Shown: one piece after another, positions 1 through 58,855 of the stretch
Position numbering within the stretch: the stretch's first letter is position 1
Layout: every line of letters starts with the position of its first letter
The notes under the pieces: model-generated
Told to the model about the DNA's origin: nothing
Seen by the model: the letters and a program-made list of their open reading frames with translations, nothing else
Database searches by the model: none
Assembly: GCA_018433345.1 (NCBI GenBank)
Contig: JAHDRK010000036.1
Span: 1-58,855 of the forward strand
Length of the DNA stretch: 58,855 nucleotides
Reading direction: 5' to 3'
Source: Syntrophobacterales bacterium
GTDB lineage: Bacteria > Desulfobacterota > Syntrophia > Syntrophales > UBA2210
Translations under genes and position numbers: made by a program

Positions 1-114
1 ACCCCGATACAAAACCCATCCTCTCACCCCTTCCCCTTGATCCCCGCCCCCAAGGTAGAGGGGAAATATAAGAGGCAGACCTGTCGCTCGGTCACTTCTT
101 TTCATTCTTCTTCG

Positions 115-141
115 AAATGTCAAGTTTAAAGATTTGACCCC
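115..141 (-). repeat. 27-bp palindromic extragenic repeat, copy 1 (GGGGTCAAATCTTTAAACTTGACATTT on minus strand)
   Basis: Identical to 6833-6859 and 46358-46384; internal inverted arms GTCAA...TTGAC. Confidence 0.9.
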
Positions 142-629
142 GATCCGGGCCCCCATCCGGGCCATCGTCGGAGTGCTTCCATGCCGCCGTAACTAGCGAT
201 AGTGAGACCCCCCGTCCAGACAAGCAGACTGAGGGTCATCCAAAAGAGAAGCTTCCGCCGGGGAGGATCGAAAATAAGCGCTATAACCGTCGCAAGGTGA
301 ATGCCCGTGAGTAGTGGGCCGGCCATGGCGAGACCGGGCATGCCATAATGGTTCCAGATGCGAAGTGCGCGAGACCTCCGGCGTCCCCGACGGTGCAGCC
401 TTTCAGAGAGGGATTTTCCGGCACGCCAGCTCTTCCAACGGTCGTACCCTACAACAATGAGAAAAACCGGAATGGCATTTCCGGCAAAAACAACGATGGC
501 AACGGGAACAGGCTTGAGTCCCATGGCGATACCGAGGGGAACCACGAAAAGCAGCTCGATCCAGGGCGTCGCCGCAAGGAAGAAAAGAACAGTGTATTGC
601 CAAAAAACGCTGTCAATAATGCAACTCAT
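126..629 (-). CDS. small multidrug export-like (COG2426/Sm_multidrug_ex) membrane protein
   Basis: 167 aa, hydrophobic; N-terminal P-W-I-E-L..VP.GI..GL motif; basic cytoplasmic loop; stop codon supplied by the repeat at 115-141. Confidence 0.65.
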   Translation of the reverse strand: MSCIIDSVFWQYTVLFFLAATPWIELLFVVPLGIAMGLKPVPVAIVVFAGNAIPVFLIVVGYDRWKSWRAGKSLSERLHRRGRRRSRALRIWNHYGMPGLAMAGPLLTGIHLATVIALIFDPPRRKLLFWMTLSLLVWTGGLTIASYGGMEALRRWPGWGPGSGSNL

Positions 630-775
630 GGTGATGGTTTCTCGATGCCACTAATCATAAGGGCAACCATACACGCCGACAAAGGGCAACGCAATAGGCC
701 CCTCGCCCCGATTGCTTTTGCCCGTCGTCTGTGATAGGAAAAAATTCACTAAGACAGGGAACTTCCAGGGTTATT

Positions 776-1828
776 ATGGATTACACAACCGGTATAGTCG
801 TTGACAACCGTTACCTGTATCACGATCCCGGGTTCGGTCACCCCGAATCACCGGACCGACTCCTGGCCGTCTACGCCATGCTCGATGAGGATGATATGCG
901 CGGCCGCTTCCTTCGTATTGAGCCGCGAATGGCCGAAACAGGCGAAATCGCCATGGTGCATAGCCGATCATATATCGAGCATGTAGCCTCGACGGCGGGT
1001 GTACCCTGTACGGTCCTCGATTTCGACACCGTCACCTCGGCCGATTCGTGGGACACGGCGCTGCTGGCGGCCGGCGGACTCATGAACGCCGTGGACCGGG
1101 TCATGGAAGGGATCGTGAAAAACGCCTTTGCCTTCGTCAGGCCGCCGGGGCATCACGCCGAAACCGGCGGGTCGGGGGGCTTCTGCATTTTCAATAACGT
1201 GGCGATAGCAGCCGAGCACGCCCGAAAAAAGCACGGCATCAAGCGCATTTTGATCGTGGACTGGGATCTTCACCACGGCAACGGCACACAACATTTCTTT
1301 TATGAAGATTCCGGCGTTCTCTACTTTTCCACGCACCAGTCGCCTTTTTATCCTGGAACGGGGAGCATCGGTGAAATGGGACGGGGCGAGGGTGAAGGAT
1401 ACACCATAAACGTACCCCTTCCCCGAGGGCAGGGCGACGCAGATTACCTGTGGATTTTCAGGAAACTGTTGGAACCGACGGCCATTGCGTACAGGCCGGA
1501 ATTAGTGTTGATATCGGCCGGCTTCGACATCTGCCGGGGAGATTCACTGGGCGCCATGAATGTCTCGGAACACGGCTTAGCGGGCATGACCAGGGTCCTC
1601 ATGAACATAGCCGATAAATGCTGCGAAGGCCGCCTGGCGGCGACCCTGGAGGGTGGTTACAACTTAAGCATGCTGGCCCGGTCGGCGAAAGCAGTCCTAA
1701 AGGAGATGCGCGGCGACACCCGCATCTCCAACGAAGAACTTGATAAAATATCGGAGAAAGCGGAAGAAACAACGAGACAGGTTGCGAACAATGTGATACA
1801 GCGGGCGCGGCGATATTGGCCCCTGTAG
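776..1828 (+). CDS. histone deacetylase family (AcuC/AphA-like) Zn-dependent deacetylase
   Basis: HPESPDR, RPPGHHA, GFCIFNN, DWDLHHGNGT, SAGFD and LEGGY motifs; ATG at 776 preferred over ORF start 731. Confidence 0.93.
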   Translation: MDYTTGIVVDNRYLYHDPGFGHPESPDRLLAVYAMLDEDDMRGRFLRIEPRMAETGEIAMVHSRSYIEHVASTAGVPCTVLDFDTVTSADSWDTALLAAGGLMNAVDRVMEGIVKNAFAFVRPPGHHAETGGSGGFCIFNNVAIAAEHARKKHGIKRILIVDWDLHHGNGTQHFFYEDSGVLYFSTHQSPFYPGTGSIGEMGRGEGEGYTINVPLPRGQGDADYLWIFRKLLEPTAIAYRPELVLISAGFDICRGDSLGAMNVSEHGLAGMTRVLMNIADKCCEGRLAATLEGGYNLSMLARSAKAVLKEMRGDTRISNEELDKISEKAEETTRQVANNVIQRARRYWPL

Positions 1829-1867
1829 TTCTATAATCATGAGATAAACGGCGGAGGACGGGGATAA

Positions 1868-2155
1868 GTGAAGATAACGAAAGAAGAGGTGCAATACGTG
1901 GCGGATCTTGCCAGGTTGACCTTGAGCAAGGAAGAAAAGGAAGTGTTCACCACGCACCTGAATGACATACTCATGTACGTGGACATACTCAAATCAGCGG
2001 ACACGATGGACGTTGAACCCATGAGCCACGTCGTGGAAAGCGCAGAAGCCTTCCGGGATGACGTTGTGACGCCTTCCATAGGTACCGACGCGGCCCTCGC
2101 AAATGCACCCGACCATAACGGATCGGCCTTCAGGGTTCCCCGGGTCATCGAGTAG
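1868..2155 (+). CDS. gatC: Asp/Glu-tRNA amidotransferase subunit C
   Basis: 95 aa; ITKEEVQYVADLARL and F.VP.VIE termini; directly upstream of gatA. Confidence 0.95.
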   Translation: MKITKEEVQYVADLARLTLSKEEKEVFTTHLNDILMYVDILKSADTMDVEPMSHVVESAEAFRDDVVTPSIGTDAALANAPDHNGSAFRVPRVIE

Positions 2156-2227
2156 CGCCTCTGTAACGCCAAAGGGCGACCGGACGGTCATCCCCTTTCT
2201 AAAAAACAACCAACAAAAGGGTTATCC

Positions 2228-3688
2228 ATGGAACTTCATGAACATACAATTCACTCGCTGGAAGAACGGCTACGCGAGGGTGAAATCACATCGTTGGAAA
2301 TTACGAAAGCTATCTTCGAGCGAATCGAGGCCGTCGAGGACAGGGTTCATTCGTATATAACGCTTATGAGAGAGTCGGCCTTCGAAAGCGCCCGCCAATC
2401 GGACAGAAGGCGCGAGAAAGGAGAGACACGGGGGCCCCTGGACGGCATTCCCGTGGCTCTCAAGGATCTTCTCTGCACGAAGGACGCGCCCACCACCTGT
2501 GGATCGCACATCCTGGAGAATTTCATGTCGCCTTACGATGCGTCGGTGGTGGAAAAACTGCGGGCGGCGGGAGCGGTGATTCTGGGAAAGACCAACATGG
2601 ACGAGTTCGCCATGGGATCCTCCACGGAAACCTCCTACTTCGGAGTTACCCGTAACCCCTGGGACCTGGAACGAATCCCGGGCGGATCGAGCGGGGGATC
2701 GGCATCGGCGGTGGCCGCCGGTGAATGTATCGCCTCGCTGGGGTCAGACACGGGCGGGTCAATCCGCCAGCCTGCAGCCCATTGCGGCGTGGTGGGGATG
2801 AAACCCACTTACGGTCGTGTGTCTCGCTACGGTCTCGTCGCCTTCGCCTCATCCCTCGATCAAATCGGATCACTTACCAAAGATATTGAAGACAGCGCCA
2901 TAATACTGGGCGTCATCGCCGGCCACGACAAAAGAGACTCCACGTCCCTCCCCGAGCCGGTCCCCGACTACAGGAAATTTCTTGGACGGGGCATCGAGGG
3001 GTGGGTCGTTGGAATCCCGGAGGAATACTATATAGAAGGAATCGATCCCGAGGCGACCGAGGCGGTGGAGCGGGCGGCGGAGGCGATGAAAGAACTGGGC
3101 GCCGAATGCCGCGAGATCTCCCTACCCCACACCCGCTACGGCATCGCCGCCTACTACATTATAGGACCCGCCGAGGCCAGCTCGAACCTGGCGCGTTACG
3201 ACGGGATACGTTACGGGTTACGTGCCTCTGGCCGGAAACAATTGATCGACCTATACAGATCGACCAGGGCGGCCGGCTTCGGCGCCGAAGTAAAACGCAG
3301 AATCATGATAGGTACCTATGCCCTTTCATCGGGATACTACGACGCTTATTACAAAAAGGCGTCCCAGGTCCGCACCCTCATGAAGCGCGACTTCGATGAC
3401 GCCTTCGGAATATGCGACGTCATACTTACCCCCACCACGCCCACGGCGGCTTTCAGGTTGGGTGAAAAAATCGACGATCCTCTACGGATGTACCTCTCCG
3501 ATGTATTCACTCTTCCGGCGAACCTCGCCGGCATTCCCGGCCTGTCGCTACCCTGCGGTTTTACGGAAAAGGGCCTTCCCCTGGGAATCCAGCTTCTCGC
3601 AGGTTATTTCAAAGAGGACAAACTTCTCCAGGCCGCCTATGCCCTGGAAAAAGCACTCCCAAGAGATCAAAGGAGGCCCGCCCTGTAA
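2228..3688 (+). CDS. gatA: Asp/Glu-tRNA amidotransferase subunit A
   Basis: Amidase signature [43 protein letters not shown]. Confidence 0.97.
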
Positions 3689-5121
3689 TGGAATTCGAAC
3701 CGGTTATCGGACTTGAAGTTCACGCCCAGCTTCTTACAAACTCCAAGATATTTTGCGGCTGTTCAACCAAGTTCGGCGCGCCCCCCAACAGCCACACTTG
3801 TCCCGTATGCCTGGGTATGCCGGGGGTTTTGCCCGTGTTGAACCGAATCGTCGTGGAGTACGCCATCAAGATGGCCCTTGCCGTAAACTGCACAATCAAC
3901 CCTCTCAGTGAATGGGCTCGAAAAAACTATTTTTACCCTGATCTCCCCAAGGGATACCAGATAACACAATACGCCTATCCCCTGGCCGAACACGGATGGG
4001 TGGAGATAGAGACCAACGGTGAAACGAAGCGGATAGGTATTGCCCGCATCCACATGGAAGAAGACGCGGGGAAGTTGATTCACGACGAGAAGATCCCCGT
4101 CAGTTACGTGGACATGAACCGAGCGGGCGTACCGTTAATAGAAATCGTGAGCGAACCGGAAATAAGAAGCCCGGAGGAAGGTGCGGATTATCTCCGGCGG
4201 CTCCACGAAATTCTCGTATACCTGGAAATATGCGACGGCAACATGGAAGAAGGCAGCTTCCGGTGCGACGCCAACGTGTCGCTACGTCCGAAGGGGCAGG
4301 AGTCCTTCGGAACTCGAACGGAACTGAAGAACATGAATTCCTTCCGCAACGTCCAGCGCGCCCTCGAATACGAAATCAAACGCCAGAAATATATACTTGA
4401 GAACGGCGGCCGGGTGGTCCAGGAAACCCGTCTCTGGGACGACGCCGAAGGGGCTACCTTCCCCATGCGCGGGAAGGAAGAAGCACACGATTACCGATAT
4501 TTCCCCGATCCGGACCTGCCGCCGCTGGTGGTTTCGTCCCGGTGGGTGGAGGACATAGGCAGGACCCTTCCCGAACTGCCTTCAGAAAAGAGAAAGCGCT
4601 TTATCAGGAACTACGGCATTCCACCCTATGACGCGGAAGTCCTAACCTCAAGCCGGGCACTGGCCGACTATTTCGAAGCCGTGGCGGCGCGATGCGGAAA
4701 GAGTAAAGCGGCAAGCAACTGGGTCATGGGCGACATCATGGGTCACCTAAAAGAGGACAAACTCGAAATGAACGAATGCCCCGTGGCCGCGGAATCCCTT
4801 GGAGACCTGATCAAACTCATCGAGGACGGTACCATAAGCGGCAAGATGGCGAAGGAGGTCTTTGAAGAAATGTGGCGTTCCGGCAAGGAGCCGGCGGTGA
4901 TCATAAAAGAAAAAGGCATGGAGCAAATCACGGATCCCTCCGCATTGGAAAAGGTCATCGACGATATCCTCGCAGCCCATCCCACCCAGGTGGAACAATA
5001 CAAGGGAGGCAAGGAAAAGGTCTTCGGCTTCTTCGTGGGCCAGGTCATGAAGGCCACGAAGGGCCAGGCGAACCCCACAATGGTCAACGATATTTTGAAA
5101 GAAAAACTCGGCGCCCTATGA
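3688..5121 (+). CDS. gatB: Asp/Glu-tRNA amidotransferase subunit B
   Basis: [49 protein letters not shown]. Confidence 0.97.
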
Positions 5122-6158
5122 TACGGACTATCGACTGGCAGGATGATTCGGTGGTCATGCTCGACCAAAAGGCGCTTCCCGAAAGGGAAATTTACGTCCC
5201 ATGCCGGGATTACGATGAAGTGTGCGCCGCCATTCGAGACATGACTATCAGGGGTGCGCCAGCGATCGGCATTGCCGCCGCAATGGGGGCGGCGCTTGGA
5301 TTTCTCAGACACGGCCGGGGATCGAAGGACCACCAACGGGAGACAGTGGAACGTGTCTGCGGGGAACTTGCGGCGACTCGTCCCACCGCGGCGAACCTGT
5401 TTCGTGCCCTGGAACGCGTTAAAGAGCGGTTTAGGAAGTGCGCGGAAGATGACTTCGAGAGCACGGCGGCCGCCCTCAAAGAGGAAGCCATGCATATGCT
5501 GGAAGAAGACATAAAGGCGAATCGCGTAATGGGAAGGCTCGGCTGCGGCCTTGTCCCCCCGGGAAGCGCCGTGCTGACACACTGTAACGCGGGGGCCCTA
5601 GCCACGGGCGGTTACGGGACGGCGTTGGGCATAGTCAGGGCGGCCCACGAAGCTGGAAGAAATCCCCGGGTATTCGCCGACGAGACGCGTCCCCTGCTCC
5701 AGGGATCTCGGCTCACGGCATGGGAAATGGTAAAAGAGGGCATACCCGTAACGGTGATTACCGACTCGGCTGCCGGTTCCCTCATGGCATCGGGAGAAGT
5801 CGACCTGGTACTTGTGGGCGCCGACAGGATCGCCGCGAACGGCGACACGGCGAACAAGATCGGAACTTATCCCCTGGCCCTCTTGGCCCACGAGCACGGA
5901 ATACCCTTTTACGTGGCCGCCCCCACTTCTACCATCGATACCGCAACGTCCACGGGAAAGGATATTCCGATAGAAGAACGCGGCGCCCTGGAGGTTCTCA
6001 CAATCGCCGGAAGACCCACGGCGCCCGCGGTCGCAAAGGCCCGCAACCCGGCTTTCGACGTGACGCCTCACAGGCTTATCACGGCGATTATTACCGAGAG
6101 GGGGATTTTGAGAGAACCCTTCGATCGCTCCATCGTGGAGCTTATGGAAAATTATTAA
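5118..6158 (+). CDS. mtnA: S-methyl-5-thioribose-1-phosphate isomerase
   Basis: [49 protein letters not shown]; ATGA overlap with gatB stop places the start at 5118. Confidence 0.94.
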
Positions 6159-6209
6159 ATGGCGCGGTGACCTCTTCACCGGCGCCGTTTTAAAGAACCG
6201 GAGCCCTTT

Positions 6210-6830
6210 ATGAACCGACTCTACCTCTTTGATTTCGACGGCGTTATCGCCGACTCTTACCCGCTCTATGAACAGTTCATCGCCTCTTGCCTCAAAAACA
6301 TCGACCCCTCGTTGATTACAAAGGCATCGGACTTCCTGGATTTTTTTGACGAAAACTTCTACGAGGCGATCGAAAAGAAAGGCGTGCCCTTTGACACGTT
6401 CATGGAAGCCGCGGCCGCCTTCGGTCACCTGGACTATTCCGAGATCGAACCCTTCCCGGATATCGTTCCCGTCCTGAAAGATCTCTCGAAGGTGCACCCC
6501 CTGGTAATCATCTCTTCAAATCAATCGCCGACGATTGAAGAAGTGCTGTCGAGGGCGGGCATATCAGATCTTTTCCATTCCGTCCTCGGAGCCGACCACA
6601 TGACCAGTAAAACCAAGAAGATCTACCATGCCATGAAGACCATGGACAAGGAGCCCGAACAAACATTCTACATCGGTGACACGTCGGGAGACATCAGGGA
6701 AGCCAACCGTGCCGGCGTCAGATCCGTGGCGGTGACCTGGGGATGGCATGACGAAGAACGACTGAGGGCGGCCGGGCCCGACTACATCGTAAAAACCCCC
6801 GCCGAATTGATAAAACTGGACGGATGCTGA
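6210..6830 (+). CDS. HAD family hydrolase (phosphoglycolate phosphatase-like)
   Basis: FDFDGVIADS motif I; YIGDTSGD motif IV; VTWGW. Confidence 0.88.
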   Translation: MNRLYLFDFDGVIADSYPLYEQFIASCLKNIDPSLITKASDFLDFFDENFYEAIEKKGVPFDTFMEAAAAFGHLDYSEIEPFPDIVPVLKDLSKVHPLVIISSNQSPTIEEVLSRAGISDLFHSVLGADHMTSKTKKIYHAMKTMDKEPEQTFYIGDTSGDIREANRAGVRSVAVTWGWHDEERLRAAGPDYIVKTPAELIKLDGC

Positions 6831-6832
6831 TT

Positions 6833-6878
6833 GGGGTCAAATCTTTAAACTTGACATTTGGGGAAAAAGATATGGGTG
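6833..6878 (+). repeat. 27-bp palindromic repeat, copy 2, with 3' extension shared with copy 3
   Basis: 6833-6859 identical to the other copies; following GGG(G/A)AAAAAGAT..GGGTG shared with 46385-46403. Confidence 0.9.
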
Positions 6879-6917
6879 AAGGGTAAAAGGCTATAGGCGA
6901 GGGGCCGTAAATTTCCC

Positions 6918-6958
6918 CCGTTCATCCTGAGCCCTTCGACAGGGCTCAGTGCGAACGG
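6918..6958. repeat. REP-like hairpin CCGTTC..CTGAGCCC-TTCGACA-GGGCTCAG..GAACGG
   Basis: Nested inverted repeat between convergent HAD and ftsH genes; single copy in this window. Confidence 0.55.
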
Positions 6959-7104
6959 TCTTACTGCGGCTGATTAAACGAAGGTATGAAAAGCTTCGAT
7001 CAATAATAGGGGAGTGGGTAAGAGCCCAGGGGTGAGAAGCGTTATCCAACGGTCCGATCCTGCAAAAAAATTGTAGTTAAACCCCTCCGGCGACAGCCGG
7101 ACGT

Positions 7105-8937
7105 CTACGCGGACGCCTCCCCTTCTTTTTCCTTTCGACTTTTTTCTATGAGGGCGACGATTTCTTCCCGCTCGAGCTTTTCCTTTTCCAGGAGCAGGCG
7201 CGCCCCCTCCCTCAGGATCGGCTCCTGCTCCCTAAGCAGATTCAACGCCCTTTCATACTGTTCGGTGATGATTTTTTTGACCTCATCGTCAATGGCCTGC
7301 GCCGTCGCTTCGCTGTATTCACCAGTCGGCTGCGGAAATCCTATGTCGAGGAATATGTTGGTCTTTTCCCGTGACAGGTAAATCTGCCCCAGGGAGGAAC
7401 TCATGCCGTATTCCTTGACCATGCTTCGCGCTATATCGGTCGCACGGGCCAGGTCATTGTGAGCCCCCGTCGAGATGTCACCGAAGATGATTTCTTCGGC
7501 TGCCCTGCCACCGAGCAGCGAAGCGATCTTGTTCAGCAGCTCCGTTTTGGTCATGAGATACCTGTCTTCCGTCGGTAACTGTATGGTGTAGCCAAGCGCC
7601 GCCACGCCCCTGGGGATGATGGAAATTTTGTGGACCGGGTCTGTCCCCGGCAATGCCAAGGCTACCAGGGCATGTCCCATTTCATGGTAGGCCACGATTT
7701 CACGCTCCCGAGGATTGATTAGACGATTCTTCTTTTCCAGTCCCGCCAGGATACGTTCCACGGCTTCCTCGAATTCCGCCATGCTCACGGCCTGCTTGTT
7801 CCTCCGCGCCGCCAGGAGGGCGGCTTCGTTTACGAGGTTCGCCAGGTCGGCCCCTACCATCCCGGGAGTCATGTCTGCAAGCGTTTCTATATCCACGGTA
7901 TCATCTATCTTGACGTTCTTGAGATGGACGCGGAGGATGTCTTCTCTTCCCTTTTTGTCAGGTCGATCCACCAGTATGTGGCGGTCGAATCTCCCCGGCC
8001 TGAGAAGGGCGGGATCAAGGATTTCGGGGCGATTCGTAGCCGCCAAGATTATGATGCCCACCTTCGGATCGAAGCCGTCCATTTCCACTAGTAACTGGTT
8101 GAGCGTCTGCTCACGCTCGTCGTGTCCTCCCGTCACTCCAACGCCTCTTGCCTTGCCCAAGGCGTCCAATTCATCGATGAAGATTATGCAAGGAGCCTTC
8201 TGTTTTGCCTGTTCGAAGAGATCCCTCACTCTCGCGGCACCTACTCCAACGAACATTTCCACGAACTCGGAACCGCTTATGGAGAAAAAGGGAACACCGC
8301 TTTCACCCGCCACTGCCTTGGCAAGCAACGTCTTGCCTGTTCCGGGCGGTCCTACCAGTAGTATCCCCTTGGGAATCTTGCCGCCCAGGGCGGTGAACTT
8401 GTTGGGGGTTTTGAGGAATTCTATGATTTCCTGCAGTTCTTCCTTGGCCTCGTCCACGCCCGCCACGTCATCGAAGGTGACGTTCAGTTCATTTTCCATG
8501 TAGATCCGCGCCTTGGTTTTTCCGAAGGTCATGAATCCCGGTCGTCCCCCCTGTATTCGCTGAACCAGGTAATACCAAACGCCCACGAATATGAGGAGAG
8601 GCAGGAGCCATGACAGGAGATCCCTCATAAAGGTGGATTCCACTTCCCCCGTGAAGGTGACGTTGTGTTCCTTGAGCAGTTCTGAAAGTTCGTGATCCAC
8701 CCGGACAGTCCTGAAACTCTTTTCTCGATTCCCCGGCCCTTCACTCAGCATTTTGCCGGTGATTATATTTTCAGATATCGCCACCTCGGTTATTTTCCCT
8801 TCCTTGAGGAGAGAAAGAAATTGGCTGTAGGGAATCGTCTGTATCGCCAGGAGGGATGCGAGATAAGTCTGTACGATGAGAACCACCCAAAAACCGAGGA
8901 GCACGTACCAAATAGAAAATTTGTGGTGTTTTTCCAT
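7105..8937 (-). CDS. ftsH: ATP-dependent zinc metalloprotease FtsH
   Basis: Two TM segments, GPPGTGKT Walker A, FIDELD Walker [15 protein letters not shown] zinc motif. Confidence 0.96.
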
Positions 8938-9244
8938 GTCCTTGACTCCGTCTGCTCTTCTCTGAGCCTCAGATTGTCACTGCATGCAAAATTATAATAA
9001 ATATAACATATAGTTTCCTATATTCAAGTTCTGTTCTCCGACAAAATGTTCAGAAACTCGCTTTTCCCCCTATAATCTTTTTCAGCTGGTAGAGAACAAG
9101 TAGAAAAGGGGCCATCCGCCTAAACGACTTAAAGGCGGGTCCTGTCCCCTGTAATATGGTTGGTATCGCTGAATTCCGCCTTGCTTTTTCATTATGGCCG
9201 CATAACATGGTACAAAAAACCTTTTTGAAGTGTGGAGGTGAATC

Positions 9245-10363
9245 ATGCGGACGAGCAGGCACGTTGTCGAGCGGATGATCTCCGGAACGGGTGTTGGGAT
9301 CGACGGTTCCAACCCTTGGGACATACGGGTAAAGGATGAGAGATTTTATTCCAGGGTTCTCAAAGATGGCAGTCTGGGTCTAGGCGAATCCTACATGGAA
9401 GGTTGGTGGGAATGCGACCGGATAGACGAGCTTGTCTGTCGTCTCATGAAGGCGGACATCAAGGGGAAACTTCGAGGTGATATAAAGGCGGTTCTTTTTT
9501 ATCTCACGGCTCGAATCTTCAACCTTCAGTCCCTTGCCCGGTCCGGCATTGTCGCGAAAAGGCATTACGACATCGGGAACGACCTGTTCTTATCCTTTCT
9601 CGATTCGAACAATCAGTATAGCTGCGCCTATTTTGACGGAACCGATGACTTGGAAGAGGCGCAAGAAAAGAAACTCGATCTCATCTGCCGTAAGCTCGAT
9701 TTAAAGCCGGGAGATCGACTGTTGGATATCGGTTGCGGTTGGGGAGGCCTTGCCCGGTACGCGGCGGAGCGCCGCGGATGTGAAGTGACCGCGGTCAATA
9801 TTTCCGATGAACAGATAAAGTACGCCCGCGAAGCATGCCGCGACCTTTCGGTCGAGGTGGTAAAGAAGGACTATAGGCGGATTGAAGGTAGTTACGACAA
9901 GATTGTATCGGTGGGCATGTTCGAACACGTGGGCGTGAAAAATTACAGGACCTTCATGAGGGTCGTCCGGCGGTCCCTGAAAGAGAAGGGCATTTTCCTG
10001 CTTCACACTATCGGCGCGAACGTCTCGGGTATCAACCGCGATCCCTGGATAAACCGGTATATATTCCCCAACGGGATGTTGCCGAGCATCGCTCAGATCG
10101 CGAAGGCCGCCGAGGGTTTATTCGTGATCGAGGACTTGCATAACATGGGTCCTCATTACGACAAGACGCTCATGTGCTGGAATGAACGTTTCCAGGCGGC
10201 GTGGCAGCGGCTGTCTCAGAAATATGACGAAACATTCAAGAGAATGTGGGAATTTTACCTGCTTTCCTGCGCGGGGGTTTTCCGGGCACGGCATACGCAG
10301 GTATGGCAAATTGTAATGACGAGGATAGGCGCCGAACAGCCGAGATGTCGGTTTGCCCGATGA
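9245..10363 (+). CDS. cfa: cyclopropane-fatty-acyl-phospholipid synthase
   Basis: GSLGLGESYM.GWW, HYDIGND, YSCAY, LDIGCGWGG, SVGMFEHVG, YIFPNG. Confidence 0.94.
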   Translation: MRTSRHVVERMISGTGVGIDGSNPWDIRVKDERFYSRVLKDGSLGLGESYMEGWWECDRIDELVCRLMKADIKGKLRGDIKAVLFYLTARIFNLQSLARSGIVAKRHYDIGNDLFLSFLDSNNQYSCAYFDGTDDLEEAQEKKLDLICRKLDLKPGDRLLDIGCGWGGLARYAAERRGCEVTAVNISDEQIKYAREACRDLSVEVVKKDYRRIEGSYDKIVSVGMFEHVGVKNYRTFMRVVRRSLKEKGIFLLHTIGANVSGINRDPWINRYIFPNGMLPSIAQIAKAAEGLFVIEDLHNMGPHYDKTLMCWNERFQAAWQRLSQKYDETFKRMWEFYLLSCAGVFRARHTQVWQIVMTRIGAEQPRCRFAR

Positions 10364-10422
10364 AAAAAGGAGATGGCGCCATTGGTTGCAGTTCTTGGAT
10401 GATTGAATGAAGGAGGCTTCTC

Positions 10423-11169
10423 ATGGAATTCGAAAAAAAGGGTGTCGATGATTTGGACAAGGAAGAACTGTGCCGTTTCATCATCGACATGTTACACCGC
10501 ACCGTTGTTCACCATACTCTTTGGTTCAGGGAGGTGGAGCACCAGATGGGATTCGAAAAGGCTCTCGGGGTCATGAAAACCGCCTGGAAGGCGAGTTACG
10601 ATGCCCAGATGAGCCGTCTCGGGCGTCTCTTGGGTTTCGAAATGAAGGACGGGATACCGTCTCCGCTGCTCGATTTGACACGGGAAAAACTTCTCGAACT
10701 GGTCGGAGCGCTCGGCGTGAACTGGATTGCCGGCGACGGTCTTTGGTTCCAGGCCGTGGAGAAGGCCTATGGAATGAATGATGCCAAGAGGTGCAATGAT
10801 TCGTGCTGGACACGCTTTTCTCCCTTCGAGGCCTGGTCGATAAGAGAGTTTCTCGGGCTTCCCGATAATCCGGGACTGGAGGGGCTGAAGCAGGCATTGA
10901 AGTTCAGGATGTACGCCTCCGTGAACCTGCAATCAATCGTTGACGAAGGCACGGACGGTTTCGTTTTCCGTATGGATGACTGCAGGGTACAGTCTGCCCG
11001 TAAACGCAAGGGACTTGAGGATTATCCCTGCAAGTCGGCCGGCCTGGTGGAATACAGCCGTTTCGCGGAAGGGATCGATCCGAGAATTCGCACGGAGTGC
11101 GTCGCCTGTCCGCCCGACCCCCACCCGGAAGACTGGTTCTGCGCGTGGCGTTTCTCTCTCCCGCCGTAA
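10423..11169 (+). CDS. DUF6125-like conserved cysteine-containing protein
   Basis: Duplicated LWF..VE...G...A helix; CRVQ.AR...GL..YPCK and C..CPPD..P..W.C motifs; GGAGG RBS. Confidence 0.6.
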   Translation: MEFEKKGVDDLDKEELCRFIIDMLHRTVVHHTLWFREVEHQMGFEKALGVMKTAWKASYDAQMSRLGRLLGFEMKDGIPSPLLDLTREKLLELVGALGVNWIAGDGLWFQAVEKAYGMNDAKRCNDSCWTRFSPFEAWSIREFLGLPDNPGLEGLKQALKFRMYASVNLQSIVDEGTDGFVFRMDDCRVQSARKRKGLEDYPCKSAGLVEYSRFAEGIDPRIRTECVACPPDPHPEDWFCAWRFSLPP

Positions 11170-11367
11170 TGTCCGTCCGGCATGCACGGTGTCTGTGAGA
11201 TCGCCGAGCCGAAATTTCCCGTTGTCTTTCAAGTCCCGTGAAAAGGTTCGGAAGCCGATTTCTCTCCTTGATTCTGATTATAATTGACATGAATACCGTA
11301 CTTCCTTAAGATTCAATGCAATGAACAAACAGTATCACGAAACTTGGGCGGGAAGGGAAACTCGATC

Positions 11368-11895
11368 ATGGAACTTGTAAGAGACGTTCAGGCGGGCAAG
11401 AAACCTTTCAAGAGAGCCTACGTCGGGATTTTCCTCTGGTTTACCGGCAAGGCCGTCCAGGCGGCGGCCAGGTCGGACGAACAAGTCAAAAGGGAATTCG
11501 ACGCCCTTCCCGATGATTTCGCCTTTTCCATGGGTTGCCTTCCAAACGGCCCATGGATGGTGGTGGGGAAAGAAGAAGGCGCCGTGAAGTACCTGGGAGG
11601 CAATCCCGAGGGCAGGCATCAACATCTCCGCCTGAAAATCAAAAACCTGGAGGCGGCCTTCCTGATCTTGACTTTCCAGGAAAGCACGGCCATGGCCACC
11701 GTCCGCAACCGTATTATAACCGACGGGGAACTGCCCCATGCACTCGCGGTTATGCGTGTTCTCGATATCGTGGAGGTTTACCTGCTGCCCCGCCGGATCG
11801 CCAAGTTGGCCGTGAAGCGTTATCCCCGCTGGCCCTTGAAAAGGAAGCTCTTCGGCCGGTTTGCCGTCTATACCCGCACGTTGCTGGGTTTCTGA
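11368..11895 (+). CDS. hypothetical protein, possible SCP2 (sterol-carrier/lipid-binding)-like fold
   Basis: About 175 aa; L.IK..EAA...........A....RI..DG.L pattern recalls SCP2 domains; heads the ADH-AOR operon. Confidence 0.5.
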   Translation: MELVRDVQAGKKPFKRAYVGIFLWFTGKAVQAAARSDEQVKREFDALPDDFAFSMGCLPNGPWMVVGKEEGAVKYLGGNPEGRHQHLRLKIKNLEAAFLILTFQESTAMATVRNRIITDGELPHALAVMRVLDIVEVYLLPRRIAKLAVKRYPRWPLKRKLFGRFAVYTRTLLGF

Positions 11896-11910
11896 CAGAA
11901 GGGAAATTCT

Positions 11911-13092
11911 ATGAATCCCGAATCCCCCATTTCATTCACCTGTCTCGTGAAGATCAATTCCGGCGACAGGGCCTTGGAAAATTTACCCATGGAACTCTCC
12001 GGTTTCGATGCCGCCAGGCCGCTCATCATTACGGGCAAAGACGCAGCTGACCGCAAGGCACTTCGAACATTGATCCGTGCTTTCGGAGATTCGGGCATGA
12101 CCTTTGGACTTTTCGACGGCGTGACGGATACCACCGATCTTGCCGTGATAGATGTTCTGAAGCGAACCTGCCTGGAAAAGGATTACGATGCGATCATCGC
12201 CTTGGGAGGGGCCGAGATCGTGGATGCCGCCAAGGTCCTGAACGTGTCCCTGTCGTTGAAGGTGCCCGATGCGAGGAAGATTTCGGCGGAAACGCCTATA
12301 AGAGGCCGTTTGCGGCCTCTCATGGTGGTTCTCACGGCCGGCGCAACGGGCCTTGAAACGTCCAGTGTATCCAGGTTCGAGGGAATGGTTTTTCGTTCAG
12401 AGTACTTGGCTCCCAACCTGGTCGTCATAGACCCCCGCCTCGCAGACATGGGAGATGGTAAAAGGATCGCCGAATCGGGTCTCGCCGCCCTCGGACGGCT
12501 GGTTGAGGCTCACATAAGCACCGACAAAAATCCTTTTCGGGACGCCTATTCATTCACCGCCATCCGCCTTATAGCGGAAAACTTGAAAGACGCCGTTGCC
12601 GGACACGGCGGCAAAAAGGCAGCCACGGCGGTGGGAAACGGGGTGGCCATGTCGGGCTGTGTCTTTTCAAATACCGGTGCGTTCTTGCTCCACAAGCTGG
12701 GACAGGTGGTGTACGACGTTCGAAGAATTCACCCGGGCCTGACCATGTCCATGGCTATGCTCGATGTTCTTGATTTGTACCGCCGAAGGGATGGACATGA
12801 TCTCGCAGCCCTTTTTCATCCACTGGCGGGTGATGAAGAATTCGCTCTCAGCCGCCCGGAGGACAGGGTCGACGGCGCGTTGTCCCTTCTGAGGCGGTTA
12901 ATTGCCGATGTACGGGACGCGATGGGAAAGGACACGCCGCGCAACCTCAGGGAGGCCGGGGTCCCCTGGTACATGATGGAAGACGTCTTGGAGAGGCTTG
13001 AAGCCGATCCTGACGGACCGTACCTTCGCCCCCTCGCCGAAAGGATGTGGGGAGAGGAGCCAAGCCACCTAAAGAAAGGACAGCCCACATGA
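11911..13092 (+). CDS. iron-containing alcohol dehydrogenase family protein with degenerate metal/NAD motifs
   Basis: Fe-ADH-like fold (IIALGG..VDAAK, G.TG.E.S, IDP.L), but the GGGS, D/H and H ligand motifs are altered. Confidence 0.75.
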   Translation: MNPESPISFTCLVKINSGDRALENLPMELSGFDAARPLIITGKDAADRKALRTLIRAFGDSGMTFGLFDGVTDTTDLAVIDVLKRTCLEKDYDAIIALGGAEIVDAAKVLNVSLSLKVPDARKISAETPIRGRLRPLMVVLTAGATGLETSSVSRFEGMVFRSEYLAPNLVVIDPRLADMGDGKRIAESGLAALGRLVEAHISTDKNPFRDAYSFTAIRLIAENLKDAVAGHGGKKAATAVGNGVAMSGCVFSNTGAFLLHKLGQVVYDVRRIHPGLTMSMAMLDVLDLYRRRDGHDLAALFHPLAGDEEFALSRPEDRVDGALSLLRRLIADVRDAMGKDTPRNLREAGVPWYMMEDVLERLEADPDGPYLRPLAERMWGEEPSHLKKGQPT

Positions 13093-14336
13093 TAGTGCCC
13101 GATTATTACGAGTTCTGCTGTCGGGTAAAGCTCCTGGCAGGCCACGACGCCCTGGAACGGATGGCCGATGTCCTTGCGGAGCGGGGTATTAAAAAGCCGC
13201 TCATAGTGACCGACAAGGGGGTCGCCGGCGCCGGATTGATCGACATTGTTTCCAAGGCCCTGAGCGTTTCGCTTAACGCTCATCTTGTCGCCGACACCGT
13301 TCCCCCCGATTCGGACCTCAGGGTGGTCAATGAACTGGCCGCCTTTTACCGGGATGAGGGCTGTGACGCCGTTATCGCCGTGGGCGGAGGTTCGGTGATG
13401 GACACCGCCAAGGGGATCAATATCATCGTTTCCGAAAACGCCGCCGACCTCATGGCTTTCAGCGGCGTGGGGGCGCTCAAGAGGCCGCTGAAACCGATGG
13501 TGGCCGTTCCGACTACCGCAGGCACTGGATCGGAGGTGACACAGGTGGCTGTCATAAAGGATCACGAGAGGCACCTGAAGATGGCCTTCGGGAGTTACTT
13601 TCTCCTCCCGGATATGGCGGTGCTCGATTCCCGCATGACGCTCACCGTGCCGCCTTTCATAACCGCCATGACCGGCATGGACGCCATAAGTCACGCCATG
13701 GAGGCCTACTACTGCCTTCAAAAGAACCCCTTGAGCGACGCCCATTCCCTGGCGGCCTTGAGCCTCCTTTATCGAAATCTTCCAGTGGTCACCGAGACTC
13801 CCGGCGATAGAGAGGCCCGCCTTGAGATGGCTGTCGGGGCCTGCCTTGCCGGTATCGCCTTTTCCAATTCCATGGTGGGTATGGTACACAACCTGGGGCA
13901 TGCCACGGGTTCCGTCTGCGGAGTGCCGCACGGCTTGTGCATGGCCATATTCCTGCCTTACGGGCTTGAATACAATATGCATAAACGAGGCGATATAATG
14001 GGAGAGCTTCTGTTGCCACTTGCCGGCGAGGCGGAGTACCGTGAAACGCCCCGGGAGCAGAGGGCAAAGAAAGTTGTATCACTCGTACGGCGGATGAATT
14101 CCAAGCTCAATGAGCTGACCGGCGGAAGACACGCCCGGTGTCTCCGCGAGGTCGTCGATCGGGACGGCGTCCCGATGGTTCCGCGGGAAGTTCTGCCCGA
14201 GATAGCGCGGGCCGCGCTGCTCGACGGCGCTTCCGTGTACAATCCCGAGGAAGCGGATTATGACGACAATGTTATGGTTCTCGAGGCGGCATGGGAAGGG
14301 GAGCCTCTCGACCGAGGCAAAGTGAAAGGGGGCTGA
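13089..14336 (+). CDS. iron-containing alcohol dehydrogenase
   Basis: GGGSVMDTAK, PTTAGTGSE, DAISHAME, HNLGH, PHG; ATGA overlap with the upstream paralog. Confidence 0.93.
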   Translation: MIVPDYYEFCCRVKLLAGHDALERMADVLAERGIKKPLIVTDKGVAGAGLIDIVSKALSVSLNAHLVADTVPPDSDLRVVNELAAFYRDEGCDAVIAVGGGSVMDTAKGINIIVSENAADLMAFSGVGALKRPLKPMVAVPTTAGTGSEVTQVAVIKDHERHLKMAFGSYFLLPDMAVLDSRMTLTVPPFITAMTGMDAISHAMEAYYCLQKNPLSDAHSLAALSLLYRNLPVVTETPGDREARLEMAVGACLAGIAFSNSMVGMVHNLGHATGSVCGVPHGLCMAIFLPYGLEYNMHKRGDIMGELLLPLAGEAEYRETPREQRAKKVVSLVRRMNSKLNELTGGRHARCLREVVDRDGVPMVPREVLPEIARAALLDGASVYNPEEADYDDNVMVLEAAWEGEPLDRGKVKGG

Positions 14337-14343
14337 CAAGAGA

Positions 14344-16308
14344 ATGGATGGACGATCAATGAAAATGCCGTACATGGGGAAAATCCTGGTGGTGGATTTG
14401 ACCCGGGGCGTTATGGAAGAGGAAACCATACCCGACCGGGTGTATGAACAATATCTCTCCGGCATGGGACTTGGCGCCTATATCCTATACCACCGCGTCC
14501 CGCCGGGCGCCGATCCCCTGGGACCCGATAATATACTGGGTTTTTGTTCGGGCCTTCTCACGGGGACGGGAAGCCTTTTTTCCGGCCGCTGGATGTTGGT
14601 GGGAAAGTCCCCGCTCACCGGTGGGTGGGGCGACGCGAATTGTGGAGGCACTTTTTCGCCCGCGATCAAGCGGTGTGGTTATGACGCCCTGTTTTTCAAA
14701 GGGACGAGTCGGGACCCGGTGTACCTGTACGTAAAAAACGGCAGGGCGAACCTGAAAGACGCGGGCGACCTCTGGGGCATGGATGCCGTCGAGACCGAGG
14801 AGCTTCTGAAGGAACGTCACGGCGCCAAGGCGGCGGTGGCCGTCATTGGTACCGCCGGTGAAAGGCTTTCTCTAATATCGGGTGTCTGCAACGACAGGGG
14901 ACGAATAGCCGCACGCTCCGGTCTCGGCGCCGTTATGGGTTCCAAAAGGCTCAAGGCGGTGGTGCTTGACGGTGTGAAACGTATCGGCGTCCATGACCGC
15001 GCGGAAATGAAGAATCTGAGCAAGCATTGCATCAAGTGGGTTAATTTGCCTCTCCCTTTACCTCCCGCCGGGATCTTCGCCAGGGCGGGCGCCCTGATGC
15101 GCGTGACCCCCGTTCTCCTTGCCCAGGATGGACTTCTGTACCGCTCAATTCTCAAGAAATGGGGAACGGCGGGTATGAACCAGGTGTCCATAGAAATGGG
15201 CGATGCACCGATAAAAAACTGGGACGGTTCAAATGTAGATTTCCCCCTGGAAAAGTCCCGGAAGATCAGCCCGGCAATCATCAGGGAAAGGGAGATCATG
15301 AAATACCACTGTTACTCCTGCCCCCTTGGATGCGGGGGCATAAGTGCCGCGACGGGAAAGTACGCCCGAATCCACAAGCCCGAGTATGAAAGCATTTTGG
15401 CGCTCGGCGCCCTATGTATGAACGAAGACCTGGACAGCGTATATTACTTGAATGAGCTGCTCAACCGGGCGGGAATGGATACGATCTCTGCCGGCGGTAC
15501 GGCGGCGTTCGCCATCGAATGTTACGAAAAAGGTATCCTTACCGGCGGGGATACGGATGGGCTCGAGTTGAAATGGGGGAATACGGAGGCACTGGTCGCC
15601 CTCATCAAGAAAATGATACGCCGAGAGGGAATCGGCGATCTCCTGGCCGACGGGGTGAAAATAGCGGCCGAAAAAATCGGCAAGGGTTCGATGGAGTACG
15701 CCATCCAGGCGGGGGGGCAGGAGCTGCCGATGCACGACGGTAGGAACGACCCGGGATTCAACGTTCACTACAGCCTTGAACCGGCGCCGGGCAAGCACAC
15801 GACGGGGGCACACCTGTATTACGAGATGTTTCAGCTGTGGAAAAAGCTGAAAGATCTGCCGAATCCGGGCCTTTTCATCACGAAAGACGGCAAATTCGAG
15901 ATCGATGAAGACAAGGCGCGGGCCGCCGCTGCCTGCAGCACGTTCATGAGCCTCGCTAATGCCGCGGGAATGTGCCTCTTCGGTCTCTTCCTGGGGGCGA
16001 CCCGTATACCGACATTCGAGTGGCTGAACGCGGCTATGGGGAGGCAGTGGTCGCCGGAAGAATACATGGTCATCGGCGAGCGTATCCATACCCTGAAGCA
16101 GGCCTTCAATGTCAAGCACGGTATAGAATCGAGGGACAATTTCGCGAGCGGCCGGGCGCTCGGCGTGATTCCCCAGCAAGAAGGCGCCAACAAGGGGCGA
16201 TCCGTTGACATTGAAAAACACGCACCGCTCTATTGGAAACAGTTCGGGTGGGATACGGAGACCGGGAAACCGAAACCCGAAACCCTACGGAAGCTGGGAA
16301 TAGAGTAA
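14344..16308 (+). CDS. aor: aldehyde:ferredoxin oxidoreductase (W/Mo AOR family)
   Basis: KSPLTGG, AARSGLGAVMGSKRLKAV, CYSCPLGC, PEYE, GMDTIS; start may be 14359. Confidence 0.92.
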   Translation: MDGRSMKMPYMGKILVVDLTRGVMEEETIPDRVYEQYLSGMGLGAYILYHRVPPGADPLGPDNILGFCSGLLTGTGSLFSGRWMLVGKSPLTGGWGDANCGGTFSPAIKRCGYDALFFKGTSRDPVYLYVKNGRANLKDAGDLWGMDAVETEELLKERHGAKAAVAVIGTAGERLSLISGVCNDRGRIAARSGLGAVMGSKRLKAVVLDGVKRIGVHDRAEMKNLSKHCIKWVNLPLPLPPAGIFARAGALMRVTPVLLAQDGLLYRSILKKWGTAGMNQVSIEMGDAPIKNWDGSNVDFPLEKSRKISPAIIREREIMKYHCYSCPLGCGGISAATGKYARIHKPEYESILALGALCMNEDLDSVYYLNELLNRAGMDTISAGGTAAFAIECYEKGILTGGDTDGLELKWGNTEALVALIKKMIRREGIGDLLADGVKIAAEKIGKGSMEYAIQAGGQELPMHDGRNDPGFNVHYSLEPAPGKHTTGAHLYYEMFQLWKKLKDLPNPGLFITKDGKFEIDEDKARAAAACSTFMSLANAAGMCLFGLFLGATRIPTFEWLNAAMGRQWSPEEYMVIGERIHTLKQAFNVKHGIESRDNFASGRALGVIPQQEGANKGRSVDIEKHAPLYWKQFGWDTETGKPKPETLRKLGIE

Positions 16309-16321
16309 AAAGGGAAATCAA

Positions 16322-16756
16322 ATGTCTTACAAAATCATGGAAGCGTGTAACGGTTGCGGGGCATGTGTTCGCCTATGTCCGGCAGACGCCGTTTCGGGGG
16401 AGAGGAAGAAGCTTCACGTCATAGCCGAAGATCTGTGCATCGAGTGCGGCGCCTGTGGCAGGATATGCCCCCGGGCCGCCGTGTTGAACGGAGGCGGAAT
16501 GGTTTGTGTCGCGGTCAAACGATCCGAGTGGCCCAAGCCGGAACTGGTGATCGAGGAGTGCACGGCCTGCGGTATATGCGTTGACGCCTGTCCCGTGGGC
16601 TGCCTGCAGTTTTTGGGAATGCCCGTGGAAAGTGGCGGCCACGTCTATCCTTGTCTCAAAGACTCGAGGGCATGCATAGGCTGTGGTTTCTGTAGCATTG
16701 AATGCCCTTCTGACGCCTTAGTGATGAAACGACCCGTGAAGTCCGCGGGTTCTTGA
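16322..16756 (+). CDS. polyferredoxin with four [4Fe-4S] motifs
   Basis: Four CxxCxxCxxxCP motifs; follows aor. Confidence 0.92.
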   Translation: MSYKIMEACNGCGACVRLCPADAVSGERKKLHVIAEDLCIECGACGRICPRAAVLNGGGMVCVAVKRSEWPKPELVIEECTACGICVDACPVGCLQFLGMPVESGGHVYPCLKDSRACIGCGFCSIECPSDALVMKRPVKSAGS

Positions 16757-16848
16757 TTTGTTGGAAAAAGCCGAGTGCCGTCATTATGACGGGGTGGGCT
16801 CATGTAAGTCAATCGTAGAAAAAATCGTGCGGGATTTGGAGGGGGACC

Positions 16849-17694
16849 ATGACACTTACGATCACATCTAAATTGCCTCTCAACGACGGAATGGCCGTTC
16901 CGCGCTTCGGCCTGGGGACCTTTTTGTCCGAGCCTGGCAACCAGACGAGAGACGCCGTGCTTTGGGCGCTCGAGGCGGGGTACCGCCACATTGACACGGC
17001 CCGGATTTATGGGAACGAGGAGGACGTTGGGCGGGCCGTTCGAGAAAGCGGAATCCCACGGGGGGAGATCTACGTTACCACGAAGGTCTGGAACGATGAC
17101 CAGGGGTACGACTCGACGCTGCGGGCCTGTAATGAAAGCTTGGAACGTCTGGGCATGGACTATGTCGATTTGTATCTCATTCATTGGCCCGTGCCCGGCT
17201 TGAGAGGCGATACCTGGAAGGCGCTGATCGAGCTTCGAAAAATGGGCAAGACACGATCAATAGGCGTAAGCAACTATATGATCAGGCACCTCGATGAGCT
17301 GCTTTCTCAATCCGATGTGACACCGGCAGTCGACCAGGTGGAAATAAGTCCCTTTATGCAACGCAGGGAGCTCACCGCTTACTGCCGTGAAAAAGGGATG
17401 GTTGTCGAATCATACAGCACCTTGGGCCGGGGACAGAGGGTCAACGACGAAAGGTTGGCCGCCATCGGCAAGCCGTACGGGAAAACACCGGCACAGGTGG
17501 CCCTTCGCTGGGCCCTGCAGTCGGACTTGGTCGTCATTCCGAAATCGGTGCACAAGGAACGGATCTACGAAAACGCCGCCATATTCGATTTCGAGCTTTC
17601 CGACGCCGACATGGAAAAGATAGCCGGTTTCGACGAAAACGCCTCCGTCCTTCCACCCTCGTGGGACCCGGAAACGTCGGACAAGTGGAGATAG
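16849..17694 (+). CDS. aldo/keto reductase (DkgA/YtbE-like)
   Basis: GYRHIDTA..Y.NE, TTKVWN, DLYLIHWP, IGVSN, IPKS. Confidence 0.94.
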   Translation: MTLTITSKLPLNDGMAVPRFGLGTFLSEPGNQTRDAVLWALEAGYRHIDTARIYGNEEDVGRAVRESGIPRGEIYVTTKVWNDDQGYDSTLRACNESLERLGMDYVDLYLIHWPVPGLRGDTWKALIELRKMGKTRSIGVSNYMIRHLDELLSQSDVTPAVDQVEISPFMQRRELTAYCREKGMVVESYSTLGRGQRVNDERLAAIGKPYGKTPAQVALRWALQSDLVVIPKSVHKERIYENAAIFDFELSDADMEKIAGFDENASVLPPSWDPETSDKWR

Positions 17695-17817
17695 TAAAAG
17701 CTTCAGCCCTTGCGGTCCGGAAAATCACCCTGAAAACAGGCAGGCGCTTGGTGTTGATAAACCCAGCCCAATGCGGGAGGGATTCGTTTTTATTAATTCT
17801 TTAGGAGGAGGAAAAAC

Positions 17818-18585
17818 ATGAAGAAAACGGTAGACTTTTCATTGGATGGAAAAATCGCTTTGGTGACGGGGGCAAGCAGGGGAATAGGCGAGGCCATATC
17901 CATGACATTGGCGGATTACGGCGCTGAGGTTATTCTTGTAAGCCGGAAGCTCGATGCCCTCAAGGAGGTGGCGGGCAAGATCGAGGAGGCGGGCGGCAAG
18001 GCCGTACCCATAGCCAGCCACGTGGGCAAACCCGAGCAGATACGAGAACTGTTCGATCAAGTGAGGGAGAGGTTCGGAAAGCTGGACATCCTGGTGAACA
18101 ACGCCGCCACGAATCCATATTTCGGTGAGATGCTGGGGGCGGACGAGGGTGTCTGGGACAAGACTAACGACGTAAACCTGAAGGGACCGTTCTTCATGAT
18201 CCAGTACGCGGCGAAGCTCATGGCCGAAAACGGCGGTGGTTCGATCGTGAATGTCTCTTCGGTGAACGGGATCAGCCCCGCCCTGTTCCAGGGGATTTAT
18301 TCAATCACCAAGGCAGGAGTTATCAACATGACGAAGGGTTACGCGCAGGAACTGGCGGACAAGAACATCAGGGTCAATGCCCTTCTGCCGGGACTTACAA
18401 AGACCAAGTTCGCCGAGGCGCTTTTTACCAACGAAGACATATACAATGAAGCCCTTGCCAAGGTTCCCATGAAACGCCACGCCGTTCCCATGGAAATGGC
18501 CGGCGCGGTGCTTTACCTCGTATCCGACGCCTCTTCCTATACAACGGGGACCTGTATCGTCTGTGACGGGGGCATGTTGATATAA
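17818..18585 (+). CDS. short-chain dehydrogenase/reductase
   Basis: TGASRGIG, NNAATNP, YSITK catalytic motif. Confidence 0.93.
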   Translation: MKKTVDFSLDGKIALVTGASRGIGEAISMTLADYGAEVILVSRKLDALKEVAGKIEEAGGKAVPIASHVGKPEQIRELFDQVRERFGKLDILVNNAATNPYFGEMLGADEGVWDKTNDVNLKGPFFMIQYAAKLMAENGGGSIVNVSSVNGISPALFQGIYSITKAGVINMTKGYAQELADKNIRVNALLPGLTKTKFAEALFTNEDIYNEALAKVPMKRHAVPMEMAGAVLYLVSDASSYTTGTCIVCDGGMLI

Positions 18586-18858
18586 AAACGGGATGTTCGT
18601 TTCCAAAATCTCTTTTCTCGCATTCCGGGCGGGGAAGTTCGATAAGCCTGCCCGGAAACGGGTCGGCGGGAATCGGGGAAGTATTCCATAACGCCGGATG
18701 CTCCGCCGAGGGGATCAAATCCGGCCCGTGCCTCCGGCGCGGCAAGGATTCCGGATTTATGCGGTTGTGTGAGGATCGTGATTCCATGGGCCCGCCGCGT
18801 CATGAAAGGCGGACCTATCTGCATCCACCGGCGGGGTTTTCAGAAAACCGGCACGGGT

Positions 18859-20088
18859 TTACGCGGTAACGTCCTCTCTTGAGGTTTCTCTGAGAAAACA
18901 GCGGGGATCTTCGGCGAGGTAGTCGCCGGTGTAAGCGTGCGCCCGTCCGCGACAGCCTCCGCAGACGGTACGGTAACGGCAGTCGCCGCAGAGACCTTTC
19001 AGTGTTTCTTCACGCCGCCTGAGGTTTTGAAACAACTCGGATTCATGATAGATCTCGTAGAAACTTTTCTCGCGGACCGATCCACCGCTCACCTCGACGA
19101 AGGGACAGGGCCAGACATTTCCGTCGGCCTTGATGTACACGAAGCCTCGGCCGGCAGAGCATCCATGGAACACCTTTCCCGCCAGGTCAAGCTTGAAGCC
19201 GTCGCGGATACCCCCCCTTTCCAAGAGGTAAGGCCAGTACTGGGGACCCGCAACGGGTTCGATGATCATGGAGGATTGTTTTTGTTTTTCTGAAATCAGC
19301 TTGCTGAGATGTTTGTTGGCGCTTTTCTTGAGGGTCGCCGTTTTTATTTTCTGTCCCCGTCCCACGGCCACCAACTGATACATGAGCATAATTCCCGCGC
19401 CGCATTTATCGGCAAAATCGATCAATTCAGGCAGGTTTTCCATGTTGTATTCCATGGCCGTGGTGTTGATCTGGAGAAGTATGCCCACTTTTTTCGTGGC
19501 TTCGATGGCACGCATTGCAAGGTCAAATGCATCGGGTCGGTTTCGTATACTGTTGTGGATTTTGGGATCGGAGGCGTCCACGCTTATGGCGTTACAGACG
19601 ACGCCGTGATCTTTCAGCTTAAAGGCGGTCTCCTCGTCGATGAGGGTTCCGTTCGTGGCGAGAATGTTTGCGAGCCCCGCCTGTTGTGAATGGCGCAGGA
19701 GTTCATAGATGTCGGGTCGAACCAATGGTTCTCCGCCGGTGTACACCAGTGTTCGGAATTCGGACTCCGCGGCGATCATGTCTATCAGTTTTTTGCCTTC
19801 ATCGGTGGTAAGTTCCCCGGGAGCGGCCTTGCCGCTCACGGCGTGGCAGTGGATGCACCTCAGGTTGCAGGCGCCGGTGACCTCCCATACCGGATGCCCG
19901 GGATATCCGATGCACCCCATTCCAAGGGCGCCGTTCGCCACAGGCATTGACGGCAGGCCGTGGCGGACAAGCCAGTGGGGAAACCGGCGCCAACCATTTA
20001 GGTATCCCATGAGCAATGTGCTTCCCGCCTGCCTCAAGAGAAGGGAGGGCGGGTTGAAGAATTTTTTTGCCTGTCTGTTTTTTTTCAT
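18859..20088 (-). CDS. radical SAM/SPASM domain protein (NirJ/AhbD-like superfamily)
   Basis: CNLRCIHC, GGEPL, SPASM C.AG...G.V.PC and CGDC.Y...CGGCR..A...DP.C. Confidence 0.9.
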   Translation of the reverse strand: MKKNRQAKKFFNPPSLLLRQAGSTLLMGYLNGWRRFPHWLVRHGLPSMPVANGALGMGCIGYPGHPVWEVTGACNLRCIHCHAVSGKAAPGELTTDEGKKLIDMIAAESEFRTLVYTGGEPLVRPDIYELLRHSQQAGLANILATNGTLIDEETAFKLKDHGVVCNAISVDASDPKIHNSIRNRPDAFDLAMRAIEATKKVGILLQINTTAMEYNMENLPELIDFADKCGAGIMLMYQLVAVGRGQKIKTATLKKSANKHLSKLISEKQKQSSMIIEPVAGPQYWPYLLERGGIRDGFKLDLAGKVFHGCSAGRGFVYIKADGNVWPCPFVEVSGGSVREKSFYEIYHESELFQNLRRREETLKGLCGDCRYRTVCGGCRGRAHAYTGDYLAEDPRCFLRETSREDVTA

Positions 20089-21026
20089 AATGCGTATGCC
20101 AGGAGGTACGAGATGGAGACCCCGAGGTTAACGACTATGGTAAGGCCGCACAATAGTTCCAGCCTCCCCGGATCGTCGTAAAGGTTCCGCTTCACGGTCG
20201 TTGCGCAGTAAAGGTCGATTGCAACGACAGGCAGAGCGAACCAGACCACTTTAAAAGGAACCCCAAAAAAAGGGGACAACAACATGGTAATGGAGACCAG
20301 GAGAGCCGCCGCGATGTAAAGCGTTCTACCTCCTTCTTTGCCCAGGCGGCAGAGCAGATTTTTTTTCCCCGAGATCATGTCCGCTTCATAATCAGGAAAT
20401 TCGTTGAGAAGGATGACGTTGAAGATTGAGAGGCCGACGGGAAGAGATATCCAGTGGATAACCGGAAAGACGGTTCCCGCTTGTATGTAGCAGGCCGCGG
20501 CAATGGGAAGCCACCCGAAACAGAAACCTATGAACAGTTCGCCGACGCCCCGCTTGACCAGGCGGATCGGTTCGGTGGAATAGAAAAAACCCGGCAGGGC
20601 GCCCATGAAACCGAGGGCAAGCGTCCAGGGCCCGGTTTGATAGACGAACCGGAGAATGATCCCTATCGCCAGGGCTGCTGAAAGGCTGATGACGCTTGTA
20701 TAAAGCGGTACGGCAGGCGGCATTTTCCCCGATGGCATCACGCCGGAACCACCGGCGAAAGGGTTTTTGTGAATGCCGGCGGAGATGGAATCCTCTTTCC
20801 GGTCGAAATATTCGCCGGCATGATAGGTGGAAAGCATTATGAGGATGACGGCCGCCACGCCCAGAAGAAATATTTCCAGGTTAAAGACCTGCCCCAGGCG
20901 AAAGGCCAGGAGGGTTCCCAACAGGAAGGGGATGACGCCCACGAGATGGAAAGGGAGGCGGGACAGGGCGATCCATCCCCCGATCATTTTTCCCGCCGAA
21001 TGCACCGCCGGTTGGGTTCCCGTCAT
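20085..21026 (-). CDS. UbiA-family prenyltransferase (MenA-like)
   Basis: Multi-TM; EYFD...D, FAGGSG, YS..P.RL, NE.PDYEAD...GK.NL motifs; start uncertain (21026 or 21071). Confidence 0.85.
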   Translation of the reverse strand: MTGTQPAVHSAGKMIGGWIALSRLPFHLVGVIPFLLGTLLAFRLGQVFNLEIFLLGVAAVILIMLSTYHAGEYFDRKEDSISAGIHKNPFAGGSGVMPSGKMPPAVPLYTSVISLSAALAIGIILRFVYQTGPWTLALGFMGALPGFFYSTEPIRLVKRGVGELFIGFCFGWLPIAAACYIQAGTVFPVIHWISLPVGLSIFNVILLNEFPDYEADMISGKKNLLCRLGKEGGRTLYIAAALLVSITMLLSPFFGVPFKVVWFALPVVAIDLYCATTVKRNLYDDPGRLELLCGLTIVVNLGVSISYLLAYAL

Positions 21027-21276
21027 ATTGGTCTCCGTTTTCTTCCGATGTCGCCCGGAGGCACATACCACAAGTTTCTCCTTTTGTCATCGTCTTGAAC
21101 GGTGATCAGCGGAAAATAATTGAGCGAAACCCTCCCGTGAAGGGAATTGCCGTGTAAATTTATGGTATCGAAATGAACCGGAAGCGGCTTCGTGGCTCGT
21201 CGGAGCGGCATCCATCTCGGCGTACCTGTGAGTAAGGGCGAAAGACGCGAAGAACAGGCCTTCCCGCCTTATTTTG

Positions 21277-21975
21277 TCACCTGCATTTGCCGACGGCGCC
21301 GGGTTTGCATCGTCGCCCGTCGACCCAAGTCACCCCTTCCAGGGCTGTTCCCTGGAGACTCGCCCCGTGGAGGTTCGCTCCGCGCAGGTTCGCCCCTCTC
21401 AGGTCAGCCCCGTCGAGAACAGCCCCTCGCAGGTCCGTCCATGCCATGTTCGCTCTCCGAAGGTCGGCCCCGCTCAAGTCGGCCCCGCTGAGGTCGGCGC
21501 CCGGCATCCTTCCTGCGTCTCTGTACTCCCAGGCGTGAAGGCGGCTTATGGCGGGTATCTTTGGGTCATCTCCGGCAAGATAGGCGTCCCGGAGATCTGC
21601 ATTTCTCAGATTGGCGCCGCTGAGGTTGGTTTCTTCGAGATGAACCCAGCCGTAATAGGCTCCTCGAAGGTCCGCCCCGACAAGCTTTGCTTCCTCCATG
21701 TCCGCCTTGACGAGGTTGCACCATGCCAGACAGGCGCCGCTGAGATCGGCACCTCGAAGGACAGCACCGGACAGGTCCGATGTCTTCAGGTCCGCCCCTG
21801 ACAGATCGACACCTTGCAGATCGGCCCCGCTGAGATCGCACCCCCTGCAGATACGGCTGTTTTTGGCCGTTTCCACGTGTCTCGGATCGAAGGAATAAGC
21901 CCGATCGCCCGTTGCCAGCAGGAAAAGGGCGGCGGTTGCCATCGCCAAGAGAGTCTTCACTGAGTCCTTTTTCAT
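21277..21975 (-). CDS. secreted pentapeptide repeat protein
   Basis: Signal peptide; C..CDLSGADL and many A(D/N)L.G repeats; C-terminal WVDG..C...G.C. Confidence 0.88.
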   Translation of the reverse strand: MKKDSVKTLLAMATAALFLLATGDRAYSFDPRHVETAKNSRICRGCDLSGADLQGVDLSGADLKTSDLSGAVLRGADLSGACLAWCNLVKADMEEAKLVGADLRGAYYGWVHLEETNLSGANLRNADLRDAYLAGDDPKIPAISRLHAWEYRDAGRMPGADLSGADLSGADLRRANMAWTDLRGAVLDGADLRGANLRGANLHGASLQGTALEGVTWVDGRRCKPGAVGKCR

Positions 21976-22047
21976 TTTACAATACTTTTCTAAATGTCGT
22001 TTGCGATGTTTGTCGATCGCTCCATGGCCTGCTTGCCGCGCTCGGTG

Positions 22048-23040
22048 TCAACCGGGAACAAATTCGGCGTCCCTGATTTCCTTGAGTTTCAAGGCCTCAA
22101 CGGGGCAGACAACGGTACAAACGCCGCAACCGAGACACTTTTCGGCATCGACGGCCGCAACGTCACCAGCCATGGACAGCGCGTCGAAGAAACAGCGCTC
22201 CAGGCACGCTTCACATCCGGTGCATAAATCATCATCGACGACGGCAAGGTAACGGCTCGGCGAGACCCACTTTTTCGGTCCTTCCATCACCGCCCAGTTG
22301 AGGCAGCAGTCGTTGCAGCAATTGCAGATTACGTGTCCAACCGATTTGCTATTGTCGACGCAATGGACGAGACCCTCCTCCTCGCACAGCTTGAGAATTT
22401 CAATGGCCTCTTCCTTTGTCAGTTGTCGTCCGGTTCCACGTTCTATATTGTACTCCGCCGCCCTGTCTACCTGCATGCAAACTTCCAGGGGTTTCCCGCA
22501 TGATCCGTCGATGACCCGGCACGAGCATTTAGTGACAGACAGAGTTTGAGCATCGTCGATTATTTTGGCGATGTCGTCGTAAGGCATGATCCTGGCTTCC
22601 GGTTCGATGTATTCATTAACCGGAACGACCCTCATGATGGACTTGGGCATCATGTCCATCACTTTCCCTCCGTATGCGGGCCATTCCGTTTTCATGTATT
22701 TCTTCCAAAGGTCAAGGACGGACCGCGAAATGCCGGGCGTAAGCACCGTGGAGTCATGCATCTGAGGTATGCTGCGCACACGGTAATACCTGGTTGAATC
22801 GGCTTTTTTCGACTTAAAGATCAAGCCCCGCATGAAGAGCGATTCCAGGGCCTCTTCGACCTCGCCTTTGGGGTAGCCCGATCTTTCCGCGATCTCTTCC
22901 GCGGTGCCGGGAGGCGCCGCGGCCAAAAGGATTTTCGCTTCGTCTTCATTGACGAGGGCCTGAAAAATTTGTTGAACGAGAGTCGATTCCCCGGCTCCTA
23001 TTGCCTCAGCCAGTTGTCGATAGAGATCCAGGTCAGACAT
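22048..23040 (-). CDS. uncharacterised 4Fe-4S binding protein with N-terminal HTH-like region
   Basis: CSCR, CNCCNDCC and two CxxCxxCxxxC motifs; ATG at 23040 with AGGAGA RBS. Confidence 0.8.
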   Translation of the reverse strand: MSDLDLYRQLAEAIGAGESTLVQQIFQALVNEDEAKILLAAAPPGTAEEIAERSGYPKGEVEEALESLFMRGLIFKSKKADSTRYYRVRSIPQMHDSTVLTPGISRSVLDLWKKYMKTEWPAYGGKVMDMMPKSIMRVVPVNEYIEPEARIMPYDDIAKIIDDAQTLSVTKCSCRVIDGSCGKPLEVCMQVDRAAEYNIERGTGRQLTKEEAIEILKLCEEEGLVHCVDNSKSVGHVICNCCNDCCLNWAVMEGPKKWVSPSRYLAVVDDDLCTGCEACLERCFFDALSMAGDVAAVDAEKCLGCGVCTVVCPVEALKLKEIRDAEFVPG

Positions 23041-23290
23041 CGTTTCTCTCCTTTCATTGTTTTTTTGAAGTATCGAAGAAAAAAAGCGGTATGTCAAATG
23101 CAAAGGAGCCCCGGCCGCTCAGCCCTTCAACATTATCGCGACGACGCTTGCGATGGTTGCGTTTTGCTGGTAATCCTAAAGTATATGGATGTTCGAGAGC
23201 TTGAGTTAAGACTTCCTTTTCGAGAGATGCGGCGTGTCAGTCCCGGTACAGTCCATAGGATTATAGAGGGGTGTAAGGAACCAGGCCGTC

Positions 23291-23641
23291 ATGCATGAAC
23301 TGCCGATTACCGAAAGAATTCTGAAAATCGTACTGAAACATGCCGAGAGGAATGCCGTGAGCAAGGTACTCACGATCCGCCTGGGTGTCGGTTCTTTGAG
23401 CGACCTGGAAGATGATTGGCTTCAGCATTATTTTAATTACCTCGGCAAAGGAACCGTTGCCGAGGGGGCAAGACTCGACATCGAGCGTCTTCCCGCACGC
23501 GCCCTGTGCGATGCCTGTTCGAAAACCTTTGACGTTCCAAAAGGCGGGATCAGGGGAATGAAATGTCCTGCCTGTGGAGGTGGGAACGCCACGCTCCTGT
23601 CGGGTCGCGAATACTTTATCAAAGAAATGGAGGTCCTCTGA
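23291..23641 (+). CDS. hypA: nickel metallochaperone HypA
   Basis: MHE N-terminus, two CxxC, SGRE. Confidence 0.94.
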   Translation: MHELPITERILKIVLKHAERNAVSKVLTIRLGVGSLSDLEDDWLQHYFNYLGKGTVAEGARLDIERLPARALCDACSKTFDVPKGGIRGMKCPACGGGNATLLSGREYFIKEMEVL

Positions 23642-24318
23642 TGGACGAAATACGACTCATCGAAGTAAAGGAAGATATTCTCGCGGACAACAACAGGCTT
23701 GCCGACGAACTGAGGACCCGCCTGAAGGAGAAAGGCACGCTGCTGATCAACATCATGTCTTCGCCCGGTTCGGGAAAGACGAGCCTGATATTGAAAACCA
23801 TCGACGCACTGGGTGAAGACATCAGGCTGGGCGTCATAGAGGCGGACATCGAGTCTAAAGTGGACGCGGAAAAGGTTTCGCTGCGGGGCGTCCCGGTCGT
23901 TCAGATACGCACGGGGGGGTTTTGTCACCTGGACGCGAACATGGTCAACCAGGGTCTCGAGGCCATGGAACAGCACACCGTTGACGTCCTCATGATCGAA
24001 AACGTGGGAAACTTGGTCTGTCCCGCGGAATTTGACACCGGGGCCCACAAGAACGTCATGATCCTGAGCGTCCCCGAGGGGGACGACAAGCCTCTCAAGT
24101 ATCCCCTCATGTTCAGTGTCTGCGATGTTCTTCTGATAAATAAGATCGATTACCTTGCCTTGGCTGATTTTGACGGTGAGGCGCTCCGCCGGCACGTTTT
24201 CGCCCTCAATCCCACCATAAAGATATTCGAGGTGTCCTGTAAGACAGGCGAAGGCATTCCTGATTGGGCCGCCTGGCTCAGGGAACAGCGGGAGGCCTTC
24301 GTGAAGGAATGGTCTTGA
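23641..24318 (+). CDS. hypB: nickel incorporation GTPase HypB
   Basis: SSPGSGKT, CHLDA, ENVGNLVCPA, EGDDKPLKYP, NKID; 1-nt overlap with hypA stop. Confidence 0.95.
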   Translation: MDEIRLIEVKEDILADNNRLADELRTRLKEKGTLLINIMSSPGSGKTSLILKTIDALGEDIRLGVIEADIESKVDAEKVSLRGVPVVQIRTGGFCHLDANMVNQGLEAMEQHTVDVLMIENVGNLVCPAEFDTGAHKNVMILSVPEGDDKPLKYPLMFSVCDVLLINKIDYLALADFDGEALRRHVFALNPTIKIFEVSCKTGEGIPDWAAWLREQREAFVKEWS

Positions 24319-24580
24319 GATATCGGTGGAATCCTTGTCTTTCTTCGACAAAATGGACTTTCCGCTTGGGCGTTTAGCGCAAGTTATATTTGCGGATATT
24401 CCAAGCTCTGAGTAAGGGAATTCCCGGCTGCCCGCAAGGGGAAATATCATTGACAAGCCCACTTAATGCATTTTATACAACCAATTGACAGATTTCTTAA
24501 ATCGGTCTTTTACTTGAAAGCATTGATGACAACATCTTGACTCGGATGATGACAGCGACAGGATGCCACGTCGATCAACA

Positions 24581-24598
24581 TTCGTAATAATTTACGAA
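24581..24598. promoter_or_regulatory. putative transcription-factor operator palindrome TTCGTAA-TAAT-TTACGAA
   Basis: Perfect 7-bp arms about 200 bp upstream of the flavoprotein locus; regulator unknown. Confidence 0.35.
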
Positions 24599-24804
24599 GC
24601 TTGATTCCATTTCGGTATGCTATCGCTTCGGTATGCTATCGCTCTGAAATCTCCGGGGAATTCCTGTTGTTCGATCATGAGCCGGGAAAAAGATGTAAAG
24701 GATGAGCACCTTGGGGTTTGCAATTTGTTTATTCATTTTGCTTGTTTTTTTGGCCGGCCGAAGCGTCCATTGGGGCTATGTGCCGGTACACGAGGAGGTG
24801 TGCA

Positions 24805-26316
24805 ATGAAAAGAGAAAAAACAGCAAAGAATGAAATGTTGACGAGAAGAAATTTTCTGAAGGCAACGGGAGGAGCGACCTTGGCCGGAGTCGCGGCGGGG
24901 ACGCTTCTTGCCGATTCCCGCAAGGCCTTCGGTGCCACCACGATGCCTGAAAAATGGGACAGGGAAGTGGACGTTGTAGTAGTCGGTGCGGGCGGCGCCG
25001 GTTTCGCCGCGGCGATCGAGGCGGCCGAGAAAGGTGCCGAGGTTGAGCTCCTCGAGAAAACACCAGTCATCGGCGGGAGCAGTATTATTTGCGGCGGCGC
25101 CCTCTGTTTCGCGGGAACCGATATGCAGAAAGCGGAGGGGATCAAGGATTCCAATGAGTTGCTCTATGAAGACCTCATGAAGGTGGGGGAAAACAAGAAT
25201 ATCCCCGCACTTGTCAAGACATATGTCGATCATCAGTTGGAGACTTACGAGTGGTTGAAAAAACTGGGCGTTAATTTTTTCAAGTTGGGGATTGCAAGTG
25301 GCATGAGCGTTCCACGCGGACACTACGTGAAACCCGGTGATGTTCTGAAGATCCTCAATGACAAGGCAAAAGCAGGCGGAGTCAAGCTGGTTACCAGGAC
25401 GCCCGCTCGGAGGCTTGTCATGGATGAAAAGAACGGAAAAATCAGGGGAGTTATCGCCGAGAGCAGGGGTAAAGAAGTCAGCTATGGTGCGAAAAGGGGT
25501 GTTGTCCTGGCCTCGGGAGGGTTTTCCCTGAACAAGGATCTCCTGGAAAAATTCGTTCCACCTATGGCCAACGCGAAGGTAATCAACGGACTGGGAAACG
25601 AGGGTGACGGTCTGAAGATGGCATGGGCGTATGGCTCCGATATTCAGGATATGCCTTATATCAAGGCCACCTTTGGATTCACGCTCGATCCGAAAACCAT
25701 CGCCGAGGACTTCGCATTGATCTTCTACCAAGGGGCGATTATCGTGAACAAGGAGGGGAAACGGTTTGTCGACGAGTCAAAATCGTACAAGCTCGTTGGT
25801 GATGCGGCCCTTGTGCAGCCCGGCGCCATGGGGTTTCAGATATTTGACTCGATGATCAGAGAAAAAGGGATGTCCGATCCATTGGGGCGGACCGCCGGGT
25901 TGGAAGAGCGTGGTCTCATTTATTCCGCACCTACGTTGAAGGAACTTGCCGAGAAGATAGGTGTCCCCTCCGATACCCTTGAAGAAACGGTCAAGACCTA
26001 CAATGTCGACGTGGAAAAGGGCATGGATTCACAATTCGGAAGGAAGGCACTTGTTGCGAGCTTCGGCAAGCCCGTGAAGATAGAAAAACCGCCCTTCTAT
26101 GCCTTTCCATCGACCGCGGCTATCCTTGGTACCTACGGTGGTATTTTGATCAACGAGAAAACCCAGGTGATCGATGTGTTCGGTGACGTGATTCCGGGTT
26201 TGTACGCGGCTGGAGAAATTATCGGGGGAGTGCACGGTGCCGCCTACATGACGGGAACCGCCTTCGGCAAGGCACTTATATTCGGCAAGCTGGCCGGAAG
26301 CGAGATCCTTCGATAG
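24805..26316 (+). CDS. Tat-exported flavocytochrome c-type FAD oxidoreductase (FAD_binding_2), not a fumarate reductase
   Basis: TRRNFLK Tat motif; VGAGGAG FAD motif; GLYAAGE; fumarate-reductase HPT, HHTMGG and HGANR residues replaced; GAGGAGG RBS before ATG 24805. Confidence 0.88.
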   Translation: MKREKTAKNEMLTRRNFLKATGGATLAGVAAGTLLADSRKAFGATTMPEKWDREVDVVVVGAGGAGFAAAIEAAEKGAEVELLEKTPVIGGSSIICGGALCFAGTDMQKAEGIKDSNELLYEDLMKVGENKNIPALVKTYVDHQLETYEWLKKLGVNFFKLGIASGMSVPRGHYVKPGDVLKILNDKAKAGGVKLVTRTPARRLVMDEKNGKIRGVIAESRGKEVSYGAKRGVVLASGGFSLNKDLLEKFVPPMANAKVINGLGNEGDGLKMAWAYGSDIQDMPYIKATFGFTLDPKTIAEDFALIFYQGAIIVNKEGKRFVDESKSYKLVGDAALVQPGAMGFQIFDSMIREKGMSDPLGRTAGLEERGLIYSAPTLKELAEKIGVPSDTLEETVKTYNVDVEKGMDSQFGRKALVASFGKPVKIEKPPFYAFPSTAAILGTYGGILINEKTQVIDVFGDVIPGLYAAGEIIGGVHGAAYMTGTAFGKALIFGKLAGSEILR

Positions 26317-26455
26317 GATAAAAAAACAGGATTTGTTATATGTAAAGACAGATGATTATTAAGCGTCATCACTTCCGACGGAAGTTTCCGGCTCAATTTA
26401 AGCTAATTTTTAGGTGATCTTGAAAGATGACACCCTTGAGTGGAGGAGATGCGGT

Positions 26456-26610
26456 ATGATTAAAGAAAAGAACCACCGGAAATGAACTGACAAGAAGAAG
26501 TTTCCCCAAGGCAGCGGGAGGCAAGGCGCCGACCGGGGATCACGGCGGCCCATTGCCGGCCGGACCGCAAGAGGCCTTCGCCGCCGACATGCCGGATAAA
26601 TGTGATTTCG
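26456..26610 (+). pseudogene. decayed 5' fragment (RBS, Tat leader, start of mature domain) of a paralog of 24805..26316
   Basis: Frameshifted translation NELTRRSFPKAAGG...EAFAADMPDKCD aligns with NEMLTRRNFLKATGG...KAFGATTMPEKWD. Confidence 0.7.
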
Positions 26611-26716
26611 CCTTTCTCCGGGTGGCGGGATGTGAACGTAGGCTGGGTGTTTGCGAATTTATTGATAGTTTTTAAAGCAAAATAAGCCGTATTTTAAATG
26701 ATGAGTACTATGAACA

Positions 26717-26839
26717 ATGACAAGGCTCTGAAGGGGTCGGAAACTTGTGAGGCGAGGTTTTCTAAAGGCGACGGATGGGGCCGCGGTGACCAGTGTGGCA
26801 TCAGGAGCGTTGCTCGCAGTCAGAATGGAACTTGAGTAA
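26717..26839 (+). pseudogene. second decayed Tat-leader fragment
   Basis: MTRL*RGRKLVRRGFLKATDGAAVTSVASGALLA aligns with LTRRNFLKATGGATLAGVAAGTLLA. Confidence 0.65.
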
Positions 26840-26953
26840 AATAGGAACTCTAGATAGCGATGGGGAGGGTTACATCTTCCCGCCGCCTCTCTAACATCAC
26901 GGTATCGCTTAATATCTACACCGGTTCGTGCCGGTTTACCCGTGGAGGCGCCT

Positions 26954-29353
26954 ATGAAAGACAATCGGATACATATGAGAAGATGGAGGGTGGCACGGAG
27001 TTGTTTCGTCATCCTTGCGGTGATTATTTCTTTAGCGTTCTTTCATGTCGAAGCCGGTGTAAAGGATTCATCCTGGGCAGCGGAACCCGAGCGTCTGATG
27101 ACAGTGCGGGGCGGAGACTGTGCAGCCTGTCACGGGAGCGACGATAAGCTGTCCGAGGGGCACCTGGATACGAAAGGGATGAGTCTAAAGCAGTGCCTTG
27201 CATGTCACGGGAAAGACGATCCGGCACTAACCAACACGCTGCCCTTGAGCCATACGCATCTGCTCAGCGGAGTCACCTGCAAGGCCTGTCACGGAGATGC
27301 GGATCCGCCCGAGTTCGTTGGCATCGACAAGTGCGTCACTTGTCATGATCTCGGTGAATTGGTGAATGCCACGGCTGGACACAGTGAGGCCAATCCCCAT
27401 GATTCTCATTACGGTCCCGAGTTGGATTGCGATCTGTGTCACCATGTTCATTCAGAGTCCGAGAATTTTTGCAATCAATGTCACGATTTTAGTTATGTCG
27501 TACCTTCACCGATCTTGAAACCAGGCAAGGCGTCCGTCGGGGTTGAACCAGCCGAACAAACCGAGGAAAAAAAAAGTGAAACGGTAACGGAAAATGCAAA
27601 GCAGGAACAAAATTGCCTGTCCTGTCATGGGAAGCCCGAATACGGCGAAAAGTTTGCGCAGTCGGCTCACGGGGTTCTGGCCTGCTCAACCTGTCACAGG
27701 GGCATCGATGACATAACTGCCCACATGAAAAAGGAGGAGAAACCTGCGCTTACGGACTGTGCGGGCTGTCACCGCGAGATCGCCGGGCTGTACGAGAATG
27801 ACGTGCATTTTCTGCGGGGCGGGATGTCCTGTGTCGACTGCCACGGTGATATCCATGTCCGCGTTAAGGATGAAGGCGTCTCAAAAAGAGCGGTCATAAA
27901 GCGATGTACAACCTGTCATGACGAGGAGACCTACTCTTTCCTGGGGCATGGGAACGCCGTTTTGGGTGGAAACGAAGACGCGGCGGCCTGTTCTGACTGT
28001 CACGGACTCCATGGCATACCGGCGTATGACGATACAGAGGGGGCGCAGAGATGGAAGCGCGAGGCATACACGATTGCCTGTATATCGTGCCACGACGATT
28101 CGGAATTGGTTGAACGGAACGACCTCAATCCCTTTGTAACGGCAGGATATTTAAACACCTACCACGGCAAGGTATTCAATCTCGGTTTCCCGGAGCAGGT
28201 GGCCGGGTGCCCCGATTGCCATAAAAGCCACAACATCCTACCCCAAGACGACCCGCGATCGGCAATCCATCCGAACAACCTGGAAAAAAGTTGCGCCCGG
28301 TGTCACAAGGGATTTCATCAGCGATTCTTGTCGTTTTATGCCCATCCCGATCCCGACGATCGGTCGAACTATCCGATTCTATACTGGGCTAATGTCTTCA
28401 TGATCGTCCTCTTGGCCTCGGTTTTCATTTTTTTCTGGACGCATATAGCTCTGTGGTGGAGAAAGGCCTACTGGGAAAAATGGCGGCAAAGGACGTCAGT
28501 CGAAAGAGAGACCTCCTCCGAAGAAGACGTGGTGTACGTCAGGCGTTTTTCGTGGCGTGATCGGATAATGCATCTGCTGCTGATCTTTTCCTTTTTCATG
28601 CTTGTCATGACAGGGTTCCCGCTCAAGTACCACGATGCTCCATGGGCGGTTGTTTTGCTCGGTCTTTGGGGTGGTCCGGAAGCGGCCGGATTTCTTCACA
28701 GGTTTGCTGCTGCCGTACTGTGGGGGCTCTTCCTTTATACATGCTGGCTGAGTCTGCGCTTTCTCTTCCCCGGCGGCCGGGTAAAGGGTTGGACGGGCAG
28801 ACTGTTTGGGCCGGAATCGCTGTTTTTCAATTTGAAGGACTGGGAAGATCTCAAGGGGATGTTTCGATGGTTCTTTGGGAAAGGGGAGATGCCGCGCTTC
28901 GAACGATGGACCTACTGGGAAAAATTCGATTTCTTTGCTGTCTTTTGGGGAATGTTCGTGATCGGTCTCTCCGGGTTGATCCTGTGGTTTCCCGAAAAAT
29001 CATCCTATATCTTGCCTGGTTGGATGATAAACATGGCGGTGGTGCTCCATTCTGAAGAGGCGTTTTTGGCGGCGATCTTTATTTTCACCGTTCACTTTTT
29101 CAACAATCATCTTGTGCCCAACAAGTTTCCCCTTGAACCGAACATTTTCACGGGGCGGTACAGCATATCGGCACTGAAAAAGGAGCGTCCCGAGGAGTAC
29201 GAGAGAATAATAGCCGAGAATCGCCTGGAGGAACTCAAGACCGAGCCGCCGGGCCCGCTCTGCCGTTTTGCATCGGCTGTTATCGGGATCGCATCGGTTT
29301 TGCTTGGTTTGTTGCTGACCGTTCTGATTTTCTGGGCGGCTCTTTGCTGGTAA
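26954..29353 (+). CDS. 15-heme cytochrome c fused to an FdnI/HydC-type cytochrome b (CbcL-like quinol oxidoreductase with extra N-terminal hemes)
   Basis: 15 CxxCH motifs (6 + linker + 9); C-terminal TM domain with RIMH, LHR, YWEKFDFFAVFWG, HSEEA.LA...IF.VHFFN.H; GGAGG RBS. Confidence 0.85.
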   Translation: MKDNRIHMRRWRVARSCFVILAVIISLAFFHVEAGVKDSSWAAEPERLMTVRGGDCAACHGSDDKLSEGHLDTKGMSLKQCLACHGKDDPALTNTLPLSHTHLLSGVTCKACHGDADPPEFVGIDKCVTCHDLGELVNATAGHSEANPHDSHYGPELDCDLCHHVHSESENFCNQCHDFSYVVPSPILKPGKASVGVEPAEQTEEKKSETVTENAKQEQNCLSCHGKPEYGEKFAQSAHGVLACSTCHRGIDDITAHMKKEEKPALTDCAGCHREIAGLYENDVHFLRGGMSCVDCHGDIHVRVKDEGVSKRAVIKRCTTCHDEETYSFLGHGNAVLGGNEDAAACSDCHGLHGIPAYDDTEGAQRWKREAYTIACISCHDDSELVERNDLNPFVTAGYLNTYHGKVFNLGFPEQVAGCPDCHKSHNILPQDDPRSAIHPNNLEKSCARCHKGFHQRFLSFYAHPDPDDRSNYPILYWANVFMIVLLASVFIFFWTHIALWWRKAYWEKWRQRTSVERETSSEEDVVYVRRFSWRDRIMHLLLIFSFFMLVMTGFPLKYHDAPWAVVLLGLWGGPEAAGFLHRFAAAVLWGLFLYTCWLSLRFLFPGGRVKGWTGRLFGPESLFFNLKDWEDLKGMFRWFFGKGEMPRFERWTYWEKFDFFAVFWGMFVIGLSGLILWFPEKSSYILPGWMINMAVVLHSEEAFLAAIFIFTVHFFNNHLVPNKFPLEPNIFTGRYSISALKKERPEEYERIIAENRLEELKTEPPGPLCRFASAVIGIASVLLGLLLTVLIFWAALCW

Positions 29354-29403
29354 TTGAGAAATAAACACCGTCAAGAAAAGGCATGAACAAGTTACTGGTT
29401 GAG

Positions 29404-29439
29404 ACTGAGGCAGGGAGAGTGTTCTTCCCCTGCCTCAGT
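29404..29439 (+). terminator. stem-loop after the cytochrome gene
   Basis: ACTGAGGCAGGG...CCCTGCCTCAGT 12-bp stem with only a short T tail. Confidence 0.55.
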
Positions 29440-29575
29440 TTGTCATGACAGGCGAAGAAACTTGGTTTTTTTGACCAACAGGCCCCGGTCTTGAGAATCC
29501 CGCCTGCCGTCTTTCCCTGAGATTGAAAATGTTACACGAGAATTTTTTTACAACAAAGAGCTGACACACTTCATC

Positions 29576-30898
29576 ATGAAGAAAATTTTAAAAGCCCTGG
29601 CCTCGGTAAAACTGACGCTTTTTCTTTTTCTGGCGCTGGTTGTGATCTGCGTTCTCGGGACCCTGGTACCCCAGGGACTTCCCGTGGAACATTACAGGGA
29701 AGCGTACGGTCCGGGCATGGCATCTTTCATCGAATTTTTTCATATCTACGACCTGTACCGTTCATGGTGGTTCACCGTCCTTCTTTTTTTCTTCGCCGTC
29801 AACATCGCGGCCTGTGCGGCAAGATGGGCGCCCGGCATTCTCAAGCGTGCCTTTTCACAGGACAAAATAGGAGACGGCGGGGTATTTGAAAACGCTCCCG
29901 TAAAGAGGAGCTTTAAGGGTTTCAACGAAGTAGAGCATGATGTGGAGCAGGCCCGTTCGCTAATTCAATCTGTCGTAGGCAAACCGAAGGTAATGAGCCG
30001 GGATGGAAAAACTTACCTGTTCGCTGAAAAAGGGCGCTATGCGCGGGTTGGAGTGGTCGCCGTCCATGTCAGCATTCTCGTGATTCTCGGTGGAGGATTG
30101 GTTGGTTCAATTTGGGGGTTCAGCGGACAGATGAAGATCGTCGAGGGATCGTGGTCAAACAGGATAGAACTTTCGGGCGGGGGGACCAAGACCCTTCCCT
30201 TCGCCTTGGCCTGCGACGAGTTTTCCCTTTCTTTTTATGAAAACGGCATGCCCCGCGAATATCGGTCTGAAGTGGCGATCCTCGAAAATGGAGAGAGGGT
30301 TCTCTCCGCAACTATCAGGGTAAACGAGCCTTTGAAGTATGGGGGCTTGAAGTTCTGCCAGGCGACCTACGGGATAGCCGAGGCGACTGGTTTTGTGATA
30401 GCTGTCGCGGACGAGGGCGATGGAGATGAGAACTTCCTGGTCCTGGAGCTGATGAAAAAGGTTCCCTTGCCGGGCAACGAGGTCTCGGTTGCGGCGGCCC
30501 GGTTCGCTCCCGATTTACAGGGGAGGGGCCCTGCCTTGATGGCTGTACTGATCCGCCCTGGGATGCCCCATGACATATTTTGGATTATACAAGGCGAACC
30601 GATCAGTCACGGCGGATACATCTTCGATTTCAAGGATTTCGAGGTTCGATTCTATACAGGCATACAGGTGAGCGGTGATCCCGGTGTTCCACTGGTCTGG
30701 ACAGGGTTTTTCATGATTCTGGCAGGTTTCACCGTTTGTCTGTCGGGTCCCCATCGGCGGGTCTGGGTGCGGATTACTCCGTCGGAAGAGGGTGGAAACA
30801 TCTTGATTGCCGCCGATCCCGGCAGGAACAGAAAAGGATTCGAGGAACGCCTCGACGAAGCGTGTCGGGTGGCCTTTGCCGAGGGACTTCATGGATGA
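29576..30898 (+). CDS. resB: cytochrome c biogenesis protein ResB/CcsB (System II)
   Basis: LASVKL, GTLVPQG, DLYRSWWF, conserved His in VHVSIL, VNEPL.YGG, DPG.PLVW.G. Confidence 0.9.
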   Translation: MKKILKALASVKLTLFLFLALVVICVLGTLVPQGLPVEHYREAYGPGMASFIEFFHIYDLYRSWWFTVLLFFFAVNIAACAARWAPGILKRAFSQDKIGDGGVFENAPVKRSFKGFNEVEHDVEQARSLIQSVVGKPKVMSRDGKTYLFAEKGRYARVGVVAVHVSILVILGGGLVGSIWGFSGQMKIVEGSWSNRIELSGGGTKTLPFALACDEFSLSFYENGMPREYRSEVAILENGERVLSATIRVNEPLKYGGLKFCQATYGIAEATGFVIAVADEGDGDENFLVLELMKKVPLPGNEVSVAAARFAPDLQGRGPALMAVLIRPGMPHDIFWIIQGEPISHGGYIFDFKDFEVRFYTGIQVSGDPGVPLVWTGFFMILAGFTVCLSGPHRRVWVRITPSEEGGNILIAADPGRNRKGFEERLDEACRVAFAEGLHG

Positions 30899-31718
30899 TA
30901 CCTATCTTATCAGCATAACGACATTTGTATATTTCGCCGCCGCGCTTATTTATACTGTCTCCACCGTGTTCGGACGTCGGCGGGTGGAACGGTTTGCAAC
31001 TGTTGTAGCGGCGGCCGGATTCATTATCCATACCGGGGCAATAATCACACGGTGGGCCCTGTCACACCGCATGGGAATCGGACACGTTCCATTGGCGAAC
31101 TTTTACGAGTCGCTGGTCTTTTTCTCGTGGTCCCTCGCCGTGGTGCTCCTATGTGTACAAGTAAGGTACAAAAACGGGGTTATAGGCGCCGTTATCTCTC
31201 TTTTTGCCTTTATTCCCCTGGCCTATGCCTCCCTCTCAGGGGCGGTGGACACGCGCATACAACCGTTGATCCCGGCACTGCAAAGCAACTGGCTTATAAG
31301 TCACGTGATCAGTGCCTTTCTTGCCTACGCCTGCTTTGCAGCTTCCTTTGCCGCCGCCGTGCTCTATCTCTTTGCAAGTAAGCCGCGAGGCCGCATTGCC
31401 GCATACCTTCCTCCCCCGAAGTTCTTTGACGAACTTGCCTACAGGTTCGTATCCATTGGTTTTCCACTCCTGACATTGGGAATTATAACAGGTGCCGTAT
31501 GGGCCGATGCGGCCTGGGGCAGGTACTGGGGGTGGGATCCCAAGGAAACGTGGTCGCTCATAACATGGATGATCTACGGCGCCTACATCCACGCCGGCCT
31601 GGTGAGGGGCTGGAGGGGAAAGCCGATGGCCCTCATCTCGATCGCAGGTTTTGTGGCGGTTATCTTCACTTATCTGGGGGTGAACTACGTACTCTCGGGA
31701 CTTCACAGTTATATTTAA
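30891..31718 (+). CDS. ccsA: cytochrome c biogenesis heme lyase CcsA/ResC
   Basis: H.PL.N.YESL, PALQSNWL..HV, WWD motif WGRYWGWDPKETW, GLHSY. Confidence 0.93.
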   Translation: MDDTYLISITTFVYFAAALIYTVSTVFGRRRVERFATVVAAAGFIIHTGAIITRWALSHRMGIGHVPLANFYESLVFFSWSLAVVLLCVQVRYKNGVIGAVISLFAFIPLAYASLSGAVDTRIQPLIPALQSNWLISHVISAFLAYACFAASFAAAVLYLFASKPRGRIAAYLPPPKFFDELAYRFVSIGFPLLTLGIITGAVWADAAWGRYWGWDPKETWSLITWMIYGAYIHAGLVRGWRGKPMALISIAGFVAVIFTYLGVNYVLSGLHSYI

Positions 31719-31771
31719 TTTAACCGAGGACTTTTTAGAGTCTGCAAATCAAAGAGTTAGGAGGTTCAACC

Positions 31772-33268
31772 ATGATTGGAAAGAAATTATTTGTTTTGGT
31801 TGCGATACTCACCTTTGTCATGGCTGGTCAGGCGCCGGTTGTAGCCGAGACGACATCAACGGACGTCGTTGTCGTGGGTGCGGGTGCCGCGGGATTGGCT
31901 GCGGCCGTCACGGCCGCCGAAGGAGGCGCGAAGGTCGTTTTGCTGGAAAAGATGCCTACAGTCGGCGGAACGACCAACTTTGCCGAAGGTGTCTTTGCAG
32001 TTGAAAGCCGCCTGCAGCGGGAAAAAAATATCGCTTGCAGCCGCGACGATTTATTCAAATACCTGATGGAATACACTCACTGGCGCGCCAACGCCCGGCT
32101 GGCCCGGGCTTTCATCGATAAGTCCGCGGAAACCATCGAGTGGCTGGAGGATCGAGGCGTTGTATTCAAAGAGCCGGCGGCCAATTATCCCGGCGGTCTC
32201 ATGACGTGGCATATCGTGGAAGGGCGCGGCAAGTCGCTGGCTCAGGCACTTTATGACAGGGCCAGGGAAAAAGGCGTGACGGTTATGCTCAGGACAGCCG
32301 GTAAAGAGTTGATAAAGGACGATGACGGCCGCATCTCCGGGATCATTGCTGAAGGCGCCGGCGGCAAAAAAATCAAAATCGACAGTAGGGTCGTAATCAT
32401 TGCCACCGGTGGATACATCAACAACAAGGAAATGTTGGATAAATATACGGCCTTTGGCAGAGACATCATCCCGGTGGGTAATGTCGGCAAAAACGGCGAG
32501 GGCATCCTGATGGCCTGGGCGGCGGGCGCCGACGAATTCGGCACGGAGGTGCTGCAGCTTTATCGCCCCGGCATCCCCGGGGAGGGTCCGGAATCGCACC
32601 TCAACGCTCCCGCCCGTCAGCCCTATCTCTGGGTAAACAAGCTGGGAGACCGTTTCTGCGACGAAAGCATTATCTTCTCATGGCCCTTTGCGGGTAACGC
32701 CCTTGCCAACCAGCCCGGACGCGTCATGTATGTCATTATCGATGAGAACACGAAAAAGTACATGATAGAAAAAGGCATCGATGTGGGCGTGGGTGTGATG
32801 GTTCCCGTGGCTACCAAGCTGACCAACCTGGAGAGCGATATAAAACGCGGCCTTGATAAGGGCTTTGTTTTCGCGGCCTCTTCCATAGGAGAACTTGCGG
32901 AAAAAATCGGAGCGCCGCCGGCGCGACTACAGGCCACCGTGGAGGAGTACAACAAGATGGCCGATCAAAACAAGGATACCCTTTTCGCTAAAGATCCCAA
33001 ATACCTTCAGCCGGTCAGGACGGCCGACTTTTACGCCTTTAAAGCCGTTCCTTTCGCCTTGGGCACCCTCGGCGGTATTAAGATCAATCATAAAACCGAG
33101 GTCTTGGACAAAGGCCAAGAGGCTATCCCAGGTTTGTACGCCGTTGGGAACGACGCGGGAGGCATGTACGGCGACAGCTACGACGTGGTTCTTGCGGGGA
33201 GCACCCTCGGTTTTGCCGTCAATTCCGGGCGTATCGCCGGTGAAAACGCCTTGGAGTATCTAAAATAA
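31772..33268 (+). CDS. exported FAD-dependent oxidoreductase (flavocytochrome c/KstD-like family)
   Basis: Sec-type signal peptide; VGAGAAG; GGTTNFAEG; LGTLGGI; GNDAGGMYGDSY...G.TLGFA.NSG. Confidence 0.87.
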   Translation: MIGKKLFVLVAILTFVMAGQAPVVAETTSTDVVVVGAGAAGLAAAVTAAEGGAKVVLLEKMPTVGGTTNFAEGVFAVESRLQREKNIACSRDDLFKYLMEYTHWRANARLARAFIDKSAETIEWLEDRGVVFKEPAANYPGGLMTWHIVEGRGKSLAQALYDRAREKGVTVMLRTAGKELIKDDDGRISGIIAEGAGGKKIKIDSRVVIIATGGYINNKEMLDKYTAFGRDIIPVGNVGKNGEGILMAWAAGADEFGTEVLQLYRPGIPGEGPESHLNAPARQPYLWVNKLGDRFCDESIIFSWPFAGNALANQPGRVMYVIIDENTKKYMIEKGIDVGVGVMVPVATKLTNLESDIKRGLDKGFVFAASSIGELAEKIGAPPARLQATVEEYNKMADQNKDTLFAKDPKYLQPVRTADFYAFKAVPFALGTLGGIKINHKTEVLDKGQEAIPGLYAVGNDAGGMYGDSYDVVLAGSTLGFAVNSGRIAGENALEYLK

Positions 33269-33295
33269 TGATATGCCCATGGTAACATCGGATCT

Positions 33296-33330
33296 GCCGG
33301 AGAAGCGTAGTAACTACGGTTCTCTCCGGC
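33296..33330 (+). terminator. GC-rich stem-loop after flavoprotein gene
   Basis: GCCGGAGA...TCTCCGGC with inner CGTAG/CTACG pairing; no U tail. Confidence 0.35.
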
Positions 33331-33370
33331 TGGTCCACGATTTCCCTGCCGGGTTTGCCGGACGTGGAGC

Positions 33371-34546
33371 ATGACCAGTCCAAGAAAATTAGACATATTT
33401 CAGGGCCTGTTTGTTGTAGTTTTTGCCGTAACGCTCGGTTTCTCGGTGGTTAATCCGTTTTTTTCCGTTTACGTAAAAACACTTACGGAACGGGGATTGT
33501 TCATCGCGCTTGTCTTTTCAGGGTTTTTCCTGGCAAAGGTTATCTTTACTCCGTTTTTGTGCAGGAGGTCTGATTTTGCGGACAGGAGAATTTTCATCTT
33601 TGCCGGCCTCGTATTGCACACGATTGTCGCCTTTTTCTTTTTTCTCTTGCCGGAGAACGTGTTTTTCATCATTGTTTTACGGTTCCTCCAGGGTGTGGCC
33701 ACGGCCATGGTCCGTCCCGTCGCACAGGCGATCGTCGGTGACATTTCTCCTGAAAATCACGAGGGAACCTCAATGGGCACCTTCGATGTATCCTTCTACA
33801 TAGCCGCCGGAATCGGTCCCCTGCTAGGCGGGGCGGTGGGTGACATCATTGGATATAGGGGTATATTCGGGATACTTTTGTTGTTGTGTTTCATCGCGCT
33901 TCTTGTCTTGCTTGCAACTATGAGAGGGGGAACCCGGAGCTGTGCGAATCACATCGGTGACGTCAAGGAGGTAAAAACTGTTTTCGAAAATCCGAGATTG
34001 CAGGGGCTCTTCCCCTACATATTAACAAGGTCTTTCGGTATCGTTATCATGCCGGTCTTTCTTCCATTATTGCTTTATACCCGTTTTCATACCAATCACT
34101 TGGAAATCGGGATCTGCATCGCGGCGGGTCCCATTACCACGGCCTTGCTGCTCCGAGGAACGGGAAAACTTTCGGATCGTTGGAATCGCAAAACACTGGT
34201 AGCAGCGGGAGGTGTCGCGAGCGGGCTTTTTATGCTTTGTGTCCCGCTTGTGCAAAGTTTTTGGTTGATCGTGATTCTCTGCGTTTTACTGGCTTGCTCA
34301 AGCGCACTTTCCTTGCCCGCCAGCACCGCATTGCTGGTGGAAGAGGGCCGGGTCCACGGCCTGGGGTATACTATGGGACTTTTTCACACCGCCATGAATA
34401 TCGGATTCTTCCTGGGACTGATTATAGCGGGATTGTTGATGGACACCTTGGGAATTAGCAGCATTTTCTTTGCTGCCGGTTTGTTGGTCATGCTGGGGAC
34501 TTTGTTCTTTGTCCTCCGCCTCCACGGCATGGCGTGGGAACTATGA
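33371..34546 (+). CDS. MFS transporter
   Basis: About 12 hydrophobic segments; LRFLQG and GKLSDRWNRK motif-A repeats. Confidence 0.9.
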   Translation: MTSPRKLDIFQGLFVVVFAVTLGFSVVNPFFSVYVKTLTERGLFIALVFSGFFLAKVIFTPFLCRRSDFADRRIFIFAGLVLHTIVAFFFFLLPENVFFIIVLRFLQGVATAMVRPVAQAIVGDISPENHEGTSMGTFDVSFYIAAGIGPLLGGAVGDIIGYRGIFGILLLLCFIALLVLLATMRGGTRSCANHIGDVKEVKTVFENPRLQGLFPYILTRSFGIVIMPVFLPLLLYTRFHTNHLEIGICIAAGPITTALLLRGTGKLSDRWNRKTLVAAGGVASGLFMLCVPLVQSFWLIVILCVLLACSSALSLPASTALLVEEGRVHGLGYTMGLFHTAMNIGFFLGLIIAGLLMDTLGISSIFFAAGLLVMLGTLFFVLRLHGMAWEL

Positions 34547-34798
34547 TGATCTCTCTGCAAACTCTCTTGTGATTTCAACCGCCGAATCGGTTTTTATGAA
34601 CCATGAGGTTCTCCCGAACTTGTTGAAGGGCAGGACGCGAAGAGGGTGCAGGATGTATTCCATGTTTTGAGGATCTTGTCGAGTGATGAAAGGGGAACGT
34701 TGATTATAGCCCTCTCGCGGTTATAATCCGGACTTAAAGTAAGGTTTGTGTATTATATATATTTTTGATCCAAGGAAAAAACAATATGGAGGTGTGGT

Positions 34799-35374
34799 AT
34801 GAAGGTAGCTGGTTTCAACGGTAGTCCGCGTAAGGACGGCAATACCGCCTTGATGATCGAGGCGGTTTTTGAGGAACTTAGGAAAGAGGGGGTGGAAACG
34901 GAGCTTGTCCATGTAGCCCGCGGGCCGGTCCGGGGGTGCAAGGGTTGTCTCACGTGTGCGAAAAAGTTGAACAGGCGTTGTGTTGTCGATGATGATATAG
35001 TAAACGAATGCATTGAAAAGATGATTGATGCAGACGGTATCATCCTTGGGTCACCCACCTATTTCACCGACGTCACTGCCGAGATGAAGGCGCTTATTGA
35101 CCGGGCGGGAATGGTTTCGATAGTCAACGGCGGCATCTTAAAACATAAAGTGGGAGGAGCGGTCACGGCGGTGCGAAGAGGTGGAGCGATACATACCTTC
35201 GACACCATGAACCACTTCCTTCATTACATGCAGATGTTCCTGGTGGGCGCCAGTTATTGGAACATGGCCTATGGATTCAAGGCGGGCGAGGTGAAGGAGG
35301 ATGGGGAAGGAATGGCCAACATGAAATCGCTTGGTGAAAACATGGCATTCCTGCTCCGAAAGCTTAAAGGATGA
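34799..35374 (+). CDS. iron-sulfur flavoprotein (Isf-like flavodoxin family)
   Basis: GSPRKDGNT, CKGCLTC...C, GSPTYF, RRGG. Confidence 0.9.
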   Translation: MKVAGFNGSPRKDGNTALMIEAVFEELRKEGVETELVHVARGPVRGCKGCLTCAKKLNRRCVVDDDIVNECIEKMIDADGIILGSPTYFTDVTAEMKALIDRAGMVSIVNGGILKHKVGGAVTAVRRGGAIHTFDTMNHFLHYMQMFLVGASYWNMAYGFKAGEVKEDGEGMANMKSLGENMAFLLRKLKG

Positions 35375-35607
35375 TGGAACGGCCGATTATGGTTTTCCCG
35401 CGGGTGCCCCTGCCTTTCTGGAAAAGCGGGCAAGAAATTACATTTTCGAGAAAATTATCATAACGATAATTTATTGGTTTCCTCGATGCGAAAAAGTGAT
35501 ATGTTCCGGAAACAATTGCCGGATAGTCGATTACACGGGGATTGTGGGATCGTCTTTAAGTGCTTGAGGTTGGTAATAAACTTATATCATTGTCAAAAGG
35601 AGAAAAC

Positions 35608-36717
35608 ATGAACAAGATCGAAAGGGCGTTGATGCACGGCTTGTTTGTTCATCTGCATCACAACATCGACAAGGTAATCGATTTCAAGGGTTTCGAGGAA
35701 CTCAACCGGCAGGTTGCAAAGGTGTGGCCCGGCGCTTTACTCGTTGGCCCGGAAGCCAACGATGATGCCGCGGTATTTCAGCTTCCCGGGATGAACGGCT
35801 ATATTGTGGGCAAGATGGAGAGTCATTGCTCCCCTTGTGTGCCGCGTCCCTATGACGCTGCGGCCACCGGTGCAGGCGGGGCCATGCGAGACGTGGTCGC
35901 CATGGGAGGCCGCCCGGTGTTTCTCCTGGATTTCATCGGGACGCGACCCCTTGAAGAGGAGGTGATCGTGGGGCCCTGCGGTTTCTCCGGCCGCTGCACC
36001 TGTGGCAATTGCAAGGTGATGACCAGCGGGGAACGGGTCGATATCATGATCAAAGGCATCAGGGACATGTGTGCTCAGTTGGACGTGTTCGTAGTGGGAG
36101 GCGGGTTTTCCACTTCTTTTTCCGATATAGTGCCGGCGGTGGTCTGTGCCGTAATAGGGAAGTTGGTGACCGAGAAACCGCTTACCAAGCCCGCAAAGAA
36201 TCCTGGCGACAAGCTCGTTTTGATCGGGATCACCGGCAATGACGGTAACGACACTTTGTACCGCGCAGGCCTGGTGGATGAAATGAGACCGGCCCTGGCT
36301 CTCTTTAAAGAAGAAAAGATCGCCATGGAGGCTATTCTCGCCGCTTTTTCCACCGGGAAGATAAACGCCTGCTCCGACCTGGGCGCCGCCGGTCTGGGCG
36401 CCGCCGTATGCGAGTCGGCCAGGTTCGGCTCATTGGGGGCGCGGGTCGATCTTACAAAGGTTCCCGTGTCGGTTAAAGATATAACGCCCGAGGAAGTTCT
36501 TATCTGCGAGACCCAGGCGCGTTACCTGATCCAGGTTTCTCCCGATTCGGTGGACGAGGTCGTTGAGGCCCTTCGCACCAAAACCGAAAACGTGGCGGTA
36601 ATCGGAGAAATAGTGAAAGACGACAAAGAGGTATTCGAGTATGACGGCAAGGTGATCGCCGAGATACCCAATAAACCGTCAAGGGAAACCCTTGAGGCCC
36701 TGAGCAAAGCGGAATGA
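35608..36717 (+). CDS. stand-alone PurL-like (AIR synthase/PurM superfamily) ATP-dependent enzyme, single half only
   Basis: K.ESH..P, AATG.GG..RD..AMG.RP, G..G.DG, DLGAAGL, E.Q.R motifs of the PurL N-half; only 369 aa; ATG 35608 after AGGAGA. Confidence 0.8.
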   Translation: MNKIERALMHGLFVHLHHNIDKVIDFKGFEELNRQVAKVWPGALLVGPEANDDAAVFQLPGMNGYIVGKMESHCSPCVPRPYDAAATGAGGAMRDVVAMGGRPVFLLDFIGTRPLEEEVIVGPCGFSGRCTCGNCKVMTSGERVDIMIKGIRDMCAQLDVFVVGGGFSTSFSDIVPAVVCAVIGKLVTEKPLTKPAKNPGDKLVLIGITGNDGNDTLYRAGLVDEMRPALALFKEEKIAMEAILAAFSTGKINACSDLGAAGLGAAVCESARFGSLGARVDLTKVPVSVKDITPEEVLICETQARYLIQVSPDSVDEVVEALRTKTENVAVIGEIVKDDKEVFEYDGKVIAEIPNKPSRETLEALSKAE

Positions 36718-36777
36718 AGGGCCCCCCGGGCATCATATAGTCCGAGTCACCCGGTGAAAGAAAGCCTGGAGAACTAA

Positions 36778-37971
36778 GTGACGCGATACGATCGTTATTC
36801 AATGCCGCCCGCCGAAGAAACGGCCGAACTGACCGCCCTCGCAGCGGAGCTGGTGGAACGGAAATTTAAGCAGTTCGGATATCCCTTCGATCAAGGGGTC
36901 GCCATGACGGCCTATAACAAGTGGTTGGTGGACACCGGCCTTGCTGATATCACTCTGATAAACGTGGGTGATCCATGGAAGAAAGACTGGGACATGCTCT
37001 CCAGCGACGTGATCGAACGGAAGGTGCTCGATTTCTGGGCGAAGCATTACGGGTTCGAGGACAATTACTGGGGCGTCATAACCAACGGCGGCACGGACGG
37101 CAATATGCACGGCATCTATTTCGGCAGAAAGCTGCTGGAAAGGGAAACGGGAATCATGCCGATCCTGTACGTATCGGAGGAGGCGCACTATTCCGTCAAA
37201 AAACTGGCAGATGTACAGAATATTGAAGAGTGCGTGGTGAGGGCCTCCCCGGCGGGGCGGATGGACACGGAAGACCTGGAAGCGAAGCTCGATCCGTCGA
37301 GGCCGGCGCTTATAGTGATCGCCGTAGGGGGCACCTTCAAGTCGGCCATCGACGACCAGGAGGCCGTAAGCGCGGTGGTCGAACGTGTCGGACCCTGTGC
37401 CGTATACCGCCACGTGGATATGGCACTTATGGGTGGATACCTGCCCTTCCTTGACGATCCGCTGGCACGGTCCGTCGTGGACGTGCGGAAGATGCGCTTC
37501 GATTCTCTCGCCGTTTCAGGGCACAAGTTCATAGCCCTCAATGAACCGTGCGGGATGTTCATCTGCAAGCGCGAGGTGCTGGAGAAAACAAGATCCGCGC
37601 CGATTCCCTATCTTGCCGACAAGGTGATCCCCACTATCAGCTGCTCACGCAGCGGATTCGCCGCCTTGAAGATGTACTGGAGAATCGCCGTCACAACGGA
37701 AGAAGGCTTCCGGAGGCAGGCGAAACATGTACTGAAAATGACGGAATACCTGCGACGCAGGTTGGAAGACACGGCTCTCTTTACCCTCGTCAATCCCTTT
37801 GCCAATACCGTTTGCTTCACGCGCCCCGCGGATCGCATAGTCCATGAGTACGCCTTGGCTTGTAATCAGACGGCCGAGTTTGGATGCCTGGCCCACGTGG
37901 TGGTGATGCAGTACTTTACCGAGGAACTAATCGACCGCTTCATCGATGACATGATTTCTTCCACGGTGTAA
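36778..37971 (+). CDS. PLP-dependent group II amino acid decarboxylase (histidine/serine decarboxylase-like)
   Basis: GYP, N.GDPW, NGGTDGN..G, HYSV.K, H.D.AL.G..LPF, SGHK (PLP lysine), SRSG. Confidence 0.85.
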   Translation: MTRYDRYSMPPAEETAELTALAAELVERKFKQFGYPFDQGVAMTAYNKWLVDTGLADITLINVGDPWKKDWDMLSSDVIERKVLDFWAKHYGFEDNYWGVITNGGTDGNMHGIYFGRKLLERETGIMPILYVSEEAHYSVKKLADVQNIEECVVRASPAGRMDTEDLEAKLDPSRPALIVIAVGGTFKSAIDDQEAVSAVVERVGPCAVYRHVDMALMGGYLPFLDDPLARSVVDVRKMRFDSLAVSGHKFIALNEPCGMFICKREVLEKTRSAPIPYLADKVIPTISCSRSGFAALKMYWRIAVTTEEGFRRQAKHVLKMTEYLRRRLEDTALFTLVNPFANTVCFTRPADRIVHEYALACNQTAEFGCLAHVVVMQYFTEELIDRFIDDMISSTV

Positions 37972-38049
37972 TCGATGATTAAGCAGTGGGTTCTTCGGTC
38001 GTGCCGATTTTTATAAGCGGACCAAAAGGATAAGGCCCAGAGGCCCCTT

Positions 38050-38970
38050 GTGAATCTCATCGAGTCCAAGAGCAAATCAGAGCGGGCGGCTATACTGGCC
38101 ATCTCGGTCATAAGTTTGCTGATCGTCATGAAGTTGATCGCGGGTGTTGTAACCGGGAGCGTGGGTATACGGGCGGACGCCATACACAGTATCATGGATC
38201 TTTCGGGGGCGGTCATCGGATTGGTTGGAATAAGACTGGCCGGCAGACCCCCGGACAGCGGCCATCCTTACGGGCACAACAAGATAGAAAACCTGGCCGG
38301 TGCCGTCATAGCCGTTGTTATATTCCTTGCCGCCGTGGCGATCGTGTACGAAGCCGTGAAACGGTTTTTCACCGGGGCCGCGGTGGAGATGGCCGGCGTT
38401 GGTATCGTAGTTACAGTCTTTGCAATAGTCATTAACATCGGGATCTCCCGGTACGCGCTCCGAGTGGCGAAGTCGGAGGATTCCGTGGCCTTGGAAACGA
38501 CGGCCCGGGACCTGATGGCCGATGTCATGAGTTCAGCCTCCGTTCTGGCTGGGTTGATACTGGTCAGCATTACCGGCGTAGCGGCGCTCGATCCCATAGC
38601 GGCCCTGTTCGTGGCGATACTCATAATACGAACGGCATCCACGGCGATGAAAAAATCCATAAGCGGTCTCCTTGACACGAGCTTGCCCCGGGAAGAGCTT
38701 GAAAGTATAACCCGTATCATCGAAGGGTATGGTGATCGTATAGCGGGTTGGCACCAGCTCCGGACCCGTAAGGCGGGAGCGGAACGTTTCGTGGAATTTC
38801 ATCTGCTGATGCCTGGAAATATAAATGTAGAAGATGCCCATTCATTCGTCGATGAACTTCAGCGGGAAATCGAGGCCGTCCTCGCCCCTTGCCGGGTGAC
38901 CATTCACATCGAGCCCTGCGGCGACGACTGCGGGAACTGTTCCCTTACCTGTGATTTGGACAAAAAATGA
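38050..38970 (+). CDS. cation diffusion facilitator (FieF-like)
   Basis: ADAIHS..D, PPD..HPYGH.K.E, HQLRTR.AG, IHIEP; C-terminal Cys cluster. Confidence 0.92.
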   Translation: MNLIESKSKSERAAILAISVISLLIVMKLIAGVVTGSVGIRADAIHSIMDLSGAVIGLVGIRLAGRPPDSGHPYGHNKIENLAGAVIAVVIFLAAVAIVYEAVKRFFTGAAVEMAGVGIVVTVFAIVINIGISRYALRVAKSEDSVALETTARDLMADVMSSASVLAGLILVSITGVAALDPIAALFVAILIIRTASTAMKKSISGLLDTSLPREELESITRIIEGYGDRIAGWHQLRTRKAGAERFVEFHLLMPGNINVEDAHSFVDELQREIEAVLAPCRVTIHIEPCGDDCGNCSLTCDLDKK

Positions 38971-39135
38971 GCTGAAAGTTGTTTTCCTTTTCCCTCGCAT
39001 AAAGCGCGTTAATGCCCGGCAGGAGCGGCTTGCGGGTCTCCCCGCGGCAAGCTGTGCCTTTGCGCCCTTTAGTTGTTTTTGGTCACTTCGCCGAAACGCC
39101 TGCGGTTGAGATCAACCTTAAGAAGACTTGATGCG

Positions 39136-39177
39136 AGAAGGCCTCGCGCAAGAGAGATCGGAAGCGCGAGGCCTTCT
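39136..39177. terminator. 14-bp stem-loop between convergent genes
   Basis: AGAAGGCCTCGCGC...GCGCGAGGCCTTCT. Confidence 0.65.
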
Positions 39178-39188
39178 GTTTCGCTTGT

Positions 39189-41063
39189 TTATTCCAGGGG
39201 TGCCCCGGTGAAAACAGGTGAATCAGCCTTCAGGGGTGCCGATTCGTTGTTCTTGATGGCTTCGATTCGCCCGAAATACTTGGGGAATTCAGACTGAATG
39301 TAATACTGGGACGAAAGAACCCTGCCGGCGTAGTAGGCCGCTTCCGGGTCTTCGGCGATTTTTTTCCGGCGCTCTTCACCCTTGGCGTCACCCAGGATTT
39401 CCTTCATCTTTGGAATCGTTATGCTCAGGCTCCACAGGTGCAGCCAAGCCATTATGAGAGGGAACATGGCCTGCTGGAAGGGCGTGGCATTGAGAACCAG
39501 GGGGAGGATTTTCCCTTCGCCCAATTGAGCCTTCATCATTTCTATGACATCGTCGAGCGTCGCCAGCCCACGTTCCACGGGTTCCACGTATTTTTCATCC
39601 ACCACGCCCCTGGCCTTGTCGATGGCGGCGTTCATGTGCTTCCTGAGCTGCGAGTAGTTGTACATCTCGGGATTCATTAGTATCTTGCGCATCTGCAAAT
39701 CAAGTGACTGAATGGCGTTTGTGCCTTCGTAGATGGAAAAGACCTTGACGTCCCGGGCGTACTGTTCGACGGGGTATTCACTGCAGTATCCGTATCCCCC
39801 GTATACCTGGATGGCTTCGGCCGTAACCAGCCAAGCCTCGTCGGAAATGCCGGCCTTTACGATAGGAGTGAGGATTTCGACGATTCCGGTCGACGCCTTC
39901 TTTTCTTCCGGATCGGGGGAGGCGTGCATGATGTCTTCGTGGTAGGCCAGGAAGAGACAAAGCATGCGCATTCCTTCAATGGTGCTCTTCATGTACATGA
40001 GCGTCCGCCTGACGTCGGGGTGTTCGATAATGGGCACGCTGGGAGCGTTCTTGTCCATCGACTGGGTGATATGGGAACCCTGGATCCTGTTTCGCGCATA
40101 GGTGACGGCATGCATGTAACCGGCGCTGGAGCAGGCCTCGGCCTGGACACCGGTGTGAATGCGGGCGGCATTCATGAGTTGGAACATGATTTTCATTCCC
40201 TGCCGCTCTTCTCCAAGAAGATACCCGACGCATTTGCCGTTTTCACCGAAGTTGAGCGTTGAAGTCGCGTTCCCCTTGAGCCCCATCTTGTGCTCAATCC
40301 CCGCGCAGAGCACATCGTTTCGCTCTCCCAGGGAACCGTCGGGATTGACCAAGTACTTGGGCACTATAAAAATGGAGATGCCTTTCGTGCCTGGAGGGTC
40401 ACCTTCGATTCTCGCCAGCGTGGGGTGAATGATGTTTTCCGTCAAGTCGTGTTCGCCGTTGCTGATGAAAATTTTCTGGCCCGTGATGAGATAGGTGCCG
40501 TCTTCCTGTTTGACGGCCTTGGTTTTGAGGGCCCCGACGTCGGAACCGGCGCTCGGTTCCGTCAGGCACATGGTGCCGCCCCAGACCCCTTCGAACATCT
40601 TCGGCAGGAACATCTGTTTCAGCTCGTCGGAACCGAAATTCATGATAAGGGCCATCGCGCCGGTAACCGATCCACAGTACATGGTCAGCGATGTATTGCC
40701 TGCGTTGAAGTACTCGCCGCAGGCCATGGAAATGCTCGTGGGAAGACCCATGCCTCCCTCTTCCTGCGGGAAGGACAGGGTGTGGAAACAGGCCTCCATG
40801 TAGGCCCTGAATCCCTTGTGAAAAGATTCGGGTACGGTGACGGAATAATTTTGGGGATCATACTTCAGTCCGATCTTGTCTCCCTCGCTGTTGGACGGAT
40901 AGAACAGGTCTACGGCGATCTTTTCCGCCAAATTGAGGGTGTCTTCGTAGATGGAGCGATCATAATCACTGAATCGCTCTAATCGACTGAGTTTTTCCAG
41001 TTCCAGCAGTTCAAAGAGAACAAACCGGACATCACGTGAATCAACCAATGGGTTCGTAGACAT
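39189..41063 (-). CDS. acyl-CoA dehydrogenase (long, about 620-aa type)
   Basis: GTMCLTEP.AGSD, G.KIFI..GEHD, EHKMG, GGYGY..EY..EQ..RD, IYEGTN.IQ; GGAGGAGG RBS before 41063. Confidence 0.94.
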   Translation of the reverse strand: MSTNPLVDSRDVRFVLFELLELEKLSRLERFSDYDRSIYEDTLNLAEKIAVDLFYPSNSEGDKIGLKYDPQNYSVTVPESFHKGFRAYMEACFHTLSFPQEEGGMGLPTSISMACGEYFNAGNTSLTMYCGSVTGAMALIMNFGSDELKQMFLPKMFEGVWGGTMCLTEPSAGSDVGALKTKAVKQEDGTYLITGQKIFISNGEHDLTENIIHPTLARIEGDPPGTKGISIFIVPKYLVNPDGSLGERNDVLCAGIEHKMGLKGNATSTLNFGENGKCVGYLLGEERQGMKIMFQLMNAARIHTGVQAEACSSAGYMHAVTYARNRIQGSHITQSMDKNAPSVPIIEHPDVRRTLMYMKSTIEGMRMLCLFLAYHEDIMHASPDPEEKKASTGIVEILTPIVKAGISDEAWLVTAEAIQVYGGYGYCSEYPVEQYARDVKVFSIYEGTNAIQSLDLQMRKILMNPEMYNYSQLRKHMNAAIDKARGVVDEKYVEPVERGLATLDDVIEMMKAQLGEGKILPLVLNATPFQQAMFPLIMAWLHLWSLSITIPKMKEILGDAKGEERRKKIAEDPEAAYYAGRVLSSQYYIQSEFPKYFGRIEAIKNNESAPLKADSPVFTGAPLE

Positions 41064-41414
41064 ACAGTACCTCCTCCAGTTAAATAATTTTTTACCGGCC
41101 GTCATCGATGGTGCGATTAAACCACCAGGGACGACGAAACTGTTCCGTCCCAAGCCATGCGCCAGCCTGTTACTCAAACGGCCTTATCATGATTTTCATC
41201 TGAAAGCCACCGTGCAATTCGCAATGTTTAATATTGCCGTGCATGACCGTTTTCGTGGAAGTATTCCTTCTGTCCGACTGGGACCGGAAAGAACGGCATT
41301 AAACCATTATTTCATTGACAGGGTCGTAATCTGTCTATAAGTCCCCTGTGGAGCCGGTTCGTGATTCGGTGTCTTTAAACATGAAAATCATAAGGTGACA
41401 GGGGAGGAAAGAGC

Positions 41415-42164
41415 ATGAGATTGAAAGACAAGGTTGCCGTTGTAACAGGTTCAGGCAGGGGCATTGGCGAGGGTATCGTCATGCGCTTCGTGGAAGAAGG
41501 TGCCAAGGTGGTTGTCAATGATGTCAATGAGGCGGATGCCAACGCGGTAGTCGCGAAAGTGAAAGAGGCCGGCGGGCGGGCCCTGGCCGTTATCGGAAGC
41601 GTGGCGGAGCGCGCGGTTGTCCAGGGTATGGTCGATAAGGCGATCGAAGAGTTCGGTACACTGGACATCATGGTAAACAACGCCGGTATTACCAGGGACG
41701 CAATGCTGCACAAGATGACCGACGAACAGTGGGACCAGGTGATAGCAGTCAACCTTACAGGTGTCTTCTATGGAATTCAGTGTGCGGGACGATACATGCG
41801 GGAGAAGAAGTACGGAAAGATCATAAACATTTCATCCACCAGCGCCCTGGGAAATGCAGGCCAGCTCAATTATTCGGCCTCCAAGGCCGGCGTGATCGGC
41901 ATGACCAAGACCGCCGCCAAGGAGCTGGGTCCAAAAAACGTCAACGTGAACGCTATAGCCCCCGGCATGATATGGACGGACATGATGAAAGCCATGCCTC
42001 CAGAGGTTCTCCAGCAGATGGATGCCATGCTTCCATACCTCGTGCCCTTGAACCGCAAAGGATCTCCGCGGGACATCGCCAACGCGGCACTGTTTCTGGC
42101 TTCCGAGGAGAGCCAATTCATCACCGGTCACGTTATTTTCTGCGAAGGCGGTATGAAGATGTAG
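41415..42164 (+). CDS. 3-oxoacyl-ACP/CoA reductase-like SDR (FabG family)
   Basis: TGSGRGIG, NNAGITRD, GQLNYSASKAG. Confidence 0.9.
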   Translation: MRLKDKVAVVTGSGRGIGEGIVMRFVEEGAKVVVNDVNEADANAVVAKVKEAGGRALAVIGSVAERAVVQGMVDKAIEEFGTLDIMVNNAGITRDAMLHKMTDEQWDQVIAVNLTGVFYGIQCAGRYMREKKYGKIINISSTSALGNAGQLNYSASKAGVIGMTKTAAKELGPKNVNVNAIAPGMIWTDMMKAMPPEVLQQMDAMLPYLVPLNRKGSPRDIANAALFLASEESQFITGHVIFCEGGMKM

Positions 42165-42210
42165 CCTAAGCGGCGTTCCATCTGACTCATTGTCCGGCAA
42201 TGAGTTTGTC

Positions 42211-42247
42211 AAAAAGGGAGGGGGAGCAATCTCCCTCCCCCCTCTTT
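42211..42247. terminator. bidirectional intrinsic terminator
   Basis: AAAAAGGGAGGGGGAG-CAAT-CTCCCTCCCCCTCTTT between convergent genes. Confidence 0.65.
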
Positions 42248-42288
42248 CCACTTTTCGTATTTTATGTAAAGAAGGGTGCGGACGCCGT

Positions 42289-43272
42289 TCAACCCTCCAT
42301 CAATATTGAATGTATCTTGTCGGCGTAGGCGCGGCTTTCGTGGTCCGGGGTCCTGATTTCTATCTGTTCGGGACCCGTTACTCCCAGCCCTATTTCAACG
42401 GCCCTTTTAATTTGTTCCTGTTGAAATATTTTCCGTCCCATTATGGTTTGGTTGGACCCCGCCTCCTTGAGCACGGCCAGGCCCACGGCATCGATAGCCA
42501 CCCGATCGGTTCCCGCCAGCATGACATTCGCCTCTTTCTTTTCCCCTGTCATCGGGCCTCCGTCGGTAAAAACTTCAACGCCGTCCATGACAATGAGTTG
42601 CGGGCGGTATCCCAGATTTATTTCCGCTATCATCTTCCGCATGTGAGGCGAAGAGTGGAGTTCACGCATCAGGTTTCGGTGGACCGCCCCTACGCTCAAT
42701 TTCAGGGACATTGTGAAGTGACCCCCGAACATGTGAGTTTTTAGACAGCCCGTCGTCACGGTGTACTCCGATTCGACAAGGGGGCGGGCCATTAAGAAGC
42801 CGTTGCTCCAGTGAGAACCGCGGGGGGTTATCAGCACCCAGTCGCTCTCGTCCAGAGTTTCGAAGTTCAAAACCTCAAACCCCATGTCCCTTCCCATGTC
42901 GAAGACGCCCTTGTCTCCCATTATTTGGTGTGTGTCACCGGGACCGCAACGGTCGCCGACAACGATTGATGAGGCTTTCCGAGCCTGTATCTCCCGGACG
43001 AGTGTGGACAAAACATCGTTATGGGTGGAACCGGGCGCGGGATCAGCGGTATTGAAATTGGGTTTAACCAAGACCTTTTTACCCTTCATGGACGGGAAAT
43101 CCAGCAGTCTCAAGGCCTTTTCCACCCCTTGCCCGCGGTCGCCGGTTTTGACCAGGGCAATGGTCGCCTTGTTCCCCCTGTTTTCGCTCCAGGCAGGCAT
43201 GGCTCCGATCGAAAGTCCCGCTATACCGATCGCCGAAACGTACATGAATTCTCTACGGTTGAAATATGGCAT
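42289..43272 (-). CDS. DUF362 family protein with Tat signal
   Basis: NRREFM Tat motif; VKPN, KTH..G.FT.SLK, DG.E...GGP..G, D.VAIDA. Confidence 0.85.
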   Translation of the reverse strand: MPYFNRREFMYVSAIGIAGLSIGAMPAWSENRGNKATIALVKTGDRGQGVEKALRLLDFPSMKGKKVLVKPNFNTADPAPGSTHNDVLSTLVREIQARKASSIVVGDRCGPGDTHQIMGDKGVFDMGRDMGFEVLNFETLDESDWVLITPRGSHWSNGFLMARPLVESEYTVTTGCLKTHMFGGHFTMSLKLSVGAVHRNLMRELHSSPHMRKMIAEINLGYRPQLIVMDGVEVFTDGGPMTGEKKEANVMLAGTDRVAIDAVGLAVLKEAGSNQTIMGRKIFQQEQIKRAVEIGLGVTGPEQIEIRTPDHESRAYADKIHSILMEG

Positions 43273-43598
43273 GGGCGGGAGTCATCCTTTTTAAAACGTG
43301 TATAATTTTACAAATTTTGTCATGGTAGGAATGGGTTGTCAAGGGACGGAACGGATAATGCGAAAATCGGACCACAAAACATAGAACAAGATGAAATGTT
43401 GTTTTCCATGAATCTTTGTACGTGTTATAAAACACCGTGGTGATGGCGGTCATGTCGGTGCTGTGTGCCGCAGGTACAGTCCAAGGCATGCCGTAGGCGG
43501 CGCCGGAAGAGAGAGTGGTCGATGGTGCCGAGAAGAGGGGTGTGTTGTCATCTTTCAATCACTTTAAATTATAAGCACAAATAGAAGGAGATCGGAAA

Positions 43599-44249
43599 AT
43601 GAAAAAGTACAGTGCATTGGTTATTCTTGTTGTGTTCCTCGCGGCCGCTTGTTCCACGCCTCAAACGAGAACGGAGAAAGGTGCCGTGTACGGCGCCGCG
43701 GGAGGCGCGGTGGCGGGCGCCGTGGCGGGGCAGGTGATCGGTAAGGACACGAAGGGTACACTTATCGGCGCGGCGATAGGAGCGGCGGTAGGGGGAGCGG
43801 GTGGCGCGGCTGTGGGTAGAATGATGGACAACCAGGAACGTGATATGCGGGAAGCCCTGGCCGCTTCCGAGGCTGCAACTATTAAACGAGAAGGCAACCT
43901 GTTGGCGGTGTCTTTTAAAGGTGACGTAACTTTTGATCACGATTCCGCCGTGGTCAGGCCGGGCCTTTATAACGAGATCAGCCGGATCGCGGATATCCTG
44001 AAGCAATACCCGGATACTGTCATCAGGGTGGAAGGTCATACAGACAGCGTCGGCCCGGAAGAGTACAATCTCGAGCTTTCCTACAGGCGTGCCGAGGAGG
44101 TTCGGGATTTGTTGGTTGCGCGGGGGGTGGATCCCGGTCGCATTGAGGTCGTAGGATTCGGGGAAACCATGCCGATCGCCACCAATGATACGGAAGCGGG
44201 GCGTCAAATGAACAGAAGGGTTGAGATCAAGATTGCGCCCCGAACGTGA
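43599..44249 (+). CDS. OmpA-family lipoprotein (YiaD-like, glycine zipper)
   Basis: LAAC lipobox, Gly/Ala zipper, GHTDS.G..YN..LS.RRA, NRRVEI. Confidence 0.92.
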   Translation: MKKYSALVILVVFLAAACSTPQTRTEKGAVYGAAGGAVAGAVAGQVIGKDTKGTLIGAAIGAAVGGAGGAAVGRMMDNQERDMREALAASEAATIKREGNLLAVSFKGDVTFDHDSAVVRPGLYNEISRIADILKQYPDTVIRVEGHTDSVGPEEYNLELSYRRAEEVRDLLVARGVDPGRIEVVGFGETMPIATNDTEAGRQMNRRVEIKIAPRT

Positions 44250-44273
44250 TGATCGGCGCGATAAAGATGAAGA

Positions 44274-45476
44274 GTGCCCTCCAGAGGGGAATCCGCGGTG
44301 AAGAATAACGCTCCGCCGGGGTGGCCTAGATATGCCTCGATCCTGGCCGCGATTACAGTCATTATCCTCCTGTCTTTCTTCTCGGGCCTTGCTTGTCGGC
44401 CGGCGGATGCGGCGCGACTTTCGTCGCTCTGCATACCGGACTTTCCCTACAAGGACGGTTGGTACGGTGGTGACGGGGCATGGTCGTTGGATCTGGGGGA
44501 CGGTCGTGTGCTTTGGCTATTCGGCGATTCCTTCGTATCGAGCCGTGAGGGTCTTCAGGACCGATCGGGAATGCAGCTTGTCCTTGGAACCACCGTGGCC
44601 GTATCGACCTGCACCGCCGGAGGCGAGTTCAGAATACGGTACCGGTTGAAAAAGAGGGACGGTGAGTTCGTTTCATTTTTTGGTGACGGAGAATGGTTGT
44701 GGCCCGGGGATCCATTCCTGGTCCGGGGGACTGTCTATGTTCCCCTGGTGTCGATTGAAGAAGATCCGGATCGGCCCAAACCTTTCGCCTTTAAAATAAC
44801 AGACCACAGGATTGCAAAAATAGAAGATTTCAAGGGCAGGGATCCTCTCGACTGGAAGGTCGACTACCTCGATCTTTCACCCGGAGTCCTCGAGGGAGTT
44901 CATGCCTTTGCCGCAACCTCTGTTCCACATGGAAGGCACGTGTATTTTTTCCCTCTCTATGGAGCCACCGTGAACGGCCTCACTCTTTTTGGCAATATCC
45001 TGGCGCGGGTTTCGCTGGAGGCTTTAAGTGAACCGGGGGAGGCGGTGGAGTACTTGACAGGGAACGGGAAATGGAAAAGGAATCCTCGTCATGATGAACT
45101 GAAGGTTGTCCTGGACGCCGCCGTACCTGAGATGAGTGTTAGGTACCACCCCGAGAGGGGCAAGTGGGTTGCCGTTTACCTGTCAATAGAGGGGAGAGGC
45201 GACCGCATGTTGTTCAGAACCGCCGATAAACTGGAGGGTCCATGGGAAGAACCGGAGGTCTTGCTGTCTCCCATACCGGAAGTGGATCCCGAGAGCCCGT
45301 TCTATGACGATAAAACCTTCTGCTATGCCGGCAAGGAGCACTTCATGTTTTCCATGGGGAGAATCTTCGTGGTGTCCTACGTTTGCAACTCTGAAGACGA
45401 TCCCGCGGACGAGGAAGGATTCATTTGCAAGAATCTTTTTCTCTATCGTCCGGTCGTCAGGACAGTGCTTCACTGA
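44274..45476 (+). CDS. exported DUF4185/DUF5005-like protein
   Basis: Signal/TM segment; W.GGDG..S..L.DGR.LWLFGDSF, EGPW, CYA.K.H; start uncertain. Confidence 0.6.
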   Translation: MPSRGESAVKNNAPPGWPRYASILAAITVIILLSFFSGLACRPADAARLSSLCIPDFPYKDGWYGGDGAWSLDLGDGRVLWLFGDSFVSSREGLQDRSGMQLVLGTTVAVSTCTAGGEFRIRYRLKKRDGEFVSFFGDGEWLWPGDPFLVRGTVYVPLVSIEEDPDRPKPFAFKITDHRIAKIEDFKGRDPLDWKVDYLDLSPGVLEGVHAFAATSVPHGRHVYFFPLYGATVNGLTLFGNILARVSLEALSEPGEAVEYLTGNGKWKRNPRHDELKVVLDAAVPEMSVRYHPERGKWVAVYLSIEGRGDRMLFRTADKLEGPWEEPEVLLSPIPEVDPESPFYDDKTFCYAGKEHFMFSMGRIFVVSYVCNSEDDPADEEGFICKNLFLYRPVVRTVLH

Positions 45477-45590
45477 TCGATCGAAGCGAAGGGCGGCGGT
45501 GTGTCGATCGCTTCAGACTTATTCGAGCTTTGTGATTTATTGCGCTGCGGTCGGAGAATTGTCCGTCCCCGAAACAAAGGAGTTTGATTG

Positions 45591-46373
45591 ATGAGGATTA
45601 TGACATTTAATCTGCTTTTCGACGGCGGGAAGAATAACAGGTTTCCTTGGGAAATGCGGCGGGACTTGGTTGTTCGGATCATAGAGCGATACGGCCCTCA
45701 CATCCTCGGAACCCAGGAGGGAATGAAGAGGCAACTCGAATATCTCCGGGATCGGCTCGCGCCGGAATACGCCATGGTAGCCCGCGGACGTAACTGGGAT
45801 GACACCTCCCAGTACCCCACCCTCTTTTATCGGGCCGATGCTTTCGCCTTGCTGGAGGCGGGTGAATTCTGGCTGTCAAAAACGCCCGAAATACATTTGA
45901 GCAAAGACTGGGGCAGTGGTTTCCCGCGCATGATGAGCTACGGCGTTTTCCGAAACAATTCCACGGGCCGGGATTTTCTTTCTCTGGTGACCCACCTTGA
46001 CCATATCAGCGACGAGGCGCGTCTCGAACAGGCGAAAATAATAGGGAGATGGCTGGCGTCCCACTCCGAGCCTGCCGTTGTTATGGGGGATTTCAACGAC
46101 AAACCCGGTTCAGTCGTCCACGGGATACTGACCCGTGAGTATCGCGCCATGATCGATGCTTGGCAGGCACTGTCACTTCCGGAAAGTGAACTAAGTATGA
46201 CCAGGCACGATGGAGCGGGCAATCCAAAGAAGTGCCGCATGGACTGGATACTCGTTTCGCCCGATTTTACCGTTCTCCGGGCCGAAATTATTCGCGATAA
46301 TGAAGGAGGCCTCTATCCTTCCGACCATTATCCCTGCCTGGTGGAGCTGAAAGGATGGGGGTCAAATCTTTAA
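45591..46373 (+). CDS. endonuclease/exonuclease/phosphatase family protein
   Basis: MTFN, GTQE, THLDH, GDFN, DWI, PSDHYP. Confidence 0.92.
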   Translation: MRIMTFNLLFDGGKNNRFPWEMRRDLVVRIIERYGPHILGTQEGMKRQLEYLRDRLAPEYAMVARGRNWDDTSQYPTLFYRADAFALLEAGEFWLSKTPEIHLSKDWGSGFPRMMSYGVFRNNSTGRDFLSLVTHLDHISDEARLEQAKIIGRWLASHSEPAVVMGDFNDKPGSVVHGILTREYRAMIDAWQALSLPESELSMTRHDGAGNPKKCRMDWILVSPDFTVLRAEIIRDNEGGLYPSDHYPCLVELKGWGSNL

Positions 46374-46403
46374 ACTTGACATTTGGGAAAAAAGATGCGG
46401 GTG
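46358..46403 (+). repeat. 27-bp palindromic repeat, copy 3, with extension
   Basis: 46358-46384 identical to the other copies; supplies the GSNL* end of the EEP gene. Confidence 0.9.
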
Positions 46404-46508
46404 GGGGGATAAGGGGAAGGGGATACAACATCACTTTTCCTCCTCCGCGCAAGAAAAGTTTGCTCCTTTGATGATAGTGAAATAAAAAGGGGGAAAGGGA
46501 GGTGTGTC

Positions 46509-47327
46509 GTGTCTCTTGTCACCATTACAGCCGGTATTGGATCGGAGGCCTATCCCGTGGCCAGGGAGGCGGCGGAACGACTCTCGATCGATCTTTACGA
46601 TGATGAGCGTCTCAGGGAAGAATTTCTTGCTATGGGTCTTTCTTCTGGAGACCTGGAAAGCCTCAATGAGAAGGCCCCCGGTTTTTTCAGAAGATTGCTG
46701 GATTTGCGGCCCAATGCCTATCAGGAACTCATGGAATCGGTGGTTTGCCACGTGGCGAGGCGCGGTGAAGGGTTTATAATCGGCTATGGTTCGGCCTTTC
46801 TTCTCCAGGACTTCGGTTGTGCCCTCCACGTGCGGATTTATTCATCTGAATCACGCCGGGTCGAGCGGATTATGAGGGAGTGGAACGTCGACGAGAGCGC
46901 CGCCGCAAAGGCGATTCGAAGGAGCGACAATGAAAGGCGGGGATTCATGGAATATGCCTTCAATATCGGATGGCACGACCTTTCGCTCTTTGACCTGGTC
47001 GTGAATGTCGATAAGCTGGGACATGAATCGGCTGCTTCCGTGATTGTCGATGTGGCTTCATCGGAAATTATAAACGCCTGCAGCCTGACGGCGCTCGAGA
47101 CGATGCAGCGTTTCAGCCTGGAGAAAAGGGTGGAAGCCGTCGTAAAAAAGACCATCCTGGTTCCAAAAAACGTGCAGGTTTCGGTGACGGGAGAGGGGGA
47201 AGTTACGCTTATGGGAATCATGAACCCTCTCGAATCGAAGGACAAGCTTATAGAAGCGGTGAAGGCCGTCCCGGGGGTTCATAAAGTCGTGTCACGAATC
47301 GCCACAGAGAAGATCCATGATATATGA
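46509..47327 (+). CDS. cytidylate kinase-like domain fused to a BON domain
   Basis: Degenerate P-loop, LHVRI, D..R..F, FDLVVN; C-terminal V.V..G.V.L.G....A..VPGV..V. Confidence 0.8.
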   Translation: MSLVTITAGIGSEAYPVAREAAERLSIDLYDDERLREEFLAMGLSSGDLESLNEKAPGFFRRLLDLRPNAYQELMESVVCHVARRGEGFIIGYGSAFLLQDFGCALHVRIYSSESRRVERIMREWNVDESAAAKAIRRSDNERRGFMEYAFNIGWHDLSLFDLVVNVDKLGHESAASVIVDVASSEIINACSLTALETMQRFSLEKRVEAVVKKTILVPKNVQVSVTGEGEVTLMGIMNPLESKDKLIEAVKAVPGVHKVVSRIATEKIHDI

Positions 47328-47366
47328 AAAACAGGTGACAGGCTGTTTTCCCCTTGATACCACGCC

Positions 47367-47702
47367 ATGAGAGACACCAAAAATAAAGATCGAGTGTTGG
47401 AGTGCCTTCGATGCGGGCGATGCTGTCTCGTCAATTTCGCCGCCTATGTCACGGAAGAAGATATCCGGCGATGGGAAGAGGAAGGAAGGAGGGACATACT
47501 GCACATACTGGAAAGGGAGAAGGGGTCATGGCAGGGTGACCGTTTGATCTCCGCGGATTCCGGGCAGGCGCTTGGGGGTTGCCCTTTTTTTGATTTTGAC
47601 GGTGAACGTTTTCGGTGTGCGATACACGAAACGAGGCCGGCGACATGCCGCAACTATGAGCCCGGTTCTTCCGCACTGTGTCCCAGATTCGGGGAAGGCT
47701 GA
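47367..47702 (+). CDS. YkgJ/UPF0153 cysteine cluster protein
   Basis: C.RCGRCC, CPF, C.IHE.RP..CR.Y. Confidence 0.85.
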   Translation: MRDTKNKDRVLECLRCGRCCLVNFAAYVTEEDIRRWEEEGRRDILHILEREKGSWQGDRLISADSGQALGGCPFFDFDGERFRCAIHETRPATCRNYEPGSSALCPRFGEG

Positions 47703-47714
47703 AAAGGTGGAGAT

Positions 47715-48065
47715 ATGGAAAAGAACAGGCGTCGAAGGACGAGAGTTCCCGTTCACATTGTCGCAACAGTGCAAGTGGGTGAAGAAGAAATCACCCTTGA
47801 AACTGAGAACATCAGCCTTGGTGGGATGCTTTGCGCTCCCTGTCCAAGGATAGGGGTGGGCGAGATCGTTGAGATAAGGCTCGTCCTTGGTTCCGAAGTG
47901 GTCATCGAGGCAAAGGCGAGCGTGGTCAGGAGCGATGAAAAGGGAATCGCCTTAGCCTTCCTCAATATTGACGAAGATGGATTCTACCACTTGAAGCAAC
48001 TGGTACAATACAATGCCGATGACGCGGATCGGATCGAGCGGGAAATACTACGACACCAGGACTAA
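47715..48065 (+). CDS. PilZ domain protein
   Basis: RRRTR (RxxxR) and NISLGG (D/NxSxxG) c-di-GMP motifs. Confidence 0.88.
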   Translation: MEKNRRRRTRVPVHIVATVQVGEEEITLETENISLGGMLCAPCPRIGVGEIVEIRLVLGSEVVIEAKASVVRSDEKGIALAFLNIDEDGFYHLKQLVQYNADDADRIEREILRHQD

Positions 48066-48134
48066 CAAGGGACTAACAAGGAACAAAAAAGGGGCAGGCT
48101 GCATTTGGGCGGTGACGGGCGAGAAAAGGCAGGC

Positions 48135-48818
48135 TTACTCCTTTTCCTCGGAGGCGGCTGCTATGAATTTTCTGACCTTGCGTGGGTTTTTCTTTCTCCC
48201 ATCGTCTTCAACACCGCTGATTACGTCGACGGCGTAGGGGTTAACGGTGGCGACGGCTCGTGCGACGTTATCCGGGGTAAGGCCACCCGCCAGGATAACT
48301 GGAACGCTCACAGTGTCGCGAATCCGGCGGGCAAGCGCCCAGTCTATGCTTTTCCCCGTTCCGGCGGGGCGTGTTTCGCTGATAGAATCCATGACGATGG
48401 CGCTCACCCCCGTAGATTCGATCATCTTCGCCGCTTCCAGGGGATCTTGGTGGAAAATGTTACAGCGGCCGGTACTGACGGAAAAACGAAGGGCCTTGAT
48501 GACATCGACACCCATCGCCGACAGGGCGGATACGATGTCTTTTGTGACATTGAGGGGTTCGTCGGCGTGAAGCTGTACGGCATGCGGCTTCAGTAATTTC
48601 GCCAGGGACAGCACCGTGTCGAAATCGTCCCCCACGACGATGATTCGGTAAACGAAGGGAGGAACCAGGCGTAGGAGGTTGAGCGCCTCGTCCCTGTGGA
48701 GATTCCAGGGGACGTCGACGGGATACTCGGTGACAAAACCCAAGGCATGGGCGCCGGCCTCCACGCAGAGTCGGATTTCTTCTTCTGTGGTGATTCCACA
48801 AATCTTTATGCGTGTCAT
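48135..48818 (-). CDS. trpF: phosphoribosylanthranilate isomerase
   Basis: IKICGIT, VQLH, GTG..DW, LAGGL.P.NV, VDV.SGVE; ATGA overlap with trpC. Confidence 0.92.
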   Translation of the reverse strand: MTRIKICGITTEEEIRLCVEAGAHALGFVTEYPVDVPWNLHRDEALNLLRLVPPFVYRIIVVGDDFDTVLSLAKLLKPHAVQLHADEPLNVTKDIVSALSAMGVDVIKALRFSVSTGRCNIFHQDPLEAAKMIESTGVSAIVMDSISETRPAGTGKSIDWALARRIRDTVSVPVILAGGLTPDNVARAVATVNPYAVDVISGVEDDGRKKNPRKVRKFIAAASEEKE

Positions 48819-49534
48819 AGGGGCCATCCCACGGTGATCATGGCTGTCAGCAGTTCACGTGGATCCGGTGCTTTAAGAATCGCGGTTCCCACCAGGACGG
48901 CATCGGCTCCGCTTTTACCTGCCCGCCGGACATCATCCAGTGTCGCTATGGAGCTTTCGCTTACCAAGGGGCGGGCATCGTTGTACAAGCGCGACAGTTC
49001 TTCCGTCTTTTCAACGCCGCCGTCGTCAACTTCAAGGATGGTTATATCGCGGTTGTTGATTCCCAGGATGCTTCCCGGGAGGGCGCCGATTTTCGACAGT
49101 TCCTCCGCTGTGTGTGCTTCCGCGAGTGTCTCGAGGTCCAAGGAAGCGGCAAATTCAATGAGGTGTAACAGCGTGGCGTCATCGAGCATGGCCGCGATAA
49201 GTAGAATCGCCGAAGCGCCTCGTGATGCCGACTCCTCGATCTGTTCCTCGGAGGTGACGAAATCCTTCTGAAGAACGGGTAGATCGACCGCCGCTGTAAC
49301 GTCGCGAAGAAGATCGAGAGATCCTCCAAAATGCGTCGGTTCGGTGACGACGCTTATCCCTGCGGCCCCACAGGCTGCCATGGTCCGTGCCAGTTCTGCG
49401 GGATCGCGTCTTCCGAGCAGGTCGCCTTCCTTTTCCGAACGCACCTTTATCTCGGAGATCACCGGGAAGAGACCCTCTCTTTGTCTCTGCCTGATGAACG
49501 CTGCGAGGGATGGGATGGTCCTTGTTTCTGTCAT
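48815..49534 (-). CDS. trpC: indole-3-glycerol phosphate synthase
   Basis: ISEIK..S, ISV.TEP..FGGS, KDF, GINNRD, SES, LVGT. Confidence 0.9.
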   Translation of the reverse strand: MTETRTIPSLAAFIRQRQREGLFPVISEIKVRSEKEGDLLGRRDPAELARTMAACGAAGISVVTEPTHFGGSLDLLRDVTAAVDLPVLQKDFVTSEEQIEESASRGASAILLIAAMLDDATLLHLIEFAASLDLETLAEAHTAEELSKIGALPGSILGINNRDITILEVDDGGVEKTEELSRLYNDARPLVSESSIATLDDVRRAGKSGADAVLVGTAILKAPDPRELLTAMITVGWPL

Positions 49535-49568
49535 GGAGTGTTTGCCTTTTTAGGTGATTCGCGGATTT

Positions 49569-49617
49569 CCTCTATGATCTTTTTGATGCCTCTATGATCT
49601 TTTTGATGCCTCTATGA
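49569..49617. repeat. 20-bp tandem duplication at the trpD 3' end
   Basis: CCTCTATGATCTTTTTGATG x2 plus partial CCTCTATGA. Confidence 0.85.
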
Positions 49618-50400
49618 GTTCTTCGAGTTTCCTTTGTGCTTTTCCCGAGTCGATGAGCGATCGGGATAGTTCCATGCCTTCCTGTATACTTGCCGCCTTG
49701 CCGCTTACATAGAGAGTGGCGCCGTTGTTCAGGACAAGGAAGTCTCTGCGGGGGCCCTTCTCAACGCCCGAAAAAATGTCCCTGATCACGCGGGCGTTGA
49801 AGTCTGGTGAACCACCGGCGATGTCGTCGATGCTGCAACGTTTGAGGCCGAAATCCTCGGGGACGATCTCGTACTGCCTGATCTTTTTGTCTTTGATTTC
49901 GGCGATGGATGTTTTGCCTATCAAGGATATTTCATCGAGACCGTCCAATCCATGGGCGACGATGACATGATTAAAATCCATTTCCGCCACGACGTTCGCC
50001 ATCATGCTCACCAATTCCGGCCTGTAGAGTCCGATGGTGTGATTCCGGGCTCCCGCGGGATTGATCAGAGGCCCTATAATGGTAAAGAAAATGGTCTTCA
50101 CTCCGAGCTGGTTCTCCGGGCCGAAAACCTTCAGCATAACGGGGTGAAAATTGGGGGCGTAGATAAAGCTGATACCTATTGTTTCTATGAGGCGGGCCGC
50201 CTGCTCCGGTGTCCGGTCGATGGTGACCCCCAATGCCTCGAGGACATCGGCGCTTCCCGAGGGTGACGATATGGACCGACTGCCGTGTTTTGCCACGGGG
50301 ACACCTGCGGCCGCCGTCAGGATCGCGTTGGCCGTGCTCACGTTGAAGGTGGTCAGCCCGCCGCCTGTTCCGCCTTAAAAAGCACCACTGCCGTTATCAT
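49592..50400 (-). pseudogene. trpD: anthranilate phosphoribosyltransferase, 5'-truncated/frameshifted
   Basis: GTGG..TTFNVST, KHG, GSAD.LEALG, GPL.NP and GLDE motifs present; N-terminal helical domain absent; RBS-ATG at 50400 is out of frame; in-frame TAA just before GGTGG. Confidence 0.8.
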
Positions 50401-50415
50401 GAAACCGTTCTCCTT

Positions 50416-51213
50416 TCATTTTATGGCGTTCTTGAATTGCCGTACCTGTTCGGCCAGGCGATCCGCCAGGTTGCCATGGTGCCGGTAATCTTCTATGGTT
50501 TTTTCGAAGGCGCTGCCGATGACAACGCCGTCCACGAATGGAGACAGGGTTCCAGCTATCTCGGGAGTGGAGATTCCGAATCCCACACAGAGGGGTGTTC
50601 CCGTGATGGAGCGAAGGATCGCTGCTTGGTCCTTGATTCCATCGATATCGAGATCGCCTCCACCGGTCACGCCGGCCTTGGATATGAGATAGAGGAAGCC
50701 CGAGGCATTCCCCGCGATCGCCGCCATTCGCTCCCGCGGTGTTGTGGGAGCCACGAGGCGTATAAGAGCGAACCCGTCATCGTTTTTCCATCCGCCGGCC
50801 AGTTCCTCGGATTCCTCGAAAGGCAGGTCGACCACGAGCACGCCGTCGGTGCCGGCGCCGAGGGCGTTTCGGTAAAAGGCGTCTGCGCCGTAGACAAAAA
50901 TGGGATTGTAATAGCTGAATAGAATAATGGGAACGTTGGTTCTTTCTCGGAGAGACCTTGTCATGTCAATGGCCGCGGCAAGATTCGAGCCTCCCGTGAG
51001 CGCCCGTGCCGCCCCCCGCTGAATCACCGGTCCGTCGGCGGTGGGATCGGAAAAGGGGACACCCAGTTCCAGTATGTCCAGACCGGCCTCGCACATGGCG
51101 ACGAGAAGCTCGAACGACTTCTCCGGTGAAGGATCACCGCAAACGACGAAACCCACGAGAGCCTTTTCTCCTTTATCCTTCAATTCCTTGAAACGTAGGT
51201 CTATTCTGTTCAT
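50416..51213 (-). CDS. trpA: tryptophan synthase alpha subunit
   Basis: [40 protein letters not shown]; ATGA overlap with trpB. Confidence 0.95.
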
Positions 51214-52466
51214 GCGCCCGCCGGTCCTTCTTTCTTCTTTTTTTCGCGGTTTGAAATTATCTGGAGATCCTTGTCGCCTCGGCCCGAGAGATTCACCACC
51301 ACGATCGAGTCCTTCGAGAGCTTCGGGACCTCTTTCATGCACCAGGCAAGGGCGTGGGCGCTTTCCAGGGCCGGGATGATGCCTTCCGTGCCGCAGAGGA
51401 GATGGAATGCCTCCAGTGCCTCCTCGTCGGTGACGGACACATACCTGGCCCTGCCCAGGTCTTTCAGCATGGAGTGCTCAGGTCCTACACCTGGATAATC
51501 GAGCCCTGCGGAGATAGAGTGCGCCTCCCTGATCTGCCCGTGCCCGTCCTGGAGGACGTACGACTTGGAACCGTGAAGCACGCCCAGAGTGCCTTTTCCC
51601 AAGGTCGCTGCGTGCCTGCCCGATGCAATGCCTTCTCCGGCCGCCTCCACGCCGATCAGCTCAAGGGCATCACCAAGAAAGGGATGAAAGAGCCCCATGG
51701 CATTGCTGCCGCCGCCGACGCAAGCTACGAGATAATCGGGCAATCTCCCGAGAGAGGCTAGAACCTGTTCCCTGGCTTCCTTGCCGATGATCGCTTGGAA
51801 ATCACGCACCATCATGGGATAGGGATGGGGACCTGCCACGGAACCGATAACGTAATGGGTGTCCGTCACGGTGCTTACCCAGTGTCGCATGGCCTCGTTC
51901 ATGGCGTCTTTCAGCGTTCCCGACCCCGAAGAAACGGGAACCACGTCGGCGCCCAGAAGCTCCATGCGAAGAACGTTTGGGGCCTGCCTTTCGATGTCCT
52001 CCACCCCCATGAAGACCTTGCACTCCATCCCGAAGAGGGCGGCCGCCGTGGCCGTGGCTACACCGTGTTGCCCTGCGCCCGTTTCGGCGATCACTTTTTG
52101 CTTTCCCATCCGGTGTGCCAGAAGCGCCTGCCCGATCGTGTTGTTTATCTTGTGAGCCCCGGTGTGGGCCAGGTCTTCCCGTTTCAGATAGATTCGGGCG
52201 CCGCCCAAGTGAGCCGTGAGACGACGGGCGAAAAAAAGAGGCGTGGGGCGACCCACGTAATGGGAAAGCAGGTCACGCAACTCTTCCTGGAATGTTGGAT
52301 CGGGCGTGATTTTTTTGTAGGCGATTTCCAGTTCCAACAGGGCCGGCATGAGTGTTTCCGCCACATATCTCCCGCCGTAGATTCCGAAATGGCCTGATTC
52401 GTCGGGCATGGTGTTTGTAATTGATTTTATTTTGCTCTGTTTGTCCACGAGTTCACTTTCATTCAT
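51210..52466 (-). CDS. trpB: tryptophan synthase beta subunit
   Basis: [45 protein letters not shown]; GGAGG RBS before 52466. Confidence 0.97.
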
Positions 52467-52483
52467 GTAAAAGACCTCCTTGT

Positions 52484-52519
52484 ACAAGAAAACCGTGGGC
52501 TGTGAAGCCGCCCACGGTT
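52484..52519 (-). terminator. attenuator terminator of the trp operon
   Basis: Minus strand ACCGTGGGC-GGCTTCACA-GCCCACGGT followed by TTTCTT, immediately upstream of the trpB RBS. Confidence 0.8.
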
Positions 52520-52550
52520 CCATTGTGTGACTGGAAGCGTTTTAGGCTGA

Positions 52551-52667
52551 TCAGCAACAGGAAATACCGTCGGCGGCGTCGTACATGGCGATCATCCGCC
52601 ACCTCGGCCGAACGGCGTACAATGAGATCCTAAAACCTGCTGTCTGCTTTATATTGTTTCTATTCAT
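52551..52667 (-). CDS. putative trp leader peptide (38 aa, single Trp in RPRWR)
   Basis: MNRNNIKQTAGFRISLYAVRPRWRMIAMYDAADGISCC* upstream of the terminator; alternative antiterminator pairing visible. Confidence 0.6.
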   Translation of the reverse strand: MNRNNIKQTAGFRISLYAVRPRWRMIAMYDAADGISCC

Positions 52668-52674
52668 AGAAACG

Positions 52675-52703
52675 CTTCTAATCGAGGTTTGGCTTCATGT
52701 CAA
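52675..52703 (-). promoter_or_regulatory. sigma70-type promoter of the trp leader
   Basis: TTGACA-17 bp-TAGAAG on minus strand, 7 nt before the leader ATG. Confidence 0.55.
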
Positions 52704-52741
52704 GATATTTCATGTGGTTTTTATGAAAACGGGATTTTTTC

Positions 52742-52796
52742 TTTACAAAAACTAGGTACTCTGGTATCAACCAAATAGTTAAACCAAATGTTTAGT
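52742..52796 (+). promoter_or_regulatory. putative promoter and TetR operator
   Basis: TTTACA-17 bp-TATCAA followed by repeated AACCAAAT / imperfect ACCAAATGTTTAGT. Confidence 0.35.
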
Positions 52797-52824
52797 ATAA
52801 ATCAGTCAAAGGTGGTGGCCGCGT

Positions 52825-53460
52825 ATGGGAACTGCCGATAGAAGCCGGGAAACGATAGACCGCATCACGAGGGCGGCCATTGAGATGTTTTCGGAAAAAG
52901 GGTTCGATGGAGCCCGAATTGACGCTATCGCCCGGCTGGCGGGGGTCAACAAGGCGACGATTTACTATCATATCGGCGACAAGGAAGCGCTATACCGACT
53001 GGTGCTTCGCATCGTCATAACCGATACAGTCGCTCAGATCGAGTCGGCCTTGGCGTCGCTTGCAACCCCCCAGGAAAAACTTCGAGCCTACGTGCGAATA
53101 TTTGCCCGATCGGCCGCCAACAACCCCGGCATGGCCCCCATTATGATGCGCGAGCTCGCCTCAGGATCGAAAAAACTTCCGGCGGAAATAGCTCTCATTT
53201 ACGGTCGGACAATCGATCTTGTAACGGAGATTCTCGAGGAAGGCATGAAAAAGGGGGTTTTTGTGAGGGTCTCGCCCCTGCTTATTTACGTGATGGTGGC
53301 CGGCGGCGTGGTTTTATACCATCTCACTGATCCCGTGAGGGCCCGCCTCGCCGTGGAAGCCGGCAGGCATTACGAAGTTGAGGAATCTGAAGACGGGGGG
53401 ATCATAGGGGAAATAGAAAAGATAATCATGAACGCCGTCATGAAGCCGCAAAAATTATAA
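52825..53460 (+). CDS. TetR/AcrR family transcriptional regulator
   Basis: F.EKGFDGA.ID.IA..AGVNKA.IYYH..DKE.L HTH. Confidence 0.93.
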   Translation: MGTADRSRETIDRITRAAIEMFSEKGFDGARIDAIARLAGVNKATIYYHIGDKEALYRLVLRIVITDTVAQIESALASLATPQEKLRAYVRIFARSAANNPGMAPIMMRELASGSKKLPAEIALIYGRTIDLVTEILEEGMKKGVFVRVSPLLIYVMVAGGVVLYHLTDPVRARLAVEAGRHYEVEESEDGGIIGEIEKIIMNAVMKPQKL

Positions 53461-53476
53461 GAGCGATGCGACATTA

Positions 53477-54508
53477 ATGATAGTGAATGTTTTCAAAGGG
53501 TTGCCGTTGATGCTGATGGTGATCTTCCTCGCCGGGTGTCCTTCCGAGACTCCCCCTGTTGAATCCCCGCGTCCTGTTTCAGTTAGCATGGTGGAATCGT
53601 TTGACTCGATGGAATCGAAATCCTTCAGCGGCATTGTGCAAGAGCGCGACCTCGTGAGACTGTCTTTTCGAGTGGCGGGACAGGTTGAAGAGATCCCCGT
53701 GGAGGAAGGATGCTCCGTTCGCGAGGGTGAGCTCCTGGCCCGTCTCGATTCCCGGGATTACAGGCTTCAATTGGAGGCGACGAGGGCGGAGTACGAGCGG
53801 GTGATCGCCGAGGTCAAGCGATACAAGGAGCTGTACACCCGGAAAAACATAACCGAAATTGAGTACGAAAAGGCCTTGGCCGGAGAAAAACAAATCAACG
53901 CCAAGCTCGCGGCCGCCGAAAACGCACTTAACGATACCCGTCTCTTGAGTCCCTTCGACGGGTATGTACAGGCCGTTTATGTGAGTGAGAAGGAAATGGT
54001 GGACGCGGGCACGCTCATTCTGTCCCTGGTCGATCTGTCGGTGTTGGTGATAGAAACGAACATACCACCCGCCTTCTATATTTTGAGGGATCGTTTCGAA
54101 GATTTTTCCTTTTCCTCGTCTCTTTTCCCAGGGGAGGACCTTCCACTGGAATTGATCGGTATAACGGCCAAAGCGGATATGGGTAACCTCTACCGTGCGA
54201 GATTCAGGTATCGACCGGATCCTGGCTGTCTCTTGGCCCCCGGCATGAGCGTGCGAGTAACGATGCGTTATCGTCCGGATTCGCCGGTGCATATGCGTGT
54301 ACCGCTTTCCGCGGTTGTCGAGGAAGCGGGGGAACGTTTCCTGTGGTTCTACCGTGACGGCAGGGTGATGAAGCAAAAAGTGGAGACGGCCATGGTCGAT
54401 TCCCATGGGATGGTGGGAATAAAAAAAGGTTTATCTCCGGGCGACATGGTGGTTACGGCCGGAAACCACGGTCTTGCCGATGGAGAGATTGTCAAAACGG
54501 TCCGGTAA
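53477..54508 (+). CDS. RND efflux membrane fusion lipoprotein
   Basis: LAGC lipobox, LSFRV.G, G.LLARLD, L.SPFDG, PGM. Confidence 0.9.
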   Translation: MIVNVFKGLPLMLMVIFLAGCPSETPPVESPRPVSVSMVESFDSMESKSFSGIVQERDLVRLSFRVAGQVEEIPVEEGCSVREGELLARLDSRDYRLQLEATRAEYERVIAEVKRYKELYTRKNITEIEYEKALAGEKQINAKLAAAENALNDTRLLSPFDGYVQAVYVSEKEMVDAGTLILSLVDLSVLVIETNIPPAFYILRDRFEDFSFSSSLFPGEDLPLELIGITAKADMGNLYRARFRYRPDPGCLLAPGMSVRVTMRYRPDSPVHMRVPLSAVVEEAGERFLWFYRDGRVMKQKVETAMVDSHGMVGIKKGLSPGDMVVTAGNHGLADGEIVKTVR

Positions 54509-54515
54509 GAGTGTT

Positions 54516-57500
54516 ATGACTGTCACCAAACTTGCCTTCAAACACAGACAGCTCGTCTGGTTTCTCCTGTTTGCCTTGGTGACGGGTGGTGCCGCCTCTT
54601 ACATCATGATGAGCAAGCTGGAAGACCCGGAAATAAAGATTAAAACGGCCCTTGTCATAACGCCCTATCCAGGTGCCTCGGCGGAAGAGGTGGAATTGAC
54701 CGTTACAGATCACCTGGAGGCGGTAATCAAGGCCATGGGCGACATCCACGAAATTCATTCGCGCTCGATTCCAAACATGTCGGAAATCTGGGTTACACTG
54801 CGGAAAACCATCGCCGACGAAGAGATCGAGCAATACTGGGATATCCTGCGCAAGAAGATCGTCGATGCCCGGCCCGGCCTTCCAAGCGGGGCCATGGATC
54901 CGATGGTGTTCGATGACTTCGGCGACGTTTTCGGACTTTTCTATGCGCTTGTTTCTGATGGTCATTCTTATGAAGACATGAGCCGCTGGGCCGACGAGCT
55001 GAAAAGGCGGTTGTTGGCCATCGAAGGGGTGAGGCGTGTCCGTATCAACGGTGAGCAGGACGCGGTGATAAACATCAATGTCTCGGAGCAGAAAATGGCG
55101 ACACTGGGGGTCCATCCCCTCCGGATCATCGCGGCGGTCAACAACCAGACCTCCAGCGTCTATGCAGGTTCGTACGAAACACCCGGCAGAATGTTACGTA
55201 TAGCCGTGGATCACCAGTTGAAATCCATCGAAGAAATCGAGGACATCGTTATCCAGGGGGCGGGAACGTCCCAGGTCGTGCTTAAGGACATCGCCAGGGT
55301 CGAACGTGCCTACGAGGATCCTCCCTCCCCGAAGATGTTCTATAATAATTATCCGGCCCTTGGGATTTCAATTTCCATGGAATCGGGGGAGAACATCATC
55401 ACCATCGGGAAACGCGTTATGAACTGTGTGGACTCGTTCAGCTCAGAACTCCCCCGGGGCATTGAATTCAAGAAGGTGTACTTCCAGTCGGACGAGGTAA
55501 GCGACGCCATCGATACGTTCGTGTTGAATCTCATCACTTCTCTTGTCATCGTCATTGTCATCATCATGCTCTTGATGGGCCTCAGGTCCGGGATAGTGGT
55601 AGGAACGAGTCTTATTATAGCGATAGCAGGCACATTCCCGATCTTGTTTATCTTGGACGGCACGGTACAGCGTGTTTCGCTGGGCGCCTTCGTCTTGGCC
55701 ATGGGCATGCTCGTGGACAACGGCATCGTGGTGGTGGAGGGTATCTGGCGCGACTTGAAGATGGGGAAAGACCGACTGCATGCCGTACAAAACACGCCTT
55801 CCCTTACGGCATGGCCACTCATGGGAGCGACCTTGATCGGCATATTCGCCTTTCTGCCTGCGTTTCTGTCCCCCGATGATACGGGAACCTACACAAGGGA
55901 TCTTTTCCTGGTGCTTGCCATATCGCTGCTTCTTAGTTGGCTGCTTGCCATGACGCAGGTTCCTCTTATGGCTTACCGACTCATGAAGATTTCCGATAAA
56001 CAGAAAGAAAGGGAGCTATACGACACGCGGCTTTTTAGGTTGATACGGAGGACCATGGAGTGGTGCCTTCGAAACCCGGTCCCGGTTCTTGCCTGCGTTT
56101 TATTTCTCCTTTTTCTGTCGATTGTTTCCTTCCAATTCGTGAAACAGTCTTTCTTTCCTGAATTTGTCTACAAGCAGGCTTACCTGGAGTACCGCCCGCC
56201 CGCCGGGACAAGTCCTTATAAAACGGAAGCGGATTTGAAGAAAATAACAGGGTGGCTTTTGGAGAAGCCGGGCGTATCGGCGGTGACGGGCAGTGTGGGG
56301 GAAACACCGACGCGGTACAACCTGACGCGGCTCATCGCCGAACGCAGCCCGTCGTACGGCGAACTGATAATAGAATTCGCGGACTATGAAACCCGTGTCG
56401 CCCTGAAGCCGGTGATCGAGGCTTACGTCCGTGACCACTACCCCGATGCCTATTCCCGTTTGGTCAATTACAAAATCATTTTTTCCCAAAACCTGGTGGA
56501 GGTCGAATTCAGCGGTCCCGACGGGGCTACACTTAGAGACTTGGCCGGTCGGACCGAGGCGACCATGAGAGATGCCGATCTCGTTGACGCAGCTACGATA
56601 CGAAACAGTTGGGAGCCCGCGATGCCTTACCTCGATGTTCACTATCATGTCTATGATGGGAAGCGGAGCCGCATCGAGCGTCGGGACATGGGCGTATCAT
56701 TCATGGCCGCCACGTCGGGACTGCCCGTGGCACGCTACTTCGAGGAAGACCGGGAACTTCCCGTGTACGTAAGGATGACGGATGCGGGAGGAGGGAAAAT
56801 AGGTGTGCTTGAAAACATACCTGTCTGGGGATTGAATTTTTTCAGTGTTCCCATAGGGAGTATCCTGGGACGCGAGATATCCTTTGATCAAGTAAAAGAC
56901 GACCTCGTGAAACCCACCCCGTTGAGTTCGGTGGCATCAATAGCCCTCGACTGGGAAGATTCTATTGTGCGGAGGATGAACGGACAGAGGTCGATAAAGG
57001 CTCAATGCGATCCCATTCCGGGTTATACGGCCGCCGATGTACTTGACAAAATAGGTCCGGCGGTAAGGTCGATGGAACTGCCGCCGGGGTATTCCTGGCA
57101 ATGGAAGGGAGAAAAGGGCGATCAACAGACCGCTCTGCGTTACATCATTCTCTTTCTGCCCGTGACGATCTTTCTCAGTGTTGTCGTGGTGCTGTTGCTT
57201 TTCAGAAGTTATCGGAAGCTCATCATTATTTTCCTGAGCATACTGCTTTCCATCATAGGCATCGTGCCTTCCCTCCTTTTACTGGGCGTCGAGTTCGGTT
57301 TTCTAGCCATTGTTGGTTCTATCGGGCTCATGGGGATGATGATCAAGAACGGCGTGGTGCTCATCGACGAGATCGACCGTTTCCGGGCGGAAATGGAAGA
57401 TGGGAGGCAAGCCGTCATAGAGGCGGCCCTATCGCGCGTACGTCCCGTATTCATGGCATCGGCCACCACCGCCCTGGGCATGGCCCCCTTGCTGGCGGAC

Positions 57501-57638
57501 CCTTTCTTTTCCAGTGGTTCCTATACCATCATGGGCGGTCTTATGGTGGGGACCATCATCACCCTCTTTATCGTCCCGCTTTTGTATTTTCTATTTTTCG
57601 GGGAAAATCAGAGGGATACCAACCCGGAAAGAGGATAA
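54516..57638 (+). CDS. RND efflux permease (AcrB/AcrD/AcrF family)
   Basis: YPGASAEEVE, GMLVDNGIVV.E, KNG.VL.D, R.RP....TT.LGM.PL. Confidence 0.95.
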   Translation: MTVTKLAFKHRQLVWFLLFALVTGGAASYIMMSKLEDPEIKIKTALVITPYPGASAEEVELTVTDHLEAVIKAMGDIHEIHSRSIPNMSEIWVTLRKTIADEEIEQYWDILRKKIVDARPGLPSGAMDPMVFDDFGDVFGLFYALVSDGHSYEDMSRWADELKRRLLAIEGVRRVRINGEQDAVININVSEQKMATLGVHPLRIIAAVNNQTSSVYAGSYETPGRMLRIAVDHQLKSIEEIEDIVIQGAGTSQVVLKDIARVERAYEDPPSPKMFYNNYPALGISISMESGENIITIGKRVMNCVDSFSSELPRGIEFKKVYFQSDEVSDAIDTFVLNLITSLVIVIVIIMLLMGLRSGIVVGTSLIIAIAGTFPILFILDGTVQRVSLGAFVLAMGMLVDNGIVVVEGIWRDLKMGKDRLHAVQNTPSLTAWPLMGATLIGIFAFLPAFLSPDDTGTYTRDLFLVLAISLLLSWLLAMTQVPLMAYRLMKISDKQKERELYDTRLFRLIRRTMEWCLRNPVPVLACVLFLLFLSIVSFQFVKQSFFPEFVYKQAYLEYRPPAGTSPYKTEADLKKITGWLLEKPGVSAVTGSVGETPTRYNLTRLIAERSPSYGELIIEFADYETRVALKPVIEAYVRDHYPDAYSRLVNYKIIFSQNLVEVEFSGPDGATLRDLAGRTEATMRDADLVDAATIRNSWEPAMPYLDVHYHVYDGKRSRIERRDMGVSFMAATSGLPVARYFEEDRELPVYVRMTDAGGGKIGVLENIPVWGLNFFSVPIGSILGREISFDQVKDDLVKPTPLSSVASIALDWEDSIVRRMNGQRSIKAQCDPIPGYTAADVLDKIGPAVRSMELPPGYSWQWKGEKGDQQTALRYIILFLPVTIFLSVVVVLLLFRSYRKLIIIFLSILLSIIGIVPSLLLLGVEFGFLAIVGSIGLMGMMIKNGVVLIDEIDRFRAEMEDGRQAVIEAALSRVRPVFMASATTALGMAPLLADPFFSSGSYTIMGGLMVGTIITLFIVPLLYFLFFGENQRDTNPERG

Positions 57639-57652
57639 GGAACAAAAGGAAT

Positions 57653-58855
57653 ATGAAACACTTTATCGTGATAATCGTTTTACTGTTGCTCTTGTTCGAT
57701 TCCGCGTTCAATAGCCATGCGGCGATCGAGGTTACGCCGGAAAGTTGTCGTCGGAGGGCGATACTGCAAAGTGAAGATCTTAAGGCCGAGGAAACACGCA
57801 GGGACCAGGCGGACTTACGGACCAAAGAACATCGAACCCACTATCTTCCCAAGATATCGGCCGCGGGATATTACCTCAATACGCGCGGCCGATACGATTG
57901 GGACGTGGATAGAGCCCTTTTCGCCCCCTTGGGGCAACAGGTACCGCTGGACACGATCAATCCGCTTACCGGCCGTCCCATCGACGATGTAAGCGGGCAT
58001 CACATAATGAAACAGTCTGCCTGGTATACCACCATCCGTGCAGAACAACCTCTCTACATGGGCGGGAAGATCAGGGCGGCAAACAAGATGGCGGAGGTGG
58101 CCGAAGGGATTTCCCTGGAATCCGTCGAGGCAAGCCGTCAGTCGGTCATCGCCGAAGCGGATCAGGCATACTGGCGGTTTGTCGCCGTTAACGAGCAGGT
58201 ACAGGCGGCTGCCGCCTACGTGGATCTTCTCGATGCACTTGAAGGCCGGGTGAGCCATGCAGTGGACACGGGACTGGTGCATCGCAACGAACTACTAAAG
58301 GTTCGTGTCCGTTGTAACGAAGCCGCCCTGGACCTCGAGCGGGCAAGAAACGGCAGCGAGTTGTTGCGCATGTCGCTTTGTCGGATCATGGGTTATGATC
58401 TCGCAACTCCTCTCGAGCCGGCCCATGGAGAAATCGCGGTACCCCGTCGCGAAGAAATCCCAGCCGACCCCGATCTATCCGTCAGGAGACGACCCGAGTA
58501 CCGGATGCTGGAGGACAAGGTTGAATTGAATCGAGAGAATGAACGACTGGTGCGTTCCGATTATTTGCCCCAAGTGGGTGTCACGGCGGGTTACGGCTAC
58601 CTGGGGGATATCGAGGTATATCGGACTGACATTTCGAGGGAGGGCTTCTACGTGATTGCGGAGGCGAAGGTTCCCATCTGGCAGTGGGGTGAAGGCCGCT
58701 ATCGGAAAGAGTCGGCGAAACTGGATTCCCGCCTTGCCGAGTTGGATCTCCAGAAGTATGAAAAGCTCATGGAACTCGAGGTCCAGCAGGCTTTTTTCGC
58801 CATGTCCGAAGCCCATGCGAGGTGCGGTATGACGGGGACGGGCCTGAAACAGGCC
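57653..58855 (+). CDS. TolC-family outer membrane efflux protein (3'-partial, runs off window)
   Basis: Reading frame from ATG 57653 with signal peptide, YLPKISA, QPLYMGGKI, YLPQV, PIWQWG; absent from the ORF track, consistent with no stop inside the window. Confidence 0.88.
   Translation, partial: MKHFIVIIVLLLLLFDSAFNSHAAIEVTPESCRRRAILQSEDLKAEETRRDQADLRTKEHRTHYLPKISAAGYYLNTRGRYDWDVDRALFAPLGQQVPLDTINPLTGRPIDDVSGHHIMKQSAWYTTIRAEQPLYMGGKIRAANKMAEVAEGISLESVEASRQSVIAEADQAYWRFVAVNEQVQAAAAYVDLLDALEGRVSHAVDTGLVHRNELLKVRVRCNEAALDLERARNGSELLRMSLCRIMGYDLATPLEPAHGEIAVPRREEIPADPDLSVRRRPEYRMLEDKVELNRENERLVRSDYLPQVGVTAGYGYLGDIEVYRTDISREGFYVIAEAKVPIWQWGEGRYRKESAKLDSRLAELDLQKYEKLMELEVQQAFFAMSEAHARCGMTGTGLKQA

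Follow-up and report, generated by a model that had tools for sequence, protein, structure and literature searches.

The closest described relatives of the locus studied here are exported flavoproteins with a cytochrome partner, and the membrane cytochrome CbcL. In Mrd/Mcc of Geobacter sulfurreducens AM-1 (PMC4427408) and ArdAB of Shewanella woodyi (10.1101/2024.02.11.579808), a heme-less Tat flavoprotein of the FAD_binding_2 family (Pfam: PF00890) occurs beside a soluble Sec-exported multiheme partner of the flavocytochrome c3 heme family. The Mrd site comprises W311, V324, R353, H461 and R501, and the carrier from menaquinone to Mcc was called unknown, with a 67.6-kDa membrane cytochrome c listed as a candidate (PMC4427408). 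ArdA of S. woodyi required its tetraheme partner ArdB and showed no reverse activity (10.1101/2024.02.11.579808). CbcL (GSU0274; PMC6295460, PMC9129911) has nine CxxCH motifs followed by a HydC/FdnI-like membrane domain with conserved His, and its shown partner in Geobacter is the triheme PpcA. For the CbcL/MtrH/MtoC family, heme counts of 3-23 have already been reported, and homologues are proposed to operate in both directions (PMC6295460, PMC9129911).

We analysed a window of 58,855 nucleotides, contig JAHDRK010000036.1 of a Syntrophobacterales bacterium. An earlier note on this DNA had described a same-strand run of seven genes; all seven ORFs were found on the + strand, spanning 24805-35374, with unchanged coordinates. 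The features are:

24805..26316, + strand: Fp1, heme-free FAD_binding_2 (PF00890) flavoprotein with a Tat signal (twin-arginine TRRNFLK; TIGR01813)
26443..26605, + strand: relic 1, decayed remnant of a lost flavoprotein gene, with RBS, Tat signal and mature-protein start from its 5' end (local DNA alignment)
26732..26830, + strand: relic 2, second, weaker Tat-signal-like remnant (tblastn)
26954..29353, + strand: fused cytochrome with signal/anchor, 6-heme module, charged linker, CbcL-type 9-heme domain and diheme-b membrane domain (15 CxxCH)
27074..27526, + strand: 6-heme module
27602..29353, + strand: CbcL-like part, 9 CxxCH and membrane domain
29400..29445, + strand: strong RNA hairpin in the cytochrome-resB gap, terminator or stabiliser (folding energy)
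29576..30898, + strand: resB, system II cytochrome c maturation
30891..31718, + strand: ccsA/ccsB heme lyase subunit
31772..33268, + strand: Fp2, Sec-type FAD_binding_2 flavoprotein, VprA-like (NF053717)
33371..34546, + strand: MFS transporter of a clade travelling with Sec-type Fp2 genes (related loci)
34799..35374, + strand: FMN_red/Isf-like protein, outside the conserved core, with a promoter-like site at 34700-34727

The locus shares with Mrd/Mcc and ArdAB a Tat flavoprotein beside a multiheme cytochrome, but here the 6-heme partner is fused to a membrane CbcL and several flavoproteins would share one cytochrome. Through the fusion, CbcL is connected with the Mrd/Mcc-type flavocytochromes, from which it has been studied apart. 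Since neither the components nor the logic of respiration is new, we regard the fusion as a new arrangement and not as a new kind of system.

A CbcL-type cytochrome with a flavocytochrome-type heme module

We counted 15 CxxCH motifs in the cytochrome and found its C-terminal half to be hydrophobic, in agreement with the 15-heme protein described before. The most informative feature had been overlooked: the protein is a CbcL fused to a flavocytochrome-type heme module. Hemes 3-6 of the module match PF14537 and the flavocytochrome c3 heme domain, and Tat flavoproteins have stand-alone partners with 6 or 7 hemes to which the module is homologous. Its match to a 7-heme protein of 239 aa, about as large as Mcc, has 99.6% probability, the likeness to Mcc itself being one of size only. 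The CbcL-like part, with CxxCH at residues 220-450, has 44% identity over 588 columns to L071, a 9-heme protein of an uncultured Geobacter (not GSU0274 itself). Past residue 470 the membrane domain has five hydrophobic segments over threshold and a weak match to TIGR01583, and its His539, His581, His698 and His713 (numbered from codon 26957) are invariant in 97/97 rows. With a nine-CxxCH domain ahead of a HydC/FdnI-like membrane domain with the heme-b His, the protein belongs by its sequence to the CbcL/MtrH/MtoC family. It differs from CbcL in the extra N-terminal flavoprotein-partner module and in its neighbours, which are flavoproteins and not porin-cytochrome genes. No literature joining CbcL to a flavin reductase was found in a search with most subscription journals outside its coverage.

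The module goes together with flavoprotein genes. A FAD_binding_2 flavoprotein gene lies within 700 bp of 9/10 module-bearing CbcL genes versus 1/87 without the module, where the module profile was built from the very loci scored, 2/10 fused rows were retrieved by the module search and kin are not independent. The sole module-bearing CbcL gene without such a neighbour has an upstream flank of just 766 bp, and the exception among the 87 (G444) is a split form with flavoprotein, b-domain, 13-heme protein and stand-alone module. Separate module ORFs adjoin a flavoprotein in 22 of 28 cases, and other CbcL-like proteins with 19-21 hemes have neither module nor flavoprotein. At four fused loci (G020, G011, G017, L002) the flavoproteins carry a Mrd-type site (Trp, Val at +13, Arg, His and Arg in Mrd spacing), whereas Fp1 and Fp2 both lack the Mrd residues.

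ResB-CcsA would mature the fused cytochrome. The two genes overlap by 8 bp, and ccsA scores 260 bits against TIGR03144 (cut-off 188). Neither a second ResB nor a CcmE was found in the 93%-complete genome, thus resB-ccsA is the general maturation system of the cell and not, as had been claimed, one owned by the locus.

Fp1, Fp2 and the turnover of flavoprotein genes

The FAD domain has the same fold as Shewanella Fcc3/FccA and UrdA, whose tetraheme domain is homologous to the module; here, unlike in Fcc3/FccA, the heme domain sits on the membrane cytochrome and not on the enzyme, and His365, Arg402, His504 and Arg544 are all replaced. The catalytic set tested was His365, Thr377, Glu378, Arg381, Arg402, His504 and Arg544 of flavocytochrome c3. 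Fp1 has Thr289, Phe/Ala/Phe, Tyr328, Gly442 and Tyr481 in their place, and Fp2 has Tyr264/Arg265, Trp304, Gly431 and Tyr470. The motifs LGTYGG and HGAAY of Fp1 and LGTLGG and YGDSY of Fp2 read as the earlier note described them. Its reading of HPT as KAT or YRP was right about the replacement and wrong in register: Q-A-H-P-T pairs with K-A-T-F-G of Fp1, so that the position of His365 is Thr289, not Lys, and in Fp2 Tyr264/Arg265. The catalytic acid Arg402, which it did not consider, is Tyr328 in Fp1 and Trp304 in Fp2. In this alignment Fp1 has Tyr at both catalytic Arg positions (Arg402, Arg544). The Fp1 site residues (K287-x-T289, Y308, Y328-K329, G442-x-Y444, Y481) are kept in 62-68 of 68 homologues, except G442 (51/68); those of Fp2 are Y264-R265-P, W304, G431 and Y470.

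Fp1 reaches 343 bits against TIGR01813 (cut-off 285). The best named family for Fp2 is VprA (NF053717), with 425.9 bits below a cut-off of 600 (Fp1: 202.7); unlike VprA, Fp2 has an export signal (N-terminus judged by inspection, no twin arginine) and no FMN-binding domain. Both flavoproteins stay below the cut-offs for 3-ketosteroid dehydrogenase (KstD, delta-4), far below in PRK12844 (212.5 and 173.1 versus 789) and also in PRK07843 (186.8 and 149.6 versus 788), and for TcuA tricarballylate dehydrogenase (NF006130: 215 and 194 bits versus 369), although a Tyr near the flavin is shared with 3-ketosteroid dehydrogenases. Fp2 resembles the Tyr-type cinnamate reductases of Holdemania and Eggerthella in its Tyr at the Arg544 position, which is essential in CirA and CirC (10.1101/2022.12.26.521950; CirA-D and CrdC/D were compared by description only). 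A PF14537 cytochrome by a Tat flavoprotein, with a Tyr near the flavin, also recalls Cgr1/Cgr2 of Eggerthella lenta, but the Cgr1 model NF051471 gives 24 bits over residues 128-181 (54 residues) against a cut-off of 340. Cgr2 requires Fe-S clusters and its Tyr532 is dispensable (PMC5953540). The Fp1 model is closest to UrdA 6t85 (Z 47.4), with Z 43.8 to 1qo8 and 39-43 to KstD structures, and a VIA structure search with it returned nothing beyond the expected fold.

In a quick-method, midpoint-rooted tree of 83 selected rows (locus proteins of at least 440 aa, characterised enzymes not included), Fp1, Fp2 and the GPW group form separate supported clades, which is all the tree shows. The single substrate proposed for both flavoproteins is thus unlikely. 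They are tractable soluble enzymes of clades in which no characterised member was found. Across 400 other genomes of the phylum (three candidates scored per genome), the Fp1-clade profile had no match. The substrate of Fp1 might be an unsaturated carboxylate, with Tyr328/Tyr481 replacing two arginines and Lys287/Lys329 binding the anion, and that of Fp2 an aryl-alkene, e.g. vinylphenol or hydroxycinnamate; active-site residues are poor predictors of substrate within this flavoprotein family.

The flavoprotein genes beside the cytochrome turn over between relatives. An Fp1 orthologue adjoins the cytochrome in one of four same-family genomes with the fusion and lies elsewhere in a second. In the spacer between Fp1 and the cytochrome, relic 1 aligns with the Fp1 5' end with a local DNA score of 127.5 (top of 300 shuffles: 67.5) and has 58% protein identity with the N-terminus of a G020 flavoprotein adjoining its cytochrome. 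Relic 2 matches signal peptides of relatives (tblastn E 1e-7, search limited to the spacer), and its DNA score of 66.5 is not above the best shuffle (65.5).

Fp2 and the MFS gene are a cassette of their own. In G020 a distance of 1.5 Mb separates the pair from the cytochrome, and in G372 pair and cytochrome are on different contigs; in both genomes the pair has its own divergent sigma-54 activator, which is absent at the present locus. At three loci (L235, where the MFS is also present, L238 and G360) a tetraheme PF14537 gene is the neighbour of a Sec-type Fp2 relative, and in G360 the MFS directly follows ribBA. Among the genomes examined, Fp2 is next to the fused cytochrome in this one only. 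The MFS would serve Fp2 through flavin supply or through traffic of substrate or product; our literature search found no MFS flavin exporter, an ESM Atlas search with the MFS gave generic MFS clusters only, and a plasmid search with Fp2 at 1e-80 had no match. A Fp1-Fp2 heterodimer as in CrdAB was rejected, since CrdA is a NADH:flavin domain and the genes separate in relatives.

By synteny, the genes that recur together are only the cytochrome, variable Tat flavoprotein(s) and resB-ccsA. The description of the locus as self-contained therefore fails: in other genomes Fp2-MFS stands apart as a cassette, the genome has no ResB other than this one and Isf lies outside the conserved core.

Proposed electron chain and its alternatives

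The genome holds six such flavoproteins, and just two of its proteins have more than one CxxCH, the fused cytochrome and one triheme protein. Four of the flavoproteins are remote from the locus, and three of these group with flavoproteins adjoining the module elsewhere. We consider it probable that the CbcL-type cytochrome with its 6-heme module oxidises menaquinol and feeds docking periplasmic flavoproteins that reduce a C=C bond of an organic acceptor. The CbcL part would oxidise menaquinol by analogy with CbcL, and electrons would run along the cytochrome hemes to the module. Periplasmic flavoproteins would dock there, as suggested by the kinship of the module with the heme domain of flavocytochrome c3 and with partners of Mcc's size, and their FAD would reduce the acceptor, the reductive direction being inferred. 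One cytochrome would serve Fp1, Fp2 and up to four more flavoproteins encoded elsewhere in the genome. The domain make-up, the conservation of the b-heme His, the module-flavoprotein gene link and the turnover of flavoprotein genes are the observed part of this model. Of the quinol-to-heme-wire-to-reductases chain put forward earlier, the Mrd/Mcc-like order, the non-fumarate sites and the lack of a characterised orthologue among those found hold; the self-contained unit does not.

The fused cytochrome likely lets this anaerobe respire organic compounds via interchangeable flavoenzymes. The fusion also supplies a candidate for the carrier that is missing between menaquinol and Mcc, and this question of the methacrylate paper becomes directly testable. 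If the hub works as proposed, organic double bonds may serve small-genome Syntrophales-type digester bacteria in respiration, and such acceptors could be tried in culturing them partner-free. Evidence for menaquinone synthesis in this genome falls short of proof: MenG scores above its cut-off, with a UbiA-family gene 4 kb upstream; MqnA/MqnD had no match in the genome and the best MenB match has 317 bits (cut-off 343). CbcL in Geobacter stops working above -0.1 V and simple enoate couples lie above this potential, so this homologue would need different gating.

A wider reading is doubtful as a whole: that a CbcL quinol oxidase was rewired from metal respiration to a single plug-in hub for changing exported flavin reductases, on which uncultured Syntrophales-type anaerobes respire organic acceptors without a partner, with CbcL as the missing menaquinol-to-Mcc carrier, Fp1 as an undescribed Lys/Tyr reductase family common to gut Parasutterella and the MFS as a flavin exporter loading Sec-exported apo-flavoproteins.

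Electrons could also run the opposite way, with Fp1 (perhaps Fp2) as a periplasmic KstD/TcuA/ChcC-like dehydrogenase that desaturates an organic acid and passes the electrons over the cytochrome to the quinone pool, e.g. to Dsr-linked sulfite reduction. The Tyr-rich site, the closeness of KstD structures to the Fp1 model, the dsrAB and DsrMKJOP-like cluster of the genome and the proposal of MtoC-type homologues as quinone reductases are in line with this. Moreover, plasmids of aerobes carry cytoplasmic homologues with the Fp1 site residues inside catabolic clusters, with ETF (adjoining in one case), PrpF, lyases and carboxylate transporters as neighbours, which fits oxidation. We still regard this direction as unlikely: the commonest neighbours of the same cytochrome carry reductase-type Mrd sites, ArdAB is one-way, and Tat-bearing Fp1-clade members are present in Parasutterella, which belongs to a gut group with many respiratory reductases. 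Coupling a desaturation to menaquinone is also uphill.

A low probability likewise attaches to Fp1 being the sole client, with Fp2-MFS as a cassette in its own right that arrived behind ccsA and takes its electrons from a different donor, or from none. The distant cassettes with their own activator in G020 and G372, the tetraheme gene by that of L235 and the missing activator here speak for it. However, the G020 and G372 cassettes have no cytochrome gene and both genomes encode the fused cytochrome elsewhere, the present genome has no other multiheme partner and the ccsA-Fp2 gap is merely 53 bp.

It is quite improbable that the chain acts as a sink which detoxifies enoates and vinyl aromatics or balances redox while conserving little energy or none. 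In its favour, a detoxifying role has been proposed for ARD of V. harveyi and for Crd of V. ruber, Fp2 is accompanied by an MFS of the efflux type and by activators that respond to substrate, and CbcL supports low yields; but ARD and Crd are cytoplasmic and NADH-linked, and a 15-heme membrane wire with maturation genes would be a costly respiratory design.

Use of the cytochrome mainly for extracellular or interspecies transfer as in Geobacter, with incidental flavoproteins, is suggested by the CbcL homology but highly improbable, as the module marks exactly those CbcLs beside flavoproteins, G020 and G017 retain a separate plain 9-heme CbcL, and the 93%-complete genome yielded neither a periplasmic shuttle nor a multiheme cytochrome of the outer membrane.

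Gene spacing and the Isf-like gene

Gene spacing across the run is operon-like in places, not uniformly, with gaps of 637 bp (Fp1-cytochrome), 222 bp (cytochrome-resB), 53 bp (ccsA-Fp2), 102 bp (Fp2-MFS) and 252 bp (MFS-Isf). The hairpin at 29400-29445 has a folding energy of -32.3 kcal/mol (z -4.9), matched by 0/200 shuffles. Sigma-70 and terminator scans of the locus were near shuffle level (14 versus 8.5 and 21 versus 14.3), and no sigma-54 consensus was found upstream of any locus gene or of the related cassettes, which makes the sigma-54 scan uninformative. Sequencing run X1 is probably DNA, with contigs covering 29/30 bins, and hence silent on transcription.

Isf was rejected as a core member, being absent from the flanks examined at ten fused loci. 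Its orthologue was not found in G020, G011 and G017 and is on another contig in G022. In G372 and G342 Isf lies 12 kb and 6 kb from the MFS, respectively, so there may be a loose Isf-MFS link.

The fused cytochrome and its flavoprotein neighbours

All seven genes, their strand and the flavoprotein motifs quoted in an earlier note are present in the window sequence as claimed.

24805-26316 (+), Fp1, heme-less Tat-signal FAD_binding_2 flavoprotein (PF00890)
26954-29353 (+), fused cytochrome: N-terminal 6-heme module at residues 40-190, CbcL-type 9-heme part and cytochrome b membrane domain
resB and ccsA (+), following the cytochrome
31772-33268 (+), Fp2, Sec-type FAD_binding_2 flavoprotein
MFS transporter and Isf genes (+), following Fp2

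The window is one entire contig of a 2.13-Mb genome, 93% complete, and the closest named homologues carry the labels Syntrophales or Smithellaceae. The 15 CxxCH motifs of the cytochrome fall into six and nine, separated by a charged linker, and hemes 3-6 match PF14537 and the flavocytochrome c3 heme domain. Without the 6-heme module, the protein shares 44% identity with a 9-heme protein from an uncultured Geobacter and has the make-up described for CbcL in PMC6295460 and PMC9129911, with a HydC/FdnI-like membrane domain besides nine c-hemes. Four membrane-domain His are invariant in 97/97 aligned CbcL-like rows, and the cytochrome has the sequence features of the CbcL family.

The fused form is genuine and patchily distributed: of 36 same-family genomes four have the full-length fusion, and of five same-genus genomes none does. 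The 6-heme module was detected in 19 of 401 genomes of the phylum, own genome counted, and lies on a long chain in 12 protein clusters, of which 11 have 15 CxxCH and all 12 the CbcL membrane motif. The module can be aligned along its length with a 7-heme protein of 239 aa, which resembles the Mcc homologues tabulated in PMC4427408 in size and heme count.

Among 97 CbcL-like ORFs from fetched loci (window left out, some genomes possibly counted twice), ten bear the module, and for nine of the ten a PF00890 gene lies no more than 700 bp away. For the 87 module-free ORFs, 28 of which had less than 2.5 kb of flank on one side, the figures are one within 700 bp and six within 6 kb. Separate, unfused module ORFs adjoin a flavoprotein gene in 22 of 28 cases. 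In all these counts kin are not independent, and the module profile was derived from the same loci that it scores. On this gene-neighbourhood evidence, the 6-heme module is a marker of CbcL-like proteins with flavoprotein partners. CbcL together with a flavin reductase is not mentioned in the portions of literature retrieved. The sole module-free ORF with a close flavoprotein, in the related genome G444, lies in a single run (L194:2235-6746) of a stand-alone module, a 13-heme protein, cytochrome b and a flavoprotein with the Mrd-like GPW site, which would be the chain in unfused form.

The flavoproteins beside the fused gene vary in number and kind, and conservation of the genes together is not supported: there is one in G022 (an Fp1 orthologue, 79%), three each in G020 and G011 and two in G017. 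One neighbour flavoprotein has Trp, Val(+13), Arg, His and Arg at Mrd spacing in G020, G011, G017 and locus L002. In the spacer 3' of Fp1 lie two relics of additional Tat-flavoprotein 5' ends, one clear and the other weak, which fit a loss of such genes here. Judged from these comparisons, the flavoproteins beside the fused cytochrome are interchangeable.

The own genome encodes four further flavoproteins of the same kind, none with a cytochrome neighbour. These remote flavoproteins may use the fused cytochrome in trans, as three of the four group with ones adjoining the module in other genomes and the only further protein with several CxxCH found in the genome is a triheme in a Dsr-like cluster. 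In contig C26 (15570-18746) a Tat flavoprotein (HHTMGG, HGTNR) and a Sec-type Fp2-like flavoprotein stand in tandem, without a cytochrome neighbour and close to heme biosynthesis genes. In C64 (265-5988) a Tat flavoprotein with a GPW site faces genes for a Tat-signal 862-aa protein, by inspection like a molybdopterin-family catalytic subunit, a 4Fe-4S subunit and a chaperone-like ORF.

Possible substrates of the two flavoproteins

Neither Fp1 nor Fp2 is assignable by sequence to a named enzyme. Fp1 scores above the cut-off of TIGR01813, a flavocytochrome c model; the cut-offs of the equivalog models for KstD, TcuA, ChcC and Cgr1 were not reached. As the earlier note held, both lack the flavocytochrome c3 fumarate-reductase residues (roles in 10.1101/2022.01.20.477176). 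In alignments to the flavocytochrome c3 structures, the catalytic Arg402 and Arg544 are both replaced by Tyr in Fp1, His365 by Thr and His504 by Gly; in Fp2, positions 402 and 544 hold Trp and Tyr. Of four clades of gut reductases, three have Tyr instead of Arg at the Arg544 position, and CirA and CirC depend on this Tyr (10.1101/2022.12.26.521950); the sequences of these reductases might alter the family assignment. The Tyr that Cgr2 has in common with KstD is dispensable (PMC5953540). The predicted fold of Fp1 (pLDDT 93.5) is nearest to UrdA, then to flavocytochrome c3 and delta-4 KstD.

In the 68 aligned homologues of 120 listed, K287, T289, K329, Y444 and Y481 of Fp1 are invariant, Y328 is kept in 62 and Y308 in 63. 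The clade includes Parasutterella Tat proteins; further members, among others from Planococcus, Streptomyces, Variovorax and Rhodococcus, have no signal peptide. Six of 11 plasmid matches were read; K-T-Y-Y-K is kept in four and partial in two. As all six sit amid catabolic and carboxylate-transport genes, they point to an organic acid as the substrate of the Fp1 kind. Five proteins of 1000-1500 aa (P0337, P0342, P0343, P0368, P0408) combine an FMN-binding domain with a tandem of two or three FAD_binding_2 domains.

The top named model for Fp2 is the vinylphenol reductase VprA, with a score under cut-off. Fp2, the MFS gene and a divergent sigma-54 activator form a cassette in G020, G372 and L235. 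The MFS protein belongs to a supported clade (8 of 34 tree rows); seven of the eight have a signal-bearing Fp2-type gene next to them or at most 5 kb away, and the remaining one adjoins a PF14537 tetraheme gene. The clade MFS was absent from all 43 signal-less Fp2 homologues whose downstream flank reached 700 bp or more. The converse link is weaker, with no clade MFS beside signal-bearing Fp2 homologues in L242/G258, G415, G207 and C26. A Sec-exported enzyme has to acquire FAD outside, and flavin export by the MFS protein is therefore plausible. The MFS protein could also take up an inducer or export a product, and common ancestry may account for the link.

One run in G360 (L353:6265-16280) consists of a XylR-type activator, a tetraheme, a Sec-type Fp2-like flavoprotein, two exported proteins (porin-like and FG-GAP), ribBA and MFS, possibly an aromatic-induced respiration unit carrying its own flavin supply. 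An aryl-alkene as Fp2 substrate is suggested by the likeness to VprA and by the aromatic-sensing activator. In G207, three (L346:3519-8242) and two (L345) Sec-type Fp2-like genes form arrays amid SDR genes, with neither cytochrome nor clade MFS adjoining.

Proposed electron path and its direction

The likeliest mechanism, which we hold with moderate confidence, is that menaquinol would reduce heme b of the fused cytochrome, from which electrons would pass through the nine c-hemes and the 6-heme module to the FAD of a docked flavoprotein; FAD would then donate hydride to the C=C bond of the acceptor, with Tyr as proton donor. By analogy the locus would work like Mrd/Mcc, but with the quinol oxidase fused on. 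The quinol-to-flavoprotein chain of the earlier note is supported as a mechanism, not as a self-contained unit. ArdA requires a tetraheme partner and is one-way (10.1101/2024.02.11.579808).

Three points count against this mechanism. For Geobacter CbcL the apparent potential is -194 mV, and above -0.1 V the protein is switched off (PMC9129911, 10.1101/2022.08.31.506072). Menaquinone synthesis is only partly seen in the own genome, where MenG passes its model cut-off, the MenB match is below cut-off and MqnA/MqnD have no match. Finally, active-site residues mislead on substrate in the flavin-reductase family (10.1101/2023.03.04.531086). A less likely rival is the same wiring run backwards, with Fp1 as a dehydrogenase feeding the quinone pool; its main support is the surroundings of the plasmid Fp1 homologues, one of the six adjoining ETF genes. 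The 2.1-Mb Syntrophales-type genome also has dsrAB and, judged from ORFs, a DsrMKJOP-like cluster (C12:938-3119 and C99).

Gene run and surroundings

The locus had been called self-contained, with its own heme maturation system. resB and ccsA are indeed in the run, and precede or follow the fused cluster in G022, G020, G011 and G017; resB was not in the fetched flanks of the other six fused loci. The two genes probably serve all c-type cytochromes of the cell, because no other ResB and no CcmE turned up in the 93%-complete genome. Isf is preceded by its own promoter-like site and does not adjoin the fused gene in relatives, which also speaks against a closed unit. Strong hairpins lie 3' of the cytochrome and of Fp2.

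Around the locus the window contains:

18859-21071 (-), UbiA/MenA-like prenyltransferase gene overlapping an AhbD/NirJ2-like radical SAM gene (294 bits against a cut-off of 500, no cut-off passed), about 4 kb from the locus; possibly a quinone or heme tailoring pair
23291-24318 (+), hypA-hypB, with hydrogenase genes absent from the window
35608-37971 (+), PurL/AIRS-like protein of 369 aa, far under PurL cut-offs, and 60 bp on a PLP-dependent decarboxylase (nearest model histidine decarboxylase, 262 bits against 305), followed by a cation-efflux gene
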